Origin: Mytilus californianus
Taxonomy: Eukaryota
NCBI RefSeq assembly: GCF_021869535.1
Contig: NW_026262734.1
Span: 40,088,487-40,152,486 of the forward strand
DNA length: 64,000 nt
Direction of reading: 5' to 3'
The notes under the pieces were generated by a model. That model did no database searches. It had not been told where the DNA came from and worked only from the letters and a program-made list of their open reading frames with translations. The translations under genes were made by a program, and so were the position numbers. This document shows, one piece after another, positions 1 through 64,000 of this stretch; the first letter of the stretch is position 1, and the number at the start of each line of letters is the position of its first letter.

Positions 1-147
1 TCATAGGGATTGCAACCCCACTGTAGATGGTTATGTTATTCATCCATGATTGGCAATTTGCTTCTGGTTATACATGTTTAGCTTTACTTTTGGTCTTAGT
101 GGTTTTAAAAGCTCTTCAACGTTTTATTAGGTTTTTGACTTTCAAAT

Positions 148-262
148 ATGTTGTCCTCGAACATCACCGAAGATACTTTAATTGTCGAAATACGCATCTG
201 GTGCAATAAAATAGGTACTGTTAATGTTATTACTACCACTGGGTGGTATCTCTCTTGGTGGA
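148..262. repeat. Conserved ~100-bp dispersed element, copy 1 (other copies at 545-630 and 45790-45900 in reverse orientation)
   Basis: Shared core TTTGTCCTCGAGCATCACTGAAGAG.CATTTATTGTCGAAATGCGCATCTGGTGCAG.AA.ATTGGTA.CGTTAATGTTATT. It falls in short ORFs of differing frames and orientation, so it is probably non-coding. Confidence 0.6.
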
Positions 263-1697
263 CTGCAAGTCCCCGAAGGTATCATCAACCTTGTAGCCAG
301 AACTTCAGTACTAGCATGAAAATACGGATATTGTTCTTTTTAAATTTGCAGCTATAGCATTTCGAAATAGCTACAAAATAAGGAATGTATCTTCTTTGTG
401 TATAGCTCTGATTCCTTGGTCGGATTTGGCTATACTTGTGGTTTCATTTGGTTTTATCGGCTTTCCAACGTTTTTATTAGCAAGGATTTGTATAGTTTAT
501 TTAGTTTCTTACTATACAAATCCTTGGTATTAGGGTTTGGATTCTGTAAACATTTTGTCCTCGAGCATCACTGAAGAGAAAATGCGCATCTGGTGCAGTA
601 AAATTGGTACCATGTATATTGATATTTCCAATGTATATCTATTGTTTGCCCAAACGTTAGACTGCGTTTAGAATTACTGTTCATCCAAACATGCACACTA
701 GCTCATTAGATTTAATCCGAATGATTATCAAATACTCAAAGTTTTAAAACTTGTGACATTAATGCTATTTTTACATGAAATCGGTATTTGTAACAAGTTT
801 TAATAGTTACATCGTGCATAATTACACTTTCCGAAGCTCAATGGTGACGCCCCGTCCCGTTCTTTTATTTTTCACTTGAGTGCTATGACCTAAATATTAC
901 GGTTGAAAAAAAATTTAATATGTTCATGTAGCGTATTTAGCCATTGAAAATATAGTAAGTTTGTATGTAAGAGATTTGAATAATAATTTCATAAACTACT
1001 TTATAAATTTCACGAGTTCTGAATTCATGATATTTCTTTTCATTGTTTATATGTTATTTTAACGTTTTTTTGTGTGAACTTTGCATCAATACGACTCTTG
1101 TGGAAAATGTGCCGAATACTTAAAGAATTCTATACGGAAGGGAGATAATTTGTTTTCCAATCATGCCAGTGATGCAATATTGAAGATTAGTTATCTATAA
1201 ACATTTAATTGTTAAATAAAATATACAAACATAACTCATGGAAATTGATCTCTGAAACATGAATAACAAACAATGTTGTGATGAACTATCAAAATACAAA
1301 AGAAATGTATTGCACATGTACTAAATATTGATAAATTAGTGTGTAAAATGTGACCATAGTCATGATACTTTAAGACTAAGTAAAAACAAATCACATCAAA
1401 TATACAAAGCATACATATTAATCACTTTAACACTATTCCCTTCACATCTAGACAATATAAACAAATCATCACGCCTCTATCACACTTCGTATCAGAGTTT
1501 ATAAATCAAACAACGTCATCAGTATTTATATAAATATAACAAAGATATATCATGTTATACTCAAATTGTTTATAATGTGAGTATCAATAACATATTACAT
1601 TCTCAACAGGTCAATTTTACGTAAAAAATACTCTCTTCACATTAAGGTTCCGCATGCACAACAAGAAATTGTTAACAAGAAAAGCACATTACAATAT

Positions 1698-2042
1698 TTA
1701 TTCATAGCAATCTTCATCGTCGTCAGTCCGTCTTCCCCTCTTTGCTGGCACCATACCACCAATCAAACCATTAGCTGTATTGAACAGATTAATTGGTGTG
1801 CTACCATCTGTGATTAAGGTTGATTTCAGTCCAAGGGACTGCAACATACGGACCTGTTGGTCTGGTCCAGCGGACGCCATGGTTGCCAAGGTATTTGCTC
1901 CAATTGCATCCACCATATTCTTGAATTTGGTTGTCTCGATAGCTGACATTTCCCTAGATTTGCTTAGTTCCATTTCATCTTGTTCTCTCACATATTTTAG
2001 TTCTGCCTCTCTTGCTTGTGTAAGCCGTTCCAATTCAGATTC
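1698..2042 (-). CDS. MVP: MVP exon 12, terminal ([21 protein letters not shown]...[31 protein letters not shown]...DDDEDCYE*; TAA stop at 1700-1698)
   Basis: Acceptor tattttag|GAATCT. Matches the MVP cap-ring C-terminus [30 protein letters not shown]. The 12 exons sum to 2583 nt (860 aa) with all splice phases consistent. Confidence 0.92.
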
Positions 2043-2417
2043 CTAAAATAAGATTTCATATTGTTGTACTAGCTCTATCTTGAATAATAAAACTTGTCAG
2101 CTTAGTCGAGTTCTATGAGTAGATAGCATGCAATTTTGGTGTAACGTGAAAATTCTAACACCGTAAAGATAATTTCAGATAATAAAAGGACTGTACCAAA
2201 ACAGAACATGGGACATATACAAACTTGGAAACAGTACCATTATTAATTCTATTATATACTGAAATGATTCCAAATACAGTTTGTGTGTGAGCTATTCTTC
2301 ATAACTTCATCAAACGCAAACAGTAAAGCTGTCAAATCTGACTGATTTAAGTTTTGACCTATAAACCACTTATGCCATCAAATACCAGTAAAAGTTTACA
2401 TAAACCCTGCTACTTAC

Positions 2418-2661
2418 TGATTCAATTTTCATTGCCTGTGATTTCAGTTTGGCCTGGTCTACAGCTGCCTCGCCTTCAATCCTGGAAGCTTCAGCTCGAG
2501 ACTGTGCCTCTGCTTTAGCCTGACCAGTACTTTCTACTGCAGCACTGTTTGCCTGTAATTCTAACAATTGTTTCCTGGATTTTTCAGCCTCTGCTTCATC
2601 TGAAATCTTCTGTCTCTCTAATCTTCCTTTAGCTTCTTGTTCTAATCTCTCTGCTTCATGT
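2418..2661 (-). CDS. MVP: MVP exon 11 (cap-helix coiled coil: [82 protein letters not shown])
   Basis: Acceptor catcatag|ACATGA and donor GAATCA|gtaagt. 244 nt. Matches [46 protein letters not shown]. Confidence 0.92.
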
Positions 2662-3439
2662 CTATGATGTGAAAAGCAAACTTTGAGTAATAATGACGAA
2701 TGCAATCTTTATCAATTAACTTATGTCAAAGGAGGTTCTACAATTGTACCCATCAGTCTTAACGGACAGGGGTCATGCTAAAAATGTTCTTTCTGGCATG
2801 GGAAGAGTTTCCATATATAACTATTTTCGTATTAGTTCATTTTGGATGTATGATACATTTCAAGTTTCTCATGAAATGTGATATAATCATTTAAAAGCAC
2901 TCAGACACACAAACAGTCATGCTTAAACTATACATGATCAGTATAAAGAAGTTTTTTTCTATTCTATACAAATCCTTGGTGTACACCAAACGTTACATTA
3001 AAACTAGATCTTCAACTTTTAACGTTTACAGATAAGTTTACTCGGATGATATTGTTTCTATGGATTTTTTTTATCAAATTTGAATGTTCTGCAAACAGTA
3101 TACTCCGACTACTGAAACTTATCATCCACATATTGTTGGTTCACAGCCAATTCTACTTAATATGTCTATGTGTCACTAACGATGTCTATAATAGTAGATA
3201 TTTTGTATATCCTCTAGTAAGTCTACAACGGTTACATTATAATACTTCTGATGACCTAGCAGACATACAATGTCAGTTATCAGACAAATACATTCATTTA
3301 CACATGGCTGGTGCACTTCTGAATCAATTCCGAGGCAACAGTAGTTTACTAGACCTGGAAAATGCCTAGAATTGTACTTTTCGAATATGCCCCAGCTTCT
3401 TGCAAGTTTGTTTGGTCATAAATACCCAAGTTTATAAAT

Positions 3440-3510
3440 TACCTACCTTGTAACAGCTTCCTGTGAGTTTAATGTGCATTCAATGGCTAGCTGTACCGAT
3501 TTCTGTAGAG
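3440..3510. repeat. MVP intron 10 starts with a ~71-bp diverged duplicate of the exon-10 3' end plus donor
   Basis: On the minus strand, 3440-3510 reads CTCTACAGAAATCGGTACAGCTAGCCATTGAATGCACATTAAACTCACAGGAAGCTGTTACAAG|GTAGGT. The real exon end at 3519-3590 reads CTTACAGAAATCTGTACAGCTGGCCATTGAAATCACAACAAACTCACAGGAAGCTACTGCAAG|GTAAGT. Confidence 0.8.
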
Positions 3511-3518
3511 TTACTTAC

Positions 3519-3730
3519 CTTGCAGTAGCTTCCTGTGAGTTTGTTGTGATTTCAATGGCCAGCTGTACAGATTTCTGTAAGGCATCTCTTGTTCTCTGAT
3601 CTACAGGCTCCACCGATTGGATATCAATACTGGTGAATACCAAGTTGTTCTGTGGGAATCTAAACGTTCCTCGAACTTTTCCTTTCTCATCAAAACCAAA
3701 TACTGAAGATCTGATGATTCTTGCAGAATT
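3519..3730 (-). CDS. MVP: MVP exon 10 ([70 protein letters not shown])
   Basis: Acceptor ttttag|AATTCT and donor GCAAG|gtaagt, phase 2. 212 nt. Matches NSARIIRTAVFGFE...[37 protein letters not shown]. Confidence 0.92.
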
Positions 3731-4008
3731 CTAAAATGAAAGAATGTATTTCTTTTAAGCTGACTTTTGATTTTATAGGCTCCTACGTTTCTACAAATTT
3801 ACACATCATGGCTTTCAAAAGTTTGTGTTTGGGCGTTTATGATGTAGGTAAATCCAAAAAAGCGCTTCGAACACACTTAATTGATACAGTCTTACACCCA
3901 TTTAAGAAAATGTTTTAGGTTCCCATCATGAGTGGGTTGGAGTGTGCCCTCATTCAAATATCATTTTCCTAAAAAACCGACCATTTCCTGTACAAAGATA
4001 ATGCTTAC

Positions 4009-4351
4009 CTTATGGAAATCATCAAACTGTACTTGTGCTACGGCCCCTCTGACACGGGAGGCTATAGCCTTGCAGGCATCTCCAATGAAATCTGGTACAC
4101 TGAAAATCTTAGCAGCCTCTGCTTTATCTTCTTTGCTCTCAATTTCAAAGTGCCAGTTGTACGACAGCTGTAAAGACAGTCTTGCATGGTCAGATGTTTC
4201 TACAGTAATGATGTCAGTACTGAAGTCCGGTCCGAGAAACAAACACAGAGATTTAATAACATTGTTTTTCTTTGGTTTGCCACCAGAAAGGCTTAGCTTT
4301 GTGAATTGTTCATCAGGACCCAATAAAACCAATTCGGGACCAAAAACCACT
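4009..4351 (-). CDS. MVP: MVP exon 9 ([69 protein letters not shown]...[32 protein letters not shown])
   Basis: Acceptor cgttacag|AGTGGT and donor CATAAG|gtaagc. 343 nt. Matches the MVP shoulder domain nearly residue for residue ([29 protein letters not shown]). Confidence 0.93.
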
Positions 4352-4674
4352 CTGTAACGAAAGATTAAATTATTGTTTTATAATATAACTTGCATGTCAT
4401 TATCTTGTCCTACATATTGTTAGATACAACGATTAGTCAAACCCTTTCCTGAATTGAGGCTAGGAACAGTCAAATTATAATGACTACTTTTGAGAAAATT
4501 TTAATAATTTTTGTTTTCAGTTTACATCAAAAACATGAACATGTTACATGTTTGAGTATATATGTCTCAATAATATATCACTGTCTTTAAAAATGTACAA
4601 TATTTGATCATTTCTGAACGTAGGTTATAATTGAAAATTCCTTGAGGTATAAATTACAAATGTTATCAGTATAC

Positions 4675-4916
4675 CTAGCTTTCTTTTCTTTATAATCGTA
4701 AATCTGTACAGCAGCATTGTGTGGAACTCGGAACGTGATTACACGTGTTTTGTCTCGTGGTTTTGATGCCTCACTTCCTGGTTTTGGCCCTCTCTCGCCA
4801 AAGGCCTGTGGATTTTTTGCCTCTGCCAGCAGTGTCTCGACTGCAGGAGGAAGTTCCTTGGCCCATAATTCCTCGTCCTGATTTAACATGTAAGTTTCTC
4901 CAGTTACAGCTCTGAC
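4675..4916 (-). CDS. MVP: MVP exon 8 ([30 protein letters not shown]...[25 protein letters not shown])
   Basis: Acceptor ttttag|GTCAGA and donor GCTAG|gtatac, phase 2. 242 nt. Matches [24 protein letters not shown]...[24 protein letters not shown]. Confidence 0.9.
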
Positions 4917-5554
4917 CTAAAAATTGCATTAGTACTTGATATGACAAGGTAATAAATAATAATATATGCTTTAAACAATCAAGGTATCTAAGCTCTGTTT
5001 ATATTCAGTTATTTTTACAGACTAAGGAATGTTGCATTTGATGTCTTAAATCATTACTTTTTCACATTGATGTTCAATATAACTGCATTACCAAATATCA
5101 AACTATCAACTGACTTCTGAAAGAAAGATACACACATTTCAATAGACCACTTTCGAGTTCGTCGCATTGCCATCAAAAACTGGTTTTAGTGAACATCATT
5201 CGTGCGTTATGGGGTGTCGTCACTTCCTTCACATGTTGAGCGAGCGGTTGAAAAAAATATGATTCTATATTGCACGAACCATTCGGCAAATTAATTTCTT
5301 TTAATTGATAATCAGCACTGCTATCGTTAGGGAATTGTGACTAAGTACCTACGGAATAAACATTATTTCTAGTTTATCCTGCACATGTGACGACCACGAA
5401 GACGCTTGATGAACTTTAATAGTGCAGGGATACAGGCGATACCCTGTATCTGGTAAATGACGTCATAAAGGCTCGCATAATTGAAGAACTTTTCCGGTGA
5501 AGGAAATAACTCGAAAGGGGTCGATTTGTTGAACATAAAAACAGTATGACAAAC

Positions 5555-5704
5555 CTTTCCAGTTTTGATACATCTGACATAGATACCCTCATTTTCATCC
5601 AGTGGCAGTGCAGTTCTCTTCATGGTAACCTCTACCTCCACAGGTGGCACGTACTCTGCTGGTCCCCGAATCATCCATTTATCTCCTGGTTTTCGTTCTA
5701 TTTT
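5555..5704 (-). CDS. MVP: MVP exon 7 ([50 protein letters not shown])
   Basis: Acceptor ttttctag|AAAATA and donor GGAAAG|gtttgt. 150 nt. Matches [50 protein letters not shown]. Confidence 0.92.
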
Positions 5705-6147
5705 CTAGAAAAATAAGCCTTAGTCATTAGAAATATATATCCAGTAAAAACAAAATAAACGGAACACAGCAATTATAATTTGCATTAATACCACCTACAA
5801 AAAGAAATAATCGCAAAACTGTTTTTAAACAAATCAATATTTGCATTCAGACATTTATCAGTAATAAATGTGTTCCCAGAATAAGTACTGACAAGGGAGT
5901 AATAGAAGTAATACCATAGGCACTGGCCTTTGAAATTTTAAGCATATGTATACTAGCATTCAGGCATACTTCACGTGATTGCAATAACAGCTTGATGAGA
6001 AATTCTTTTTCACAAGCTTGGGTCATTTTCTCTGTTTACTTAGAATATTTTGTTTAAATGTTTTGGTATAATTACAGACAACCAATCACAAAACGAATGA
6101 ACGAACACGTGACCTAAATATTTAATAGTGTTCAGAGTTAAACTTAC

Positions 6148-6273
6148 AGCATCTTTATCAATGAATGATTCTGTGGCTCTCAGGATAACACCTTCATCTT
6201 CACCAAGTACATACACATTTTGAATTCCTCTCTCAAATCGTTCTCCAGGGAGTAAAAAGAAAGAACATTCACC
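6148..6273 (-). CDS. MVP: MVP exon 6 ([42 protein letters not shown])
   Basis: Acceptor gttttag|GGTGAA and donor GATGCT|gtaagt. 126 nt. Matches [35 protein letters not shown]. Confidence 0.9.
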
Positions 6274-6811
6274 CTAAAACATACAATGTGAAATGAGAAA
6301 AACTATTTACTGAGGAAATTAAGAAAGACACAACTGATTAAAACATTACAGTTAAATGAAAGAACAACCTTCTGCTATCAATTTATTCTCTTTATATTAA
6401 TAAAAATCAAATTTTCCCAGAATGTAACATTTGGATACGAATACAAAGACAATTACTCTTTTGGAGCTTGTAAAAATGAAATGCCCCCCACCCTATCTTA
6501 AGATTTTGTTTGCAAGTGTTGATACATTTCTGTTTTTTTTTCTCCATTGGTGTTTTTTTCTGGATTTTAGCTTGACATTCAAAATAATCATTTCAGTAGA
6601 TGTCAATAAATTAGCTGCTTTTTTTACATCCTACATTACATCAGGGTGCTTTGGCCACGGTTAAAACTACCCCTATTTACATAAACCCGTTTCATCTTGT
6701 CAACTTAGTAATGTCATACTTAATATCATCTAATAGCTCAAAGACATGCCTTTGATTAACCTCGGTAGTACAGTACATTACCTCTGCTAGGTCATGAAAA
6801 AATTAATTTAC

Positions 6812-6922
6812 CTTTACTAATTTCTTTCTACCAAGCTGTAGTCTGCCATGTTCATCGGAAGGATCAAGGATGATACAATATTGTCTAGAGGTTAGTGTGG
6901 TGATGTTCACGACTCCGACAAC
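6812..6922 (-). CDS. MVP: MVP exon 5 (VVGVVNITTLTSRQYCIILDPSDEHGRLQLGRKKLVK)
   Basis: Acceptor ttttcag|GTTGTC and donor GTAAAG|gtaaat. 111 nt. Matches [38 protein letters not shown]. Confidence 0.9.
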
Positions 6923-7430
6923 CTGAAAAATCAACATATAACCGTCATGGTCTTTATGGTTTATCAGAAAACTAGGAAACTTTTCCTCAGCAGTAACAAC
7001 TATTTCTTTTCAGTAGGCGATTAGTTTCAGTTTTCCTAATACATTGGCCTTACTAAACCATCGAGGCACTAGTAACTATGAAGACTCTGGATTAACCCGT
7101 TTTGGACATAGCAGTTTTGACGTATTTGACGGAATAAACCAAAGTGTGAAAAAAAGTTTTGCTTGATTTGTTTGTTCCAGTACACTTTATTGAGTTGTAC
7201 TCAAATCGTTCAAATTTACAAATATTCTAATCTCTATTTGACTCAATTGGTACTTTTCTAGAGCAGTACTTCTTAACCTAGTCTGAACTGTATCTAGGAT
7301 GGATCTCCAAAAACACTCAACCAAAGAGAAGATGTGTTCTCCAAAAAGAGTTTTCCTTCATTAAGCGCAAATAATAATAGTTGGTCATTCCATATTCCAT
7401 TTCATGTTAAACCACTTATTTAAATCCAGT

Positions 7431-7544
7431 ACATACCTCTTCATACACATTAGGTATGTGTGTTTATTATTACACCAGTAAGGAACATACCTCTACATAC
7501 ACATTAGGTATGTGTGTTAATTATTACACCAGTAAGGCACATAC
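7431..7544. repeat. MVP intron 4 starts with two 54-bp tandem copies of [last 22 nt of exon 4 + GTATGT donor + 26 nt of intron]
   Basis: Three units at 7431, 7485 and 7539 read ACATACCTCT(T/A)CATACACATTAGGTATGTGTGTT... The third overlaps the real exon end at 7545. Each intronic copy carries an intact GAG|GTATGT on the minus strand. Confidence 0.85.
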
Positions 7545-7670
7545 CTCTTCATACACATTAGGTATGTGTGTTTCTGTGTCGGTCATTTTGATCAACCATT
7601 CCTCTCCGTTCTTCCTGGTTACACCAAAGTCATCTTTAAATGTTCTCAATGATATCATATGAAGGGCTTT
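7545..7670 (-). CDS. MVP: MVP exon 4 (KALHMISLRTFKDDFGVTRKNGEEWLIKMTDTETHIPNVYEE)
   Basis: Acceptor ttatcttgcag|AAAGCC and donor GAAGAG|gtatgt. 126 nt. Matches the MVP segment [40 protein letters not shown]. Confidence 0.9.
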
Positions 7671-8242
7671 CTGCAAGATAACACCATACATTTTAATGCT
7701 GACTAATGTCTTGTACCTTATTAAAATGGTGATCAATTATGTCAAATTAACTTTAATGAGTAGTAAATTGTTTGTTTCAATTATGTTGCATTTTCGTTCT
7801 GTCTGTTATCTAATATCTTAAGGATACTAGTGTTTGATCTTTTTTTTCCGTCCACAATTTACAATGCAATGTATTTAAAAAATAAATGGGGAATGTGACC
7901 ATGGGACACAGATGATGCCCCCGCTTGTATAATAACGTTATAAAGGGACATAACCCAAGAACGATTAAGAGTTCAAACAATCACATCCTCAAATAAAATT
8001 TTCATTGGTTGAATGCATGGAATGTTATCAATGCGTTATGTAAAAAGTAGTGATAAAATCCGGAAAATTGATAACTATCAAGCTAGCATCATAAGGGTTT
8101 TGACTGCATTAATGCAATCTTACCCCAAGAAAAACCTGAAACACTTACTGACTGATCATAGATCTATTTAGAACTCTTGCTTCACCTTAAAATATCACAC
8201 CTTATTTTTATTGCCACTTCATCTGAATGAAACTATATTTAC

Positions 8243-8593
8243 CTTATCTGTTAAAACATAAGCGTTGACAACATCTACGACTTCTTCATAAGCTCCTGGG
8301 AGGTAAGCTCCAGTCTTCTTTACCAGCCATTCCTCACCAGTTACCCTAGCAACACCTTGTCTGTCAATAGTCTCCTTCCTAGCCCGCAATCTTATGGCCT
8401 GGTTAGGTCTAATGACTGTGGCCCTGACAGTCTCCTCAATAACAGCCTCCTTCCTTGGGATATATGTTCCTGGTCCTTCAAATAGCCACTCATCCCCAGC
8501 TGTTCTCTTTTCCTCATCATCATCTTCAAAGTCAAGAATAGCTCTGAGACGAAGAGCTGAGTTGGCTGCTACCACTTTCAGGGCGGTTACAAC
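8243..8593 (-). CDS. MVP: MVP exon 3 ([24 protein letters not shown]...[17 protein letters not shown]...[34 protein letters not shown])
   Basis: Acceptor tttatag|GTTGTA and donor GATAAG|gtaaat. 351 nt, phase 0 at both ends. Contains the canonical MVP repeat motifs [14 protein letters not shown] and TGEEWLV. Confidence 0.92.
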
Positions 8594-8870
8594 CTATAAA
8601 CAACAAGCAAGAAAATCAAATCAGCTGCTACCAATGTCATTAGGTTATAACGTATAAACAAATAGGGAGAAAATCCAATAAACTGCAATTACTTTCAACG
8701 GTGATACACCTATAAACAACAAAGGAGAAAAATCAAATCAGCTGCTACTTCATTTAGGTAGGCTACAACCAATAAACAACAAGGGGGAAATCAAATCAGT
8801 TACTGCCACTATTTTTTAGAGGAGTTACAACCTACAAACAACAAAGGAGGAAACTTATTGGTGACAACGA
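8594..8870. repeat. MVP intron 2: ~60-bp tandem repeat x5 whose unit begins with a copy of the exon-3 acceptor junction
   Basis: Units at 8585, 8646, 8706, 8765 and 8827 begin ACAACCTATAAACAACAA, the reverse complement of ttgttgtttatag|GTTGT (polypyrimidine tract, AG and first exon bases). Copies at 8706 and 8827 retain AG. Confidence 0.85.
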
Positions 8871-9219
8871 ATGGGTCAGCCGTGGAGGTGATATCATTGA
8901 AAGTCAATGAGAATTCATAATAACTTTCCTTTCTTCATTATGCTAATTGCAAATATTACTAGTATATCATGTAACCAATGAGCTGTAAAGCTTAAGATAT
9001 TAAAGTATATATACTACTTAACCCTGATCAGTAATATGTTACTGAAGATGCCCACAAGAACCATTTTAGGGGAACCCATGCCCAAAAGCTTGAATTAAAA
9101 CATCAAGTATTAAATGTGTATTTTCGACAAGTAATAATTATTCATTTACATTTAGTCTAACCACTATATGCTGTTCATTGCTAGATCAAATCTGGCACAT
9201 GTTATCACTAATATCATAC

Positions 9220-9415
9220 CTGTTTCAGTACTTCTCCAGGATACAAAGGGAAAGGATCCTGTGCCAATCTAATCTCTTGGTCAGCATGTACAAGTTTGGC
9301 CTGTCCACTTTCATCAAAGACAACTTTAGATTCTTTGTCCCTCAGTACCGGGTTTTCTACGATACAATAATGCCTTGGGGGTACAGTGATCATACGCTCT
9401 GGTCCATATACCACT
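9220..9415 (-). CDS. MVP: MVP exon 2 ([23 protein letters not shown]...[16 protein letters not shown])
   Basis: Acceptor tttacag|A and donor CAG|gtatga. Strong similarity to MVP repeat domain 1 ([10 protein letters not shown]...[18 protein letters not shown]). Confidence 0.9.
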
Positions 9416-9773
9416 CTGTAAATATCAATACACATTACATGTAGTATATCCAGCTTATTACGGTATTGACTTTGAAAAATATAACCTGATAAAAATTTAC
9501 TTTAAATTTGCCTGACCTGTCTTACATATGATATGCCGCAAGTCGATCTTGTCAATATTAAGTTTGACCAGTTTCATGGCCGGTAATGTAACATTGAATC
9601 TCATTTCGGCAGTGTACTCTGTCCTTTTGGTGTAATAAAAATCCACGATAACTTTTCCCTAAGGTTGTACTTCTGACGTAATAAACACACTAGTGTGAGG
9701 AAGATATACACTAGGACAATTCATTTACCGGAAATTCTACTCACCGGAATAAATAGGCTATAGTAATACTTAC

Positions 9774-9910
9774 TTTTCATTGTCTTGTCTGACAAATGTC
9801 TGTGGACCAATCTCAAGTCTTGTAACATTGAGATTCTGGTCTAGAACATGGAGGTAAAAATAAGGAGGGATTCTGTATATTGATTCATCTCCCCGCCTTG
9901 AAGTCGACAT
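9774..9910 (-). CDS. MVP: major vault protein exon 1 (start codon at 9910-9908; [46 protein letters not shown]; GTAAGT donor)
   Basis: Translation aligns with MVP N-terminus ([41 protein letters not shown]). The donor is AA|gtaagt, phase 2, and joins in frame to exon 2. Confidence 0.85.
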
Positions 9911-10159
9911 TGTGGATGACTTTCTGTTTAGCTCTGCAATAATACAAGTTCCTTTTAAATTGTTGATTTGAAACTATCGATTACTAAAACAAAGTCTTGT
10001 TAGAGAGCAGTGATTATATATGTCTATTAGTGTGCGAGTGTCTCAAGTGTTATGTTAAATGTCTGCTATTACGGTTTCTCGCTTGTTTAAACATACTATT
10101 CATAAATATTCACCCTTACAATACTGCATATAAAATTCGTCCCTCCGTTCTATTTTAAC

Positions 10160-10300
10160 CAGAGGCGGATCTAGGGGGCCCGGGGAACCCGCCCACCCCC
10201 TAAGTTATGGAGCGCTTCATTTATGGTTATACCAGAATTTTTAGCGGTTCCTCTACAATTTTTTTCTTGTTTGGGCCCACCACCCCCTTTTCAACTTTGA
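10160..10300. promoter_or_regulatory. GC-rich island ~250-390 bp upstream of the MVP start codon (minus-strand sense), candidate promoter-proximal region
   Basis: GGCGGATCTAGGGGGCCCGGGGAACCCGCCCACCCCC and GGGCCCACCACCCCC form a local GC-rich block with CCGCCC-type boxes in otherwise AT-rich DNA. Position relative to MVP exon 1 is the only support. Confidence 0.25.
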
Positions 10301-10441
10301 TAATCTGATAACTTCATATTACCAACTTTGAATATGTTTGTTCATAAAGTGTGAGCTTCTGTTTTAGAATGAGCGAGCGAGATGATAGATGTAAAGCTTA
10401 CGGCACTGATATGATTTAAAGAATACATTGTGATAGTAATG

Positions 10442-11986
10442 CAGAGCTCCAGATAAGCTGCGTATTTGCGTGATCACGCAATACAAATAATTAAAAACCC
10501 AATGCATTTGCCCATTGCAGGGTTCAATAACCCAATTAATTCAAAGGAAAACCCAATAATATGCCAAAACCATGAGTTCTTAACTCTTTTATTCGCTATC
10601 GTTTGCGTTATTTACCCTTATCTGACTACAGTCGTCGCGTAAATCTATTTTTATAATATTTATAATTGGAAATGTCCTTTCGTTCTTTTAAAATAGAGCC
10701 CTGCATCAAGTAGCTGTAATGGGTCCCTGTTGGAATTTTCCGTTGCTCAAAAGGTACACGTGTTTATGAAAACATTTCGATCTGCTCGGCGTTTATCCAA
10801 TTAGCGTGTGACATGCTGTCAAATTTTTCGAATTGCTCGGGATTTATCATAACATACAATGAATTAAAACGAAAGTAAATGTCCGATAAAAATATTGAAT
10901 AGAAGCATGTTTTCGGCTTCTTTTTGATAGCTGAGGGAAAGTTATGATGATAACAAGACTCAGCTAGTGATTTTAGGAAGCGTCCATTGAACGCACGGGC
11001 GTGCTTGCGTACCTTAACGAGAACATTGCTATAGAACGATAAACACGGGGTTTCGTCAAAAACGAAATCAGTTGGAAAGCATCGGAAACCAAAAGTTCTG
11101 ATAAGGGACAACTTAACCCAGATATATGTAAATTGAATTAAACAAAAACAGTTTATATATTATTTTTTTCACTTAAGTTGATAAAGGAATACACATATCC
11201 GTTTTTTACGTCAAATTATGCATCTTGACACTTTCTTTGTTTTGGTCTAATTGTTCTGGATGCTTAAGATAGTTGTCTTATTGGCAAGTGCAGTATAACA
11301 TTGTCATTTATTTACTTGATGTTGCAGAATTATTTGTAAATTTGTAAAATGTGGTCTCCATCATTAAACCACCCTATAAATCTCAAGGTTTTGGGGTATA
11401 TCTTAAATCTGGGAACTACTTTTTATTTTTTATTAAAAAGTATATCTGGCAAATAGGTGAAAGGACTTGCAAAACTTTCTTACAACACCTAAATTTCACA
11501 TATATTACATAAAAATCTAAACACTTAGTAACACCTATCCCAACTATAAACTGTAGGGTGATCATATGGGATCTAGAAAGGCAGTTAGTTACTGTCCAAC
11601 TAGTAACACCAGCTGCAGTTTACATAAGTTTTGAGAAAATACAAAACTGACAGAACGTTTAAAACGGGACACAAATTAAACGTACAATTGCTCGTCAGTG
11701 AATAAACCAAATAAAACAGCTAAGCACATATACAAAGAAAGAAACACATTTAAGATGGAAACACATCTGGGGTTGATATAATGTGATTATAACATGCCTA
11801 AATATTTAATATTGTGTTGATGAAAAAACCCAATACATTAAGGAGCTTGGTGGTGAAAAACCCAATTTGATATTTGCTTGAGGGGTGAATTGGAATTGAT
11901 AATGCAATTAAAAAACTTTATCACCCAATTACATAAAAAAATGGTGGGTAAAAACCCCAATTTGTGAATTCTTATCTGGAGCTCTG
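10442..11986. mobile_element. Non-autonomous DNA transposon with perfect 16-bp TIRs (CAGAGCTCCAGATAAG), subterminal AAACCCAAT repeats and 6-bp flanking direct repeat GTAATG
   Basis: TIRs lie at 10442-10457 and 11971-11986. GTAATG lies at 10436-10441 and 11987-11992. The internal 115-aa ORF (10764-11111, minus) has no recognisable transposase features. The TIR start CAGAG fits the hAT YARNG pattern, but hAT TSDs are 8 bp, so the superfamily is unresolved. Confidence 0.7.
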
Positions 11987-14900
11987 GTAATGTTTCTCTT
12001 TTAATGATATAAATGTATTTAAATGAAGGTTTCCAACTTAGCCGTTTAAATGTTTTATTTATTTCCTATTTATTTGTTCTGAAGCAACGACACGTCATTT
12101 TCAATGGGCTTTCAATATAGCTGGTCTCGGAGGTTTATACTGGTACTCGGCCGTTATTTGACAAGTATTTGTATATTTCGAAGGCATACTTAATATTTTA
12201 CGGAGGGAACCAACCTAGCGAAGGTTATACTAGATGCAGGTGTCATTCTCACTGTACGTACATTTCTTTTTCAATATAATGGTCCAAGGACACAGTTATC
12301 GTCCTCTACAAATATAGTCCCTAGTATGAACAGTGTATAACTTGCTTTTTTTTTTTGATACACTTTCCCATTTTATTTCTTGATATTTTATGCATGAAAT
12401 ATTAAGTAAGGGGATGAAATTACATGTTAAAAAAAATTGGGTGCTGAATCTTTATGTTAAGTAGTGATTTGGTCCAGTTAAAAAAGGTCAAAAATTAGAA
12501 TGTCTGAAGCTGTCAAACTGAATTTTAGCCCCCCTTAACACAGAATTGTCAATATTTTGAGTTAGAGCTGGTAGAAGTTTCTATAATTTTGATATTTTTT
12601 GTATCAATAGTAGTACACTACACTGTAAATATCTTTTTGAGATAGAGCAGGTGCGATTTTTTTAATTTGTATTTATTGTCTAAAAGAAATGCACTACGAA
12701 ATAACTGTGTTCTCGGGCCTAATACCTCCTTGACTATCGATGTAATTGCTTGATGAAACAATCCTCCATGTAGACAGTGATTCTTATGTATGACTGTAAA
12801 TAGTCAATTTATTAACAATGTGATGTTTTAAACCCGTTTCATTTCTCAGCCTGGCAAAGTTGACGATATATCTTTTTTTCTGTTTTTGTTTTGAAACTCC
12901 AAATCGCTAGTTGTAGTTGGATTCCGTAACCGCGGCGGTTTGGTACCGAGTCTACCTGATTGTCTATTTCAGAAATACGTAGCATGCACAATGAACTTGT
13001 ATAGTACAAATATTTTGTAGTTTTGTCCTTTAACAAGTTGAAAACAATTACTTAAATGAGTTATAACAACCTGTTTTGGACAGATTAGCCCAAATTGGTT
13101 ATAAATCTTTAGTGCAAACAATCTTATTTTTTTTATTTCAGCGAACATATTCTAAAGGATCATTTGTTCAGACCATCTGTGTCAGTTTTTTCAAGACACT
13201 GAACAAGTTCCTAGTTTGATCCCCCTGAAACCGTCCATCAAACAATGGATTAACCCCCTGAAATCATTCATCTACCAATGGATCAATATCATTAACCGGT
13301 ATCCCGAAAAGTTGTTAACTTTATATTATCATTTGCACTTTGTAACATTTTCCCTAAAATCAACAATTAAGATTGTATGTACAGTAAATTCACATCCCAT
13401 TTGTATTCATTAATTGTTGTTTGTTTACCGTCCAGTGGCAAATATTTAATGCATGTTCAGGACGAGATCCCATTTAAATGATGTAATTAAAATAGATATT
13501 TGCTATATTGAAGGTGTATTGAAAAGTCCCACTGTTACATGGGCATTGGTTGGACGGTTGACGGAAATAATGAAATAAACTATATAGTTGAATAAGGAAG
13601 GCATTTTTTAAAACCTTTTAGTTAATGTCTTCTTCCATATACATTCAACTTTCTGAATATACTGGCAAATTGGTTCTGCATGGTTAATAAAAACAGGATA
13701 AAATGTGAGATTTTCGATAAGAAAAAAATTATTGCACAACACAAAATGTCCTCTCATATTGTGTGTCAAAACATGTTAATTGAATACCATTAAAATAATA
13801 ATTACGAAGCAAACTTTAAGTAATCAAGACTCGTCGCATTTCTAACATAATATACGGTTTATTAATATGTATTAAAACTTGAGTAATTCTTGACCTGCAG
13901 TTATTATGTTTATAATATTCAGATATGACTTACCTTACTTTAATTTACAGCCTAAAACTTAAAAACAAGATCTAAATATAGGAGTGACCGACAATTTTCC
14001 TACCTGGATAAAAAAAAATGCTGACGGTATTGGCTTTTACCCTAAGTTGTCTGGATACAAGCCAAACAATTAAATCAATATAAATGTATGAATATACGTG
14101 TATTTAATCATTCAGGTGTTTGTTTACATTTGAATTACTTTCAAATTTTACATTTTTCACATTGTTATAACGAGGAAGTTATGTTGCTTCCGCATCGATT
14201 TCAGAGATACATCGCACGCACCTCTTTAACATAAAAGAAATGTAAATAATAGCAAGTAATAAGAGAATATATTGTGTTTACCCTTATTTAGACCGACACG
14301 TGTACCCTTTCATGTTCAGGCATGATGGAACTGGTGTTTCAAAGTTCAATTCGTTAACATCTACATGATTTAAATGCAAAACTTTTTTCAATTACTTTTT
14401 GCTTATATCTTATACTCTGTACATGTCAAACAACCCCACCCATTGGTCACCACCCTGTGATATTATGATAGTACCCAACAACACCATAAAATGTCGATAC
14501 ACGTTTTGTTTTATACAGGTTTACGGAAGAAAAAATCACAGTGAACATGTACATAACACTCTTAATACACTATATATTGGTATTATTTCGATCAAGTGGT
14601 GTGCCAATCTTCACTGAATATTATATCTATTATTGCTGGGTTATTTCTCGTATAACGCATATAACATTTACATATTTAATCAATAAGATTATGAAATAAT
14701 TAGCAAATAATAACGTTGAATTTTAAACAGTTATTAAACCTTACCTTTCCAATGAGCAGCTGCACGAAGAATAAAGTCAAATTAAATGTTGACTGAGTCC
14801 AGATGATTTGTGGTGGTGCAATGGAAAGAAATAGAGTAAAGGCTAAAAATAGAAACTGGGGATTTCACAACCACATGCAAATATACGTCACAACGTTATA

Positions 14901-16155
14901 CATATAGACAATTTTGTTTATGTTAGAATTGCCAGGGTAGTATTATTTAGTGCTTCTTCGTCGCATGCAGAATGAGAGACATCATAGTGATTACTTGGGG
15001 CCTCATTACTATAATATCCAGCGACGCCGTCTACGGCGTAAACTATTTATTTGTTTAAAGCTAAATATATCGTAGGTACTTCGGGACATCACATTTTTTT
15101 TTAGCCCTCTCCCTTTTTTTTCCAAAATCCGTTATTTTTTTAGTTTTCTGTTAATTTCAATTATTTTTCTTTATATAATATATCAGTGACCGCTGTGGAT
15201 AGTAAACTTGGAATTGATAGAAAATAGCAAATACAAGTTGTTTCTAGTATATTTATGTTTCATATAATACAGAAAAACGCGAAAAAATTAAAAATTAACA
15301 GGAAAAAAAAATAACGGATTTTGGAAAATAGATGGACGACTGAAAAAAAATTGTGCTGTCCCCAAGTACCTATAAAATATATTTCAGAAGGTAGAAGACC
15401 TGGGCGTGTTTTTTGTTCTTCCTTATTGAGCCAGAAGATGTCCGTTTCTGTTTTTTTGCATTTGGAAGATTTTCTGTCTCTCTTCTTCCTTTTAGATATT
15501 TGATATACTGAGGAGGGGAGGTGACAGGAGGAGTTTTTACATATTGACCCATTCATTTTAATCTGTCGCTATGCATGTTTATATTTTTCAGCTCCAGCAT
15601 ATTCATTTTCAAAATCCTTCTGCTCCTGCCCCCGATTTGTTAGCTAAACTAAGTAAGAAAGACTTAACAAAAAATGTCATGAACACAGCGCTTTTTTTCC
15701 CAAACAATTTTCTTTGTTTTTACACTTGCATCAATGCCAAAAACAGAGCACACTGTTACAGGCGTGCCATTCGAGTGAGACGACGTAACTGAATTTTTCT
15801 AATAAATCATCGTAAACTTCAGTTATGTCATCCAACATAAAAACAAAAATCTGCTATATTCGACACCAACAGTGTTAAAAGTGGCGTTAAACACCAATCA
15901 ATCAATCGATCAATGGATATAAGGATATAATTTAAGAACATATAGAAGATTCCTTTAGCCTATATGACCCTGCTCAGTCGCTCTGTAATTCTCATATGAC
16001 GGCTTTGAGACCTGAGCAGGCATTATCAGCGACGTCATAATGTCGGAGGTGAAGTTATCAGCAACGTCACAGTATGTGAGGAGACGTTATCAAGAGAGGA
16101 TATAAGACCAGTAATAGAACGACAAACAGATTATCGGGGTTTTCTAAGTATAGAT

Positions 16156-19100
16156 ATCGTAGATAATCAGCCGCTAGACACAATGTGAAGCTCACTTCGA
16201 ACTTGTACTTGTAATGAGCAACATGATTGTTGCCACATGTGGAGCAGGTTCTGCTAACCCTTCCACGGAAAAATCGGACTGTCCCTCGTTTTTCGGTGGG
16301 GCTCGAGCAATTACTTTTTTACATAGTGCTTTGGGCTAGCTGTCGTTTGTCTTTTGTTGTTTTATCGTTTAATTTTTTTGCCATGGTTATTGTCAGTTTG
16401 TCTTCAACTTACGAGTTTTTAATATCCTTTTGGTACTTTCAGTTTCATTTTTTTTTGTATCAGTTTCCTTAAAAATCATTACTTTGTTCAATATTATGAT
16501 GATGCCAAAGAAAATCGTTGAAACGTCAAAGTAAGTGGTTAAGCTAGTTAAGAATACGAGGCTGGGATACAAGGCAGTGGTGGGTCCATTGGGGTCTGAT
16601 CCTTACTTATCTCCTCAGATTTGTTTTAAAATTATATGAGAAGTTTAGCTTCGAACTCCCTTTCTTATGTTTTTAAGGCTTTATGATTGGCTGGGGTATT
16701 GAAATATGGACACTGATGGGTTTTGTCCAAATTCAGCAGTAAAACGCACACTAAAGAGGGACGTATATTTTTGTATTTGCGGTATCTTATATAAATGCAA
16801 AGCTAAGTCCGTCGGGTCGGAGAACAATTTGTATGCTACATGCCCTCATTTTTCCCGTGGCAGTTAAAATTGCCACCATTCATTCCAGTAAACCCACTTT
16901 GCAGAACCTACATATTAGATTTAGTCTTAATTTATTCTCGTCTTGATTATAGATGAACTATTTGTAACTGTTTGTTAGGCATCAACAACCTAATAATCAA
17001 TAAGGTTTTACTAAGACACTTCTCGTAAATGGAAGAGGGTTCCCTTCATTTCTGAATTTTTTCAGTTTTTAGGTAATTTTTCTCAATTCTATATGTTTTG
17101 TCACCCTATTATTCTCTATTCTTTATATTTTGGCACCCAATTATTCTCTATTCCAGTTTAATTTTTGTCCAATTTTTCTCTATTCTTTAATTTTTTGTCC
17201 AATTTTTCTCTATTCTTTAATTTTTTGTCCAATTTTTCTCGATTGTTTAATTTTGGGCTCATTTTTCTGTAGATTTGGCCAATTTTTCTCCATTCTGTAA
17301 ACCCCACTAAACCCTCCATCATCATTTTCATGTTTTAAATTGTATAACTCAACTCCTGTGTAATTTGGACAATCTCTGTTAATTACAGATTATTTGTTTT
17401 TATTGCTGTAATTACTCAATATATCCAACCCATTCCTCCAAACCTCCAGAACAGGTTCCTTTAAATTCTGATCTTTTTCTGGGTCAATTTTATATTATCA
17501 GATATACTCTGTTTCTTGTCTGTTTATTTTTTGTTTATATTGGCATTGATGAAGAATGTGAAAGAGAGTCGAAAGATACCCAAGAGACATTCAAACTCAT
17601 AAGTTGAATACAAAACTGACAATGTCACGGCAAAAAACGAATAACAACGAAAAGACAAACAAATGTACACAAAACACAACATAGAAAACTAAAGACTGGA
17701 GCAACACGAACCCCACCAAAAACCGGGGGTCTCAGGTACGCTTTGACCAATGGTGAAAGACTTTATAAATTTACGCAGTTCAACTTGCTGATATAACGGT
17801 TCTAAAGAATGTATAAAAAAAATACCGAACTCCTAGGTTAAAAGGGGGACTTCCATAAAACCTAAGAAAACAAAACGATCGACTATATCAACCAACGGTA
17901 CAAGTTCTATTATTTAAAAAAAAAGAGTGAATTATGGATTACGTAAATCAATCAATACATTCCGTAATCACAGTGGTTTAATTTCGGTAACTTAATAGTT
18001 GATCGTTATGGAATATCTGTTTCACAGATGACGACGGATATGTTTCATCGGTTGTAACCACAACATACACAATCCAGTCCTCTTTTCCTCGAAAGAGACC
18101 TACCGAATTACACTTATCACTGGGTTTGTACTAACATGAGCAACACGACGGGTGCCACATGTGGAGCAGGATCTGCTTACCCTTCCGGAGCACCTGATAT
18201 TTATCAACCAACGGTACAAGTTCAAATATTAAAAAAAAGAGTGAATTATGGATTACGGAAATCATTCAATACAATCGGTAATCACAATGGTTCAATTTCG
18301 GTAACCAAATAGTTGAGCGTTATGGAATATCCGTTTCACAGATGGCGACGGATATGTTTCATCTGTTGTAACCAAAATCCCGTCCTCTTTGCCTCGAATG
18401 TGACCTACCGAATTATACTTATCATCGGGTTTGTACTAACTTGAGCAACACGAAGATCAACTTACCCTTCCGGAGCACCTGAGACCCCGGTTTTTGGTGG
18501 GGTTCGTGTTGCTCAGTCTTTAGTTTTCTATGTTGTGTTTTGTGTACATTTGTTTGTCTTTTCGTTGTTTTTCGTTTTTTGCCATGGCATTGACAGTTTT
18601 GTATTCAACTCATGAGTTTGAATGTCTCTTGGGTATCTTTCGCCTCTCTTTCACATTCTTTATAAATGCCAATATAAACAGAAAACAGACAGACAAGAAA
18701 CAGAGTATATCTGATAATTTAAAATTGACCCAGATAAAGATCAGAATTTAAAAGAACCTGTTCTGGAGGTTTGGAGGAAGGGGTTGGGTATATTAGTTGA
18801 GTAATTACAGCAATAGGAACAAATAATCTGTAATTAACACAGATTGTTCAAATTAAGCAGGAGTTGAGTTATACAATTTTAAACATGAAAACGATGATAG
18901 AGGGTCTAGTGGGGTTTACAGAATAGAGAATAATTCTACCAAAGCCAAATCTACAGAAAAATGAGCCCAAAATTAAACAATCGAGAAAAATTGGACAAAA
19001 AAATAAAGAATAGAGAATAATTGGGTGCCAAAATATAAAGAATAGAGAATAATGGGTAGCCAAAATATAGAGAATTGAGAAAAATGACCTAAATATTTAC

Positions 19101-19996
19101 AGAATTCTGAAATGAAGGATCCCTCTTCCATTCGAGTGTCTTAGAAAAACCTTATTGATTATTAGATTGTTGATGCCTAACAAACAGTTACAAATAGTTC
19201 ATCTATAATCAAGACGAGAACAAATTAAGACTAAGTCTAATGTGTAGGTTCGACAAAGTGGGTTTACTGGAATGAATGGTGGCAATTTTGACTGCCACGG
19301 GAAAAATGAGGGCATGTAGCATACCAATTCTTCTCCGACCCGACGGACGTGGCTTTGCATTTATATAAGATACCGCAAATACAAAAATATACGTCCCCCT
19401 TTAGTGTGCGTTTTACTGCTGAATTTGGACAAAACCCATTAGTGTCCATATTTCAATACCCTAGCCAATCATAAAGCCTTAAAAACATAAAAAAGGGAGT
19501 TCGAAGCTAAACTTCTCAAATAATTTTAAAACAAATCTTAGGAGATAAGTAAGGATCAGACCCCAATGGACCCACCACTGCCTTGTATCCCAGCCTCGTA
19601 TTCTTAACTAGCTTAACCACTTACTTTGACGTTTCAACGATTTTCTTTGGCATCATCATAATATTGAACAAAGTAATGATTTTTAAGGAAACTGATACAA
19701 AAAAAAAATGAAACAGAAAGTACCAAAAGGATATTAAAAACTTGTAAGTTGAAGACAAACTGACAATAACCATGGCAAAAAAATTAAACGATAAAACAAC
19801 AAAAGACAAACGACAGCTAGCCCAAAGCACTATGTAAAAAAGTAATTGCTCGAGCCCCACCGAAAAACGAGGGACAGTCCGATTTTTCCGTGGAAGGGTT
19901 AGCAGAACCTGCTCCACATGTGGCAACAATCATGTTGCTCATTACAAGTACAAGTTCGAAGTGAGCTTCACATTGTGTCTAGCGGCTGATAATCTA
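16156..19996. mobile_element. Foldback-type element: ~1.58 kb inverted arms (16156-17736 and 18479-19996) around a ~740-bp core carrying a ~300-bp tandem duplication
   Basis: Arms are reverse complements, e.g. the 81-aa ORF at 16227 (+) and the 102-aa ORF at 19621 (-) are identical. Termini are CGTAGAT(A/T)ATCAGCCGCTAGACACAATGTGAAGC. The subterminal motif TGAGCAACA..GCCACATGTGGAGCAGG.TCTGCT.ACCCTTCC recurs four times. No transposase ORF is present. Confidence 0.8.
17100..17290. repeat. ~32-bp minisatellite (TTTTGTCCAATTTTTCTCTATTCTTTAATTTT) x5 inside the foldback arm (mirror copy at 18900-19090)
   Basis: Direct reading. Part of the GGGTCTGGATGG-TIR MITE family. Confidence 0.8.
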
Positions 19997-21614
19997 CGTT
20001 ACATGCCTTCATCAATAAACTGACCGACTCGATTGTAGGAATTAATCCTTTTGGGACCATACATTGTATGTATAGCAGATGGATAACTCCATAAATTTAA
20101 ACAAAACTCAAATTGTCAAACAACCTCTGTGATTACGGACATTATTTCATATACATACAAAGATTTTAAACGTGTAGAAAGACATATACTCATTTGATTT
20201 TTAACAAATGATGTAGGTTTTTTTTTTAATGTTCAGTTTTGTATACAGCTGTCATTACTTAATCGATTAAGCAGCAAGCGTTCATGTATTCATTTACTTA
20301 GTCATAACAATATTGTATTTCAACGCTCTAACATTTTGATTGTCTCCGAGAACAGGTAATTCAATTATATATTCTTTATATTGTATTTATTCTTGAGATA
20401 ACTTCTCTGATGTGTGCTACATGTAAATCAGTCTTTCAATTTACGGCTGTTTGTGTAATTTTAATAAGAAGCACACCACCTATTTTTGGCCCCCATTGCT
20501 TTCTTCATTAAATTTTTTTACTTTCAAAAATTAAAGGGAAACGGTCAATTTACCGTTATTTACACATCAGACCGTACCGAAACTTTGGATACACCAAACC
20601 AGCTGGTACTTCATATCTGAGAAACAGGCAATGTACATTTTTGTATAATTAAAAAATATCAGTCAAATGGTGTTCTACAAAAATGTATTCTTCATGGTTT
20701 GATATTTACACCTATGCGTAGGAACTATTTTGTTTTAAATATGTACGACTGTTGGTATGTTCTTTTTGACCGGGCCCGAGTTGGTGGTGTAACAGCTTAC
20801 CAAGGAGGTTATAAGACTCCTTGGTCTTACGTAGTCTAGACGAATTATTTTCCATATACATACTGTATTTCCTGCTAATAAGTTATCTAACATATATCGC
20901 GATGTGCCCCGTGGTTGTCTAAATGTTTGTTTTGTTGCTGCAGTCGCATTCTTCAGTGTGATTGTCAGGCTAAATTACAATACATGTTTGATTTCTTTGC
21001 CTGATTTATTTATTGACATTACTCCATGGTTTTGTTCTTCAATTCACAGTTATGGCATGATCGTCAGTTTGCAAAGAACTCCGCTCAAACCGGTGCTAGG
21101 GGCCGTCTTAAACTTGCAGTGAGGTGAGAGTTTTTTGGCTCCTTGTTGAAAAACTCACTGTGACTTTGAGATGTTTCTTTGCTTTTTGTGTTTTTCAAGT
21201 ATTGCGCACATACTGATTTTTTGTCATGGATGGATCCCCTATATTTTTTCTTTTTTATTATGTAGTTTAATTCAGGACATCATAATCTTTTATTAGACCT
21301 TATTTATCCTTTAATGAACAAACATCTAAAATAAAAGCAGCGGTTCCATATTAAACATACCCTTTTTACATGATTGTTGAAAGTTTTGTAAATGAAAAAA
21401 AGGTGATGCATATGTTTAAAAGGTACATTGGACAACTTCTTCCTTTTGACTACGTGTATAAATAAGTACTTTCAAACCGCGCTGAAGTACGTTCACTATT
21501 CACTTTTCGCTATTCAAAATTCATGAAAAGTGAACTGGTTTTTTTTTGCACTTTTCACTATTCAAGTTTATTCAAATTGAATAACTTTAATATCTACTTG
21601 CATATATACAAATT

Positions 21615-21995
21615 AAAAAAAAATGTGGTATGATTGCCAATGAGACAACTCTCTACAAGAGACCAAATGGCACAGACATTAACAGCTACAGGTCACCGTA
21701 CGGCCTTCAACAATGTGCAAAGCCCGTACCGCATAGTCAGCTATTAAAGGCACAGAAATCACAAATGAAAAAAGAATTCAAACGAGAAAACTAACGGCCT
21801 AATTATTGTACAAAAAAAAAGCAAAAAAATAATATGTAACACTCCAAAAAACGACAATGACTTGGGACAGGCACATACATACAGAATGTGGCGGGGTAAC
21901 CATGTTAGCGGGATCCCAACCCTCCCCTAACCTGGGACAGTGGTATAACAGTACAACATAAGAACCAACTCTAATCAAAGTACTGAAGTACTGAA
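21615..21995 (+). mobile_element. SINE/MITE-like interspersed element (~380 bp), family copy 1
   Basis: Shares the head TGTGGTATGATTGCCAATGAGACAAC and the tail GACTTGGGACAGGCACAT...ATGTGGCGGGGT(A/T)AAC...CCTGGGACAGTGGTATAACAG with copies at 29540-29905 (-), 47380-47720 (+), 48040-48320 (-), 49185-49570 (+), 52230-52560 (+) and 53290-53640 (+). Partial copies lie at 56640-56780 (-), 57205-57330 (+) and 63300-63365 (-). Confidence 0.7.
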
Positions 21996-22870
21996 CATCG
22001 GATGACCGCAAGTTCTTGTGGATGGTCACAAGCACTTGTTTCAGATAAAAAATCACATCTCTATACCTGAAAGTGAGGTTAATGTACAGAGATATATTTT
22101 TTTCTGAGACAAGTTCGTGTGTGGATGATGAATACATGACAGGGAATTCAATTATGTAATATATGTTGTTAATTTTGCCATAGCATGTTTATGCTTTTGC
22201 AATAAAGATTCATTCATTCATTCATTCATTCATTCAACCTCACCGTAATAACTATTATATTGTAGCAGGTATATCTTAATATCTAGTATATATGTGTCTG
22301 ATTGTAGTGATACAAATCAGTATACTCTGGTTTACATTATATATTATATATTGTTATATATTATATTATATTATATATATTATATTAATACTTGTATATA
22401 ACAGTTGCATGTATATTTCATTTTCATTCATTTGTATATTATTCTATTCTACTATTCTATTGCAAGTGCATTGTGGACACTCTTCTGTAATAATTCGATT
22501 TTTCTAATAGATTGGATTGAATAGGCATTCATATTTTTCCGCAAAATGTTCTTGAGATATTCTTCCGCATGCGTTAACACATTTCTTCTAAACGAGTGCA
22601 AAGATATTAATGATTTTTTACTTATACAATGTATATATATTTCTAACGACAAAACATTTTCATATTATTCATTTATGTTATAGAATAAAATATTTTTATA
22701 AGTAATCATTAAAGAAATAAATTTATAACAGGCGATAAGGAATGTTATTTTGCACTCGATAATGTCCGCGTATTTATAGATCGGTTACCAGTCAAAAGCG
22801 AAAGTTACGTAAGTAGAAATCTCTGTTGCAACAATATATCGGAATGCCCTCACGGTCATCGCGATGAAAA
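21960..22870 (+). repeat. Dispersed ~700-bp repeat (second copy at 41805-42480 inside intron 1 of the VWA-CBM gene); this copy is expanded by (ATTC)7 at 22211-22238 and (ATATT)-type microsatellites at 22320-22440
   Basis: The pair shares long blocks, e.g. AATCAAAGTACTGAAGTACTGAACATCGGATGACC.CAAGTTCTTG.GGATGGTCA.AAGCACTTGT.TCAGA... and ...GATTGGAT..GA.TAGGCATTCATATTTT.CCGCAA... Confidence 0.75.
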
Positions 22871-23879
22871 AATCAGTTGTAAAAGGCTTAACTCATCAAA
22901 TGGATACAAATAGAAATACATATAACAAAACATAGAGTGAACGTGGCCGGGTACTTGTACATCCCAACAACAAAAAGACACTTAGTGCAGATCTGAGTGT
23001 ACTCTCAATTACTGACAGCTAGTTCAAAGCAAGTAACAACTAATAAAAAAAATACATCTAAGACTAAATTTTCAATCAATGCACATCGAACATGGATTTA
23101 GTGTTAAGATCAGAGAAAAACATGACATTGTGCAATGCCAAGATACAGGAATCGACAGATTGTAGATCAATGGAATTTAATTTATTGATAAAAACAATAT
23201 TAATACCAATATATACAATATTCAAAGAATTAATGACAGCGTTGAATTGGTAACCTTTTAGAATAAGTTTATTTAAAGGATCGATAAGTTGGTTTGTTTT
23301 GTGTAATGAATTGCTATAATTCGATTAAAATACTATCAGCTTAAAACGTTGAGGCCTAGTATTATATAGTATTAAGGTATAAAGAGATAGCATATTTGTT
23401 AGGCCTATCCCTTTTATCTACAATTAATTATTTTTTTACGTAAAATTCCACTTGATCGTGCATCTCAAATCCACTTATGCATATCTAGAAGCTAACGGTA
23501 CAATTCTCGCACTTAGTTTGTTACATATATTTCTAGGGGGTGGGGTCCACTTTTATTCATAAAGCATTAAAGTGAGCATTCGTTTCCGGCATCATTTCTC
23601 TATCGGGATGTCCACACTAATTGAAATCCGCCGACTAAACGGTACACCTTGTGTCAGGGGAGGGCAAAAGACTTATTATGTCTCTAAGTGCCAATAATTC
23701 TTTTCAAAATCTCACTTTCCAATTAAAAATACTCACATATTTACACATTTATATATAAAAAACATAGAAAAATATGAAAAGGCTATAAGAGGTAATATAC
23801 ACAAGTAATGAAAGTTTCGTATTAAACTATGGGTGTTTTCCTCAAGAAAAATCTAATAATAGCACTACCAAATAAGATA

Positions 23880-25490
23880 TCTGTGTTGTAGAACGCCCGA
23901 ATACCAAAAACAACACAAACAACGCTGAAAAAATACAACACAAATCACGTTACGATCGAGTTTTGAACCCCCGAATCCCCTAATTACAGGTATATCCTAT
24001 ATATCATAAGAAAGCTAATAAAAGGAGGAACAAAAGTTTTATAGTGAATATAGGGCACAGATCCGGTTTAAGGGGTAATGAAGCGGCCGAATACCGAAAA
24101 CGGCCGAACCTAAGAAAAAATACAACACAAATCACGTTACGATCGAGTTTTGAACCCCCGAATCCCCTAATTACAGGTATATCATAGATCTATCATAAGA
24201 AAGCTAATAAAATGAGGAACAAAAGCTATATAGTGAATATAGGGCACAGATCCGGTTTAAGGGGTAATGAAGCGGCCAAATACCGATAACGGCCGAACCT
24301 AAGAAATATTACAACACAAATCACGTTTAGATCGAGTTTTGAACCCCCGTTTCCCCTAATTACAGGTATATCCTATATATCATAAGAAAAGTAATAAAAT
24401 GAGGAACAAAAGCTTTATAGTGAATATAGGGCACATATCCGGTTTAAGGGGTAATGAAGCGTCCGAATACCGAAAACGGCCGAACCTAAGAAAAAATACA
24501 ACACAAATAACGTTACGATCGAGTTTTGAACACCCGAATCCCCTAATTACAGGTATATCATAGATATATCATAAGAAAGCTAATAAAATGAGGAACAAAA
24601 GCTTTATACACAGCTACTTTTGCATAGGTACTATTTCTGTACCAAAAATCTGTAGTACTGGAAATCTACTTTTAATTTTCAGTACTATTTTGTTACTTTA
24701 AATTTATTGTAATATTTAGGTACCTGTATTTTACAGTACTTGATTTGCACTTGAAATTTAAGTACTACAGATTTTTGGTTACACCGTTACATTTTCAGCA
24801 TTTTGAAAGTTTGTCTATTTCAAATCTCTTTAAGTTATGATTTTCAAACATATGGAATATTGCGATCACTGTTGGTATTATTTCTGTACCAAAATTTTTA
24901 GTCCAATCAAGTACTGTAAAATACGGGTACCTAAATATTACAATAATTTTAAAGTAAAGAAATAGTACTAAATATTAAAAGTAAATTTCCAGTACTTCAG
25001 ATTTTTAGTACATAAATAGTACCTATGCAAAAGTAGCAGTGTAGTGAATATAGGGCACAGATCCGGTTTAAGGGGTAATGAAGCGGCCGAATACCGAAAA
25101 CGGTCGAACTTAAGAAAAAATTCAACACAAATCACGTTACGATCGAGTTTTGAACCCTCGAATTCCCTAATTACAGGTATATCCTATATATCATAAGAAA
25201 GCTAATAAAATGAGGAACAAAAGCTATATAGTGAATATAGGGCACAGATCCGGCTTAAGGGGTAATGAAGCGGCCGAATACCGAAAACGGCCGAACCTAA
25301 GAAAAAATACAACACAAATCACGTTACGATCGAGTATTGAACCCCCGAATCCCCTTATTACAGGTATATCCTATATATCATAAGAAAGCTAATAAAATGA
25401 GGAACAAAAGCTATAATATAGTGAATATAGGGCACAGATCCGGTTTAAGGGATAATGAAGCGCCCGAATACAAAGAACGGCCGAACCTAT
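23880..25490 (+). repeat. ~185-bp satellite array, plus orientation (~6.5 units, interrupted by a MITE at 24609-25041)
   Basis: The unit ...GAATATAGGGCACAGATCCGGTTTAAGGGGTAATGAAGCGGCCGAATACCGAAAACGGCCGAACCTAAGAAAAAATACAACACAAATCACGTTACGATCGAGTTTTGAACCCCCGAATCCCCTAATTACAGGTATATCCTATATATCATAAGAAAGCTAATAAAATGAGGAACAAAAGCTTTATAGT... recurs with ~184-186 bp period. Confidence 0.9.
24609..25041. mobile_element. 433-bp MITE with ~150-bp terminal inverted arms, inserted into a satellite unit, flanked by TA/TA
   Basis: The satellite consensus ...ctttaTAgtgaatat... is split as ctttaTA[cacagctacttttgcatagg...cctatgcaaaagtagcagtg]TAgtgaat. Arms 24611-24760 and 24890-25040 are reverse complements. A TA target duplication is typical of Tc1/mariner-type (Stowaway-like) MITEs. 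Confidence 0.75.
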
Positions 25491-28400
25491 TCACTATATA
25501 GCTTTTACTCCCCATTTAATAAGCTTTCTTATGATATATAGGATATACCTGTAATTAGAGGATTCAAGGGTGCAAAACTCGATCGTAACGTGCTTGTTGA
25601 AGTATTTTTTCTTAGGTTCGGCCGTTTTCGGTATTCAGGCACTCAATTACCCCTTAAACTGGATCTGTGCACTATATTCACTATATAGGTTTTGTTCCCA
25701 ATTCTAAAAGCGTTCTTGGGATATATAGGATATACCTGTAATTATGGAATTCAAGGGTTCAAATCTCAATCGTAACGTGCTTGTTGAAGTATTTTTCTTA
25801 GGTTCGGTCGTTTTCGGTATTCGGGAGCTCCATTACCCCTTAAACTTGATCTGTGCACTATATTCACTATATAGGTTTTGTTCCCCGTTCTACAAGCTTT
25901 TTTAGAATGTATAGGATATACCTGTAATTAGGGGATTCAAGGGTTCAAATCTCGATCGTAACGTGCTTGTTGAAGTATTTTTTCTTAGGTTTGGCCGTTT
26001 TCGGTACTCGGGCGCTCCATTACCCCTTAAACTGGATCTGTGCACAATATTCACTATATAGGTTTTGTTCCCCATTCTATAAGCTTTCTTAGGATATATA
26101 GGATATACTTGAAATTAGGGTATTTAAGGGTTCAAATCTCGATCGTAACGTGCTTGTTGAAGTATTTTTTTCTTAGGTTCGGTCGTTTTTGTTATTCGGG
26201 CGCTCCATTACCCCTTAAACTGGATCTGTGCACTATATTCACTATATAGGTTTTGTTTCCCATTCTTTAAGCTTTCTTAGGATATATAGGATATACCTGT
26301 AATTAGGGGATTCAAGGGTTCAAATCTCGACCGTAACGTGCTTATTGAAGTATTTTTTCTTAGGTTCGGCCGTTTTCAGTATTCGGGCGCTCCATTACCC
26401 CTTAACATGGATCTGTGCACTATATTCACTATAAAGGTTTTGTTCCCCATTCTACAATCTTTCTTAGGATATATAGGACATACCTGTATTTAGGGGATTC
26501 AAGGGTTCAAATCTCGATCATAACGTGCTTGTTGAAGTATTTTTTCTTAGGTTCGGCCGTTTTCGGTATTCGGGCGCTCCATTACCCCTTAAACTGGATC
26601 TGTCCACTATATTCAGTTTAAAGGTTTTGTTTCCTGTTCTATAAGCTTTCTTAGGATATATAGGATATACCTGTAATTAGGGTATTCAAGGGTTCAAATC
26701 TCGATCTTTGTTAGGCCTATCCCTTTTATCTACAATTAATTATTTTTTTACGTAAAATTCCACTTGATCGTGCATCTCAAATCCACTTATGGATATCTAG
26801 AAGCTTACGGTACAATTGTCGCACTTAGTTTGTTACATATATTTCTAGGGGGTGGGGTCCACTTTTATTCATAAAGCATTAAAGTGAGCATTCGTTTCCG
26901 GCATCATTTCTCTATCGGGATGTCCACACTAATTGAAATCCGCCGACTAAACGGTACACCTTGTGTCAGGGGAGGGCAAAAGACTTATTATGTCTCTAAG
27001 TGCCAATAATTCTTTTCAAAATCTCACTTTCCAATTAAAAATACTCACATATTTACACATTTATATATAAAAAACATAGAAAAATATGAAAAGGCTATAA
27101 GAGGTAATATACACAAGTAATGAAAGTTTCGTATAAAACTATGGGTGTTTTCCTCAAGAAAAATCTAATAATAGCACTAACAAATAAGATATCTGTGTTG
27201 TAGAACGCCCGAATACCAAAAACAACACAAACAACGCTGAAAAAATACAACACAAATCACGTTACGATCGAGTTTTTAACCCCCGAATCCCCTAATTACA
27301 GGTATATCCTATATATCATAAGAAAGCTAATAAAATGAGGAACAAAAGCTTTATAGTGAATATAAGCTTTCTTAGGATATATAGGATATACCTGTAATTA
27401 GGGTATTCAAGGGTTCAAATCTCGATCTTAACGTGCTTGTTGAAGTATTTTTTTCTTAGGTTCGGTCGTTTTCAGTATTCGGGCGCTCCATTACCCCTTA
27501 AACTGGATCTGTGCACTATATTCACTATATAGGTTTTGTTTCCCATTCTATTATCTTTCTTTGGATTTATAGGATATACCTGTAATTGGGGAATTCAAGG
27601 ATTCAAATCGCGATCGTAACGTGCTTGTTGAAGTATTTTTTCTTAATAGGTTCGGCCGTTTTCGGTATTCGGGCGCTCCATTACCCCTGAAACTGGACCT
27701 GTGCACTATATTTACTAATAAGGTTTTAATCCGCACTCTATACGCTTTCTTATGATATATAGGATATACCTGTAATTGGGGGATTCAAGGGTTCAAATCG
27801 AGATCGTAACGTGCTTGTTGAAGTATTTTTTCTTAATAGGCTCGGCCGTTTTCGGTATTCGGGCGCTCCATTTCCCCTTAAACTGGATCTGTGCACTATA
27901 TTCACTATATAGGTTTTGTTCCCCATTCTATAATCTTTCTTAGGATATATGGGATACCTGTAATTAGGGGATTCAAGGGTTCAAATCTCGATCGTTACGT
28001 GCTTGTTGAAGTATTTTTTCTTAGGTTCGGCCGTTTTCGGTACTCGGGCGCTCCATTGATTACCCCTTAAAATGGATCTGTGCACTATATTCAGTATATA
28101 GGTTTTGTTTCCCGTTCTGTAAGCTTTCCTAGGATATATAGGATATACTTGTAATTAGGGTATTTAAGGGTTCAAATCTCGATTGTAACGTGCTTGTTGA
28201 AGTATTTTTTTCTTAGGTTCGGTCGTTTTCAGTATTCGGGCGCTCCATTACCCCTTAAACTGGATCTGTGCACTATATTCACTATAAAGGTTTTGTTCCC
28301 CATTCTATTATCTTTCTCTGGATATATAGGATATAACTGTTATTGGGGGATTCTAGGGTTCAAATCTCGATCGTAACGTGCTTGTTGAAGTATTTTTTCT

Positions 28401-28620
28401 TAGGTTCGGTCGTTTTCGGTATTCGGGCGCTCCATTACCCCTTAAACTGGATCTGTGCACTATATTCACTATATTGGTTTTGTTCCCCATTCTATAAGCT
28501 TTCTTAGGATATATAGGATATACCTGTAATTAGGGGATTCAAGGGTTCAAATTGCGATCGTAACGTGCTTGTTGAAGTATTTTTTCTTAATAGGTTCGGC
28601 CGTTTTCGGTATCCGGGCGC
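25490..28620 (-). repeat. Same ~185-bp satellite in minus orientation (~13 units), interrupted by an inverted segment at 26708-27364
   Basis: Reverse-complement units (GGATCTGTGCACTATATTCACTATATAGG...) with 184-186 bp spacing. The head-to-head junction with the plus array is at ~25489/25490 (ccgaaccta|ttcactatatag). Confidence 0.9.
26708..27364 (+). repeat. Inverted (plus-orientation) copy of ~500 bp of leader plus one satellite unit, embedded in the minus array
   Basis: 26708-27364 is a near-identical direct copy of 23396-24050 (tttgttaggcctatccc ... ctttatagtgaatata). The junctions show short microhomology (tata). Confidence 0.85.
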
Positions 28621-29539
28621 TCCATAACACAGATTTTCTATATGTTAGTGCTTTTTTTAGATTTTTCTTGAGGAAAACACCCCTCGTATTTTATGCGAAA
28701 CTTTCATTACTAGTGAATATTACTTCTTATAGCCTTTTCATATTTTTCTATGTTTTTTTTTATGTTTAAATGTGTAAATATGTGAGTATTTTTAATTGGA
28801 AAATGAGATTTAGAAAAGAATTATTAATATTTGCACTTTGAAAAATAATATGTTTTTTGCCCTCCCCTGACACAATGTGTACCGTTTAGCCGGCGGATTT
28901 CATTTAGTGTGGACATCCCGATATATGAGTGCTGGAAGAAACGAATGCTAACAAGTATCCTATCTCTTTATACCTTAATACTAGATAAAACTAGGCCTCA
29001 ACGTTTCAAGCTGATAGAATTTTAATCGAATTCTAAAAATTATTACACAAAACTTACCAACTTAAATAAACTTATTCTAAAAGGTTACCAATTCAACATT
29101 GTCATTAGATCTTTGAATATTTTTTTTATTGGTATTACTATTGATTTTGTTATCAGTAAATTAAAAGTAAACTAAATATTATTCTTATATACATATACAT
29201 TTTCATGGATCTCCAATCTGTCGATTCCGGTATCTTGGCATTGCACACGGTCATGTTTTTCTCTTACTGTTTATGACGTCTTTACACTAAATCCATGTTG
29301 GATGTGTACTGATTGAAAGTCAGTTTAGTTTTAAATGCATGATTTTTTTATTAGTTGTTATTGGCTTTAAACTAGCTGCCAGTAACTTGCGAGTACTCTC
29401 AGATCTGTACTTAGTGTCATTTTGTTGTTGGGATGTACAAATACCCGGCAACGTTCACTCTATGTTTTTGTTAAATGTATTTCTATGTTTATCCATCTCA
29501 TGAGTTAAGCCTTTTACAACTGATTTTTATAGTTCGTTC

Positions 29540-29905
29540 TTCTGTTGTACTGTTACACCACTGTCCCAGGTAGGGGGGGGGGGGGAGGGGGGTCCCGCTA
29601 AAATGTTTAACCCCGCCACATTCTATATGTTTGTGCCTGTCCCAAGTCAGGAGCCTGTATTTCCGTGGTTGTCGTTTTATGCTGTGTTACATATTTGTTT
29701 TTCGTTCATTTTTTTGTACATTAATTAGGCGTAATTAATTAAACATTCTAGTTTGAATTGTTTTTATATTAATATTTTGTGATTTCGGTGCGGTATGGGC
29801 TTTGCTCATTGTTGAATGCCGTACGGTGACCTATAACCGTTAATTTCTGTGTCATTTGGTCTCTTGTGGAGAGTTGTCTCATTGGCAATCATATCACATG
29901 TTCTT
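29540..29905 (-). mobile_element. SINE/MITE-like element, inverted partner of the 21615 copy within the palindrome arms (contains a poly-G run at 29571-29592)
   Basis: Reverse complement of 21615-21995 with indels. Confidence 0.7.
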
Positions 29906-31262
29906 TTTTATATACAAGTAGATATCAAAGTTATTCAATTTGAATAAACTTGAATAGTGAATAGTGCAAATAAAGTTCACTATTCATGAATTTTGAATAG
30001 TGAAAAGTGAATAGTGAACGTACTTCAGCCCGGTTACTTTCAACTTGTTCGCTGATATTTGTCACATCAATCGGAACAATGCGTTTACAAAATAATGGAG
30101 GTAAATATGTCTATTTTGTGTGAACTTCTGTTGTTGTGTTTTAATCCCACATCTATTTCAATTGTTTCTTTGTTAAGAAATGTAATTTTAATCTTATCTT
30201 GACTTAATATGATTAAAAAGAGATGTGATGAAATCCTAAAAAAAAACCTCAGACACTTAGAGGTTAACATACGACCATTAAATTTCCTTTAAATTACGAT
30301 TTCTTATATTTTCACAGGTATTTTGATACAAAAGTTCTACATGATGTGGTAAAATTTTGTATTTGAGCCACATTCGACCCTAAACGAATTTAGACAAGAT
30401 ATTTAGGTTTACGTCCAAAAATATTTTGATCTGGTGGATAATGTCTTTCTGAATCATTTGTTTGGATAGACATTCAAAATTTGCCCTAATCTGTCAAAAT
30501 TACTATTTTAAGCTTCCTTCGTGCGCTTGTTTATCTTGTTATAAATGAACTCATGATAACATTATTACAACCTAAAAGGTACACACATGAAGCTATTATA
30601 CTGTGAATTTAAGTAAAGGTTGAAAGAGCTTAAATTTGACTTTTTGAAAATGGCCCTAGTGCGAAATAAAATAATGTCGTTCTTGTGTAACATACATATA
30701 CAATGTGATTACGTTGGGAATGAAAAAAACGGAGATTAACCTTATCTTTTCTTTCTTTAATGGTAGCAATGAATTAAGACAGGAGCGGATCCCGGATTTT
30801 GAATGGGGGCGTAATTCAATAAAACGGATTATTTACCGAAAACTTTTTGGACGATTTCATGCTAAAAATTCATGTAAATCGTGAAAAAACATAAAATTAT
30901 TGTTTTGATATTACTGTTCAAAAAAAGAAACGCTTAGCTCAGATCAATTTTTCAAAACGCAAAATATATATTTTACAAGGTATTTTACAGGATAGTTTTA
31001 AACTTTAAATGTCCGTTCTTTTGATTTGGCTCTCTGCCACATAAAAGTTGCGACTTGCTAAAAGTGCATTTATATATGACCTTTTTCACCGCGAAATTTT
31101 GCTAACGTTTTTCACGAGAATTTTATGGTCAACTCTATTGTTACACTTTTGCGCATATAAGGACCAAATTTGAAGATTTAATTCATCACAACGTTAAAAA
31201 CTCTGCCATGCCAAGGTTGGACCCTGCTTTTTGAAATCGTCATCGGCTGTCTCTAGGCCGGA

Positions 31263-31640
31263 GTGTCCCAAAGTGAAGTAGCAAGAACTAAAAATAATAA
31301 CCAGAGCACAATTTCGCGACTTTGGAACAGATACCAGCAGACTGGCTGTACTAAAGACCGCCCGAGGAGTGGACGACCTCGCCTAACAACTCCTGGACAA
31401 GATCGCTATATATTCGGGTATTTCAACTTCGGAATTGAACCGTTGCCGCAACAGCCACTGCAGTTGAGATACCAGGATTGAGAATAATCGGTTCACAAAC
31501 AGTCCTCAATCGACTGCGACAACATGGCATCAGACCCAGGAGGCCGTTTTTTGGACCCGTTTTGAGGCCGTTTCACAAACGGAATAGAGTCCGATGGTGC
31601 AACAGATTGAGGGCTGGACATTCTGCAACTGGCCGAGGAG
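31263..31640 (+). pseudogene. Tc1/mariner-family transposase N-terminal (HTH) fragment with a frameshift; no DDE catalytic domain follows
   Basis: STISRLWNRYQQTGCTKDRPRSGRPRLTTPGQDRYI matches the Tc1 motif ...RSGRPRKTTPREDRRI. After a frame change, AATAVEIPGLRIIGSQTVLNRLRQHGIRPRRPFFGPVLRPFHKRNRVRWCNRLRAGH matches the Tc1 region RRRLREAGLRARRP...HRRARLAWAREH. Coding then degenerates. Confidence 0.75.
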
Positions 31641-32149
31641 ATGCGTAGCAGTCTTAGCAGCGAGAGGTGGTCATACACGGTACTAACTTTAATGGCACCG
31701 GAAGTAACTCTAATTGTGATCAATTGACTTTTATTCATCAATCTCGAGGAAATTGACTGTCCTCTTTTCAATCAAACACCTTTTGAGTGAATATCTTTAT
31801 TAGTAATTGTAAAATTTTCATTCAAAATACATTATGCGTTTCTTTTTTTTGCAGAGTATAATACCAGAAGTCCATTACTAGGGGAAGTACGCAACCCGCT
31901 ATACGGTATAGGCGATCACGATGTCCCCGTACTTCCAACTGTAATTGGATTTTGTAACTGGGATTTGAGCGAGATTTCTTTTAAAAGTAACAAAAATCTA
32001 TGACCAATTTTTTGTAATGCTTTCATGATAGAGATAAAAATTATGCAAAACACCATATGACTTAATTAGCACACAGTTGAAAATAATGTTTTAACATCGA
32101 CGTGTTAATGAATGGCAGATCCTAGATGTCATATTATAACGGGTGCGAG

Positions 32150-33074
32150 ACAGGTCGGCCCGGAGACAACTCGGACAGTCTGCAAAAAAGACAACTCGGA
32201 GCGTTTATGAAGACAACTCGGATCGTATATAAGTCAACTCGGACCATCTACAATGCCAATTAAGACTAAGTATAAAATTAGAGTTTTGACGAAATAAATG
32301 ATTTAATGTGTCTGAAGAGAAGTAGTCTCTAATAAAATTTTGACGTCGATTTTGAGTATATAAATGACGAAAAAGACAACTCGGGCGTCTACAATTAAAT
32401 GATGCTCCGTAGATATTTTTTATTTCTGTTGTTTGAAAGCTGTATGAGTAAATAACGTTTGTAATGTTTAAGTAGATTCTTTATAGAATGATTAAATTTA
32501 CATTATTGAATGTTGATTCAATTTGATTATCATTACAAAATAACGAATTTAATTAACGATTCTAATATGACGTTCTTCTTTCGCTTTGGAAACAAAGCCA
32601 TGTTCTAATTCCAATAAAACATGGGCTGCACGTGCTTGACGTCACAATTGAAACCGCAACGCGTATTATAGGTCCGCTTCGAAGTACAAAAGTTCTAAAT
32701 TTTCCTATTAGAATCGAAATAATTCCATAATGCCATGTTCTATGCTAATGTTAACATGGGTAGGCATTATATTTGTCAACATTTTACACCTCGCTAACGC
32801 TTGGTATAAAAAGATATTGACAAATGTAATGCCTACCCATGTTAAAATGAGCATAGAGCATGGCATGAAATAATTATTTCTTAAATTTATAATGTTTGTT
32901 AGGTGAATTAATGAAGATTTTATTCAAAATATATAATCACCATGATGAAGTAGAAATAGGAATCTGCATTAAAGGATATGTTTATATAAATCATAACATG
33001 TTATCATATAAATAGCACAAACTCTATATGTTTATACTTTGTTGGAGTTGGCATTATAGACGGTCTGAGTTGAC
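32150..33074. mobile_element. TIR-bounded element (25-bp perfect IR GTCAACTCGGACCATCTACAATGCC) with ~27-bp subterminal tandem repeats (GACAACTCGGA...) and an internal ~160-bp palindrome
   Basis: IR at 32233-32257 and 33050-33074. GACAACTCGGA recurs at 32176, 32206 and 32376 (plus variant copies GTCAACTCGGA at 32233 and TCGGAGACAACTCGGA at 32170). The internal palindrome spans 32718-32780 and 32817-32880. Confidence 0.6.
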
Positions 33075-34201
33075 TTTAAAATAATGAATAAAGAATGTTG
33101 GTATTTATCAATTTAAAAAGTACAATTATTACCGTAGAAAAATTGTCAGAATAAAAAAGCTTACTTTTTAATACAATTCACGCCTAGTTTCAGAGTAAGT
33201 TGTGCAAAATTTGCCATTAAAAGTTTGACAAGAAAAGTTAGATCGGAAAATTGTTCATCCATATAAAGTACAAGTAACACTGGATGAGGAATTTAAGAAT
33301 TTAATAGGAATAAACATTCTATTATATTTATTTTAAGTATGCATGTTACGTTTTACACATTTTCAGACAAAAGAGGGATTTTGTTTTAAAGTTGCACAAC
33401 AAATCAGTCTGCAGATATAACCACTTTTAGCAAAACAACAAATTGTATCCTCAATTTGGAAAATAAAAAGAGGGAAAATAATGTTATGCCCTTTCCTCAA
33501 ATTCGAATATCATAAATCTTGAGTAAGATCTCGACGATAATACTACCCGGATAATGATGTGGATGGACAAAGGTTATCATTTCATTCGGATATTGTAACA
33601 TTTATCACTTAAAATACACATACAAAAATGCAGTTCACAACTCGTGTGTTTGACATAAAAGGGCTTAAGGTTGAAATTGTAGGAAGAGTTCAAATCATTA
33701 TCTTTGTAAAAAAATTACACTAAATAATAAATCATATTTAATTTTTATGTAAGTATACATCGGACTGAATATGAAAAAGTCTTTGTTCAAAAACCTAGCT
33801 GTACAAAATCAATCTCAAGGGTTGAGTTGGGTATAGAAATATAGTAATCTCTAGAAATGTCCGGTTCCAACAGTAAAACCCTTTCCTAAGCGTGGGATGT
33901 ATAAATTAACATTCACGTTGGGTCGGATGAGGTCCCTCGCGTTTACAGGATATGAATATCACTTGCGACAACTCTTTGGTGAAATATTTGCTACTGAACG
34001 TAAAGCGGGTAACATTCAATCAATCCAAACATAAACATGCATGATATCCAGGTGTCCTCATGCTTGTGTTTATAAAAAGAGTTAAAAACATACTTTTATA
34101 GGGACGTTGCAATGGTGACTCGCGTGTGACGGGTTTGCTTCCCTTCATTAGTAGATAACTAGTCGGACGTAAGCGGTTCGGCGAAGGGAGTACTTCTTTA
34201 G

Positions 34202-34274
34202 CTCAGTCGGTTAGAGCGCTGCCTTGTAACACAGAGGTCCCGGGTTCGAGTCCCTGAGGAGGCAAAGTGATTTG
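34202..34274 (+). pseudogene. Degenerate tRNA-like sequence (canonical D-arm TAGCTCAGTCGGTTAGAGCG and T-loop GGGTTCGAGTCC; anticodon stem not formable)
   Basis: The D-arm and T-arm are tRNA-like, and an anticodon-loop-like CTTGTAA is present. The acceptor 5' strand (ACTTCTT) does not pair with the 3' strand (AGGAGGC), and the anticodon stem has no complement. Confidence 0.5.
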
Positions 34275-34470
34275 CATTGATAATCATGATCTCCGATTAC
34301 ATTTGGCGCCCAACTAAAAAACCCATGGTAGTTAGAGAGGATTTCTAGCTAGGGTATGTGTGTGAGAGTCATAATGGTATGATGACTCTTGAGGTGGGGG
34401 AAGTGTGACGGGATTGCTTCCCTCCACTAGTATATACTTGGTCAGCCGTAAGTGGTTGAGCGAAGGAAGA

Positions 34471-34540
34471 ACTTATTTAGCTTAGTCAGTTAGAGCGCTG
34501 CCTTGTAAGACAAAGGAACCGGGTTCGAGTCCCAAAAGTG
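34471..34540 (+). pseudogene. Second, more degenerate tRNA-like unit (TTAGCTTAGTCAGTTAGAGCGCTGCCTTGTAAGAC...CCGGGTTCGAGTCCC)
   Basis: ~85% identical to the unit at 34202. Both are embedded in a ~190-bp repeat (34110-34310 and 34400-34590) with shared flanks GTGACGGG(T/A)TTGCTTCCC...TTTGCATTGATAATCATG(A/C)TCTCCG. Confidence 0.45.
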
Positions 34541-35375
34541 ACAAAGTTATTTTGCATTGATAATCATGCTCTCCGGTTACACACGTACATCTCATGAAGG
34601 CGGTCGTAATGACGGATTTACTAGTAAGTCATCTGTAGCAACAAATGTTCGGTTAGTTAGAAGAACCTCTTCCTTTTGATTATACATCACGGTATGTAGC
34701 TATATAGCTCCTTTAAACTAAGCTTGATGTCGTAAAGAACCGAGATATAATTCATCAACACAGCGTTCTATTAAATAAAGGCAGCAATTATGACTATATA
34801 AAAACAGCTGACAAAAACGAATCTATCTTTTAAATAGACGATACATTACAGTCATGGCGGATTTGATATAATTTTGTAGATGTCATTTGCCATCACAATT
34901 TAATGATAAGTGGTACTAATGTATTCTTTTATAAAATCTTATATCGTTTTCTAAATGTTGATAATGAAGTTTCAAATAATAAGCAATAAGAAATTCACCG
35001 CACTAAGTCGCTCACTTTATTTTCAACAAACTGATAATTAATCAAAAACTCAAGGAGACTAATTAACAGTTATCTGTTTAATGATAATATTTCTACCCAT
35101 AATTATATAGTTGGAAAACGAGACTTCGAATGACCACCTATAGCGCTTTCGGTGTGATCGCCCAGTTATATAGTACATAAACTTGACCCCTGTTGTGTTC
35201 ACGTATCGCTACACTCCCCCTTGGAATGGACTTCTGATAATACTTATATGCTTCAACATATAGTAAGTGATTGATCCTAAAGCTCATTAAGGTTATAGCC
35301 AAAATTGCCTGGAACACTATAGATGATCATCTCGTCTCGTGGTATCATGCGGCTCTCAAATTCAGGATTATGTGA

Positions 35376-37030
35376 AGTAACTTCCCTCTTGGAACACCGG
35401 TTCTTGGAATACAACTTTAAAAAGAGTAACTCGAATAATTCAGCGCCCTCTATCCACTACTGTTTTTGAAGGCAATGGAGTGATCGTAGTGATCGGAATA
35501 TAACGACTGGATTATTCGGGATAAAAAAGAGTGGACCACAGTGTCTCCATTATTACTTTAAAGCGTCATTTCGGTTTAAATTTTATAAAACTATCTTGTG
35601 AAAATTTCGGCAAAATTTGAATTTGGTATTTTCCCTATAAAAACAAAGATGTTATAATGTCATCATTTATTTCAACTACTAACTGAAATTGATTCCTTTT
35701 TTGTCCACCGCGCAACGCATTGCGTGGGACATAGAAATACCGGGCGTCCGTACGTCCTGTCTTGTTAGCGCCATAACGTGTACAATTCTTGTCCGATTTT
35801 TTTGACAATTATATCATAGGTTTATATCAGCAATGTATTGCACAAGTTCGAAAATCAGTGCCGATCATTTATTTTTAAAAGAGTTATGCCCTTGGAAACA
35901 TTAATTGTATGGAAAATTGCATCGTTAGCGCTCTCATTTGTACAATTCTTGCCAGATTTTTATGAAACTTATATCATAGGTTTATATGAGCAATGTCTCG
36001 AACGAGTTTGCAAATCAGTGCCGATCAATTATTCTTAAAAGAGTTATGCCCTTTGGAAACATTAATTATATGGAAAATTGCTTCGTTAGAGCTCTCATTT
36101 GTACAATTCTTGCTAGAATTTTATGAAACTTATATCATAGGTTTATATTAGCAATGTCTTTGACAAGTCCGAAAATCAGTGACGATCAATAATTTCTAAA
36201 AGAGTTATGCCCCTTGGAAATAGTAATTATTTGGAAAATTGCCTTATGAGCTCTCTAACGGTGAACAATTCTTGCCAGATTTTTATGAAATTTATATTTT
36301 AGGTTTATATCATCAATGTCTTTGACGAGTTCAAAAATCAGTGCCGAACAATTAATTTTAAAAGAGTTAGGCCCTTGGAAATAATGATTATATGGAAAAT
36401 TACATTGTCAGCGTTCTCATGTGTACAATTATTGCAAGAATTTTATGAAACTCATATCATAGGTTTATATCAGAAAGTAACTTCCCTCTTGGAACAAAAC
36501 TTTAAAACGAGTAACTCGAATAATTCAGCGACATCTATCCACTACTGTTTCTGGAGATAATGGAGTAATCGTAGTGATCGGAATTTAATGACTGGATTAT
36601 TCGGGTTAATAAAAAAGTGGACCACAGTGTCTCCATTATTACTTTAAAGCGTCATTTGGGAGTAATTTTATAAAACTATTTTGTGAAAATTTCGGCAAAA
36701 TTTGAGTTTGGTATTTTCCCTATAAAAACAAAGATGTTTTAATGTCATCAGTTATTTCAACCACTAACTGAAATTAATTCCTTTTTTGTCCCCCGCGCAA
36801 CGCGTTGCGGGGACATAGAAATACCGGGCGTCCGTCCGGACTTGTTAGCGCTCTCATTTGTACAATTCTTGCCAGATTTTTATGAAACTTATATCATAGG
36901 TTTATATGAGTAATGTCTTGGACGAGTTCGAAAATCAGTGCCGATCAATTATTTTTAAAAGAGTTATGGCCCTTGGAAACATTAATTATATGGAAAATTG
37001 TATCGTTAGCGTTTCTTTTAAAAAAAACTC
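35376..37030. repeat. Composite repeat: [~420-bp leader + ~160-bp tandem array x5] followed by [second leader copy (36473-36845) + 1.3 array units]
   Basis: Leader copies 35376-35795 and 36473-36845 are ~90% identical. Array units are spaced 160-170 bp apart (the ATATCATAGGTTTATAT landmark sits at 35811, 35971, 36132, 36294 and 36464). Each leader ends in a hairpin-forming palindrome, GTCCCCCGCGCAACGCGTTGCGGGGAC at ~36788. Confidence 0.85.
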
Positions 37031-37710
37031 CAATCTTACCTTTGCTCTTCGTTGAGTATTTAATATTTGAAAAAAGGAATAAAAGTGACATTCATTACAA
37101 AAAAAAATATATTGGAAGTAAAGCTGTAAATTGTTTTTGTTTTCAAAAATAATTGAATTTGGGTTCATGTCGTATTGACCTGACTCCAACTCTCAAGTAA
37201 AAGATAAAACAGTCAAGCCTTAAAAGGTAATTTCAAATGGTAACTGTATACAATTTTCTATCTACAACTAAAATCCAACAGTGCAAGAATCTGCACATAA
37301 TAACACATTTTCAAAAAATGTGTTTTAAGATCTTCATTACCTCATTCTATTACAGTTAATTATTTCAAATCAAAAGCAAAAATAGACTCAGCAAAACATA
37401 TTTGGTGACCAGTCAGCGGTCTCGGGTTCACTTATTGCTTTTCGTTTTAAAAAGCAAAAATATAATTGAATTTGGGTTGCTGTCGTATTAACCTGACTCC
37501 AACTCTCATTTTATTCATACTGATATTAGTATACTATAATACAAAGCGTTACATGCCTTCATCAATAAACTGACTGATACGAATTGAAGGAATTATTCCT
37601 TTTGGAACCCTACATTTTATGTATAGCAGATGGACAATTCCGTAAATTTAAACAAAATTTCAATAGTCGAACAACCTCTGTGATTACGGACATTATTTCA
37701 TATACATGTA

Positions 37711-38760
37711 CAGTGATTTTAAACGTGCAGAAAGACATACTCATTTGATTATTGTGACAGATGATGTAGTCTATTTTTTAAATTTTCAGTTTTGTATACA
37801 GCTTTCATTACTTTGTATAAATGAAATTTGTATACAGATGTCATTACTTAAATCGATTAATCAGAAAGCGTTCATGTATTCATTCACTTACTCATAACAA
37901 TATTGTATTTCAACGCTCTAACATTTTGATTGTCTCCGAGAACAGGTAATGCAATTATATATTCTTTTGAACATTTTTTCTGTTTTTGAAATTAGAAAAT
38001 GTAAAGTGTACATATACTTCGAACGCACCGATTATTCTTATTCTGTGTTTGCAAAGGCGGGATGCCTTTTTAACATAATTTTTTCAAATACAGTGATTTT
38101 TAACGTGTAGAAAGACATACTCATTTTTGTAACAGATAATAGTCTTTTTTTTCAATGTTCAATTTTGTATACAGCTGTCATTACTTAAATCGATTAATCA
38201 GCAAGCGTTCATGTATTCATTTACTTGCTCATAACAATACTGTATTTCAACGCTCTAACATTTTGATTGTCTCCGAGAACAGGTAATGCAATTATATATT
38301 CTTTTGAACATTTTTTCTGTTTTTGAAATTAGAAAATGTAAAGTGTACATATATTTCGAACGCACCGATTATTCTTATTTTGTGTTTGCAAAGGCGGATG
38401 CCTTTTCAACATAATTTTTTCAAGTACAGTGATTTTAAACGTGTAGAAAGACATGCTCATTTTTGTAACAGATGATGTAGTTTTTTTTCTTTCAATGTTC
38501 AGTTTTGCATACAGCTGTCATTACCTAAATCGATTAGTCAGCAATTGTTCATGTATTCATTTACTTGATCATAACAATATTGTCTTTGAACGCTCTAACA
38601 TGTTGATTGTCTCCGAGAACAGGTAATGCAATTATATGTTCTTTCGAACATTTTTTTTCAAATTAGAAAATTTAAAGTGTACATATCCTTCGAATGCACC
38701 GATCATTATTATTCTGTGTTTGCAAAGGCGGGATGCCTTCTTAACATAATGTTTTTTGTC
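37711..38760. repeat. Tandem array, 3 units of ~336-380 bp, preceded by leader 37541-37710; a solo leader+unit copy lies at 19997-20400
   Basis: Unit start CAGTGATTTTAAACGTG(C/T)AGAAAGACAT at 37711, 38091 and 38427. The leader GTTACATGCCTTCATCAATAAACTGAC... is shared by 19997 and 37547. Confidence 0.85.
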
Positions 38761-41556
38761 AAACTGCTTTTTTTTTATCAAAGTTTAAAGTTGTGTGTCC
38801 CGAAAATACCCCTCCTCAAAAAAGGATTAAAGGTCTGTACCTAATATATTATGTTTGCGTTACATTCTGCTTCTGTTGAATGTGACGGGTGTTTGAGCAT
38901 ACTGTCTTTAAATTTGAAATCGATGTTCATTTTCTATAAATGTTTATAAAATATTGAAATATTCAAAGCAATTATGTTTTTCTATCAATAGGCATAGACT
39001 GCCTTAGCCGTGTTTGGCACAACTTCGAAGTTTTCAGTTTTGGTTGCTCTTCAAATTCGGCATTTCAACTGATCGTAATGAAGCTATGTGGATAAATTTA
39101 TCAGTTTTCAAGAGCTAAATTGACAGCGCGTCATCCCTACGTCATCCCTACGATGGCTTCCATTTTCAAGATTAAAAAAATAGGTGGCGTTATGGGGAAG
39201 ATAATTTTGTTGAAGTAGAATCCTTACTGATTCTTGTTTACAGAAATATAAACACACTACACACTAAGATCTGATACTGTTCATATGTGCAATATGACAA
39301 CGTAAACATTCTTGTCTAAATTGATTTTGGAAATACGAATTGCTCTTGATTTGGATTAATATGTAACGATAAATGATAATTTTCAATTAAATCGGTGAGA
39401 TCATTAACTCCACAAAATTTCAATACACACAATTTCATTTAATGTTCATCTTAAAGGCTATCTTTTTAGGATGTGTTTTATTTAATCGTAGTCTTTCAGA
39501 TACATGTATCATGTTAATCTATTTTTCGATTGAGCTAATAGAAAATATGCAGCTTGACACTTTTCAAATGAGAATTTTTCTTTCTGCAAGAATACATGAA
39601 GTGCAGGCTAAAAGTTTACAGGCATATATGGTTGTTATAATGTAAATTATTTCCCAACATTTAATAGGATTTTTTCAGAGTAAACAAAGGACAAACAAAT
39701 TCAATACCTAATTATGTTCAGCTACACATCTTTATTAAATTAATTTGGTTTCAAGATAAATTGTCATACAGTTACATCTGACTAGTTCCTGAGTATTATT
39801 GTGTTAATTGCCTTCATAATTAAAAGAATTTCTACCAATGGTCTAAATTTATTTAAGGCTAGAAATGTTTCGAACAAACTAACTGCTCCAAATATTCTGA
39901 TTAAGAATTTATGCCGAATTTTTTATCCCAAGATCCCACAAAATATCGACCTCCACTCTCCCCATTTTTGGTTGAAATTTAAAATAAATTATGTCACGTT
40001 GCAATATGATAATTGTACGAGGGCTTGTCACTAGTGGGGAACGTGTCCATGTCTCCTTACTTGCATGCATTCGTCTATAGGTTATATTCATATCATCAGG
40101 TGCAAAAATATCTACCACAATGAAAAGTTATAAAAACAGGAAATGTAATAAGTCAATTTAGTACGATTCTTAATGTCACAAATAACTATATCTATTTCCT
40201 AGACTGTGTAATATTTCGGTCAAGGATTGGTCTTCTCATCATAGGTAACGGCGTTAGGCTTTTTTTTTTATGTCTAGGCCTTTTACTCGCAGTTTTTAAG
40301 TAAGCTGGTCAAGTTATTACATAAAAAAACTCCTTTTTAACATGTGATCTATCTCTGCTTCTCCGCATTGACTTTCCTGAAACAAAAATGCAAGAATATC
40401 TCCTTTTGGCAAAATGTACTGAAATATGTATTTCGCTTTCGCAGACAGCAAATCATATAAAAATGTGAATAAATTAATTTTATCATTAAACGGTCATAAA
40501 TTATTGATCTGGTCATTGCCTATATATAAAATAAGTGACAAAATGACCATTATGATAAATCAATGAGGTCATTATAGTGTTAATTAACATTTGAAGACAA
40601 CACGATCTGACCAATTTTTACGGTTAACTGAACGAGACAATACTTTTCATTGTGTCAGTTTTCTTACTTTCCAAAAAGAAAACGCCACAATTCCAACCTG
40701 GAAAAGTTAACTTTTGAGTTTTTATATAAAAAAGAAGATTTTGTCTATTAAGGAAAATTAATAATAATAATAATTAAACCTGTTATTCTTCGAAAGGTAA
40801 GTTTTATAATTCAAATTAATATCTACTTGTATTTTTTACATTTTACAGCATATTTCTGTACTTCTTTTTATATTGAGTCTTTTAATTAATTCCTTACGTC
40901 GATTTTATTGACGCCATTTTATATTATACTAGTACAGTTGGTTTAATTCTTAAACATTAAGTGTAATAACAGTAAGTATAACTATTCTCTGAAAGTCAGA
41001 CAAATATTTAACCTTTATTTAAAACAAATAAACAAAGCTGGATTTTTTTGGTACAAAAGTGTCTCTGAACACGTGACTTTTAAAACGGCGAAGGATGTTC
41101 TGATTGTATGGTCATGATTCAACAAATGTATGTAAAAGACAAGATCAAGCCATAAAAAGTGCTTTTCACGTAACTAAATGTCACAAATCTACTTTTTATT
41201 AGCATACAATACACAAATAACAAAAACAGTGTTGCAAATTAATTGTTTTATTGCCATATATGAGGATCTGGATGGGGTTTCTTCATTTCTGTATTCTTTA
41301 ATTGCTAATGCCATTTTTTTCTATTCTTTAATTTTTTTTTTGTATAAAATTCTCCTTTCTCTATACTTGAACACCACATTATTTTCTTTTCTTTTTGCCT
41401 ATTTTTCTCTAAATTCTTAATTTTTGGCCCTTTGATTCTCTATGTCTGCCCATTATTCTCTTTTCTGTAAAACCCATACAAACCCTCATATATTTTGTCA
41501 AATCATATCAACCTGACCATCTTAGATAACATATAATATTTATTTACAGAGTCAAG

Positions 41557-41614
41557 ATGTTGTTTACTTTATTTGCCATTGTCTCTTCTTTGGTTATATT
41601 CAACAAAGTACATG
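41557..41614 (+). CDS. Exon 1 (signal peptide MLFTLFAIVSSLVIFNKVH-G) of the VWA + chitin-binding protein gene
   Basis: An ATG is followed by 19 mostly hydrophobic residues and a GTAAGT donor in phase 1. This phase matches the acceptor (tttgtag|CC) of the VWA exon 2.09 kb downstream. The link is inferred from phase and signal-peptide logic only. Confidence 0.5.
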
Positions 41615-43382
41615 GTAAGTGTTAAATTATTATACTTTAAAATTTTGCATGATTTGCTTCCACAACAACCAAACGAAAGGAAAGGAAAAATATTATCATT
41701 ATGGTTTGAAATTAAGGTGGTACCCAACACCTTGACTAATATTCATTTGGCTCGTTTAATTTTCATAAAATTTTGACAAAATGTTTACTTTGACCCTTTG
41801 ACAAAAATATAATCAAAGTACTGAAGTACTGAACATCGGATGACCACAAGTTCTTGAGGATGGTCAAAAGCACTTGTCTCAGAAAAAAACAACATATCTC
41901 TTTACCTGAAACTGAGGTTAATGTACAGAGATATATTTTTTTCTGAGACAAGTTCGTGCGTGGATGATGAATAAATTACAGGAAATTCAACTTCACCGTA
42001 ATAACTATTATATTGTAGTGATACAAATCAGTATACATGGTGGACACTTTTCTGTAAAAATTCGATTTTTCTAAGATTGGATACGAGTAGGCATTCATAT
42101 TTTCCCGCAATAACAATTACAGAGTTACCGGTCCTCGCAAAAAGTTCTCTGAGATATTCTTCCGCATGCTTTAACACAATTTTTCGGTACGTCTGCATTG
42201 ATATTATCAATGATTTTTTACTTATATATATATATCTAACTACAAAACATTTTCATATTATTAATTTATGTTGTAAACAAAAATATTTTTATCAGTATTC
42301 ATTGAAGAGATGTATTTATATCAAACGATAAGGAATGTTATTTTGCATTCGTTTATGTGCGCATATTTATCATGTTTATAGATCGGTTACAAACCCAAAA
42401 CTAATTTACATAATGGAAATCTAGGCGATAGCAATACATCTGAATGACCCCAAGGTCATCTCGATGTAAAAATTTCAAAAAATTTGAACCAACCACTTTA
42501 TCAGAAAAATTTCATTGGTTATATAGCAGTTTGACAAATACTAATTTTGATCATTGAGAAGCTTAATATTTCCTACAACAATACAACGTGATTAAAACGT
42601 TTAGCTGATTTTTACAGAGTTATCTCCCTGTAGTGTTAGGTACCACCTTAAATTAGACAAACGTATAAAACCAGAAGCATTTGTATTATCTTATCATGGT
42701 TTTTATATGGTATTTATGAGTTTATATACACGAAAACTCTTGCAATTGTGTAGTTTACAGAAAATAAGTTACCTGTTATAACGTCATCTGTCATAAAAAC
42801 CCTTTTCATGATGTCACATGTGGGCAAGAGAAACCAGATAACTGCATGGACATTTGACGACATAGCTGAAAACATGGAAATCCTAAATTGAACATAAAAT
42901 GAAAGAAAACCTGATCGACAAAAGCATGAATCGGTCATGAATAAGACAACACAAACACAAATATGCCATTGAGACAGAAACCCCAAAATACGATATCATT
43001 TTACAGAGTAAATAAAAGATGTCTAACTAGATAACCTTGACGTACTCCAATTCATTGGTTACAACATAGTACAATGCTGTATTATACTCGTAATTGGTAT
43101 TGTAAAAGATACAAGTTGACAAAGCCTTTATAAGTCAAATATTTCAAACTTAGCAAAATTGGTCGCATTATTTCAAGAACAGGATGAAATTTGACATTAT
43201 ATTAAAATATGAGCTCTGCCTTCAGACTTTAATAACCAATTTCATAATCAGCTTTATATTGTAAAATATCAAGTGTTTAAATTTAATCATATGCAATTGT
43301 CGTATATTCTTCCCTGACATTTCAATGAAAATAACACGTTTTACCTTTGGTGGCTCCGAAGCTCTATTCTAATTAACCTTCA

Positions 43383-43442
43383 TCAGCAATGCTCAAATCA
43401 CCCCCCCCCCCCTCCCTTCCCCCCCCCCCCCCCCCAAAAAAA
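43383..43442. repeat. Homopolymer tract: poly-C (with CTCCCTTCC interruption) followed by poly-A
   Basis: Direct reading. Lies ~115 bp upstream of the VWA exon acceptor, within intron 1. Confidence 0.9.
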
Positions 43443-43705
43443 AGAAGGATGTATAAGTACTTAAATAGATGAGAAGCTATATAACCAAAACGGGCTTCAA
43501 AAGAATAGCTAAATCCTTCTCTGGTCAATTAGAAGGAGTTTGAACCTAAGTTTCTTAATAATTTCTACATTTATCAAAGGAGAATGTAAGAAAGTACTGT
43601 TATAAATCATGTCAGTACCGAAGTCAAAAAGTATCGTCGCCAGAAGTCAATTTTAGATGCTGGAAATTTAATTAACATCCCATATTGCTATATTTCTATT
43701 TGTAG

Positions 43706-44305
43706 CCGATTGTGGAGGGAAGGCTGATATAATATTTGCTATTCCTGGGAACAATGAAATTCCTGGAGAAGAATTCTTTCCGTTTGAAAGATTCTTAACA
43801 ATGCTTGTAGATTATTTTAAAATCGACAGAGACAATGTAAATATTGGTCTTATATTATATGGAAGAGAACCCGTGGCAATCAGTTGGCCGCAACCAATGA
43901 AAGACCAAACACAAACCAATACGAGAGTAAGCCTACTTGCGGAAAGAGAATTATACAATGGTAAACTTAAAGGCAGAGCAGATGTAAAGGGGGCACTTAA
44001 TTTAATGAGACAAATGTTCAGAAATCCATCAGGTTATCATCATCTGCAGTTATCTCGACCTGATACCAAACAGATTGGAGTGATGTTCACGCATGGTTCA
44101 GTTCAGACAAATATCAGTCAAGATGTGATCACAGCTGCAAACCAGTTTAAGGAAGCAGGGATCGAAATGTATTCAGTAGGAAACATGCCAAATGGTGAAT
44201 GGTATTCAGAGATAGCCTCTCATAAATGTAAAATTTTATCCGTGGAAAGTTACTCTGAGGGTTTAAAAGGCCTACTTCCTTATATAGGGAGCAGTATATG
44301 TACAG
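43706..44305 (+). CDS. Exon 2: von Willebrand factor type A domain (ADCGGKADIIFAIPGNNEIPGEEFFPFERFLTMLVDYFKIDRDNVNIGLILYGREPVAIS...VMFTHGSVQTNISQDVITAANQFKEAGIEMYSVGNMPNGEWYSEIAS...)
   Basis: Uninterrupted 200-codon reading frame bounded by acceptor tatttgtag| and donor G|gttagt. It has the VWA hallmark layout: a beta-strand entering the DxSxS position, an LYG segment, a TDG-like segment and a final amphipathic helix. Confidence 0.85.
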
Positions 44306-44959
44306 GTTAGTTTTATATATATACCCATATAACAACAATCAACATACTTTTCGTACTATAATCTTTAAAGCCTAATTCAAGCATCTGATACAACTCCCTT
44401 TTGTTTTTTGCTATGAATTAGTATCTTAATCTTTTTTCGTTCATCATCGGAACTTTCCATCCGATTGGTTCATTGTGTTTGATGTTTTTCTTTTAATCCA
44501 CATAGTTCCTGATAATTTATATGCAGCAAATTCATAAACAAAAACTAAATTTCAAAATAAATACACCTTGAAGTCTATTATGTATGTAATTCCCTTGTTT
44601 TACTTGAAATGACATGCTTCATACCAAACAACGAAAATACGACACAAAGTAGAACAACGGTCTTCAAAATAATACATGTATATATGAACTAACGAGTGAA
44701 CAACGCAAAGCCTACCAAAAGCCGGTGTGATCTCATTTTATCCGAAAGTGTATGCAGATTTTGCTCCACATTTGACAACCGTTGTTTTTGCTCATAGTAA
44801 AATGAATATAAAACATACAATTGTTTCATATAAAAATCTGTACATAGGAAAATTCCCCCCTTTAAATCAGACTGAAAAAAAGGTGAATTGCATATATACT
44901 TGATTCCAATTGATACATTTTTCTTTATTCCATTTACTGATGCATTATTGTCCTTTCAG

Positions 44960-45004
44960 CAATAGAAAATGTTGTAAATGTTACAGATGACAATTGTTTT
45001 CCAA
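44960..45004 (+). CDS. Exon 3: 45-nt symmetric micro-exon ((A)IENVVNVTDDNCFP), possibly a cassette
   Basis: cctttcag|CAATAG...TCCAA|gtaagt. It is phase 1 in and phase 1 out, with length divisible by 3. Skipping it also keeps exons 2 and 4 in frame (G+AA=E). Confidence 0.5.
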
Positions 45005-46084
45005 GTAAGTAAAGCATGGTAGACATTTACCCTCAAAGACAGCAAAGGGATAAAGGAAAATCAAACTTGTGCCCCTATAAATTGTTTGAAAAAATATACA
45101 GTTTAAAGTTAACTATTGATATAGTAACATGTTACAGATTGCATATATATATCAGTTACATACATAAGTTAGATTATTACTATACAAATAGATAAATGAT
45201 TTTGGAAACTTTAAATGTACGCTCTTGTAACGCAATTATGAAAGATCGATCTTACCTCAAAATGACAGGAATACAAAAATCCACAATCCACTCTCTTTTA
45301 TCAATTTTTTTAATCCTATTTCAATTTGTTCAGTCGTCCTGAGCATGCATGAAATATTTGCCACTGGACGTTAAGCAAACAACAATCTATTTGTTCAGGA
45401 AAAACATAAATTCACCATTGATGTCAGAGAAACTCTGATTTGTCCACAACGTATGATTAACGCTGAAAATAAACTTATCATAGATACATGTACCAGGCTT
45501 AAAATTTTTTACGCCATGAACACGCGCGTTTTGTTCTGCAAAATACTCATCAGTTTCGGTAGAATAAAAGAAAGTTAAACATGGCCAAATAAAGTACGAT
45601 GTTGACGAGCATTGAAGACCCAAAATTCCGAAATGTTTTGCCAAATACATTCCTGGGGTAAACAAATCCTTAGTATTTCGAAAAATTCAATTTTTTTAAA
45701 CACTTAATTCATAATCATGACCATATAAAAAAGGAATAGAAAGGGTTGTTGATTTTTCGGTGCTATTTCAGGAAATTTTGGCTAACATTCAGGATTCTTG
45801 ACGCAATAACATTAACGATACCAATGTTTCTGCACCAGATGCGCATTTCGACAATAAATGTCTCTTCAGTGATGCTCGAGACCAAAATATTTATGTGTAG
45901 CGTGTGCCAAAATAACTTTTCGTTAAAATATAATTTACGAAGAAATGTGCGATAAAAGCATAATAGCTTGATGAATAAACCGGTTATACTCAAGGAATTG
46001 AAATGCAACCGTTGTCTTTTACATAAACAGATAAACCAATATCATCTTTACGATATGTTTTTATCAAATGTTTGTTCTTTTCAG

Positions 46085-46452
46085 AATTTTGGAAGCCCAG
46101 TCCAAACCCGCCAGTTACTTGCCCCTCTCTGAATGCAATATTTCAGGATCCTTATAATTGTGCCTATTTATTCAAATGTGATATGAATATTCCTGTTCGT
46201 GAAAGATGCCCAACAGGAATGCTCTTTGACAACTCGATCAAAGCTTGCAATCATAAAGATGCCGTTCCGTGTTACTCGATGATAACATGTCCGAATCATA
46301 CAGGTCTTTTTCCGCATCCAGAAGCCTGCAATAAATTCTTGAATTGTTTCGACAACATTCCATATGTACAAAAGTGCCCGTCTAACTTGTATTTTAACAA
46401 TGAAACCAAAATCTGCGATGAGGAGTACAAAGTTAATTGCACGTTTCATTGA
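46085..46452 (+). CDS. Exon 4: two tandem peritrophin-A / chitin-binding type-2 (CBM14) domains, TGA stop at 46450-46452
   Basis: Acceptor ttcttttcag|AATTTT. Two 6-Cys modules with CBM14 spacing: CPSLNAIFQDPYNCAYLFKCDMNIPVRERCPTGMLFDNSIKACNHKDAVPC and CPNHTGLFPHPEACNKFLNCFDNIPYVQKCPSNLYFNNETKICDEEYKVNC. AATAAA motifs follow at ~46526 and ~46621. Confidence 0.88.
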
Positions 46453-49184
46453 GAAGACAAACAATTCCGTTAAATGACCTTTGAAAGGATAATGTATAAA
46501 AAAAACTTAAGATAATGAAATCCTGAATAAATGAAGTTTGTCATTTGCCTTAAACACGACAACTGATATAAGTTGGTGAATGTTGGTAAATGTAAGAGAA
46601 ATGTGATCAGCCTAGGGTTAAATAAATTGAATTTGTAGTAATACGACTTTGTTGTTTATAAAAATATGCCAAACTATCTGGCAATATTTAACTAATATGT
46701 AGCTTTCGGCTGTCTATACCCATAAGGTTCAAATATTGAACGTTTTAAGTGATGCTTCAGTGTTAAAAATGTGTTGTATGTTTAAAAAAACTTCTCCGTT
46801 TATTCGTTTGTCAACGATATGCAGCTTTCTTTATCGGTAACAATTAGCTTTGCTTATCAGCGATATGTAGTTTTCTTTATAAACCACCGTGATATGTAGC
46901 ATTCATTATCAGCGATAAGGAGTGTTTTTAACAGTGATTAGTAGCTTCATAAAATAAGGAGATTCGGGGTGCATTTCTTTCTAACCAAAATTTTGTAAAC
47001 GTTGTGTGCCGTTTGTTATCGTTTGCTAAACGCTACAAAAGTAGAAACAAATACAGCGTTTAATCAGTGTTTACTGACCCTGTTTGAACTTTCAATAATG
47101 CATGCACATGTTGTTGGTAAACAGACTTATAACAAAAGTTGAAACAAACACATCGTTTAATAAGGCTGAAGTTAGAAACAAATATAGCGTTTGTACTAAC
47201 AAACGATGAACGACTAACTGTAGACGCAGTTTTAGCGAGTGCATAGTTTGTCAAAGTTTAGGTTAACTTTGCAAACGTATGTTAGAAACAAATGATCAAA
47301 ACATGTGCTCGCTTAGCCGTTTGTATCGTTTGTGTTAGAAAGAAATGCACTCTTGGTATGATGGTCAATAAGACAACTATCAAACATATGTTCCAATGGC
47401 GTGAATTAAATCCTTGGTCACCAAACGGTTTTCAACAATGAGCAAAACCAATACCGCATAGTCAGCTATAAAAGTCCCGACATGACAACATGTGAATCAA
47501 TTCAAACAAAAAAAAAAACAAAAAGGACGGATTTATGACAAATGATAAACGAACCACAAATATATAACAGACAGCAACCAACGACAATCACTGAATTACA
47601 GGCTCTTGAAATTGGACAGGCACATATAAAGTGCGCTTTGGTTACACATGTGTTTGAGCTCTCAACCCCCTAACCTTTGGCAGTGGTGTAATCAGCGATA
47701 AGCAGCTTTATGAAAATAAGATGTGGTACGATTGTCAATGAGACAAATCTCACCCAGATACCAAATAACGTAGAAGTTAACAACTATAAGTCACATCTTG
47801 CTCTTTTGGTTAAAATATGTTTGTACCTGGTTTTGCCAACGGTTGGAATATGGCATACATGTGTTTCTACGGAAGGCCATACATCCCTTAATCTATTAAT
47901 TATAAACAATTTTCTGTCCAGTTTTGATATTACTTCGCTTTGTTAACTGCAATGGTTTTGTTTGATTTGTTATGATACAATTTGTTATCAAGTGTTACTA
48001 CTGATGAAAATAAAAAACTGTATGAGGAAGATATTTGTATGCACCTGTCCTAAGTCAGGAGCCTGTTGTTCAGTGGTTGTCATTTGTTGATGTGGTTCAT
48101 AAGTGTTTCTCGTTTCTCGTTTTATTATTTAGATTAGACCGTTGGTTTTCCTATTTGAATTGTTTTACACAAGTCATTTTTGGGCCCTACATAGCTTGCT
48201 GTTCGGTGTGAGCCAAGGCTCCGTGTTGAAGGCCGTACTTTGACTTATAGTTGTTTACTTTTTACACATTGTGACTTCGATGGAGAGTTGTCTCATTGGA
48301 ATTCATACCATATCTTTTTATTTCTATATGACGGTGTAATTCGGAAATTTGATGGTCGAAAACCTAGTTTAATATTTGCTATTGCCAGGTAAGATATTGA
48401 CGCCGGTAACTGTAATAGCAATGCTGTTATTCTTATTCAATTCATGATGACATTTAAAACGAGCATAAATTTCAATGAAATAACATTTTTGCCAAATTCT
48501 TGACACATTAAGTCAGCCATCATTTCCTGGCATCATATAAATGACCACTTGATCATACTGTATGTATTTTCACAATAGGGACGCGTATGAATATGAACTT
48601 GCATACTTCGCCGTCTCAAGTAGTTAGTGGAGTATACCCGTAAACTGAAAGGACTTACAAATTCTAAATACCATATTAAATGTACATTTGTATACTAGTT
48701 GTCTGTTCTATGGTCGGGTTGTTGTCTCTTTGACACATTCCCCATTTCCATTCTCAATTTTAGTAAATCTTGTAGATAATATAATGACGCATCTTCTAAC
48801 CTGAATGGACAATATCATGGAAGAGATTGTCTATTTTATTGTACAGTTATTTGTTCCGCAATAAAAACAATGAATAACGGCTATAAAATCATTTTTTGTC
48901 ACAATGACAGCTAGCCATCATGATATTTTATAGACATGAAAGGCTTAAATGACAAATCCCAAGTTTACATGGAAGTTACACATTGTTAAAACAAACACTC
49001 GCATAAATCAAATTCGGCCAAACCAAATGACAGAAAGTATACATGTGAGATAAGGATTCCCTCCCTTTACCTATGGAAAAAGTAGAAATTAAATAGAATG
49101 AACAAAGGTTTGATTTTCTCCTACTCGATCACATGACATCTTCTATGCTCTTAGAAATTCCAAAATATACCCAATGTATAATAA

Positions 49185-49570
49185 TAGGAGATGTGGTATG
49201 ATTGCCAATGAGACAACTTTCCTCCTAAGTTCAAATGAAGTGGATGTAAGGCAATTATAGGTAACAGTACGGCCTTCAACAATGAGAAAAACCCATACCG
49301 TATAGCCGAATATAAAAGGCCCAGACATGAAAAATATGAATCAATTCAATTGAGAAAACTAACGGCCTAATTTATAACAAAGCAATTAACGAAAAACAAA
49401 TATGACAGACATGAACCAACAATAACCACTGAACTACAGGTTCTTGACTGAGAACCGACACATAAAGAATGTGGCGGGGTTAAACATGTTTGTAAGCGCT
49501 TAACCTTCCCCCTATAACCTGGAACAGTAGCGTAACAGCACAACATAAGAACTAACTATAAAAATCAGTT
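49185..49570 (+). mobile_element. SINE/MITE-like element, family copy
   Basis: Carries the head GATGTGGTATGATTGCCAATGAGACAAC and the tail GAATGTGGCGGGGTTAAACATGTTTGTAAGCGCTTAACC...CCTGGAACAGTAGCGTAACAG. Confidence 0.65.
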
Positions 49571-49577
49571 GAAAAAG

Positions 49578-49705
49578 GCTTGTATGTTTACTTGTGAATC
49601 ACAAATATGCTTATATGTTTACTTGTGAATCACAAATATGTTTATATGTTTACTTGTGAATCACAAATATGTTTATATGATTGTTTACTTGTGAATCACA
49701 AATAT
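49578..49705. repeat. 31-bp tandem repeat x4 (GTTTACTTGTGAATCACAAATATG.TTATAT)
   Basis: Direct reading. Confidence 0.9.
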
Positions 49706-52620
49706 GATTATCTTCCTTTGTCATCAATGACCAAATATCTATTTTATTGAAAGGTTCACCTTTTGTTAAATTTAGATAAAATGGTAATTACAATAGTATG
49801 TGGGACAATCAGGAAAGTGAAAGTTGGACAAAGGCAGATATTTTAAATGTTGGATGATATCAAATTCATTAAGTCTAGTGGTTATATAGAAACATTTCCG
49901 TCAGTTAAATAGAGCGAGGATGCTTTTATAAAATATAATGATTTTGCCAGCGTTTTATCAGATTAAGAAGTATGCATAAATACATATCTCACAATGTTAT
50001 CATAATTCATATGAATTTAAAAAAAAAGAAAGATACGTTTCACTAAATCACCCAAAGCACCATTTGAAAGAGAGTAATACATCATACAAAAAACAGATTA
50101 AAACAGTTCATCATACATGTACTTAGTACAGTTAGCTATAGAAGAACAGTGCAGCACAATACATAAATGTAACAATGTTTGATTAATCACCACACATCTA
50201 TTAAAAAAGCACAAAAAATTATAGTTCATTACAAATCACAGTACAGAACACAAGGATCAACAGTTTTCCTTGGTGTTGCAGAAACGCATTGCAGACAGAA
50301 TACTAGTACTTGAAAATACTTAGCTCAACACTAATTCCGAAGTCTGGGTTTGACTTGTTTAACGAATATAAATGAACCCTTACATCTCCTGTACTTATTA
50401 AATGATTGTAGAATCGTATCTCTGTCAGATGATTCAGTAAAAAAAATATATAAGATTGGGATTTTACGTTGAATCACATTCAGCATCCTCTTGGGTGTTT
50501 CTCGGAGTCTCGGTCCAGTAATAGCTCAGTAGTTGTCGACTGAATTCCACACAAAAAGAGGTAATACAATCTAAGATTTGAGCAATGGTATTTGCTGTAT
50601 CTTAATGTTATATGTCATGAAAGCTTGATGCTATGGCGGTAAAGAAAGAATTGTAGTCGTGCGTTCTAGATGATAAATCACAGGCATCTTTCAACATTAT
50701 TTATTGAGGCCGTTGTGGTTTAATCTTGCGCTCGTATAGATCGTTTTGGGCAGTTATATAACAATTATATTTATATTAATTCATATTGATATAATTGTAG
50801 TGATGCTTTAATTATCGAGTTGATAGAATTAAAATGAAAGAATGCAGATTCAAATTCTTTTACATATTACATCAGAAATTGTATGTAGACAATTTTTTTT
50901 TTTTAAATTATAAACATAAAAATACAAAGAATCATGATGATATATGGATTGACATTTTTTTAACAACCAACCTGGTGATGTGTTAATTTATTGCATAACT
51001 CCTTCAAAATGTTGTGGAACAATCATACATTTCCTTGTGGGACAATCGAAAATAAGGTAAATTGTTCCTGAATCTTTTTCATACACGGATCTATTTCTAA
51101 CAGTCCTCCAATATTTCCTAAAATTCACAGCGTCACAGTTTCATTACTTGAAATTGTAACAGCCAATAATAAACGTCCAAATATAGCACAGAATTGCAAT
51201 TATGAAGTTTTTATGATCTTTATGTCATATCCTGTTTGTCTGGCGTTTCATGGTCAAATCTCACTTTATATGTTTCATTGAAAATGTTTTTCGGCGCTAC
51301 ACATTGCTATAGAGGCAGTAATGAAACAATATTGCATTTTATATTTTCATTGTGCATATTCTAGGGGGATTACTGATATCATCTTGATATCATCTTGATG
51401 TTTTATAAGATCTCTGAAACAAATAAGTAAGAGTTGTAGTTCGTTGGTAGATATCTATCAAATAGTTTCTTGTGACAAAATGTTGCATTTTCATGGCTTT
51501 TATTAACTAAAAACAATTTCAACAAATGGTGAAATTAAGACAACCATTGTTTATTGTGATTAATTATAATTGAATTCTAAGAATCGTCATATCCTGACAT
51601 TAAATATAAGTTTGAAACACAAAATGAAATAAATCCCACAACGGAGATGAAAAGAAATAAAAGAATATGTTGATAATGCGTCAAGGAGACAACCCCTATT
51701 TGTTATTCAAACATTTCAAACACATTTTCAATTTGATTATTAACTAACTGTATTTGCAAAGTAACTTATTTCAGTCTGACTTTCCTGAATTGATTTCCTA
51801 TCCTTTTGATTTCTTCTTCAGCATTGAAATTTCATTTTGATATTCATTTATACATGTATTTTCTGTATTCACTAGACCAGTTTTGACACTTCCAAACCTC
51901 TTCAAATACTTGTATACGGTTTTACTTTTACATTAAAAAAGATGCCATTTTGACATAATTTTCCTTTCGATATTCGATCACCGATTCAAAAATAAATTTC
52001 GCTTACATGCTTACATTATGTACAACATAACCGTGATACAGATCTCAACATTTTTCTGTTTTAAAATTATGTACAGTTTGTTCTTGACATGGCACAACAT
52101 TGTGTCTCCCCCTTCTATTGATGACATTACTGTGTGAAATCATCTATGAAATATTACAACCGATATTAGAATGTTATTTCATATCAGCAGACGAAGTACT
52201 TTCAGCCTGCTTTTGTGACTTCGATATGAAATTAGGGATATATGTAGTGATTGATAACGAGACAGCTATCCAACATAAACTAACGATCAAAGATGTAAAC
52301 AACTACAGGTCACCATACGTCCTTCAACAACGAACAAAAAACCTGTACAATAATAAAAAGTAAGCTATACGGAAGATTCAAGGATAACACAATGTGAAAT
52401 ATTTCAAAATAGAAAACTAACAGATTATCTTATGTTGGTAAACTTAAATGAAAACAGTTGTGACAGACGGCAACTGACGACACCCACTTTGCTAAATGCT
52501 CTGGGTTTTGGACAGGTACATATAGAAAGCAGGAAGGGTAAACATGGTTATGAGTGGTCATCCTTTCGATAACAATGGACATTGGTGTAGAAGCATAAAG
52601 TCAAATCGTTTTCTTAACAA

Positions 52621-52668
52621 AACAAAAAAATACAAAACAAAACAAAACAAAACAAAACAAAACAAAAC

Positions 52669-52699
<31 letters not shown>

Positions 52700-52738
52700 C
52701 AAAACAAAACAAAACAAAACAAAACAAAACAAAACCAA
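52621..52738. repeat. (AAAAC)n microsatellite, ~23 units
   Basis: Direct reading. Confidence 0.95.
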
Positions 52739-54149
52739 TACAAGAGTATGAGCTGTTACTGAAAGCTAGTTTAAGACCCCATTTCGACTTATAAATCGAT
52801 CATATTTTCACAAACTATATAATCAGTCAGTACACCTCATCAAATTTAGTATAAAGACGTCACAATCAGTTTGAAAGAAAAAACCACGACCTTGTGCATT
52901 GCTAAAATAAATATAAATAGAATTTAGGACCATAAATGTTAATAATTATATAGCAGTATAATTGTGCTTAGTTATGTATAAAACCTTTAAAAATCAAATC
53001 AGTGTTAAAAATAACATTCAAAGATCTCAACACAACACAACGATAAATTGAGGATCTCAATCAAAGAATATGTTTATTTAAAGGACCAATAAGTTTACAA
53101 GGATCGTTTCGAAATATACGAGATCTATAAAGAGCGAGCAATATTTGAAACGCGTATCATATTGTTTATCATTTAATATATGTACTTGTGTTCTTGTTTT
53201 CTTTTAAAAAATTATTGTAGAGATTAGTGCAGTGTATGTCTACTAGTTATCATTGCATGTAGATTTTGTAATAAAATTGAGAATGGAAATTGGAAAAGTG
53301 TCAAAGAGACAACAACCCGACCAAAGAGCAGACAACAGCCGAAGTCCTACAATGGGTCTTCAACATAGCGAGAAAATCCCGCACCCGGAGGCGGACTTTA
53401 GCTGGTCCCTAAACAAAAATGTGTACTAGTTCAGTGAAAATGGACGTCACACTAAACTCCAAAACATATAAATGAACAAAAATTAAAAAAAACATACAAG
53501 ACTAACAAAGGCCAGAGGCTCCTGACTTGGGACAGGCGCAAAAATGCGGCGGGGTTAAACATGTTTTGTGAGATCTCAACTCACCCCTATACTTCTAGCC
53601 AATGTAGAATAAACAAACACACAGCAATAAGTCCACTTCTTAAGATTAAAATAGAGGTAGGGTTAAAAAAGAGAGGCGAACGATACCAAAGGGATATCCA
53701 AACTAATAAGTCTAAAATAAACTGACACCATGGCAAAAAAGAAAAAGACCAAAGGACGAACAACAGTACACAAAATACAAGTTGTTAACATAGAAAAATA
53801 AAGACTGAGCAAACGAACACCACCACAAACCGGGGTAATAAAAAAAGATTTCAAAAACAATGTTACCCCTTCCATATATTTATCCTGCAATCAGCCAAGT
53901 ATTGTACAAATAACAGGTACACAAATAAATGTTTGCTTTATGTGTACTTGTACAAATAAAGTCTCCTGTTACCCCTCTTCATGTTGAGCAAGCGGTAATG
54001 TGGATATTTCTTTTTGCGTACCAGTTCATTTTGGGGGTCCTCTTCGCGGTCCGCGTTTAAACTATGTCGATTTCTCTGAAAAATTGAGACAATGATTTAA
54101 ATTTTAACAACTAAAGTTTCAAGTGTTGGGTGTAAATTTCAGGATAAAA

Positions 54150-54292
54150 ACAATATATGTACATTGTCGGAAAATATAAAATGTAGGTGTACTCGCTGCG
54201 AAACAGGAGAAAAGCTCAGCGAGCCTCGCTTTTCGTCCTGTTTCTAAAGCTCATACAAATAAATTTTATATTTTCCGACAATGTACATATAT
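54150..54292. mobile_element. ~140-bp palindromic MITE/hairpin (TIR TGTACATTGTCGGAAAATATAAAAT)
   Basis: 54150-54182 pairs with 54262-54292. The inner pair AACAGGAGAAAAGC/GCTTTTCGTCCTGTT gives near-perfect dyad symmetry. Confidence 0.6.
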
Positions 54293-56859
54293 TGTACATT
54301 TACTTGTGTCCCAAATCAGAAACCTCGTTTGTGGTTGCCTTTTGTCAGATATGAATGCGTTTTGTTTTGTTATGTGGAAAATGTGTTGTCGATGGCGGAT
54401 ATTTGTATCTTTTTCATCTATTCATAACGTTATGATGATTATTAAAAGATCTTGCTTTCCTATTATATTGCTATTTGTCTGTTCTCGTTTGGTGTAGTAC
54501 ACTTGGTACCGTAGATATAATTTACTTTGTCTATTGCTGAAGTCTCTATATGTTGCACATTAGATGTTTTTGATTATTTGTGTAGGTGGATTGCTGTCTA
54601 CAAGATATATATTTTTTCTTCATATGTGCACGGCACGTTTTTCTGAAATAAACTTCGTCAGGTTTCAGAAGGGATAAAAAAGATTACTTTGACAGTGAAA
54701 TTTAGTAGTTTCAGGGAGACTAATTAGAAAATAATAAGATAACCTAAACTGTCATTACATATTGTGGCATTTCATTATGCGCTTGGAGTTTCCTTTAAAT
54801 AATATTGACCATCCTATTTAGTCTAAGGTAAATGAATTTAACCTTTTTGTTCGATAAAAAGATACCATGAGTCTGGATGGGCAGTGTATTTTTTTAACGA
54901 ATAAACGCCTATCAATTGTTTATCTTTCATGAAATGTTATTTTGAAGTCTTTTCCAATTTACAGTTGTTTTTTTTAAACATACCTTGTACGTTTTGTAAT
55001 TAGTGAACTCAAATATCCACTTAATTCTCGTGAATCATGCATTAGCATTTACAAAGATTAATTAAGAGTAAACAGTCACGTTGTTGGTTTAAATCGTGGA
55101 TTATGCTGACATTTTAGATTAATGAATAGGATTTATAAATATGTCCGATATTAACTAAATAAAGCGACGAACGCAAAGTGATGGCAACAGAAAACTGAAC
55201 TATATAGGTCTACACAATTCCCAACTTAAAATAATACAAACATTAACTTATATCATTAATATCTAAATGTAAACTCGACTTAAAACTATCAACCAATTGG
55301 CAGCAGAGAGGTTTCGTAGATACAATAATGAACATTCACACATTATAGACTTCAAGGAAAGAGTTGGATTCCCAGTGACGGGGGATGAAAATTTCAAAGA
55401 TTAAAGGTAAGAAAAATCATAAAATTATTCAGGTTAGATTTGGCGAATATAATTAGTGAATCTATTTCAGTGACCGATTTAAGACGAGTTGATACTATAA
55501 AACAAGACACCACAGTAATTGAATAGACTGACGTCACCAGGAATACTCGAGACCTAGACTGGTACCCTGCCATTATTTTGTATATTCCGAATTCATACTG
55601 AATATTTTACGGAGGGAACCAACATAGCTCGAGATCTAACTTTGGAAAGCAAAAATATAAAACGTTGTAGAGCTTAAAAACAATTCAACTTTAGTTGAAC
55701 AAGCAAACCCGTCGATGGTCAACTGTTCCCGAGGGATTTGCAACTTTTGCTTTAGAACAAATGACTTTAGCAAATAAATTTAAACTGGAACTGGACGTCG
55801 TGATAGAATTGTGTTATCTTTGGTTGACTCCGCTTACTGGTAACCTTTTGATTGTCCTATGTTAAACATGTAAAACTGAAGCATAAAAAACAAAAATGTG
55901 AATTTATATATTGAAATAATAACATAGGATTTTAGACAAACTTATCACACTTTTCAACGCATTGCATAACACGAGGGGTTTCATCATTGAAGACGGAATT
56001 ACTTATTCATTCTCAAAGCCAGAGTTCATCCACTGCGGTTTATATTTCCCTGTTTTCTGTTTTTGTGATTTATTAAATTTCGAAATATCTTCAGGATAGA
56101 CATGATACTTCAACAATTCCACTATTATTTGATGTCGTAACACTTACTATGACTAATCATTTAACTTTAACACAAGTTACACAAGAGAAGTTACTAGTGG
56201 AACCCGGACCGCATATCCTTTTGGAGCATCTTCGATGATATTGTAAAAAGAAGAAACAGATTTACTTCCGAATCAATATTGCCAAAAGATATTGTCATAA
56301 TGTAACTGCTGTTCAAACTCATCCTAGCAAAATGAATAAAGTAGAAAGAACACTCGGAAAAGGAATTTTGTGAAATTTTCGTAGATGTTGCATCCACAGA
56401 TAAACAAGAGTCAAAATGACACATACGGAGATTGTAGTCTCAGTGAATTTTCTTGTCAGAAATTAAAACAAATATGTTTAAGTATCGTATCCATGTATCA
56501 ACTTTAATGGCATATGTTTTCCTACAAAAATGGAATCAGGTTAGTCAGTGAAAATTTATTATATATTTGTATTCAAAACTGCCTTGTATAAATTAGGCCG
56601 TTTGTTTTCTAAACTGAAATGTTTCACATTTCTCATGTCGGGGCCTTTTATAGCCGACTATACAGTATACGTTTTTTCATTGTTGAAGGCCTTAGGTTGC
56701 CTATAATTGCTTACATCCACTTCATTTGAACTTTGATGGATAGTTGTTTCATTGGCAATCATACTGCATCTCCTTATTTTTACATTGCCATTCCTGTTGC
56801 CCGTAATTTGTTGACATATGTTCTATAAATCTCGACTTATTATTACTAATCTCTGGGGG

Positions 56860-57118
56860 TCTGGATGGGGTTTACAGAACAGAGAATAAAGGGACAAAAT
56901 AGAGAAAAAAAGACAAAAATATAAAATAAAGGATACAGAACAATAAGCAAAAAAAGAAGTACAGAAAATAATGGGGTGCTAAATATAAAGTGTAGAGTAA
57001 AGTGAGCAGACAAAATAAAGTATTGATAATAATGTTGTGCTAGAATATAAAGAATAAAGATTATTGAGCAAGGAAATAAAGTAAACAGAAATGAAGACTC
57101 CATCCAGACCCTCAACTA
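56860..57118. mobile_element. MITE with TIRs GGGTCTGGATGG(G)GTTTACAGAA.AGAGAATAA and internal (ttctctattctttaatttt)-type repeats; related copies at 41262-41480, 17060-17330 and 18866-19130 (inside the foldback arms), and a fragment at 59827-60170
   Basis: 56862-56900 (GGGGGTCTGGATGGGGTTTACAGAACAGAGAATAAAG) pairs with 57095-57118 (AGACTCCATCCAGACCCTC). The same terminus GGGTCTAGTGGGGTTTACAGAATAGAGAATAA occurs at 18866, with its complement at 17300-17330. Confidence 0.6.
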
Positions 57119-60100
57119 TCATTGAATTATGGATATTATATAGAAACGTGTTCTAGCTTATCATAAAAAAAATGGCCAGTATACAATCCTATAATAAAAA
57201 AATAAGGAGATGTGGTATGATTGCCTATACGACCACTATCTACCAAAGACCAAAGGACAAGGATCGTATTGGTCACATAACGGCATTGGATAATGATCAA
57301 AACCCATACTGATGATAAGCTATTAAAAAACTCAGCAACGATACCAGGCTTATACGCCAGACTTGTGTTTCGTTAACAAAAAACTTACCAGTGACGCTCG
57401 AATAAAAAAAGTTAAAAGGCCAAATAAATAACAAAGTTGAAGAGCATTGAGGACCCAAAATTCAAAAAGTACAAGGTACGATAGGATTTAAAACAGTGCA
57501 ATAGAGAAAACCAATCGCCTGATGTTGATCTTCCATGCAAGAATTAATTTTTATGGTATCTTTGATAGGATGATGACTGCTTTTATTAATTTTAGTCTTG
57601 TGGTCTAACTAATAAAAAAAAGGATACCAAACCAGCAATGATGAAAGGAAATAAAAAATATCAAAATCTCGAGGACAATATTAGAACGGGAACTTTGCAA
57701 TTGCGCCAATTTTTTTTTAATACAGTATTTCATTTGCACCAAAAATAAATACTGCTTCTTTGACATTTTAATTTACATTGAATCCAGAATACACTGCTCG
57801 TCAAAGAAACTCACCTTCCTTTAATACTTAAGTTAGTCCATTTTTCATGACCATACATATAGTTTATCTGAGAATTGAAAAGCTTGCAAAGCCAGAATCA
57901 CAAACCATATAGACAGCAAAACTATTATACAGAGATTGAATGAACACAACAGCGGTCTTGACTGGCAGACAGCAGAATCTCAGAAATCTCAGCAATTAAG
58001 AAGAGTTCGATAAGCAACCGCTGACATTTCGGAAAGACCATCAAACTTTATCCTGCTTTACCGGAAAAATAGCAGATGAATACATATCTTTATATATTAT
58101 ACTATTAACCTCTTTTATTGGCGTAAATGAAATATGGTTTCTGGCACAAATGAAAGATTTTAGGCACAAAAGTAAAGCACCGATAAGAACGAAACAAATT
58201 AAAAGCAGCGAGGTGACAGTTGTACGATCGAGCAAAGTAGTATGTGTACGAACGTCCAATACTTAAAATTGACGCTTTGAGCAACAACAACAACAAAAAA
58301 TGAAAAAAAAGAAGAACAAAATCTATATGAAAAAAGAAGTGCAGTTCATATTTTTATATAAAAAAGTAGACAACAAAAATACCGAACTCCAAGGAAAATT
58401 CAAAACGGAAAGTCCCTTATCAAATGGCAAAATCAAAAGCTCAAACACATCAAATGAACGGAAAACAACTGTCATATTCCTGACTTGGTACAGGCATTTC
58501 CTTAAGTAGAAAATGGTAGATTAAACAAAACAGAACATAAATCTAGTAATGATATAATAAATTATGTATCCAATAAATCACTACATCAACTTAAATAAGG
58601 TTACACCATAGTAAATCTGACCAAATAAATCCAAATGTTCGCTTGCTGAAGGAATAAAATTCTTGACATGTAATATTTATTCATATTATGTTACGATTCC
58701 GCAGTAAATAATGACAGATTTGTCTCCCGTGAAGTCAGTTTTACACATTTATACTCTCTGTACATATATTTTATTTCACAGTATGCACATCTAACTGCAT
58801 ATACCGTAGTAGAATGCGGTAATAATATTGTCTTCCTTTAGCTAAAACATGACAAGAGGTGATATATACATATCAAGACAATCATTGTCACGCGTAGTCA
58901 GACCTATCCATTATTACCTACTAGGAGTATCTGTCATTCAAGAAAAAAAAATATATTGATCATTTTCTATATGTATTGGGATTTTACTAAATAATAAGGT
59001 AAAGGAATTATTTAACTTTTTGTCATTTTTTGGTGATGGTTTTTATATTTGATATGCAGTAACGGGATAAAAATAAGAAAAAGAAAATATAAATTTTTCG
59101 AAATACATTTTGTGTTTAGTTGTTTACATGTAGCATCCATATAATGCACTCATCTATAAGTATCAGAATTCAGAAATCGCTATTTTATCTGAAGTAACGT
59201 CTTTCTAAAGTTGCTTTCCTTGCGTTTTACAAATGTAGCAATTCTGAGGCCATTGCTAATAGTTCTCAAAAATTAATGCCAAAAATATGGTCATGATAAT
59301 TTTTTTTTTTTTTGCAATATGTAGAGAAAACATATCCACAATTAAAAAACGAGTTCGAAATATTTCGATTTTGTTACTGTTAACAAAGACATCTTATGTT
59401 ACGCAATAAAACCAAACAAATTATAAAGAGGCGTCTGACATTTGGTACGGCAGTTCGCAAGCAAACAAATTAATTTCAAATGCTAATACTTGTCAACTTA
59501 TATAGTGTTGTTATTTTTATTTTTATTCACGATAAGTCGTTAATGACAAATCTGCAATTATGAACATCATGATATTCAAATTTTATGTTTATATTAATAT
59601 TCTAATTTAGCTTATACCTTGCCAAAAATATTTCATATTATTCAGTGATGTCAGTGACGAATCTAGAATAGAAAACCTGAATATGTCTTGAGTTAAATTG
59701 ATATTCCTTTATGACGGACTTCTGTAAAGTACATCATTCTTAATTATCATATCAATACATCTATATATCATGATGCTAATAACCATTATAACAGCTAGAA
59801 CTTTTAAGATTTGTTAACCTGGATTTGTTATGAAGTCTGGATGGCGGTCCTTCGTTTCTGTATTCTTTTATTTTCGGGTCCATTTTCTTTATCTTTAAAA
59901 ACAACGCTTGTTCTGTAAATTCTCATGAAAATTATTTTCCAATTAAATCTATCTGTAATTATATGATATCTTTATTCGCCGGTACGTCGTTTATTCCTGT
60001 AATCAGTATTGTGTCACCGTAGCCTAATTCTTTTATTATCCACTGCTATTCTTTAATACTATTGCACCTCATTATTATCTATTCTTTACCTTTTTTGCAA

Positions 60101-60166
60101 TTTTTTCTCTATTCTTTATTTTTTCTCTGTTCATTTTTTATTGCCATTATTCTCTTTTTCGTAAAC

Positions 60167-61064
60167 CTGGGGCCTGTTTATCGAAGCTGTCCTAGGATTT
60201 CTAAGACCTCTCTTAGGAATAAATTAGGATAAAGTTAGGACCGACTTACGACATGTCTCAGCATGCACACCGAAGCTATCTTAGGACTATCTTAGTTAGG
60301 ATGTCCTAACAGCTGTCCCAAGTGTTAGCGTAAAGAAAAATAGGAATTTTATAAATTTTAAGAATGCATTGAATTCATCAGTAGTAAATAATTACAAGAT
60401 TAAAAATTAAAAATATTATTAGTATTATCATAAAGAAAATAAATAATATTTATCTAAAGAATGGTACATTCAAACTTTATGAAACAAAAACAAAAACACA
60501 AAAAAATGTGACGACGTTTTATATAATAATTGAAAAAAAAAATGTTTGTGAAAAGCAGTAACAGTGAAAACTAATAAAAGACCATCGGAAACAATCATTA
60601 TATATTTTCGAGTGAGTTTAATTCGAAGTGTCACGGTTTTATACTTTATAGAGTTCAAAGGCAAATCTCGTGCATCTTTCATTAAAATAAGGAATACATT
60701 AAGTATTTCATTACGGATCATATGCGCTTGGGTAATGAACCCCCTTTTTCTGAACTTTTTTTCAAAGTGAATATTCTTTAATATTTTAACCTATGTACAT
60801 TTATTTACATTAAAGGAGGATCCATACATAGGAGGCAATCGTATTTATTTACAAATTAACCATCATAAAATATTTCCTAAAGTTAAGATCATCCTAAGAC
60901 CATCTTAAGACACCTATTGAGGTGTCTTAAAGTTAGGACGATTCCTACGACTTTTCCTAAGTTACGACATGTTTGATAAACCCACTTAAGACTAAGATAC
61001 GTCCTAAGATGATCTTAGGACAAGTCTTAGTCCTAAGAGCGCTTCGATAAACAGGCCCCAGACC
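60167..61064. mobile_element. ~900-bp element bounded by 21-bp inverted termini CTGGGGCCTGTTTATCGAAGC, with internal TCCTAAG/CTTAGGA-rich subterminal repeats
   Basis: 60167-60187 is the reverse complement of 61044-61064. Subterminal blocks are mutually inverted (gtcctaggatttctaagacc... vs ...gtcttagtcctaagagc). No clear TSD or transposase ORF is visible. Confidence 0.6.
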
Positions 61065-64000
61065 CCTAGTTTTAATTGCCTTAAAACTGCTCTTTCACTT
61101 GGAATATTGCATTGTACATATTAAAAATAATTAATTGGCAAATTGCACTCATATAGGTCAAGCAAAAAAACAAAACATATAAGATAGAATATGACACAAT
61201 ATTAACACAACAGTCAAGCATTACAAGTTTAAACATAATGACAGGATGTTGTTTTATACATAAAATTATACTAGAATAGAATACTTCGCTCAATTCTTTA
61301 TGATTTTTTAATATCATTAAAACCCTTCTTTTAACATCTTCCATGCAAGTGTCTGATTTTAATAAATAAATAACTAAACGGATTAAAAATATGAGGTATA
61401 ATGTTTAAAGATTAATAAATTGTTGATGTACATAATATACGAAATTATTAATTGCTTCCCGTATTGAAATTCTTAGAGACTACACACAGAAAAAACCATA
61501 AGGAACATCATGATATTTGTTTCAGTCAATTTGACGGATAACGTCCACCACAGGAAAATACTAGTATGTTTTTTGGTAAAGATATTTACACAAACATGAC
61601 ATCATTAAACTGTAAATTCTTTTGGTATACGTTTTTGCCCAACTTGTCCATGGTTTTTCTGTTAGACAAAAAAATATGCTGTGGTTCATTGACAAGACGA
61701 TTAATATACATCATAGATGGAAGATTAATATAAGTAGGGATATCACAACGTGGGTTGTTCAGTTTATGATATTCATTGTTTACTCTTTCCCACTGTTAAT
61801 CCAGATTTAATTATTCTGTTACATATTACTCTGGCTCTTGCTATCTTGCAAATGAGTTAAAACCCTTTCCCAAGAATTCCCTTCTTTCTCAATATATTCT
61901 AAATCATACATCTCAAATACAAACTGACTATTTTTTTGTTGCCATTTCTTCATTTTTCACTCAGAAAGACACCCGTTTCACCCGTTTAAAAATATTTATA
62001 ATATACCTCATGTATTGTTGCTGCCGAAGGTATTTGAGCATTTATCAATAAGTATAATTTCATATTGGGTCTGAAGCTTAATAATGTAAAATTGTTCTAG
62101 ATCGCTGTACAGCCATTTTCTAAATCCATTAATTTTTGTCAATTTTTTACAAACTTTTATAAGTAAGCATACTTCATTGTTTTGAATTTAATGACCACCG
62201 CTTCCGGTTTCATTCGATGTATTTTACGAATGCTGGGGCTGTATAGACAAGGGACATCTTTTGTGTAAACAAAGTTTGACATCTTATGCATCTTCGTGTT
62301 TTAATTTATTATTCCTCCTTACAGAACAGAAATTGATATATTAAGATTGTAAATATAAAATGAATGAATGTGACAATGAAAAATACAAAACTGTCAAAAT
62401 TTGATATTGAGGTCAAAGTTAATTGATCTTTTCGGATCTATTTAAACGTATATAAAGAGATGAGTGCCTAATTTTAGTCGTAAATAATAATGTATTTTAG
62501 TCATTTTGTCAGCCTTAAAAACGGTTAACAAATTATGAAATTCATATATCAAGCAAGCTGTACCAGGAGAAAGAGGTTGATAACAGACCTTTAACTCATG
62601 CCAAACAAAGGCATTATGGACACCAATTTGTATTAGGTACACCTCAGAGCACCTCTGGATACACCTTATATCTCTTTCTTACAGTTATTTTATTTAAATA
62701 ATAGCGTTCATTCCATTACAAAATAGAAAAAAAAAAGTATGTTTATAAAAGACAAGAAAAACCCGACTTCTGGTTGAATTCAGTATTTTCATAAAAGAAA
62801 AAATCCAAGAGGGGAAAATTTTGTTATGTATTACGAACTGAAATTGTTAAATACTAATTTTATTCATCTACACATTCATTTATTTTACCATAGAACAAGG
62901 AAGAGATTTCATTACATTATTTGATATCATACTTGAAGTACATCTTGTGAAAGGTAAATGGATAAACAATCAACGATTTATTGTTTGATGTTTTTTCTCG
63001 CCATTATGTTTACGATCAGAACCATTTTGTATAATTATGTGGCACTTGTAGATGTAACAATATGACAATAAAACGTTGTAATGTACTCGACGCCTATACA
63101 TGTCATTTTTATATTTTGACATTTGTAGTAGAACATGTTATTGTCAACATGAAGTAAACGTTACAAACAATACACCTTCTTGGCTAATAAATGTTGCATA
63201 CCACACAATATTGTTAAAACGTATCTCATTTGTTAATAGTTGACGAGATTCCTCATAACGGAAACTGTATCATGCAACATTCAAGTTAATGTGACAATTC
63301 TTGCTATCATACGCGTCATTTGGTCTCTGGTAGATAGTTGCCTCATTAAAAATCATACCACAAGCCCTTTTTCATACTTATACATACGAATAAACTAATG
63401 AATGTCATGTAAATACCAATAATTCAGGCTTCGGAAATTTTACAGAAATATTGAACACAAAATCTTGTAAGAAATATAGGGATCTACAGCATATCAAAAA
63501 TATACATGTTTCGTAATATCTTATATGCCCAAATAAGAAAAGCATTTGTCTTGAATAAAAAAATGCAAGGACGTCAGTTTATGCTATTAAACGTCCTTTT
63601 GGTCCAAGCTACTATAATAGCTGAATAAATATATGGATGGTAATACCACAGGGTTGTCCCTTTCCTCGTCTATTATACCTCATGTATAGTATAGAATAGC
63701 CATAATATCATCAAGGGTGTTAACATTTAGAATATATAAGTATCGTAATACAATGTCAAGAGGAAGACGGTATTAAAACTAAATTATTTAAAAAAAAAAT
63801 TTCAACCAAATTATTTTACTCCATCTTTAATGAACATTTGTTTTGTCTTCTAAAATAATGACAGTTGTGTCATATGTTGTATTAACATCTGCATTTTTGA
63901 CATTGTTTATGGCGTAACTTATATATTATTAGATTTACCAACATTCTCCCCGTCTATTCAGAATGTGATCGTATGTTTAATCAATATAAATACTATCTCA

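Follow-up and report, generated by a model that had tools for sequence, protein, structure and literature searches.

The 64-kb window (the whole stretch of Mytilus californianus DNA that was analysed) contains a 12-exon gene of the major vault protein (MVP), located on the minus strand and designated here as paralog 'A'. Its model was built by hand from 12 exons with GT-AG introns and translated into 860 aa. The product, bearing Pfam domains Vault, Vault_2/3/4 and MVP_shoulder, agrees with the annotated 'major vault protein-like [Mytilus californianus]' (XP_052073495) at 100% identity along 100% of its length, and therefore the exon/intron numbering used in the original prediction is right. 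That prediction assumed that three introns carry repeats, which include exon boundary sequence together with copies of the splice sites, and for all three arrays this agrees with both TRF and the gene model. Exactly three tandem arrays were registered by TRF within the gene, each across a splice junction (exon 3: 8585-8799, 58 bp x3.7, 69%; exon 4: 7431-7573, 54 bp x2.6, 94%; exon 10: 3439-3579, 72 bp x2.0, 85%). Their exon-derived parts amount to 29 nt at exon 3, 29 nt at exon 4 and 61-64 nt at exon 10, and the authentic splice site is in the terminal unit of each array (Table 1).

Table 1. Coordinates of the MVP gene and its junction-spanning arrays in the window
Feature	Position	Strand	Remarks
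MVP gene (paralog A)	1698..9910	(-)	860-aa ORF, all introns GT-AG
MVP exons 1-6	9910-9774, 9415-9220, 8593-8243, 7670-7545, 6922-6812, 6273-6148	(-)	
MVP exons 7-12	5704-5555, 4916-4675, 4351-4009, 3730-3519, 2661-2418, 2042-1698	(-)	
58-59-bp acceptor-anchored minisatellite	8565..8861	(-)	4 intronic units and the authentic one
Intronic units u4; u3; u2; u1	8861-8799; 8798-8741; 8740-8682; 8681-8623	(-)	
Authentic terminal unit	8623-8565	(-)	30 nt of intron 2 and first 29 nt of exon 3
Decoy acceptor AG of u4 (-238)	8832..8833	(-)	use would add 238 nt, stop after 122 aa
Decoy acceptor AG of u2 (-116)	8710..8711	(-)	use would add 116 nt, stop after 115 aa
54-bp donor-anchored array	7431..7573	(-)	exon-4 end 7573-7545; authentic donor GT 7544-7543
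Decoy donors GAG|GTATGT in intron 4	GT at 7490-7489 and 7436-7435	(-)	
72-bp donor-anchored array	3439..3582	(-)	unit E 3582-3511: last 64 nt of exon 10 and GTAAGTAA
Copy I1	3510-3439	(-)	decoy donor AAG|GTAGGT, GT at 3446-3445
I2, remnant of an older third unit	3394..3412	(-)	AACAAACTTGCAAGAAGCT matches exon's AACAAACTCACAGGAAGCT

The array of intron 2 was expected to consist of ~60-bp units with copies of the exon-3 acceptor. The array itself is there, with units of 58-59 bp, four of them intronic, but the acceptor AG is kept in only 2 of 4 decoys (-116 and -238), while the other two have AC and TG. Each unit combines ~30 nt of intron (CTGAT, polypyrimidine tract and AG) with ~29 nt resembling the start of exon 3, and this exon-like part runs as GTTGTAACC...GGTAGCAGC. 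Neither the rest of the 64-kb window nor 7 other loci gave a further copy of the 58-bp unit, and it is therefore a local rather than a dispersed repeat. The donor of exon 4 is followed by two extra copies, each composed of ~28 exon nt, GAG|GTATGT and ~20 intron nt, and in both of them the decoy 9-mer is the same as in the real donor. Read-through into this intron gives ...EE-VCALLV-TAA, so that the two 54-bp copies and the in-frame TAA on decoy use were predicted correctly. A diverged copy of the exon-10 end with its donor is also present in intron 10, though its unit is 72 bp rather than 71. This copy, I1 (64 exon and 8 intron nt), shares 83% identity with the exon unit and has AAG|GTAGGT versus AAG|GTAAGT of the real donor; its use would lead to an immediate in-frame TAA. 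For the I2 remnant, local alignment compared with shuffles gave p=0.003 in M. californianus and <0.0005 in M. coruscus.

Orthologous introns were compared for dating of the duplications in five Mytilus A orthologs (M. californianus, M. coruscus, M. trossulus, M. galloprovincialis and M. edulis) and in paralog B. The acceptor and exon-10 arrays are common to the five A orthologs and paralog B and, judging from this distribution, both are old. The 54-bp array was absent in the orthologs of M. coruscus, M. trossulus, M. galloprovincialis and M. edulis, and so among the five species it belongs to M. californianus only. The duplications differ in age and were three separate events, as had been supposed. 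Intronic copy number of the acceptor array varies between species and paralogs from ~0.5 to ~40: ~4, 4, 39, 8, 7 and 3 units were counted in the five A orthologs and M. coruscus B, and <=1 in M. trossulus B and M. edulis B (~0.5 being the lowest). Exon-proximal units u1 and u2 are positional orthologs between species. In M. trossulus the distal part of the array has grown to ~2 kb and forms a homogeneous TG-type block with 89% identity. TG stands in place of AG in 34 of the 39 intronic units of this species, a hint that neutrality does not fully hold for intact decoys. Divergence in the acceptor array is slightly higher than in the intron outside the array (92.5% vs 96.3% identity).

All five A orthologs have copy I1 and with it the common derived GAATGCACATT, and the identity of the 72-bp copy to the exon unit ranges among them from 83 to 65%. 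In M. trossulus B and M. edulis B it is decayed (p<=0.0005 vs shuffles). In M. coruscus B re-expansion is fresh and gave two copies whose identity to the exon unit is 96% and 90%, versus 54-57% for the relic copy in its relatives; across species and paralogs intron 10 contains 1-2 copies. The unit boundaries of the acceptor and exon-10 arrays are the same in paralogs A and B, including the 72-bp register found again in B, while the rest of the intron sequence is unalignable between them. In the MVP genes of scallop and Lingula junction arrays were not found. Exon breaks of Lingula MVP at aa 111, 594, 665 and 746 correspond to positions of Mytilus introns 2, 9, 10 and 11, and since Lingula introns give the polarity, the absence of introns 6, 8 and 10 in scallop MVP is a loss.

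The intron-4 array occurs in this one assembly only, as would be expected if repeats were falsely expanded or collapsed in the M. californianus assembly. However, its copies differ from each other at 3/54 positions and have indels relative to the ancestral intron, unlike stutter, and the acceptor and exon-10 arrays were found again in independent assemblies of five species and in two paralogs, which removes the suspicion of an artefact, raised at the outset, from the two old arrays. An assembly error is hardly credible as a source of the repeats.

The MVP arrays belong to a known class represented by amphioxus 'mirages' and by human VNTRs of F7, IFI6, CBS and LMNB2. They share with mirages and F7-type repeats the authentic site in the terminal unit, reiterated splice signals and a copy number unstable between species and paralogs, and consist of head-to-tail, minisatellite-size units (58 bp x ~4-5, 54 bp x 2.6, 72 bp x 2). 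The original account of amphioxus mirages is reportedly that of Canestro et al. 2002 (NAR 30:2871). Junction-copying repeats as such are not new, having been reported from other animals and given a name there (PMC3087553, PMC1557585); in the mollusc literature searched no report of junction-spanning minisatellites was found. Mirages are known in amphioxus Adh3, globins BflGb6/BflGb9, troponin C and PGBD5, occupy both 5' and 3' boundaries, leave splicing undisturbed, are unstable in length, undergo concerted evolution and were considered as possibly cephalochordate-specific (PMC3087553, PMC3902484). Like MVP repeats, they are tandem minisatellite-like units of tens of bp (10-72 bp in Adh3) crossing the intron/exon boundary on donor and acceptor sides, with AG/GT kept in many, not all units and an unstable copy number. 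Their interior units evolve in concert and boundary units diverge. Normal splicing is kept in amphioxus, whereas use of authentic sites in MVP is suggested by annotation. MVP differs by its mollusc host and by two arrays traced through five species and an old paralog, a depth not shown in amphioxus.

In intron 7 (IVS7) of human F7 the first unit of a 37-bp VNTR lies across the boundary and only the most upstream donor is used; further junction-spanning VNTRs are those of IFI6 (6-16), CBS IVS13, LMNB2 and PDGF intron 4 (PMC1557585). As in MVP, the first monomer of F7-type repeats crosses the exon-intron boundary, and the authentic donor is followed by identical pseudo-donors. Use of the most upstream donor in F7 matches the exon-4 and exon-10 arrays, since the annotated product needs precisely this donor. 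Human VNTRs are usually longer (5-25 units) and polymorphic, while MVP donor arrays have 1-2 extra donors, and human splicing was tested by experiment, whereas splice choice in MVP is suggested by annotation. All human cases in PMC1557585 are donor-side; MVP has an acceptor-side array as well. Internal tandem repeats at exon-intron boundaries are also described in human segmental-duplication genes (PMC2812944). They resemble MVP arrays in minisatellite size (~30 bp, ~4 copies), location and variation between recent paralogs, but alter gene structure (novel introns, alternative transcripts), while the annotated MVP coding sequence is unchanged. In the Rogers model an intron is gained when a segment containing AGGT is duplicated in tandem (PMC3265369, PMC4974935, PMC2891723). 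Splice signals are reiterated in this case too, but in MVP only one side of each intron is duplicated, no new intron appeared and no boundary moved. Such gain was rejected for MVP, since its introns were there beforehand, those at aa 111 and 665 being found at matching positions in Lingula.

The decoys are situated 54-238 nt from the real sites, and use of every intact one is predicted to end translation prematurely, a long way before the last exon junction, in agreement with the expectation that decoy use would be unproductive. With such distances and stops instead of subtle in-frame variants they are not short-distance tandem splice sites of the NAGNAG type. One could assume that the reiterated sites are kept as 'poison', so that premature stops and NMD tune MVP output, and the predicted stops, intron-4 decoys identical to the real donor, GT at the intron-10 decoy position in 5/5 A orthologs and the old age of two of the three arrays would be in line with such regulation. 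However, I1 diverges at the neutral intron rate. Between M. californianus and M. trossulus its identity is 79.2% and that of the rest of intron 10 is 79.0%, and conservation no lower than in I1 is seen in 56% of control windows; for M. coruscus the values are 97.2% and 93.7%, still within the distribution of windows. In M. trossulus and M. edulis this decoy donor has a degraded exonic context (AAT|GTAGGT and AAT|GTAGTT), AG is lost in at least half of the decoy acceptor units, decoy AG/GT dinucleotides are not conserved across the Mytilus loci compared, and copy number changes from ~1 to ~40 by species. The intron-4 array is missing in four sister species, and scallop and Lingula MVP do without junction arrays. 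The RefSeq protein of M. californianus is the product of the authentic-site model; no isoform annotated in this species or for paralog B uses a decoy, and the paralog-B isoforms differ elsewhere, at intron 6. Comparable pseudo-sites are silent in the human F7 model (PMC1557585). The conservation expected of a poison splice site or AS-NMD element was not found, as I1 is not conserved above the neutral rate and the decoy AG is variable. Regulated alternative or unproductive splicing, considered in the original prediction, is thus unsupported at the sequence level and seems to us quite improbable. We see no sign of any function of the array copies, which apparently evolve neutrally, I1 diverging like the rest of intron 10.

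Three junction duplications in one gene had been called unusual and ascribed to possible slippage hotspots. According to the chance model, a random duplication of 54-72 bp lying at least partly outside exons spans one of 22 junctions with a probability of 0.20-0.26, and therefore three arrays of three at junctions correspond to nominal p = 0.011, which is a post hoc figure. This value, or the return of the 72-bp register in B, could mean junction-biased mutation rather than chance plus survivorship. Splice junctions of Mytilus or of MVP would then be prone to tandem duplication and arrays would recur at the same places, possibly owing to local hairpins, to breaks coupled to transcription or splicing, or to pairs of microhomologies that are conserved. 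The identical unit boundaries of A and B amid unalignable intron sequence, the CYTTAC/CTCTAC pair conserved 72 nt apart at exon 10, AACA microhomology at the intron-4 unit boundary, location of the exon-4 donor within a 9-bp stem and several mirages per gene reported in amphioxus (PMC3087553, PMC3902484) are consistent with this assumption. However, eight pooled Mytilus MVP loci gave ~3 junction-spanning origins versus ~6-8 local non-junction arrays. The share of ~27-33% against ~22% expected is near chance, and therefore no significant junction enrichment was registered in these loci. The exon-4 hairpin is not significant (z = -1.7; 14/200 shuffles fold as well), the common boundaries are equally explained by one old origin with homogenisation from the conserved exon unit, and old junction arrays are easier to detect because one of their units is frozen by selection. 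We regard a junction-biased hotspot as unlikely. Replication slippage at short homologies, also suggested originally, is plausible in view of AACA and the CYTTAC/CTCTAC pair.

Most probably the three MVP arrays are junction-spanning 'mirage'-type minisatellites that arose by tandem duplication, undergo ordinary turnover and are tolerated without evident function. A short segment across a splice junction would have been duplicated in tandem, with slippage during replication, or unequal exchange, at short direct homologies as the likeliest route. The exon-adjacent unit would then be the real junction, and the other units would become intronic, with exon-end copies and, initially, splice signals. 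After that the arrays would act as ordinary minisatellites, whose expansion, contraction and decay are seen between species. Annotation and the precedents of human F7 and amphioxus suggest that the spliceosome stays with the exon-adjacent site (the most upstream donor or the most downstream acceptor), and the arrays may be tolerated because this authentic site is still chosen; decoy use would lead to an early stop, so that such transcripts are presumably removed by NMD. Selection on MVP keeps the exon-internal unit constant, and probably for this reason the arrays are recognisable and able to re-expand after the rest of the intron is randomised. Rather tentatively, exon-anchored minisatellites may even be self-renewing, with the selection-frozen exon unit as a master copy re-seeding the intronic array by conversion or slippage. 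This would explain why, of all intron sequence, nothing but the acceptor and exon-10 arrays, with their identical unit boundaries, can still be aligned between A and B, and why fresh copies occur in M. coruscus B in the place of a relic kept by its relatives.

Knowledge of MVP itself or of splicing regulation is unchanged by this find. To a class documented so far mainly in amphioxus and in a few human genes, it contributes a case from a mollusc, in which a single gene bears three arrays and both donor and acceptor sides are involved. As the comparison between five species and two paralogs indicates, junction arrays can outlast all other recognisable intron sequence while they evolve neutrally. 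Annotation can profit from this, since gene predictors may be misled by perfect splice sites that are reiterated, and MVP arrays offer a natural test bed for the choice among identical tandem splice sites. If self-renewal is true and general, mirages would be a widespread metazoan class of long-lived junction repeats rather than a cephalochordate oddity, and a standing source of cryptic sites for selection to silence, as the expanded AG-to-TG units of M. trossulus may exemplify.

The MVP gene at window 1698-9910 was reconstructed manually as 12 exons on the minus strand with all introns GT-AG, and this model encodes a protein of 860 aa with Vault repeats and the MVP shoulder domain. Since the product matches the annotated “major vault protein-like” of Mytilus californianus with 100% identity from end to end, both the gene identity and the intron numbering of the original prediction were correct. 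Within this gene TRF registered exactly three arrays, all three of which cross a splice junction, so that the junction duplications noticed earlier are real.

In the acceptor array the authentic unit is accompanied by four intronic units of 58–59 nt each. About 30 nt of the unit belong to the intron, with a CTGAT that agrees with the consensus for branch sites, a T-rich tract and the position of AG. The remaining ~29 nt share homology with the beginning of exon 3 (GTTGTAACC...GGTAGCAGC). Counting from exon 3 (u1–u4), AG is kept in u2 and u4; u1 has AC and u3 has TG. Origin of the 58-bp unit from a dispersed repeat or transposon was rejected, as no copies were found beyond MVP intron 2/exon 3 in the window and the other loci. 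The exon-4 array contains two further copies of ~28 nt from the exon 4 end, followed by GAG/GTATGT (slash, exon–intron boundary) and ~20 nt of the intron, each with a decoy donor 9-mer that matches the real one exactly. At the third junction the repeated stretch consists of the final 64 nt of exon 10 plus GTAAGTAA. A single 72-nt copy (83% identity) with the decoy donor AAG/GTAGGT comes next, and past it a remnant of an older exon-10 unit is statistically supported. Base pairing is possible between the donor of exon 4 (GAG/GUAUGUG) and ACACAUACC, which lies in the exon 15 nt upstream. The resulting 9-bp stem has an MFE of −15.6 kcal/mol, and its exon part is conserved across all compared Mytilus loci. 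Sequestration of the donor in this hairpin as a driver of the array was rejected, its z-score (−1.7) being not significant.

Location of repeats and other features in the window and in compared MVP loci (L numbers); P numbers are members of the MVP protein cluster
Feature	Location	Strand	Remark
72 bp x2 array, exon 10/intron 10	window 3439-3579		TRF
54 bp x2.6 array, exon 4/intron 4	window 7431-7573		TRF
Intronic half of two extra 54-bp units (GCCTTACTGGTGTAATAATTAACACA)	window 7437-7544		
Exon-4 donor hairpin	window 7540-7580	-	
58 bp x3.7 array, intron 2/exon 3	window 8585-8799		TRF
Authentic and four intronic acceptor units	window 8565-8861		
30-32-bp arrays, two	window 17075-17254 and 18967-19085		~1.7 kb between
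187-190-bp satellite, large blocks	window 23927-28625		
161 bp x4.4 array	window 35764-36473		
337 bp x2.8 array	window 37827-38756		
Long ORF, 169 aa	window 43801-44310	+	
Long ORF, 126 aa	window 46072-46452	+	cysteine-rich
Distal acceptor block, M. trossulus A intron 2	L003:3239-5268		
Successive exon-10 donors, M. coruscus B	L007:15648-15866		
Dispersed element with internal satellites	L003:12890-14035, L005:5026-8964, L006:4927-9725, L001:12656-14255, L007:6673-8410		
M. trossulus paralogs A and B (L003, L001)	CM071709.1, 33.608-33.653 Mb		tail-to-tail
Paralog B exon 6/7 isoform differences	alignment A1, columns 351-368		P0132, P0138, P0137

At least two MVP paralogs are present in Mytilus. 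The gene studied here (A) was compared with its orthologs from M. coruscus, M. trossulus, M. galloprovincialis and M. edulis, and with paralog B loci of M. trossulus, M. edulis and M. coruscus; loci L001 and L002 were assigned to paralog B by cluster membership and are therefore not orthologs of the window gene. The 54-bp array was not found in any of the four A orthologs, and downstream of the third exon-4 donor of M. californianus the ancestral A-type intron resumes. Based on these two observations, the array is lineage-specific. Exon and intron share the microhomology AACA at the boundary of its unit. In their intronic half the two extra units resemble the start of paralog B intron 4 (alignment scores of 16–17 for M. 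coruscus and M. trossulus, 12 for M. edulis) more than the A-type intron that follows the third donor (8.5–9), and the array may have formed on paralog B or been copied from it via template switching or conversion.

None of the A orthologs lacks the acceptor array. Among the B loci it was found in M. coruscus, with one unit at most in M. trossulus and M. edulis. Both M. californianus and M. coruscus have about 4 intronic units, compared with about 39 in M. trossulus, 8 in M. galloprovincialis, 7 in M. edulis and 3 in M. coruscus B, and the two exon-adjacent ones are positional orthologs between species. Intron 2 of M. trossulus A carries a homogeneous distal block of ~35 tandem 58-bp units (2 kb, 89% matches), and TG replaces AG in 34 of the 39 intronic units of this species, which reflects either a splice-dead variant that alone was free to expand or a founder effect. 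The 72-bp copy is also present in all A orthologs, with common derived changes (e.g. GAATGCACATT); of the B loci, those of M. trossulus and M. edulis retain it in decayed form, though significant against shuffles, and that of M. coruscus shows two fresh copies in the same register, with 96% and 90% identity to its own exon unit. The latter locus thus displays three successive identical donors CAAG/GTAGGTAAC spaced by 72 nt, and use of the later ones is predicted to bring an immediate in-frame TAG. When A and B introns were compared by BLAST, the junction arrays gave the only substantial match, apart from one 17-nt match at the intron-1 acceptor. Thus, with one array specific to M. californianus and two shared by all A orthologs, the duplications are independent, as was supposed. 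Slippage is a plausible origin for them.

Most differences in MVP intron length are due to a dispersed element, which contains internal satellites with periods of about 161, 135, 261 and 35 bp and sits in different introns depending on species and paralog. Arrays with these periods in sister species were therefore rejected as local ones. This element was not found in the MVP gene or the window of M. californianus, and the 161-bp and 337-bp arrays of the window do not match it. Elsewhere in the window the 187–190-bp satellite has an inverted arrangement, since near 25488 its consensus turns into the reverse complement, and ATATGAAAA micro-repeats flank it at 23753 and 27065. Consensus units of the two 30–32-bp arrays (AATTTTTCTCTATTCTTT... 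and ...AAAGAATAGAGAAAAATT) appear mutually reverse-complementary, and the pair may represent the inverted repeats at the ends of an element. Two long ORFs on the plus strand hint at a further gene, and no junction-type tandem array was found near them.

Whether junctions attract duplications was assessed against a null model of random 54–72-bp duplications, not wholly exonic, in a compact gene with 22 junctions. The chance of one such duplication spanning a junction is 0.20–0.26, and that of three out of three is 0.011, a post hoc value. Across the eight Mytilus MVP loci, with arrays of the dispersed element left out of the count, there are three junction-spanning origins and about 6–8 local arrays off junctions, i.e. 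a pooled share of ~27–33% versus ~22% expected, which does not bear out the suggested hotspot. It is persistence that sets junction arrays apart: according to TRF each non-junction array occurs in one locus only; two of the junction arrays extend across the genus and are found in both paralogs. The simplest explanation would be that selection on the protein keeps one repeat unit constant, and because this exon unit is held, the array would remain recognisable and open to re-seeding.

No junction arrays were found in the MVP genes of the scallop Argopecten irradians or of Lingula anatina; intron 3 of the scallop gene has a CT-rich 17-bp x24 array that spans no junction. Lingula shares with Mytilus intron positions at aa 46, 111, 399/400, ~480, 594, 665 and 746. 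Since the introns at aa 111 and 665 are among them, the repeats did not create these introns, and intron gain by duplication was rejected. Counterparts of Mytilus introns 6, 8 and 10 are absent from the scallop gene and, given the positions common with Lingula, are ancestral and were lost there. The A and B genes of M. trossulus lie ~10 kb apart. Nucleotide identity between the paralogs is mosaic, with ortholog-like exons 2–4 and 11 (93–97%), exons 5–10 and 12 at 77–90% and unalignable introns between them, a pattern that suggests exon-limited gene conversion or unusual synonymous constraint.

Splicing to an intact decoy is predicted to cause a premature stop in every case. Acceptor decoys would yield products of 115 or 122 aa, the intron-4 donors 276 aa each and the intron-10 donor 665 aa, and every stop lies far upstream of the last exon junction. 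Decoy splicing would therefore be unproductive, as anticipated. Between M. californianus and M. trossulus the intron-10 copy is as conserved as the rest of the intron (79.2% vs 79.0%), a level that 56% of control windows reach or exceed; in the comparison with M. coruscus (97.2% vs 93.7%) it stays inside the control-window spread. The acceptor array diverges slightly faster than intron 2 outside it. Splice dinucleotides of the decoys are not conserved and copy number is strongly variable. The annotated isoforms of M. californianus paralog B (858, 862 and 876 aa) could be taken for 54-nt decoy use (+18 aa), but alignment rejected this, because their lengths differ at the exon 6/7 boundary (micro-exon or 54-nt alternative); these isoforms differ in intron 6 and at none of the arrays. 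The micro-exon of 4 aa (TDEK or PDEK) is conserved in paralog B of M. californianus, M. galloprovincialis and M. coruscus, and the other M. californianus isoform has an 18-aa alternative. Short cluster members P0128–P0130, considered as possible decoy products, are exon plus intron read-through ORFs from other assemblies and uninformative in this respect. Thus, given divergence at the neutral rate, unconserved decoys, variable copy number and the location of isoform differences, no evidence for regulated use of decoys was found, and present data do not support it.

Junction-spanning repeats as such have been described before. Amphioxus “mirages”, minisatellites spanning an intron/exon boundary, have AG/GT in many units, normal splicing, unstable length and concerted evolution (PMC3087553; PMC3902484). 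In human F7 IVS7, IFI6, CBS, LMNB2 and PDGF minisatellites the first monomer crosses the exon–intron boundary, and F7 splicing relies solely on the donor that lies furthest upstream among the identical ones (PMC1557585). Exon–intron-boundary tandem repeats also vary between recent human paralogs (PMC2812944). Our literature search found no such report for molluscs. Of the original interpretation, real and independent duplications, plausible slippage and the predicted unproductive outcome of decoy use stand; the hotspot and regulation are not supported. The added value is modest: a single gene with a trio of donor and acceptor arrays, the first mollusc case found, and evidence that such arrays persist for a long time.

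Follow-up and report, generated by a model that had tools for sequence, protein, structure and literature searches.

Anatomy of the locus

The window, the whole 64-kb stretch of DNA that was analysed, contains a palindrome of 3847 nt (16155-20001) with inverted arms of 1583 and 1525 nt around an asymmetric spacer of 739 nt. The locus is non-coding, repeat-rich intergenic DNA in an animal genome, presumably that of a bivalve, at least 6 kb upstream of the gene for the major vault protein (MVP). An earlier note had described the structure as a Foldback-type mobile element with nested MITE copies in its arms, a repeated subterminal motif and a tandemly duplicated core. The anatomy, the breakpoints and the identities of the repeats can be read directly from the data; X and W are repeats discussed below.

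16155-17737, left arm, 1583 nt, from blastn and global alignment
16209-16440, plus strand, outer X copy of the left arm, a short form that is older and ~70% identical to other X copies; motif at 16214-16264
16446-17042, arm-specific DNA, mirrored at 19113-19709 and unmatched elsewhere
17043-17300, plus strand, 30-32-bp minisatellite of the left arm, containing a 62-nt length difference between the arms
17544-17737, minus strand, inner X tail of the left arm, matching contig L002 at 568-761 and cut at ACCTGAG
17738-18476, plus strand, spacer, 739 nt: a 148-nt unique stretch (17738-17885), then two tandem units
17886-18201, plus strand, tandem unit 1, a 5'-truncated 3' part of X with the ORF end ...VDRYGISVSQMTTDMFH* and the motif
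18202-18668, plus strand, tandem unit 2, continuing unbroken into the X tail with which the right arm begins on its inner side
18477-20001, right arm, 1525 nt, from blastn; an X copy spans its inner edge
18944-19118, minus strand, 30-32-bp minisatellite of the right arm, a shorter array
19716-19947, minus strand, right-arm mirror of the outer short-form X copy; motif at 19892-19942
19997-20377, plus strand, repeat W, adjoining the right end of the palindrome and lying outside it

The arms are long and very similar, as the earlier note had it. With blastn, 16155-17737 pairs in inverted orientation with 20001-18477 over 1588 columns (90.9% identity counting gaps), and a global alignment has 1449 matches against 63 mismatches, with 84 gap columns, a substitution identity of 95.8%. 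The identity is uneven. Ungapped blocks range from 99% (302 nt) and 97% (573 nt) to 94%, 91% and 88%; the outer 435 nt contain 2 mismatches (99.5%), another 418 nt contain 18, and identity elsewhere is ~93-96%. The arms are collinear, with the older nested repeats at identical positions in both. The inverted homology ends cleanly after 1.58 kb, the two flanks of the palindrome are unlike each other, and the sequence has no runs of N.

Each arm is composed of one 30-32-bp array (~180-260 nt), two X copies, which account for only ~430 nt, and unique DNA for the remainder. Arrays related to the minisatellite occur elsewhere in the window (41281-41443, 56857-57066 and 60046-60139). The nested short repeats that had been taken for MITEs are derivatives of retroelement tails, with no TIR or TSD structure inside the arm; a search for MITE-like TIR structures within a single arm returned only the similarity between its two X copies. 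MITEs are smaller than ~800 bp, have short TIRs and a TSD, and occur in many copies; the structure as a whole differs from them, being 3847 nt long, with no TSD and no further copies found.

In the spacer, the tandem copies (17886-18197 and 18202-18482) are 90.7% identical. Unit 1 terminates in GGAGCACCTGA, followed by TATT, and unit 2 has a 20-nt deletion that takes out GCCACATGTGGAGCAGG. The core therefore contains the ~300-bp tandem duplication attributed to it but is not filled by it, as 17738-17885 is unique.

The repeated motif belongs to a retroelement

The motif is present at 16214-16264, at 19892-19942 (reverse strand) and at 18136-18186 (88% identical). It had been reported from both termini and twice from the core; three of these copies stand, whereas the fourth (~18441-18482) is only partial, with 20 nt including GCCACATGTGGAGCAGG missing. 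Its interpretation as a Foldback-like subterminal repeat does not hold, because the motif is the best-conserved part of an abundant repeat, X, present in 52 unrelated contigs (L001-L052). Five X segments of the element match these contigs at 67-95% identity. X copies have variable 5' ends and a common 3' end, ...CTCTTTTACA, and can be aligned over the motif and tail.

X, a common interspersed repeat, represents the 3' end of a retroelement with reverse transcriptase. In L007, L034 and L002, the ORF that precedes X reads ...GIPMGT..FRYIDD..KFYGRHHELVDRYG*, and the parent ORF ends ...FRYIDDV...KFYGRHHELVDRYGISVSQM*. This ORF has a weak match to RVT_1 (E 0.06) and more than 7,886 homologous proteins, some with PF00078 (RVT_1). 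A literature search for the motif, the peptides of the parent ORF and the contig accessions found no papers. The repeats of the locus are presumably typical of mytilid mussels.

Three rearrangement points of the window lie no more than ~15 nt from X position 570 (CACCTGAG). They are the junction between the tandem units (CACCTGA|), that of the inverted copy (|ACCTGAG) and, at CCCCGG, the 5' end of the copy at 53.7 kb. Among X matches in other contigs, 12 of 89 end at positions 558-583. In a search for a conserved RNA structure at the motif, alignment-based folding of 54 X copies (RNAalifold) gave only a 5-pair hairpin around CCACATGTGG, with negligible covariation.

Boundaries and further copies

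The inner edge of the right arm lies inside a repeat. A single HSP aligns 18312-18668 to L002 385-761 and crosses 18477, while the X tail of the left arm halts at the corresponding point (ACCTGAG), with unrelated DNA beyond. Since one X copy runs unbroken across 18477, this edge is a duplication breakpoint and not a transposon end, and the right arm is not a discrete unit with a terminus of its own.

At the outer edge of the right arm, position 20001 and the start of repeat W coincide within 5 nt, overlapping by ~5 nt. A random breakpoint does not account for this coincidence. A second copy of W (37552-37967) leads into a tandem array of 337 bp x 2.8. An extension of the outer X copy past 20001 into the right flank was considered on the basis of a 25-nt match (17954-17978 with 20122-20146) and rejected: the match is marginal (4 of 300 shuffles equal it), canonical X stops short, and the flank is repeat W.

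The absence of an evident TSD was confirmed. For the whole element and for each arm, the flanks match exactly over 3 bp at most; among 200 random boundary pairs the median is 4 bp. The junctions show no clear microhomology.

Within the window, the 34-nt terminus does not occur beyond the two ends of the element, and the arm-specific DNA has no other copy in the window or in 52 related contigs (284 kb). Neither the terminus nor a solo arm copy was found in those contigs, and the window has no solo arm. The contigs come from other, diverged sources, and only ~2.7 kb of the whole window matches them, so that these are weak negatives. Exact-pattern scans of viral and metagenome collections for the terminus returned nothing; the X motif, too, is missing from the viral collection, which therefore contains no relevant DNA.

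Coding capacity and folding

The structure has no coding function. All ORFs are at most 102 aa, and those of the arms are mirrored between the arms, in agreement with the earlier note. A protein search with the concatenated arm-specific ORFs found no homologues, and exact look-ups of four arm ORFs found no record.

Single-strand folding of the element, a check that the note had proposed, predicts -2618 kcal/mol with 1465 arm-to-arm pairs, compared with -886 to -1194 kcal/mol for three control sequences of equal length. Formation of a hairpin or cruciform, and of double-stranded RNA if the locus is transcribed, would be its only plausible activities. Rfam was scanned over the whole window at the gathering threshold and over 15500-20500 at E <= 5. 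Apart from a tRNA at 34192 and a pseudoknot match due to chance, there were no hits. A Penelope-like parent of X would be marked by a GIY-YIG endonuclease domain and by a hammerhead ribozyme in its terminal repeats; no hammerhead was found in 15500-20500, and no full-length parent ORF of X was recovered. With neither a hammerhead nor any other ribozyme in the scans, the idea that the ~310-bp tandem core is a retrozyme was rejected.

Origin of the palindrome

We consider the structure to be, more likely than not, a local inverted segmental duplication (a palindrome with a spacer) of intergenic, repeat-rich DNA. The arms are collinear inverted copies of an ordinary genomic block, older nested repeats included, and the ancestral context is preserved on one side, where X is continuous over the right arm boundary at 18477. 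The structure looks like a one-off inverted duplication of the ordinary kind. The right arm is probably ancestral, on the single argument that it is contiguous with the rest of the X element on its inner side, and the left arm is probably the derived inverted copy.

From this anatomy we infer an order of events and a mechanism at the DNA level. An X fragment (ORF end, motif and tail) would have inserted beside older DNA that already carried a short X copy and the 30-32-bp minisatellite. The 5' ~300 bp of the fragment would then have been tandemly duplicated, giving the units that are now 90.7% identical. Later, a block of ~1.5 kb would have been copied in inverted orientation 739 bp to the left, giving arms that are now 95.8% identical; the limits of the copied block would be X position ~568 (ACCTGAG) and a point within 5 nt of the start of W. 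The outer ~435 nt of the arms (99.5%) would have been homogenised afterwards, with gene conversion between the arms as the most likely cause. Copying most likely took place at the DNA level, through a template switch in replication or through break repair, and not by transposition.

The alternative closest to the earlier note is that of a Foldback-like DNA transposon, non-autonomous, low in copy number and restricted to one lineage. It would have formed once from an inverted duplication, and a transposase encoded elsewhere would then have moved it as a unit. The long inverted arms, the non-coding middle and the tandem array in each arm resemble a published Foldback layout (PMC4079207), and the negative copy searches were made in the window, the related contigs and the viral and metagenome collections, outside the source genome. 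However, Foldback elements have TSDs of 8-10 bp (PMC4079207), and none is present here; no second copy of the terminus or arm was found in the sequences searched; and the supposed subterminal repeats belong to an unrelated family of retroelements. The right end meets the start of W with a ~5-nt overlap, a sign of a breakpoint more than of a conserved terminus. We regard this alternative as unlikely. The broader claim of a Foldback-type mobile element is not supported, on the same evidence and on the position of 18477 inside an X copy.

A reverse-transcriptase origin is quite unlikely. A read-through transcript of X with 1.39 kb of downstream DNA would have been reverse-transcribed and inserted, inverted, beside its source, by 3' transduction or by snap-back or template jumping, as has been suggested for LINEs and Penelope-like elements. 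The inner X copies of the two arms are indeed head to head with their 3' tails directed outward, three rearrangement points fall within ~15 nt of X position 570, and the 12 of 89 X ends at 558-583 fit a template-switch hot spot in X. Yet the arms run 1.39 kb past the well-defined 3' end of X (CTCTTTTACA) into unrelated DNA, the left arm has no flanking TSD, its distal end at 16155 has neither poly(A) nor an X-type tail, and no hammerhead or other ribozyme was found.

False duplications arise easily in assemblies of highly heterozygous bivalves. Two divergent haplotypes of the locus, or a long read that is a fold-back chimera, could have been joined head to head, and the patchy divergence of 0.5-7% and the minisatellite indels do look allelic. 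A chimeric read, however, predicts near-identical arms and mirrored flanks, and the flanks here differ; the clean stop of the homology after 1.58 kb, the asymmetric spacer and the lack of Ns also speak against an artefact, which we hold to be improbable.

The earlier note had named independent insertions of a common repeat as the scenario that would overturn its reading. Two opposite-orientation insertions of the same ~1.5-kb transposable element are very improbable: beyond the similarity of the arms nothing specific favours them, and the arms are block copies with nested repeats in the same positions, the right inner edge is in register within a continuous X copy, neither arm has a TSD, and solo arms are absent from the window and the related contigs.

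Implications

The locus is mostly a warning to annotators. In invertebrate genomes dense in repeats, long inverted repeats can be mistaken for Foldback transposons, a motif common to 'termini' and 'core' can be merely nested copies of a widespread retroelement, and the mirrored short ORFs of such repeats are not to be called genes. If real, the palindrome could be prone to breakage and recombination, at a site ~6 kb upstream of the gene for the vault protein.

There is a slight chance that the palindrome, if transcribed, is a natural source of hairpin RNA that silences X, or that a young Foldback-like element has its first copy here. A hairpin RNA would have a stem of ~1.5 kb with two X segments per arm, could give rise to endo-siRNAs or piRNAs against X, and would make the locus a bivalve counterpart of maize Mu killer.

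Comparison with known systems

With Foldback elements (Drosophila FB, Tetris and Galileo-like elements with long TIRs) the locus shares kb-scale inverted arms, a non-coding middle and tandem repeats in the arms. It differs in lacking an 8-10 bp TSD and a detected family of copies, in arms that are a mosaic of unrelated repeats and unique DNA instead of element-specific subrepeats, and in having one arm boundary inside another repeat. The 3'-tail fragments of reverse-transcriptase retroelements (LINE/SINE-like or Penelope-like) are matched by the motif copies, with their variable 5' ends and common 3' end, and by the reverse-transcriptase motifs in the parent ORF of X; this likeness is limited to the nested X copies and does not extend to the 3.8-kb structure.

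Hairpin-RNA silencing loci can arise from inverted transposon duplications, as in maize Mu killer and the hpRNA loci of Drosophila. The present locus is likewise an inverted duplication with parts of an abundant mobile element, and could give ~1.5 kb of double-stranded RNA if transcribed, but X makes up only ~430 nt of each arm and the hairpin is a predicted one. Palindromes such as those of sex chromosomes are kept by arm-to-arm gene conversion. The uneven arm identity of the locus fits partial homogenisation, although the locus is far smaller and gene-free, and conversion is suggested here only by that unevenness.

Foldback inversions and DUP-INV-type rearrangements arise by template switching or hairpin-primed repair, for example in yeast (PMC7467729). 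The locus differs from these in its small size, its interstitial position and its fixation in an assembled genome; no priming short inverted repeat or microhomology is evident at its junctions, and the mechanism is one that we infer. It resembles them in its inverted adjacent copy, asymmetric spacer, non-homologous junctions and lack of a TSD.

Structure and predicted fold of the palindrome

The inverted arms lie at 16155-17737 and 18477-20001. Repeat finding and blastn pair the left arm with 20001-18477 over 1588 alignment columns (90.9% identity including gaps), and in a global alignment the two arms agree at 1449 positions and differ at 63, with 84 gap columns (95.8% identity at aligned bases), which bears out the earlier note's description of a ~3.8-kb structure with long inverted arms. 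The 62-nt difference in arm length sits in a 30-32-bp minisatellite. This AT-rich repeat forms further arrays at 41281-41443, 56857-57066 and 60046-60139, and is thus a dispersed minisatellite family.

Substitution identity between the arms (left-arm coordinates)
16166-16600, outer: 99.5% (2 mismatches in 435 nt)
16601-17018: 95.7%
17019-17105: 86%
17301-17543: 92.6%
17544-17737, inner: 95.8%

The spacer (17738-18476) is asymmetric, with 148 nt of unique sequence followed by two tandem units (17886-18197 and 18202-18482) that are 90.7% identical; the ~300-bp tandem duplication reported for the core therefore holds for these units, but not for the first 148 nt. No ORF in the element exceeds 102 aa, and those of one arm mirror those of the other, as had been proposed. 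The predicted single-strand fold contains 1465 arm-to-arm pairs and, at -2618 kcal/mol, is far below three controls of equal length (-886 to -1194 kcal/mol), in agreement with the suggested hairpin.

Apart from its copies at the two ends of the element, the 34-nt terminus is absent from the window; no further copy was found in the fetched loci, and no exact match in viral or metagenome collections. No second copy of the arm-specific DNA (16446-17540) lies within the window or in related contigs totalling 284 kb, whose only matches to the element are in its portions of the interspersed repeat X. These contigs have only ~2.7 kb of repeats in common with the whole window and so come from diverged sources. 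The arm ORFs had no protein-level matches, and exact look-up of four of them returned no record. Drawn from these sequences and collections, all of these negatives are weak evidence that no family of copies exists.

A retroelement repeat in the arms and core

A peptide derived from the motif of the earlier note retrieved 18 short ORFs on metagenome contigs evidently carrying animal DNA. Six contigs were fetched, and 46 more were added through a 21-nt motif pattern; the resulting 284 kb hold many copies of X, the repeat containing the motif. In longer copies an upstream ORF ends ...GIPMGT(N/K)CAPLLADLFLY...FRYIDDV...LYDKRDDFSFPIVNFPFL...KFYGRHHELVDRYGI(S/T)VSQM...*. Because this ORF has a weak RVT_1 match and >7,886 homologues, some annotated PF00078, X is the ORF end and 3' untranslated tail of a reverse-transcriptase retroelement, and the nested copies are members of a very large family of such elements, which may be LINE-like or Penelope-like. 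The literature yielded no paper with either the motif or peptides from the parent ORF. Copies share a 3' end (...CTCTTTTACA) and vary at the 5' end; many begin near ATGAGCAACACGA, giving a short form of ~225 bp. Five X segments lie in the 3.8-kb structure:

16209-16440, plus strand: outer short form, ~70% identical to other copies
19716-19947, minus strand: outer short form, ~70% identical to other copies
17544-17737, minus strand: inner tail, left arm
17998-18200: core unit
18312-18668: core unit

The outer copies, being only ~70% identical to others, are probably old. The motif had been placed at both termini and twice in the core; it is present at 16214-16264, 19892-19942 (reverse strand) and 18136-18186, but the fourth copy (~18441-18482) is partial and lacks 20 nt. 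Since these copies belong to the five X segments, the supposed subterminal repeats are nested members of a common retroelement and not Foldback-type subrepeats, and the reported hydrophobic ORFs are read from X tails. That the palindrome might act as a hairpin-RNA locus yielding small RNAs against X is improbable.

Many X copies begin or end at GGAGCACCTGAG / (A/T)TCACCCC, at ~558-583 of the fetched contig L002 (window 18190-18200, 18477-18485 and 53830-53836). X may therefore be chimeric, with the ORF end and motif as one module and, as the other, a tail of ~160-190 nt that is also found by itself; or this point may be a hot spot for template switching or alternative ends. A tail-only copy at 53667-53836 (in 53500-53836, minus strand) is joined directly to another common repeat at 53270-53629, for which one of the fetched contigs has a match of 83% identity. 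The self-complementary CCACATGTGG in the motif (alignment A3, columns 40-49) becomes (C/T)CACTAGTGG in about a dozen copies, a central change from ACATGT to ACTAGT that is still palindromic. The variant may mark a subfamily, or selection may favour a self-complementary site for dimerisation or protein binding.

Genomic surroundings

The window has 30-37% GC and intron-split genes, as in eukaryotes. Exons of the major vault protein (MVP) gene, itself intron-split, occupy 1.7-9.9 kb (1698-9910) on the minus strand; in solved MVP structures, residues 115-225 correspond to the exon at 8219-8575 (E 2.5e-58). As the start-codon exon is at 9770-9910, the palindrome lies at least 6 kb upstream of the gene, in repeat-rich non-coding DNA. 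A hairpin-type (MITE-like) repeat of ~316 nt, ~70% similar to its own reverse complement, lies ~0.8 kb to the left (15065-15380), and a 32-bp tandem repeat with GACGTCA (2.2 copies, 16023-16092) ~60 nt beyond the left end. Between 20 and 43 kb the sequence is a closely packed mosaic of repeats, with several more interspersed families directly to the right of repeat W, described below (21475-23000 resembles 29395-30035, 41810-42473 and 47354-49561, copies 71-92% identical); a tRNA gene lies at 34192-34264 (plus strand; Rfam RF00005, 40.6 bits). The next recognisable coding sequences rightward are plus-strand ORFs at 43801-44310 and 46072-46452, which, from translations read by eye, we take to be von Willebrand A-like and cysteine-rich chitin-binding-like exons.

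Edges and origin of the palindrome

Positions 18312-18668 align in one piece to 385-761 of L002 (74% identity over 382 nt), so that one X copy crosses the inner edge of the right arm at 18477. An inserted unit therefore cannot end at this edge, which is simply where the right arm ceases to resemble the left. In the left arm the X tail ends at the corresponding point (ACCTGAG) and unrelated sequence follows. On the simplest view, the right arm and spacer are ancestral, and 18477-20001 was copied in inverted orientation to a site 739 bp upstream, giving the left arm. At the right end, similarity between two copies of another repeat, W, begins at CGTTACATGCC and reaches ~5 nt into the inverted repeat (19997/20002-20377 against 37552-37967, 82-87% identity), which makes this end a junction with a different repeat rather than a conserved transposon tip. 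Nothing in the right flank corresponds to the left flank. At 37.8-38.8 kb W runs on into a 337-bp tandem array; the full structure (37552-38756) is a ~270-bp head followed by 2.8 units at 37827-38756, and the copy beside the palindrome (19997-20377) is a single head with a partial unit. W is absent from the fetched contigs.

In our view the structure is probably a local segmental duplication in which ~1.5 kb of intergenic DNA rich in repeats was copied in inverted orientation. That no TSD is present, that both junctions are non-homologous and that the spacer is asymmetric all fit a DNA-level event. The 5' part of X would have been duplicated in tandem first and the inverted duplication would have followed, an order suggested by 90.7% against 95.8% identity if both evolved neutrally; that the outer 435 nt are nearly identical points to gene conversion between the arms at a later time. 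The inverted copying itself may have involved a replication template switch or break repair.

A low-copy Foldback-like transposon, whose other copies would lie beyond the sequences searched here, is unlikely: Foldback elements give TSDs of 8-10 bp (PMC4079207), but the longest exact match between the flanks here is 3 bp (200 random controls gave a median of 4 bp), in keeping with the earlier report of none, and the subrepeats proved to be X. Less probable still is a reverse-transcriptase-mediated origin. X copies do lie head-to-head, and breakpoints cluster at X ~570, among them the tandem junction, the inverted junction, the point where the 53.7-kb copy starts (its 5' end) and the ends, at 558-583, of 12 of the 89 matches to X from other contigs. 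The arms, however, extend 1.39 kb beyond the 3' end of X, with neither TSD nor tail. An assembly artefact is likewise unlikely, given the differing flanks, diverged arms and asymmetric spacer; the window has no N runs. Two independent insertions are highly improbable, being contradicted by the continuity of X in register.

The structure is thus like Foldback elements in shape, and to that extent the earlier interpretation stands, yet it lacks two of their defining traits, the TSD and the subrepeats, and should not be filed with them. It behaves like other small palindromes or inverted duplications in genomes, ordinary features of a known kind; the closest model of a DNA-level mechanism is work on foldback inversion (for example PMC7467729).

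Follow-up and report, generated by a model that had tools for sequence, protein, structure and literature searches.

The window analysed, 64,000 nucleotides of the Mytilus californianus contig NW_026262734.1 (positions 40,088,487 to 40,152,486, forward strand), contains a diverged inverted repeat of 8,559 bp (21476-30034), which is probably one old insertion of a non-autonomous class II DNA transposon of the foldback type, with very long terminal inverted repeats (TIRs) and satellite arrays lying within them. The palindrome of ~8.5 kb proposed by an earlier, sequence-only reading is thus real, in the form of a diverged inverted repeat. That reading had missed the TIRs and the target-site duplication (TSD), which point to a foldback-type cut-and-paste transposon; the element looks like a known type, and not a Helitron-like one. 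In an inverted-repeat search and self-BLAST, pairing of the arms begins at 21476/30034 and reaches the centre at ~25489. From the outside inward, each arm comprises a ~136-bp terminal domain, a SINE-like repeat, a ~0.9-kb unique flanking domain and an array of a 187-bp satellite, which TRF placed in both arms, on the inner side of ~1.4 kb of sequence that is not tandemly repeated. A separate central domain is absent, and the two arrays join in the middle of the element. With nested insertions excluded, the arms are ~2.5-3.8 kb long. No Pfam domain was found in stop-to-stop ORFs of at least 70 aa within the element, and no transposase domain, the sole one in the window being a Tc1-like HTH remnant at 31257-31478. 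The neighbouring gene encodes a VWA and chitin-binding product.

The element is flanked by a perfect 9-bp direct repeat, TACTTTCAA, present in the same (plus) orientation at 21467-21475, directly adjoining the start of the inverted repeat, and at 30035-30043. In this window, the empirical probability that such a repeat arises by chance amounts to 2e-5 if it has to abut the arms exactly and to 9e-4 if a slack of ±4 bp is allowed; the TSD call, made from one locus, is a matter of this probability. The homology of the arms breaks off exactly at 21476, and on either side it ends at the corresponding base. The left terminal domain (21476-21611, plus), the outermost part of the TIR, begins with ACCGCGCTGAAGTACGTTCAC and is 93.1% identical in global alignment to the reverse complement of the right one (29899-30034, minus), which ends with ...GTGAACGTACTTCAGCCCGGT. 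The terminal inverted repeats consist of ACCGCGCTGAAGTACGTTCAC and its complement, and this terminus sequence occurs in the window at two sites only, the element's own ends. Four copies of the 11-bp motif TTCRCTATTCA were found in the left terminal domain and six in the right; 10 of the 11 matches in the window lie within the two terminal ~90 bp, with a window-wide expectation of 4.4. These subterminal motifs may be transposase-binding sites. A transposase supplied in trans would have cut the unit at both termini and inserted it at a staggered break, with the resulting duplication of TACTTTCAA.

The ends of the element read ACCG... and ...CGGT, and to our knowledge these bases fit no nameable superfamily consensus. 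A 9-bp TSD points to an enzyme of the Mutator/Foldback type. However, 9 bp is the longest direct repeat at the borders, and the TSD may have been of 8 bp with one fortuitous matching base, so that a hAT or Merlin enzyme is also possible; TSD length by itself does not separate MULE, hAT and Merlin. MULE transposons have been reported from all mollusc genomes surveyed (PMC10294476), and a MULE is a possible partner of the element. Within the window, the element's flanks are unique. Neither a second copy of the termini nor an empty site or an autonomous partner was found there or in the sequence collections searched, which do not include the source genome.

The outer arms align as 21475-21974 with 30035-29527, 22868-23402 with 29528-28948, and 23575-23911 with 28949-28602. 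Their identity is 80-85% when gaps are counted (BLAST) and 90-93% over aligned columns, and the previously given value of ~90% is therefore valid for substitutions alone. The K2P distance is uniform (0.07-0.10), and the homology extends continuously from the termini up to the satellite. The outer arm common to both sides amounts to only ~1.4 kb, and not the ~2.4 kb claimed before. Two stretches of the left arm, of 893 bp (21975-22867) and 172 bp (23403-23574), are absent from the right arm. The 893-bp insertion (plus) contains (ATTC)n and AT-rich microsatellites detected by TRF and has a direct paralogue at 41810-42370 (82-92% identity); where it splits the left arm, right-arm positions 29527 and 29528 are contiguous.

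The SINE-like dispersed repeat occupies 21612-21974 (plus) in the left arm, its last ~23 bp resuming past the left-only insertion at 22868-22890, and 29507-29898 (minus) in the right arm, where it is uninterrupted and carries the poly-G run noted previously (~29573-29592). It aligns with copies in the window at 47335, 48329, 49182, 52229 and 56787, the one at 52229 being followed by an (AACAA)n tail. The insertion of this repeat is common to both arms, at an identical position, and would have been captured before the arms turned into copies of one another. The left unique flanking domain, termed the leader in the earlier reading (22891-23926, plus; it includes the 172-bp piece), pairs with its right counterpart (28626-29506, minus) at 90-91% over aligned columns. 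It ends in a truncated, degenerate monomer fragment, only the last ~25-35 bp being monomer-like, and has no other copy in the window beyond the right-arm partner and a recent partial copy of 652 bp. After the arms separated, they would have diverged by ~7-10%, and the left arm would later have gained two insertions, the 893-bp element and a MITE flanked by TA; the 172-bp piece, which the right arm lacks, is also part of it. Given arms that are 7-10% diverged, the element, if ever mobile, is probably dead now.

The left satellite array (23927-25489, plus) comprises ~6 monomers of the L subfamily and is split by the MITE into the plus-oriented arrays 23927-24608 and 25042-25489 (TRF, monomer alignment and identity matrix). 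The right array, of the R subfamily, runs in minus orientation through an inner part (25488-26708, of which TRF marked 25488-26706; diagnostic columns agree) and an outer part (27361-28625; TRF, monomer matrix and diagnostic columns), which together hold ~13 monomers, so the two arrays are unequal in size. The head-to-head arrangement of plus and minus arrays of one satellite was seen as described, with a unit of 187 bp (given as ~185 bp) and a meeting point at ~25489. The MITE noted previously was likewise confirmed (24609-25041, 433 bp, nested in the array); it is palindromic (78% identity to its own reverse complement) and has a TA duplication at its flanks, and the monomer resumes in phase across it: ...CTTTATA / CACAGCTACTTTTGC...GCAAAAGTAGCAGTG / TAGTGAATA.

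At 16 diagnostic columns, the left and the right array have each fixed a different base. The left array has the L state at all 16, and right monomers R1b to R1g have the R state throughout, while the centre-proximal monomer R1a is a mosaic of 4 L and 9 R states. A match to the satellite monomer was also found in a marine metagenome contig, and this monomer is a mosaic as well (10 L and 6 R). The differently fixed columns together with the mosaic monomers indicate that both arrays evolved in concert after splitting, and separate homogenisation of each array would have led to the two monomer subfamilies. No match of the monomer to a published bivalve satellite consensus was obtained in the material available as text: six conserved monomer 10-12-mers were absent from the satellitome supplements for C. 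gigas and Limnoperna fortunei (PMC8268682, PMC12818792) and from the searchable full text.

As regards the centre, the sequence had been described as a near mirror image around ~25490. The arrays do meet at ~25489, but there is no exact mirror point: the centre is a 60-nt asymmetric stretch (25428-25487, plus) of ordinary monomer present in one orientation only, around which AGTGAATA (25420-25427) pairs with TATTCACT (25488-25495). The last bases of the plus array are ...GGCCGAACCTA, and the minus array opens with the complement of ...TATAGTGAATA. The 894 nt of 25042-25935, taken as single-stranded DNA, are predicted to fold at -319.5 kcal/mol, compared to -87 for shuffled sequence (z = -47), and the 60-nt stretch, the would-be loop of the foldback, lies in agreement with this fold. 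The locus was rightly proposed as a hairpin-forming candidate. The foldback structure may be older than the insertion, or it may have formed in place within a simpler TIR element.

The extra inverted segment reported at 26708-27364 is present and plus-oriented (26704-27364). It proved to be a recent 652-bp copy of left-arm sequence (~23397-24048) inserted into the right array at 26709-27360 and consists of the 3' part of the flanking domain and the first L-type monomer. In comparison with 23392-24052 it is 98.6% identical without gaps, differing from the donor at 9 positions, and its monomer is of the L type in each of the 13 diagnostic columns that could be scored. The insert is flanked by a perfect direct duplication of 69 bp (26640-26708 and 27361-27429), which is the longest common substring, and microhomology to the array, of 2 nt (TT) and 4 nt (TATA), is seen at the two junctions of the insert. 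The perfect flanking duplications and the microhomology at both junctions suggest a template-switch event; most likely, two microhomology-mediated template switches would have occurred during replication of hairpin-prone DNA.

Such an event at this locus also speaks for a different origin of the whole structure, namely an in-situ inverted duplication, in which a flank-plus-satellite segment was copied in reverse beside itself, e.g. by a fold-back or template-switch replication error inside the array, and the 9-bp repeat is coincidental. A switch within an array would be expected to leave what is seen here, two arrays that are out of phase where they meet and an asymmetric centre (60 nt), and the termini were seen nowhere else in the window. 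In addition, a neighbouring long inverted repeat (16158-19998) has no TSD, which means that TSD-less long inverted repeats are also present in this region. However, an in-situ duplication makes no direct repeats at its outer borders, and the low chance values obtained for the 9-bp repeat speak against coincidence. The outer borders also coincide with the clustered 11-bp motifs, a typical feature of transposon ends, and with the abrupt stop of homology, which falls on corresponding bases in the two arms. We therefore consider this origin unlikely.

A mobile element of another kind, carrying a leader and satellite as a repeated module, had been suggested earlier. The structure would then be composed of head-to-head non-autonomous rolling-circle (Helitron/Helentron, HINE-like) units, each a leader plus satellite, that were inserted or rearranged. 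There is a bivalve precedent, as Helentron-derived HINEs carry short satellite arrays in the order left flank, tandem-repeat core, right flank (PMC7492417). The Cg_HINE/pearl arrays, dispersed as part of a mobile element (PMC7492417), resemble those described here in that a short satellite-like array (monomer ~160-190 bp) is joined to a conserved non-repetitive flank. The flank-to-array junction is present three times at the locus, and a CGGCCG(N11)CGGCCG hairpin, with AACCTAAG after it, is found in L-type monomers; in R-type monomers, however, this hairpin is disrupted (CGCCCG). The third junction belongs to the recent partial copy and is not an insertion, which reduces the proposed three to four modules of alternating orientation to two arms and the 652-bp left-arm copy.

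The outer edge of the leader (22868/29528) does not mark the end of an element, since it lies within the SINE-like repeat: the copy at 49182-49561 shares ...TATAAAAATCAGTTGxAAAAGGCTT across this edge, and in both arms this repeat, followed by the terminal domain, extends past it. HINEs have sub-terminal 11-12-bp inverted repeats (subTIRs), a left flank with the 5' subTIR, a complementary IR and a microsatellite, and a ~60-bp right flank with the 3' subTIR and a palindrome, and they insert at TT target sites and, as Helitrons, produce no TSD (PMC7492417). None of these features was found here; kilobase-scale TIRs and a 9-bp TSD were found instead. TRF detected no microsatellite in the flanking domains (22891-23926 and 28626-29506), the flank has no independent 5' end, and no right flank or 3' palindrome follows either array, since the arrays run straight into each other (25428-25495). 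A Helitron would have 5' TC and 3' CTRR termini and a sub-terminal hairpin at the 3' end, would be inserted between A and T, and would lack TIRs and a TSD, neither of which is made by rolling-circle elements; a check for the terminal bases, proposed for the leader ends, found neither in the element, whose true termini are those given above. No Rep or helicase remnant was detected in the window. Neither a Helitron nor a HINE of the Cg_HINE/pearl type is supported, and a rolling-circle origin is highly improbable.

An assembly or sequencing artefact (e.g. a chimeric read folded back on itself, or repeats joined wrongly) is barely credible: satellite palindromes are classic trouble spots of assembly and a local mis-join could account for the 652-bp insert and its perfect 69-bp flanks, but chimeric reads yield near-identical arms, whereas these arms differ by ~10% substitutions and many indels, by their nested insertions and by monomer subfamilies with 16 diagnostic bases, the centre is asymmetric, and insert and donor are not identical, all of which bears out the earlier view of a real, aged structure.

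The foldback-type transposon that we favour has well-described structural counterparts. FB of Drosophila melanogaster (Mutator/Foldback group) has long inverted arms in which a unique terminal domain is followed, towards the inside, by tandem repeats that form most of the arm; its arms are unequal, often with little or no central loop, it generates a 9-bp TSD, and it is prone to rearrangement. The FB repeats are 10, 20 and 31 bp long, in contrast to ~187 bp here, and the host lineage is different; a link to a transposase is known for FB and putative here. Galileo belongs to the P superfamily and has 7-bp TSDs, and TU elements have 8-bp TSDs, compared to a maximum of 9 bp here. Long TIRs of foldback-like character that contain tandem repeats are described for Galileo of Drosophila and the sea-urchin TU elements (PMC3573991, PMC4168063).

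The long TIRs of Tetris from Drosophila virilis consist of a flanking domain and ~220-bp tandem repeats, and the element lacks an ORF and is flanked by TSDs of 8-10 bp; the authors place it in Mutator, the superfamily that, as they state, appears to comprise most foldback elements (PMC4079207). Similarly, the M. californianus element is non-coding and has long TIRs with an outer unique flank followed by ~200-bp repeats (of 187 bp, compared to 220 bp in Tetris), and its 9-bp TSD falls in the Tetris range. In both, a short part of the repeat unit recurs in the array-adjacent flank (37 bp for Tetris, ~25-35 bp here) and the repeats act as satellite-like DNA. This likeness is structural, the comparison being one of architecture, in which sequence similarity is not expected. 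Unlike in Tetris, the arrays abut, with only the 60-nt asymmetric stretch between them, and one copy was seen here, whereas many copies and free arrays are documented for Tetris.

Tentatively, we suggest that the 187-bp satellite family might have been seeded and spread genome-wide by a foldback-type cut-and-paste transposon. If true, this would be a second vehicle for the dispersal of satellite DNA, beside the one described in bivalves to date, by Helentrons/HINEs, and the hairpin-prone arms would be hotspots of template-switch rearrangement.

Arm pairing was determined by an inverted-repeat search and by self-BLAST of the window. Within the diverged inverted repeat at 21476-30034 (8,559 bp), three pairs of outer arm segments were identified: 21475-21974 with 30035-29527, 22868-23402 with 29528-28948, and 23575-23911 with 28949-28602. 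Each arm starts on the outside with a 136-bp terminal domain. Next comes a dispersed SINE-like repeat, followed by a unique ~0.9-kb flanking domain (the "leader" of the sequence-only reading), and the satellite array is innermost. The structure had been described as a near-mirror palindrome with matching 2.4-kb outer arms of ~90% identity. The inverted arrays and the outer arms do pair; however, the centre is not an exact mirror, and only ~1.4 kb of outer arm is common to both sides. The 2.45 kb to the left of the array includes two stretches that the right arm lacks, one of 893 bp (21975-22867) and one of 172 bp (23403-23574). The identity estimate holds for substitutions over aligned columns (93.1% for the 136-bp terminal domain, 90-91% for the rest; K2P 0.07-0.10), but drops to 80-85% by BLAST, where indels are counted. 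No Pfam domain was detected in any stop-to-stop ORF of at least 70 aa inside the element, which is therefore considered non-coding.

Alignment of the left end to the reverse complement of the right end revealed that the homology ends at one base per side. The left arm starts with ACCGCGCTGAAGTACGTTCAC at 21476, and the right arm, read as the reverse complement from 30034, with ACCGGGCTGAAGTACGTTCAC. The element has the termini ACCGSGCTGAAGTACG and the sub-terminal repeats TTCACTATTCA, and its terminal 21-mer was not found elsewhere in the window with three mismatches allowed. Directly outside both ends, on the same strand, lies TACTTTCAA (21467-21475 and 30035-30043); this direct repeat cannot be extended past 9 bp, as the adjoining bases do not match between the two ends. 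According to 400,000 random position pairs drawn from the window, a 9-bp flanking match is expected by chance with a frequency of 2e-5 when it must abut exactly, rising to 3e-4 if ±2 bp of slack is permitted and to 9e-4 for ±4 bp. In addition, an 11-bp motif, TTCRCTATTCA, is present in four copies within the left terminal ~90 bp and in six at the right end, in both orientations, with a single additional match in the remaining window (4.4 expected window-wide).

Taken together, the putative target-site duplication (TSD), the terminal inverted repeats (TIRs) and the reiterated sub-terminal motifs are the signature of the insertion of a cut-and-paste DNA transposon. The best explanation, which we consider probable, is a foldback-type DNA transposon, now decayed, whose TIRs carry the satellite and which is flanked by a 9-bp TSD. 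An inverted duplication in situ would account for paired arms, but is unlikely, as a segmental event of this kind is not expected to leave the direct repeat, TIRs and reiterated sub-terminal motifs seen at the borders. When the reconstructed empty site (...GTGTATAAATAAG TACTTTCAA CTTGTTCGCTG...) was searched against the window, only the element's own flanks matched. The 9-mer CTGAAGTAC was observed five times (21482, 21983, 24992, 30020 and 41821; 0.43 expected), always within ~45 nt of a transposon end. Two of the sites belong to the element termini, two to the beginning of the 893-bp insertion and that of its paralogue, and one to the right TIR of a MITE in the left array. The 9-mer may represent a binding motif common to these elements, or its placement may be coincidental.

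At least seven copies or fragments of the ~390-bp SINE-like repeat occur outside the arms, in the right half of the window (several at 47335-57327 and one stretch at 63317-63392). They include copies at 47335, 48329, 49182, 52229 and 56787, of which the fourth (52229-52621) leads into an (AACAA)n tract (52616-52735). No tRNA-like head of the repeat was detected by Rfam. In the copy alignment, the copy at 49182 and the right arm share ...AACTATAAAAATCAGTTGxAAAAGGCTT, and the repeat was found to reach past the start originally assigned to the leader. As it crosses this edge, the 893-bp left-only insertion sits within the SINE-like repeat, and the leader does not possess a separate outer terminus. 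The repeat occupies the identical position in both arms; these are therefore mutual copies made after the SINE-like insertion, and not two independent insertions of a leader with satellite.

These observations also bear on the proposal that the leader and satellite form a Helitron/Helentron-like module. In the Helentron-derived HINE elements of bivalves, a tandem-repeat core is bounded on the left by a flank that contains a microsatellite together with a sub-terminal inverted repeat (subTIR) and a complementary inverted repeat, and on the right by a ~60-bp flank carrying a subTIR and a palindrome; the target sites are TT, and no TSD is made (PMC7492417). Such an origin is very unlikely here: the flanking domain lacks an independent 5' end and, according to Tandem Repeats Finder (TRF), a microsatellite; the right flank is missing, with the arrays abutting; a TSD and TIRs are present; the real ends do not show the canonical Helitron termini (5' TC / 3' CTRR); and no Rep or helicase remnant was found within the window. 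Carriage of the satellite by a mobile element, as suggested by the sequence-only reading, still holds, with a vehicle probably of foldback rather than Helentron type.

The 893-bp left-arm piece has a direct paralogue ~20 kb downstream (41810-42370; 82-92% identity). Both start with TAATCAAAGTACTGAAGTACTG, and the left-arm copy contains (ATTC)n and AT-rich microsatellites. The 172-bp piece, which is missing from the right arm and present in a 652-bp copy of left-arm sequence described below, represents either a left-arm insertion or a right-arm deletion. No convincing TSD was found around either left-only piece. The TA-flanked MITE reported previously in the left array is real (24609-25041; 433 bp); it is a palindrome in its own right, and the satellite monomer continues in phase on its far side. 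The poly-G run was likewise confirmed.

The 187-bp satellite unit was localized by TRF in plus orientation at 23927-24608 and 25042-25489, and in minus orientation at 25488-26706 and 27361-28625. The arrays are of uneven size (~6 monomers on the left, ~13 on the right), and the symmetry point at 25489 is only apparent, being partly a product of the left-arm insertions, which offset the shorter left array. The plus array ends with ...GGCCGAACCTA and the minus array starts with the complement of ...TATAGTGAATA, while the 60 nt between them (25428-25487) occur in a single orientation only. As single-stranded DNA, the region 25042-25935 is predicted to fold into a single long imperfect hairpin (-319.5 kcal/mol vs -87 for shuffles; z = -47), in line with its earlier designation as a hairpin-forming candidate. 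Both arrays open at the flanking domain with an identical truncated monomer fragment of ~25-35 bp, and monomer-like sequence is absent from the remainder of that domain. In the right array, periods of 375-379 scored about equal to those of 187-190 in TRF; the monomer identity matrix revealed no clear alternation indicative of a dimer (higher-order) structure.

Two candidate origins involving the monomer were rejected. In left-type monomers, a CGGCCG(N11)CGGCCG hairpin precedes ...CTAA, and this arrangement was considered as a possible Helitron 3' end; right-type monomers do not keep the hairpin intact, and no matching 5' TC was found. Derivation of the monomer from a tRNA or SINE had been suspected from a GGTTCAAATC-like motif; neither ARAGORN nor Rfam gave a hit in the element (E≤1).

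Monomer alignment showed 90-97% identity within arms compared to 79-88% between arms. At sixteen alignment columns the left and right arrays are fixed, or nearly so, for bases that differ between them; derived variants were therefore fixed independently in each. The right-array monomer beside the centre is mosaic, with four left-type and nine right-type states at these diagnostic columns. This pattern points to concerted evolution within the arrays after the arms split, with homogenisation weaker at the array edge. A chimeric read or mis-assembly as the source of the palindrome is scarcely credible, since such array-specific variants argue strongly against it. The structure is real, old and hairpin-capable, as had been proposed.

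The extra leader and unit segment noticed in the right array is present, but is a recent partial copy of the left arm, on the same strand as that arm. The sequence at 26704-27364 is 98.6% identical to left-arm 23392-24052 (nine differences, no gaps), i.e., far closer to its donor than the arms are to each other (~90%), and the monomer within it is purely left-type at the diagnostic columns. The 652-bp insert proper (26709-27360) lies between perfect 69-bp copies of right-array sequence (26640-26708 and 27361-27429), and the donor/recipient junctions display microhomology of 2 nt (TT) and 4 nt (TATA). A likely route is a pair of microhomology-mediated template switches in the course of replication or repair. 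In the first, the growing strand would have quit the right array for the left arm, 3.3 kb upstream, where 652 nt were copied; in the second, it would have rejoined the right array 69 nt behind the exit point. The nine differences from the donor appear to argue for a real paralogous copy over local mis-assembly of the insert. The start of the copied segment (23397-23403 / 26709-26715) and the boundary of the 172-bp piece lie just ~6 bp apart, the former being upstream.

The element is read from a single copy, from which its mobility as a unit may be proposed. The searches made found no further copies of the termini or the flanking domain, no satellite beside a flanking domain and no empty site. 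The satellite-ORF protein profile had no match among 5.8 billion predicted proteins, terminus and satellite scans of viral contigs and prokaryote genome contigs gave no match, and neither did monomer k-mers in the full-text literature and two satellitome supplements. The sole public satellite match came from a pattern scan of metagenome contigs: one marine contig, L005 (ENA ORXM01087741), with ~1.1 monomers at 88% identity, likewise mosaic (10 left-type and six right-type states). Its monomers occupy positions 1-190 at the start of a 1-kb low-coverage contig, followed by unrelated sequence, and the array stops at about the same monomer phase where the element's arrays start. L005 is useful only as an outgroup.

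FB elements of Drosophila have tandem-repeat arms of unequal length, are often loopless, and generate 9-bp TSDs. Galileo combines a foldback architecture with 7-bp TSDs and belongs to the P superfamily, which shows that this form can arise in more than one superfamily. The locus described here agrees with the foldback architecture in all features tested, and differs in its longer arms, its directly abutting arrays and the SINE-like repeat captured in both arms. Among the published descriptions consulted, the closest is that of Tetris from Drosophila virilis, a non-coding element with TIRs of up to 1.7 kb and 8-10-bp TSDs, in which the TIR consists of an outer flanking domain and ~220-bp tandem repeats, with a short stretch common to flank and unit (PMC4079207). 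Its authors placed it in the Mutator superfamily by TSD length and because most foldback elements apparently belong there (PMC4079207). MULEs have been reported from all mollusc genomes surveyed (PMC10294476). The TSD observed here would fit a MULE (9-10 bp), while an 8-bp TSD plus one chance match would fit hAT or Merlin; the transposase family, like the template-switch mechanism, is put forward as a candidate. We infer the order of events in the same way: the foldback structure may be older than the insertion or may have formed after it. Read as a foldback transposon, the element is another member of a kind already known.

Several other features were recorded in the neighbourhood. A second long inverted repeat (16158-19998) lies 1.5 kb upstream, with arms (16158-17737 / 18477-19998) that are 91-95% identical and carry 30-32-bp tandem repeats (17075-17254, 18967-19085), a ~740-bp spacer and the termini CGTAGATWATCAGCCGCTAGACAC; a flanking TSD was looked for and not found. 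Two satellite-like arrays unrelated to the 187-bp family are located at 35764-36473 (161-bp unit, 4.4 copies, 83% match) and 37827-38756 (337-bp unit, 2.8 copies, 91% match). A weak HTH_29/HTH_32 match with a ...RPRSGRPR...-type motif (31257-31478, plus strand), 1.2 kb to the right of the element, is probably an N-terminal remnant of a Tc1/mariner transposase. A tRNA-like sequence at 34191-34265 (plus; 40.6 bits vs Rfam tRNA; identity undetermined by ARAGORN, with a 4-nt anticodon, tgta) may be a pseudogene or a SINE head, and two short segments, 32716-32880 (165 bp) and 54150-54295 (146 bp), which align to themselves in inverted orientation at ~80% identity, probably represent small palindromic MITEs.

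As for genes, major vault protein (MVP) exons occupy ~1700-9500 on the minus strand (Vault, Vault_2/3/4, MVP_shoulder; E-values to 2e-63), and the best match of an MVP exon is 98% identical at the protein level. These exons mark the source as an intron-containing animal genome. The closest public contig to this region, ENA ERZ6864376 (82-91% DNA identity), comes from a related species. A VWA exon (43672-44307, plus), whose best public relative shows 82% protein identity, is followed by an exon with two CBM_14 (chitin-binding Peritrophin-A) domains (46027-46449, plus). Public contigs nearest to the VWA and MVP exons have 82-85% DNA identity and derive from a related species. The combination of VWA and CBM_14 resembles molluscan shell-matrix proteins of the Pif/BMSP type.

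For annotation, the lesson is that outer borders should be checked for TIRs and a TSD before a structure is called an inverted segmental duplication or Helitron-like. The element has 187-bp arrays within kb-long TIRs and a TSD; its arms were homogenised separately, and it bears what is probably a fresh scar of template switching. It would offer a compact natural case of the concerted evolution of two co-derived arrays and of long-palindrome instability. Few transposons besides the foldback elements are known to give rise to satellite DNA and to cause inversions and other rearrangements, and knowledge of these elements comes mostly from Drosophila; a clear example from outside this genus would widen the known routes by which satellites originate and spread.

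Follow-up and report, generated by a model that had tools for sequence, protein, structure and literature searches.

A doubled 161-bp repeat module in Mytilus californianus with the left-flank architecture of non-autonomous Helentrons

The repeat at positions 35375-37012 of the window, by which we mean the whole 64-kb stretch of DNA that was analysed, consists of two leaders, each followed by an array of 161-bp monomers. The explanation that we favour, and consider moderately probable as a whole, is that it represents the left flank and central repeats of a HINE, incomplete at its 3′ side, that was duplicated locally in tandem. We are fairly confident that the module itself is of the HINE type, i.e. 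a non-autonomous Helentron of the kind also described as pearl, DTC84, MgE or DINE-1-like. The GC hairpin near the end of each leader is probably the 5′ subterminal repeat together with its internal complement, and not a Helitron 3′ hairpin, because the order of the modules matches that of published HINE and DINE-1-like elements. Since the 3′ features of such elements were tested for and are absent, the two copies are filed here as truncated derivatives of relatives with the full HINE architecture, rather than as intact HINEs. The locus is a degenerate further example of a kind of element that is well described in bivalves.

Anatomy of the doubled repeat

The two leaders (35375-35763 and 36475-36843) form a colinear alignment with about 92% identity and open with the same 21-mer, AAGTAACTTCCCTCTTGGAAC, which gives a unit period of 1100 bp. 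Leader 1 carries 15 extra nucleotides at 35397-35411. Each leader can be divided into a short left-flank module at its 3′ end and the remaining first 310 bp or so, which we call X; identities and coordinates of all parts are given in Table 1. The array behind leader 1 was described by Tandem Repeats Finder as having a 161-bp period, 4.4 copies and 83% matches. Its monomers begin at 35764 (m1), 35924 (m2), 36085 (m3) and 36246 (m4), share 82-87% mutual identity, and are followed by a partial m5 that stops at monomer phase 70 with the bases TATATCAG. Leader 2 abuts this array, the one base between them (36474, an A) being assignable to neither side. The single full monomer of array 2 is 93.8% identical to m2 and 88.8% identical to m1.

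The initial annotation had read the locus as a leader, five array copies, a second leader and 1.3 array copies, ending at 37030. This layout stands, while the counts become 4.4 and 1.05 and the end moves to 37012. It had also placed a 27-nt palindrome near the end of each leader; a hairpin is indeed present there in both, but the quoted sequence has a single exact occurrence, in leader 2 (36788-36814), and its counterpart in leader 1 (35703-35730) is a 28-nt variant with three changes. Both hairpins are more stable than shuffled versions of themselves (z about -2.9, with 2 of 200 shuffles as good).

No copy of the leader or of the monomer was found in the 64-kb window beyond 35375-37012. Within 35300-37100, no stop-to-stop frame exceeds 85 aa, and the one of this length spans the repeats, indicating that coding capacity is absent, and no ORF longer than 169 aa was found in the window as a whole. 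The window is AT-rich (G+C about 33%) and eukaryotic, with almost no long ORFs and many interspersed tandem arrays.

Table 1. Parts of the doubled repeat and of its 3′ surroundings (positions in the window)
Feature	Position	Strand	Remarks
X1, first 322 nt of leader 1	35375..35696	+	92.8% identical to X2; start without T-run or inverted repeat
Left-flank module, copy 1	35697..35763	+	profile of related loci matches 35697-35758, E 5e-8; fold z -2.95
T6 run, copy 1	35697-35702	+	
Hairpin, copy 1	35703-35730	+	GTCCACCGCGCAACGCATTGCGTGGGAC
Spacer, copy 1	35731-35745	+	ATAGAAATACCGGGC
Microsatellite, copy 1	35746-35763	+	GTCCGTACGTCCTGTCTT
Array 1	35764..36473	+	4.44 copies of the 161-bp monomer; m1-m4 full, m5 70 nt
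X2, first 307 nt of leader 2	36475..36781	+	directly abuts incomplete array 1; holds a 7-bp stem-loop
Left-flank module, copy 2	36782..36843	+	profile of related loci matches 36782-36843, E 1.2e-8; fold z -2.93
T6 run, copy 2	36782-36787	+	
Hairpin, copy 2	36788-36814	+	left arm GTCCCCCGCGCAA, putative 5′ subTIR; right arm TTGCGGGGAC, its IR
Spacer, copy 2	36815-36829	+	
Microsatellite, copy 2	36830-36843	+	GTCCGTCCGGACTT
Array 2	36844..37012	+	exactly one full monomer (36844-37004) plus GTTAGCGT; end of the feature
Weak inverted match AAAAAAGGAATAAA	37070..37083	-	to TTAATTCCTTTTTT, just 5′ of the hairpin; candidate degenerate 3′ inverted repeat, not significant

Related arrays and the two ends of the element

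Relatives of the repeat were retrieved by using the 85-aa open frame across the array as a protein query, and then by a second search with an alignment of the matches. The matches were short spurious ORFs called on other arrays, and examination of their contigs yielded ten independent loci once contigs of the same locus had been merged (L005, L006, L007, L008 with L009-L011, L012, L013, L014, L015 with L016-L018, L019 and L020). Each of these loci holds 2-5 monomers that are 72-85% identical to those of the window. Run SRR29152234 is a Mytilus galloprovincialis gill metagenome (PMC11729891), and the other runs have neighbouring accession numbers; ENA contigs carry loci identical to those of the M. 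galloprovincialis gill runs.

Five of the loci (L005, L007, L008, L019 and L020) carry, ahead of the array, a GTCCCC…GGGGAY hairpin, then an ATAGAAAYAC spacer and then a (GTCY)n tract, with no change of orientation or of monomer phase among them. The hairpin of the related loci often lies directly after a T-run, and that of L019, which is homologous to the hairpins of the window, folds with a z of -5.4. The microsatellite part of the left flank is kept in L012 and L013, and the junction between module and array, …CTT/GTTAGCG, is common to the window and the related loci. A profile made from the flanks of the five loci only, with the window left out, had just two matches in the window, one in each leader and both running from the T-run to the array start (Table 1). 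The conserved portion of each leader is its last 62-67 bp, in which the T6 run and the GC hairpin are followed by 15 bp of spacer and then by a short microsatellite of the (GTCY)n type. At least two GTCY tetramers are found upstream of 8 of 12 arrays, compared to a background in which at least three occur in only 1.3% of 90-nt windows. The tracts of the window, GTCCGTACGTCCTGTC in copy 1 and GTCCGTCCGG in copy 2, are short and eroded (2-4 units); the microsatellite at the same position is longer in L005, L013, L019 and L020.

These comparisons bear on several proposals of the initial annotation. It had supposed that the whole 370-390 bp leader travels with the array, and had named arrays lying mostly without leaders as the pattern that would speak against this. 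At the ten arrays from related contigs, which do not come from the source genome, the full leader is mostly missing, and no more than its final 62-67 bp is conserved upstream. The idea of a satellite carried by a rolling-circle-type element with a conserved hairpin piece is retained; the full leader as the travelling unit is not. The further proposal of three analogous modules in the window was not supported for the left-flank signature, whose profile recognises the two sites of this repeat only; the 64-kb window contains no other (GTCY)n tract, and no left-flank-like site lies beside its other arrays.

Pattern scans with a 23-mer from the hairpin flank and with a degenerate left-flank pattern gave no matches in metagenome contigs, and scans of viral contigs and of bacterial and archaeal genomes also gave none. 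A 56-aa frame that reaches from the end of X through the hairpin into the monomer returned no candidates in a protein-style search. No match was obtained in an Rfam scan of 34.5-39.5 kb (E <= 1), and the leader thus gives no tRNA-, 5S- or 7SL-like SINE signal. No occurrence of the monomer k-mers was found in the papers searched; a link of the 161-bp monomer to the Mytilus ApaI type-2 satellite, whose repeat length we take to be about 161 bp, is possible.

Published elements of the HINE type have a characteristic order of parts: a 5′ subTIR, an IR 1-22 bp away, a GTCY/GTCC microsatellite, central repeats of 140-180 bp and a 3′ subTIR with a palindrome. The elements end in T-runs and insert at TT (PMC4067079, PMC7492417, PMC3879986). 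The ACGG microsatellite and the AA "TSD" of older papers are GTCC and TT on the other strand. In the window, the 13-nt GTCCCCCGCGCAA stands directly after the T6 run, where homology to the relatives begins, and TTGCGGGGAC follows 4 nt after this left arm and forms the hairpin with it, within the 1-22 bp expected of the internal IR. A short (GTCY)n microsatellite then ends the left flank and is followed by the central repeats, which at 161 bp and 4.4 or 1.05 copies agree with the HINE pattern of about 140-180 bp in few copies with fixed orientation and phase. Like HINEs, the locus has no coding capacity. The T6 run at the boundary, where we infer the 5′ terminus to lie, is the one observation that fits the insertion of HINEs into TT or T-rich sites, which occurs without target-site duplication.

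Among the named systems, Cg_HINE of Crassostrea gigas (Vojvoda Zeljko et al. 2020, PMC7492417) is like the window in module order: it has a 5′ subTIR with its IR a few nucleotides away, a short and eroded GTCY/GTCC microsatellite, satellite-like repeats of 140-180 bp in fixed orientation and usually 2-5 copies, T-rich boundaries, no coding capacity and, commonly, truncated copies. Short interspersed arrays are described as typical of HINE central repeats (PMC7492417). The window departs from Cg_HINE in that its copies lack a right flank (3′ subTIR and palindrome), their microsatellite directly abuts the array with no variable spacer, and about 310 bp of extra DNA (X) is duplicated along with the element. 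The HINE and DINE-1-like elements of Thomas, Vadnagara and Pritham 2014 (PMC4067079) have a 12-15-bp subTIR close to a T-run terminus, at a distance of a few nucleotides, for which the window has a putative counterpart, and share with the window an IR lying 3-22 bp further downstream, a microsatellite and tandem repeats in the centre; their 3′ subTIR and short 3′ palindrome are seen in the related loci and missing in the window. The window can also be likened, by description, to the "MITEs" pearl (C. virginica), DTC84 (Donax trunculus) and MgE (Mytilus galloprovincialis). According to PMC3879986 (where Gaffney 2003 and Kourtidis 2006 are cited), a microsatellite of the ACGG (= GTCC) type is linked in these, at a fixed phase, to core repeats of about 160 bp that number about 5 at most; they also have a flank with short inverted repeats, an AA/TT boundary and bivalve hosts. 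MgE is reported in the same paper without a microsatellite, unlike the window.

The 3′ side can be recognised in the relatives. A right flank of about 100-150 bp is common to L005, L006, L007 and L015; those of L005 and L007 align at E 4e-7, and a right-flank profile matches L006 at E 1e-14. A GGGGACATTTGAAC-like sequence in this flank repeats the right arm of the left-flank hairpin in direct orientation and is therefore complementary to the 5′ arm, which makes it the HINE 3′ subTIR, a feature that lies about 38-60 bp from the 3′ end in HINEs. Short 3′ palindromes are present in L007 (CCATGGTTTACCATGG) and L012 (ATGCGCTATGAGCGCAT). The window has neither a 3′ subTIR nor a palindrome 8-35 bp from a 3′ terminus: the 13-nt left arm has no 3′ partner within it, no match to a hairpin arm or to GGGGACATTTGAAC lies downstream of either array, two right-flank profiles gave no nhmmer match in the window, even when the search was restricted to the 400 nt downstream, and no palindrome or stem-loop was identified after 37012. 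Since no right-flank feature follows either array, while relatives have one, both copies are, to judge from their sequence, 3′-incomplete and presumably immobile remnants.

Two candidates for a 3′ end were rejected. The flank after array 2 resembled a diverged right flank by eye, but its Smith-Waterman scores were not above the null and the two nhmmer profiles were negative. The pair TTAATTCCTTTTTT and AAAAAAGGAATAAA was considered as a true terminal inverted repeat, and gave 3 matches beyond the two leader copies versus 1.2 expected in total. A separate observation concerns L006, where positions 700-900 contain a right flank (740-833), then a 5′-truncated monomer (phase about 102) and then more monomers, indicating that array-flank-array composites occur in relatives too.

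By analogy with the family literature, a Helentron Rep/helicase-endonuclease supplied in trans would recognise the two ends of a complete element, one consisting of the 5′ subterminal inverted repeat and its nearby internal complement, which together would be the hairpin seen here, and the other of the matching 3′ subterminal repeat and a stem-loop. The enzyme would copy the element by rolling-circle transposition into T-rich sites, and the length of the internal array would then change by in-register unequal exchange.

A different role for the hairpin had been proposed in the initial annotation, which saw in the GC palindrome, as a hypothesis, the subterminal hairpin of a rolling-circle (Helitron-like) element. 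A canonical Helitron(-like) element with this palindrome as its 3′ terminator would account for a strong GC hairpin within AT-rich DNA and for a feature without coding capacity; we nevertheless consider it extremely unlikely. Helitrons are marked by a 5′-TC, a 3′-CTRR, insertion between A and T, and a palindrome of 16-20 nt that precedes the 3′ end by about 11 nt (PMC4067079), and inspection of the copy termini revealed none of these. The units start with AAGTAAC after G or A, the reverse strand ends with AAGTTACTT, the flanks are not A/T, and the hairpin has no repeat boundary at a distance of about 11 nt: on the + strand it precedes spacer, microsatellite and array, and on the - strand about 310 nt separate it from the end of the unit. 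Its position at the 5′ homology boundary, after the T-run and ahead of microsatellite and array, is instead the arrangement of a 5′ subTIR and its IR (PMC4067079, PMC7492417).

The X segment and the origin of the doubling

Homologs of X were found neither at the ten related arrays nor elsewhere in the window, using BLAST, nhmmer and Smith-Waterman alignment against an empirical null, and none of the ORF matches from the protein-style search reached into the X-encoded part of the query. By eye, left-flank homology seemed to continue into the last tens of nucleotides of X in comparison with L019; this was not above chance. These alignments indicate that X is outside the family-level element. They covered related contigs; in the source genome, X may belong to the element as a part specific to this lineage.

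Near its end, X holds a stem-loop, TCAGTTA-N10-TAACTGA, with a 7-bp stem (35663-35686 and 36748-36771), located 10 nt before the T6 run. This is the position expected of a HINE 3′ stem-loop if another element had its 3′ end where X ends; a supporting 3′ subTIR or homolog of this stem-loop was not found.

We give about an even chance to local segmental duplication as the cause of the doubling. In the simplest history, one local tandem duplication of 1.1 kb would have taken about 0.3 kb of upstream host DNA (X) and the 5′ part of the element as far as monomer 4.44, and the downstream array would then have contracted in register to one monomer. Divergence between the copies is alike in X, the left flank and the first monomer (about 7-11%), which fits a single duplication event. 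Points against this model are that it needs a second event, the contraction of array 2, and that the duplication junction has no microhomology above chance. The DNA upstream of leader 1 was also considered as a decayed monomer, or as sharing microhomology with the junction, and was rejected as scoring no better than 51% of random segments.

The main alternative makes X, the hairpin module and the array a chimeric mobile unit of this species, the doubling being a rolling-circle head-to-tail tandem with a 3′-truncated inner copy. In its favour, both units begin at the same nucleotide, and the upstream unit is cut within its array and directly abuts the 5′ end of the next. With no more than two copies, identical leader starts would be as likely at a duplication junction as at a true element terminus. 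Whole Helitrons can repeat in tandem, often with 3′-truncated inner copies, according to the passages on such tandems in PMC7492417 (where Pritham and Feschotte 2007 and Xiong et al. 2016 are cited) and PMC4067079, and the locus shares with them its head-to-tail units and the truncation of the upstream unit at the 3′ side. Unlike those arrays, it has two units only, its last unit is also without a recognisable 3′ end, and the start of the unit has no Helitron or Helentron terminal features: X begins without a T-run, an inverted repeat or subTIR, or a 5′-TC, between flanks (G/A and A/A) that are not T-rich. Moreover, X occurs only twice in 64 kb and is missing at 10 of 10 related arrays, whose homology begins at the T-run and hairpin. 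On balance, we consider a chimeric unit unlikely. More doubtful still is a new composite in which the 5′ module of a HINE would have fused to an unrelated 0.3-kb sequence, giving it a non-canonical 5′ end, and spread as rolling-circle concatemers with 3′-truncated inner copies. If true, a transposon would in this way give rise directly to a higher-order satellite with a 1.1-kb period.

The presence of just two units, at one locus, is what might be seen if no mobile element had taken part in the doubling, the repeat being either an ordinary satellite with a higher-order repeat or a false tandem created in assembly by placing two divergent alleles in series. Bivalve genomes are highly heterozygous, which counts for the latter. 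We consider both very improbable, since the left-flank module and monomers recur at many unlinked related loci as short interspersed arrays, suggesting that the module itself is dispersed, and since the two copies, with about 7% divergence, indels and arrays of unequal length, are better explained by an old, real duplication than by a collapse of alleles.

Neighbouring repeats and significance of the locus

The window is densely filled with interspersed repeats. A large complex of about 187-bp arrays occupies 22868-29528, lying on one strand at 23.9-25.5 kb and on the other at 25.5-26.7 and 27.4-28.6 kb. Inverted flanks (22868-23402 vs 29528-28948, 79%) enclose it, and within it lies a direct repeat of 661 bp (23392-24052 = 26704-27364) with 98.6% identity; the complex has no match to the left-flank profile and no adjoining GTCY tract. 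Dispersed repeats (21475-21974 vs 30035-29527, 21972-22151 vs 41810-41990 and 22469-22873 vs 42036-42473; 74-92% identical) belong to families that border the 187-bp complex and are found again at 41.8-42.5 kb and 47-49.6 kb.

A third module, at 37547-38756, consists of a leader and 2.8 copies of a 337-bp repeat, and a solo leader with one partial unit of the same module is found at 19997-20377 (82-90% identical). Its leader contains a near-perfect palindrome, AAGGAATTATTCCTT, at about 37588-37602, and beyond the array (38817-38831) lies an inverted match resembling TTTAATCCTTTTTTG, an arrangement that may be of the palindromic-subTIR kind. Between the 161-bp repeat and this module lies a 51-nt direct repeat (37145-37195 / 37458-37508; 92% identical, 313 bp apart). 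The solo leader starts (19997) where the right arm of a 1.6-kb inverted repeat ends (16155-17737 / 18477-20001); the arms of the latter are 91% identical and about 740 bp apart, and their spacer contains a 260-bp direct repeat (17886-18148 / 18202-18453). An (AACAA)n microsatellite of about 24 units is present at 52616-52735. The region 43550-44313 has a 169-aa open frame with a von Willebrand factor A domain that is probably an exon. Its best relatives, with 82% protein and 83.6% DNA identity, are in contigs from Mytilus gill metagenomes, and the DNA similarity reaches about 250 nt upstream of the ORF. On this similarity, the window would belong to a mytilid-like bivalve or be a paralogous region in Mytilus itself.

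For annotation, the hairpin of the doubled repeat marks the probable 5′ end of a HINE-type element, of which both copies here appear dead and 3′-incomplete, and the X segment of about 310 bp should not enter a consensus without genome-wide support. A local duplication of the module together with its flank can start a repeat of longer period. Nothing in the locus is at odds with current understanding; it adds an example of Helentron-derived elements scattering short satellite-like arrays through bivalve genomes.

Follow-up and report, generated by a model that had tools for sequence, protein, structure and literature searches.

The locus described here lies in a 64-kb window of Mytilus californianus DNA (the whole stretch that was analysed, whose numbering is used throughout) and corresponds to the already annotated gene LOC127711472. 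Its four plus-strand coding exons run from the ATG at 41557 to the TGA at 46452 (Table 1). Rebuilding the coding sequence gave 1071 nt that encode 356 aa, interrupted by three phase 1 introns that all have GT..AG borders, and the conceptual translation was identical to RefSeq XP_052073506.1 ("uncharacterized protein LOC127711472"; 100% identity over 100% length). A previous sequence-only reading of this DNA had proposed a gene with the same outer bounds and with the order signal peptide, VWA, short linker and two CBM14 modules, and this model is borne out by the exact match to the RefSeq protein. Its length estimate of ~370 aa was too high, and its start of exon 4 had to be corrected to the position in Table 1. 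The ORF is not a chance one, given that the window contains only nine ORFs of at least 110 aa, exons 2 and 4 among them, and that dN/dS relative to M. galloprovincialis was 0.136 overall (0.065 for the CBMs). A tandem gene family within the window was considered and rejected, since tblastn of the protein against the window matched its own exons only. No encoding record was found in a contig search for the exact M. californianus protein.

Table 1. Features of the LOC127711472 locus in window coordinates.
Feature	Position	Strand	Basis or detail
Candidate 5' leader exons, 337-bp tandem repeat (~2.8 copies)	37827..38756	+	TRF, tblastn
5'UTR part of first coding exon	41550..41556	+	acceptor ttatttacag/AGTCAAG, read from sequence
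Coding exon 1 (58 nt), start codon and signal peptide MLFTLFAIVSSLVIFNKVH(A)	41557..41614	+	donor G/gtaagt, phase 1
Coding exon 2 (600 nt), mature N-terminus with Cys22 and whole VWA	43706..44305	+	Pfam, Foldseek
Degenerate MIDAS loop D27-IIFAIPGNNE-37	43726..43758	+	alignment to collagen VI alpha3 VWA domains
Coding exon 3, 45-nt phase 1/1 micro-exon, (A)IENVVNVTDDNCFP	44960..45004	+	CDS rebuild, conservation
Coding exon 4 (368 nt including TGA), Pro-rich linker and two CBM_14 modules	46085..46452	+	Pfam
Candidate polyadenylation signal AATAAA, 74 nt past the stop codon	46526..46531	+	sequence only

Pfam placed a VWA domain at residues 27-203 (43726-44256; E=4.5e-13) and CBM_14 in two stretches (E=3.5e-20), with scores of 50.2 and 72.3 bits where the cutoffs are 23.8 and 22.1, respectively. 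Both domains that had been proposed were thus recovered above the gathering threshold, and at E<=1 nothing was found besides one VWA and two CBM_14 modules. CBM1 (residues 247-297, 46120-46272) and CBM2 (residues 303-353, 46288-46440) share the cysteine spacing 12-5-9-12-7. This six-cysteine pattern and the conserved aromatic residues are also those of the CBM14 modules of chitinases, chitotriosidase and tachycitin, which were the PDB sequence matches (6g9c, 6so0, 1dqc). In LOC127711472, however, two such modules sit in tandem and are joined to a VWA domain, not to a catalytic GH18 domain or a mucin-like peritrophin.

A signal peptide is predicted at the N-terminus from its hydrophobic core and V-H-A at positions -3/-1. 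The mature start, (D/E/Q)-C, was conserved in all orthologues aligned, and so was the C-terminus, which lies three residues after the last cysteine of CBM2. Together with a mature pI of 5.9 (36 D+E against 31 K+R), this ending agrees with the earlier remark that the protein has no acidic tail. The AF2 model had a pLDDT of 85.7 and a pTM of 0.82, which is high for a three-domain protein. When used as a Foldseek query it retrieved the collagen VI alpha3 N2/N5 domains, integrin I domains and mussel PTMP1 at E ~1e-10, with target-normalised TM scores of ~0.8 to 6snk and 4igi, as expected of the Rossmann-like alpha/beta fold of VWA domains.

The VWA domain lacks a canonical metal site, as the sequence-only reading had stated. 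Residues 29-37 (IFAIPGNNE) align to the D-G-S-x-N/S MIDAS loop of the collagen VI alpha3 VWA domains, with P33 replacing the first Asp of DxSxS (P33-G-N-N-E) and T-H-G replacing T-D-G. P33 was invariant in all 18 orthologues and paralogues, and all orthologues, from protobranch bivalves through to abalone and limpets, share the MIDAS loss. The remodelled upper face of the domain was conserved as well, in the loops P-G-S/N-x-x-I/V-P-G-x-E-F-F-P-F-E and Q-T-N-T-R. The closest solved VWA folds or sequences (6snk, 4igi, 4cn8) are those of the collagen VI alpha3 N-domains, matrilin, the vWF A-type domains and byssus PTMP1, but their identity to the LOC127711472 VWA is only 14-22% and they have no chitin-binding modules. 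Several VWA domains of these types bind partners without a functional MIDAS, and an N-to-C disulfide clasp is found among them.

The 45-nt micro-exon between the VWA and CBM exons is symmetric, and its skipping, as the sequence-only reading had stated, would keep the frame; the resulting ORF has 342 codons. That reading had gone on to suggest isoforms that differ in linker length. If skipping were regulated, two functional proteins with different VWA-CBM spacing would result, and one non-RefSeq M. edulis model (CAG2185679.1, 340 aa) omits exactly the 15 residues of the micro-exon. It is the only model to do so, however, and micro-exons are frequently missed by automated gene predictors. The segment is present in every RefSeq model from M. 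edulis, M. trossulus, M. galloprovincialis, the oysters and the scallops, and the annotated RefSeq isoforms (oysters, Mya) vary at the N-terminus only. Continuous mRNA contigs from other bivalves likewise include it. Furthermore, the segment is conserved above average (0.69 versus 0.65 overall) and carries the near-invariant N-glycosylation sequon N226-V-T as well as the invariant N231-C232-F233-P234; across the alignment C22, C194, C218, C232, P33 and NCFP were invariant. Cys232 keeps the cysteine count even, and skipping would remove it and leave 15. At the DNA level the micro-exon is 90% identical to that of M. galloprovincialis, while the flanking intron is little or not alignable. The orthologous exon measures 45 nt in Pecten, Solemya and M. 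galloprovincialis and 48 nt in Gigantopelta; in Mercenaria the segment is fused to the VWA exon and cannot be skipped, because the upstream intron has been lost there. While the arithmetic of the isoform suggestion holds, we regard regulated skipping as very unlikely, and from its conservation the micro-exon looks constitutive.

A structural role for the segment would fit the predicted fold, in which it has a pLDDT of 81-84. DSSP on the AF2 model assigned a beta-bridge to residue 22 and to residues 228/231, and this, combined with VWA topology, suggests that Cys22 pairs with Cys232 and Cys194 with Cys218. Cys232 would then probably be the C-terminal partner in a Cys22 'clasp' that closes the VWA domain. 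The micro-exon is probably a constitutive structural piece that supplies this cysteine and a conserved N-glycan site and that fixes CBM1 against the VWA domain.

Orthologues of 346-363 aa with 36-55% identity were found in Pecten, Crassostrea, Saccostrea, Solemya, Mercenaria, Ruditapes, Dreissena, Mya, Sinanodonta, Tegillarca, Haliotis, Gigantopelta and Lottia. Every major bivalve lineage searched yielded full-length members, as did patellogastropod, vetigastropod and neomphaline snails. The orthogroup, of ~350 aa, is for the most part single-copy; additional paralogues occur in Pecten and Mya. Among the best 150 of 1.84 billion representatives (HMMER), end-to-end matches to the family profile were confined to orthogroup proteins. 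Most of these 150 were giant multi-VWA or multi-CBM proteins with additive scores, and a single one of these, a metagenome protein of 1032 aa, combined the two domain types. A profile search of a 5.8-billion-protein set returned family members only, and the scores of word-sharing candidates (E<=10) dropped from 185 to 30 bits with nothing between. The orthogroup is well separated, and it evolves slowly under purifying selection. In the literature searched we found no description of this MIDAS-less ~350-aa orthogroup; queries with the protein accessions, LOC numbers and SRA runs of the gene and its orthologues gave zero matches, as did a search that linked VWA and chitin-binding with the gastric shield.

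The domain order had led the sequence-only reading to a Pif/BMSP-like shell-matrix architecture. On this reading the protein would be secreted by the mantle and would organise the chitin scaffold of nacre or prisms. The order itself stands: Pif97 and the PfmPif97-like protein of Pinctada likewise have a signal peptide, one VWA and two six-Cys type-2 chitin-binding modules (ChtBD2), and their proposed role is to link chitin to other matrix proteins (PMC6907788). BMSP of M. galloprovincialis (BAK86420) also combines VWA and CBM14 in a secreted Mytilus protein. In addition, VWA-CB proteins turn up repeatedly in the shell proteomes of larvae and adults (PMC6231486), and VWA 'collagen-like' ESTs are present in Mytilus shell proteomes (PMC4517812), which were neither matched to LOC127711472 nor excluded.

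Other features speak against a role in the shell. Species with nacre, with foliated calcite and with crossed-lamellar shells conserve the family to the same degree. At a dN/dS of 0.14 it also evolves much more slowly than is usual for shell matrix proteins. Pif is a ~1000-aa precursor that includes the acidic Pif80 part, and the precursor described by Suzuki and colleagues in 2009 reportedly has a Kex2-type cleavage site and an aragonite-binding Pif80 half; here nothing follows CBM2, and this C-terminus is conserved. Bivalve BMSPs have four VWA domains before the chitin-binding part, and the M. galloprovincialis protein (2111 aa, four tandem VWA, CBM_14 at ~850-1015, a long C-terminal part) contrasts with the single VWA stretch and 356 aa of the present one. 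The PfmPif97-like protein has 606 aa (PMC6907788), and the tabulated Pif/BMSP members compared here measure 600-2289 aa (PMC11291548). Those members usually have CBM_14-like extra modules, an LG-like region and low-complexity inserts such as poly-Thr or acidic ones (PMC11291548). Of these traits LOC127711472 shares only CBM_14 downstream of the VWA, since Pfam at E<=1 revealed neither extra modules nor a laminin-G-like, low-complexity or acidic region. The MIDAS is a further point of difference, as DXSXS is marked in the Pif/Pif97-like VWA alignment according to its figure legend (PMC6907788).

The published lists for Lottia point in the same direction. Entry into the Pif/BMSP family was based on BLASTP hits to the PfuPif VWA at E<1e-10 and on a strongly supported VWA clade (Shimizu et al. 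2024, PMC11291548). In the supplement of that paper Lgi_238400, the orthologue from Lottia (P0085; profile match 5-298, E=3.8e-79), is present in the S2/S3 lists of all VWA proteins, but absent from both S4 (BLASTP hits to the Pif VWA) and S5 (the Pif/BMSP family list). Judged from these lists and from the missing features, the orthogroup appears to lie outside the Pif/BMSP clade, and we consider a Pif97/BMSP-type shell-matrix function unlikely.

LOC127711472 is an ordinary uncharacterised member of the known VWA-CB class, the VWA-CB dcp class of Zhao et al. 2018 (PMC6231486), with VWA and CBM14/ChtBD2 in one mollusc or lophotrochozoan polypeptide. Whereas shell-matrix VWA-CB proteins typically carry a laminin-G domain too, those of a separate group, the "other non-SMP VWA-CB proteins", contain a single VWA and, as a rule, two CB domains (PMC7747718), and the 356-aa protein matches this non-shell group rather than the LG-bearing type. 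The group is defined only by architecture and absence from shells (PMC7747718); in the ~350-aa orthogroup the MIDAS is moreover lost throughout the family, and four additional cysteines and the micro-exon are conserved. In Pinctada, expression in shell-forming tissue is absent for half of the VWA-CB genes (PMC6231486).

The most probable reading, in our view, is that this slowly evolving orthogroup outside Pif/BMSP consists of secreted adaptors in which a metal-independent VWA tethers a partner to chitin and the micro-exon is constitutive. The two peritrophin-A (CBM14) modules would bind chitin, and the VWA may dock a protein partner through its conserved remodelled upper face with no metal ion involved. 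If both hold, the protein would link chitin fibres to a matrix protein, as an adaptor or cross-linker. A secreted protein with CBM14 modules, which are common to chitinases and chitotriosidase, and with a compact predicted fold free of matrix-type repeats could also be a soluble immune or mucosal recognition factor, in which the CBM14 pair binds fungal or parasite chitin and the VWA recruits effectors. Immune recognition genes usually expand and evolve fast, however, whereas this family, which is close to single-copy, is subject to strong purifying selection, and this makes such a function most improbable.

VWA plus chitin-binding proteins are regarded as central to the origin of the mollusc shell, and published surveys report for about half of them no expression in shell-forming tissue and no assigned role. 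LOC127711472 belongs to a compact, unusually well conserved and near single-copy branch that is easy to trace across species, to express and to knock down. It also calls for caution, in that a VWA followed by two CBM14 modules does not by itself make a shell-matrix protein; the missing LG and acidic parts and the missing metal site argue against a simple carry-over of Pif function. More tentatively, and with considerable doubt, the MIDAS-less orthogroup, older than the bivalve-gastropod split, might represent an ancestral, non-biomineralising job of VWA-CB proteins: the organisation of chitinous extracellular matrix through a metal-independent VWA interface. Were this so, shell proteins would have derived from such a VWA-CB protein by gaining LG and acidic modules, and the orthogroup would offer a tractable single-copy handle on the pre-shell role of these proteins.

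A longer protein of 401 aa, as in the M. coruscus models CAC5419286/7, was also considered for this gene and was rejected, because the 45-aa N-terminal extension derives from an upstream repeat unit and displaces the conserved signal peptide from its N-terminal position. These models read through ENRVK-MLFTL and thereby require the acceptor before 41550. The 337-bp repeat was not found in the 10 kb upstream in M. galloprovincialis. In M. californianus, the extension matched each repeat copy by tblastn. Every copy terminates in GAGAACAG/GTAAT, which resembles a splice donor (donor-like sites at 37938, 38275 and 38615), and the copies are candidate 5' leader exons.

The gene proposed at 41557-46452 is real and had been annotated before this analysis. 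We rebuilt its coding sequence from the coordinates of the sequence-only reading, with the start of exon 4 corrected to 46085, and obtained a CDS of 1071 nt encoding 356 aa rather than the ~370 aa originally estimated; all three introns are GT..AG and in phase 1. The rebuilt protein is identical over its full length (100%) to XP_052073506.1 ('uncharacterized protein LOC127711472 [Mytilus californianus]'), which means that the gene and its exact model were already present at NCBI. The window is AT-rich (GC about 30-37%), and only nine of its ORFs reach 110 aa; two of these are exons 2 and 4 of LOC127711472, and no second copy was found by tblastn of the protein against the window. Relative to the M. 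galloprovincialis orthologue (85% protein identity), dN/dS was 0.136 overall, 0.148 for the VWA domain and 0.065 for the CBM exon.

Features of the window and orthologous forms of the micro-exon
Feature	Position	Strand	Details
Major vault protein gene exons	about 1698-8575	minus	Pfam MVP_shoulder 5.8e-37, Vault_3 1.2e-17, Vault repeat 2.2e-36
Dispersed fourth copy of 337-bp unit	about 19997-20377		
187-190-bp satellite, large arrays	23927-28625	both orientations	TRF scores up to about 2000
337-bp tandem repeat	37827-38756		about 2.8 copies, about 3 kb upstream of LOC127711472 ATG
LOC127711472 CDS exon 1	41557-41614	+	
LOC127711472 CDS exon 2	43706-44305	+	
LOC127711472 CDS exon 3 (micro-exon)	44960-45004	+	45 nt, phase 1/1
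LOC127711472 CDS exon 4	46085-46452	+	
Micro-exon, Pecten maximus			45 nt, spliced mapping
Micro-exon, Solemya velum			45 nt, spliced mapping
Micro-exon, M. galloprovincialis			45 nt, spliced mapping
Micro-exon, Gigantopelta aegis (gastropod)	orthologous locus L003, 4577-4624		48 nt, spliced mapping
Segment fused into VWA exon, Mercenaria mercenaria	orthologous locus L002, 2356-2997		642 nt (597+45), upstream intron lost

The proposed domain architecture was borne out by Pfam, which found one VWA domain (residues 27-203, E=4.5e-13) and two CBM_14 modules (E=3.5e-20), and no further domain at E<=1. The cysteines of each CBM are spaced 12-5-9-12-7, the peritrophin-A pattern. The nearest solved sequences were collagen VI alpha3 VWA domains for the VWA part, and the CBM14 of chitinases, chitotriosidase and tachycitin for the CBM part. 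In an AlphaFold2 model built from an 18-sequence family alignment (mean pLDDT 85.7, pTM 0.82), the VWA superposes on collagen VI alpha3 N2/N5, integrin I and vWF A domains and the mussel byssus protein PTMP1 (E about 1e-10, target-normalised TM about 0.8). The N-terminus has a hydrophobic core followed by V-H-A, which precedes a conserved mature start (D/E/Q)-C. As the earlier reading had stated, an acidic tail is absent, and there is no repetitive one: the protein ends three residues beyond the last Cys and has a mature pI of 5.9.

Full-length relatives (346-363 aa, 36-55% identity) were found in mussels (five Mytilus species), scallops (Pecten, Mizuhopecten, Argopecten, Ylistrum), oysters (Crassostrea/Magallana, Saccostrea), the ark shell Tegillarca, the protobranch Solemya, the unionid Sinanodonta, heterodonts (Mercenaria, Ruditapes, Dreissena, Mya) and gastropods (Haliotis, Gigantopelta, Lottia), with extra paralogues in Pecten and Mya. 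A HMMER family-profile search of 1.84 billion representatives returned 7410 proteins sharing a domain at E<=0.001; among the best 150 of these, only the ~350-aa family proteins matched end to end. Among word-sharing candidates the score fell from 185 to 30 bits with nothing between. No cephalopod, caenogastropod or heterobranch member was seen in the databases searched, which could reflect either lineage loss or database coverage.

VWA-CB domain-containing proteins are known from molluscs, in which the class has expanded, and from related lophotrochozoans; in Pinctada, about half of the genes lack expression in shell-forming tissue, and the ancestral role was inferred to be non-shell (PMC6231486). 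According to Zhao et al., the non-shell group has one VWA and typically two CB domains, and in shell-matrix members a laminin-G domain is typically present as well (PMC7747718). For Shimizu et al. 2024, the Pif/BMSP family comprises eight subfamilies in a supported VWA clade, and the members with tabulated lengths span 600-2289 aa (PMC11291548). The Lottia member of our family, Lgi_238400 (LOTGIDRAFT_238400), is in that supplement's list of all VWA proteins, but is absent from its BLASTP hits to the Pif VWA and from its Pif/BMSP family members. The LOC127711472 protein shares the domain order of Pif97, but lacks the LG or low-complexity part of Pif/BMSP, the Pif80 half of Pif, the multiple VWAs of BMSP and the MIDAS, whose DXSXS motif is marked in the Pif-family VWA alignment according to a figure legend (PMC6907788). 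By published criteria, and judging from the lists for the Lottia orthologue, the family would thus be placed outside the Pif/BMSP clade. The Pif/BMSP-like shell-matrix label of the sequence-only reading was right about domain order and over-read it; LOC127711472 belongs to a known protein class, of which it is an ordinary, uncharacterised representative.

The non-canonical MIDAS noted earlier turned out to be common to the family. In the HMMER alignment, A-D-I-I-F-A-I-P33-G-N-N-E lies over collagen VI A-D-I-I-F-L-I-D-G-S-N-N, with Pro33 at the DxSxS Asp, and the T-D/G-G strand end aligns with I-G-V-M-F-T-H-G-S. Pro33 is invariant in all 18 bivalve and gastropod sequences, orthologues and paralogues alike, and the second Asp position holds H, Y, W, N or F. 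These substitutions indicate that the metal site was lost before the bivalve-gastropod split and that its loss was then maintained. The segments beside the MIDAS, P-G-S/N-x-x-I/V-P-G-x-E-F-F-P-F-E-x-F-L and Q-T-N-T-R, are among the best-conserved parts of the protein, which hints that the former MIDAS face may still be a working surface.

The protein probably acts as a secreted adaptor: the CBM14 pair, rigidly held, would bind chitin, the metal-free VWA face would bind a protein partner, and together these putative contacts would link chitin fibres to another matrix component. Strong purifying selection, the near single-copy state and equal conservation across nacreous, foliated and crossed-lamellar shells favour a core chitin-matrix role. 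A lineage-specific shell-matrix role, to which the Pif97 domain order had pointed, fits less well with these properties and we consider it unlikely; a role as an immune lectin is less likely still. Candidate sites of action include the mantle or shell field, the gill rods and the gut or gastric shield.

The micro-exon can indeed be skipped without loss of frame, as claimed, but it does not look optional. Among its 15 residues, N231-C232-F233-P234 is invariant and the N-x-S/T sequon at N226 nearly so, and mean conservation is 0.69 for the segment versus 0.65 for the protein. The VWA and linker region contains four invariant cysteines (22, 194, 218, 232), and their number would become odd if the exon were skipped. 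The AlphaFold2 model has beta-bridges at residue 22 and residues 228/231, which would fit a vWF-A-type N-to-C clasp between Cys22 and Cys232; Cys194 and Cys218 would then make up the other pair. When orthologous proteins were mapped onto their own genomes with exact splicing, the micro-exon was recovered in other species, as was its fusion in Mercenaria (see table); its retention in Gigantopelta means that the surrounding intron-exon layout appears older than the bivalve-gastropod split. Between M. californianus and M. galloprovincialis the micro-exon DNA is 90% identical, and the flanking introns have only short alignable patches of about 66-79% identity. Uninterrupted, mRNA-like RNA-seq contigs of two other bivalves also include the segment, and RefSeq isoforms of the Crassostrea and Mya orthologues differ only at the N-terminus. 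Regulated linker-length isoforms, which frame neutrality would allow, are therefore unlikely, more so than the shell-matrix role. The 340-aa M. edulis model CAG2185679.1 (P0227) lacks exactly these 15 residues (…SSICT/EFWKP…), which are present in the RefSeq M. edulis model. We regard it as a model that missed the micro-exon; otherwise it would be a rare isoform from low-level skipping.

Each copy of the upstream 337-bp repeat ends in GAGAACAG/GTAAT, a good splice donor by sequence. The unit encodes the 45-aa N-terminal extension of two 401-aa M. coruscus models (CAC5419286/7), where, as an upstream exon, it is spliced to the acceptor at 41549/41550, 7 nt before the ATG. Judging from these models, the LOC127711472 transcript probably starts in the repeat, with the unit probably serving as a 5' leader exon that is either alternative or duplicated, and the repeat perhaps also containing a promoter. 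A search of the 10 kb upstream of the M. galloprovincialis orthologue did not recover the repeat. The oyster RefSeq isoforms (C. gigas LOC105332019 and C. angulata LOC128190570; P0188/P0191/P0192/P0195) differ only in alternative 5' exons, which add seven residues (MKIKGER- or MASPGER-) before the signal-peptide Met and echo the leader-exon arrangement proposed for Mytilus.

No coding sequence is evident at 46.5-64 kb of the window. In Pecten maximus the gene downstream of the orthologue (orthologous locus L001, 7100-8700) is an SLC13-like Na+/sulfate-dicarboxylate symporter, and no comparable ORF is evident in that part of the Mytilus window. Intron 1 of LOC127711472 carries, at 43400-43445, a long poly-C tract with few T interruptions that is directly followed by poly-A.
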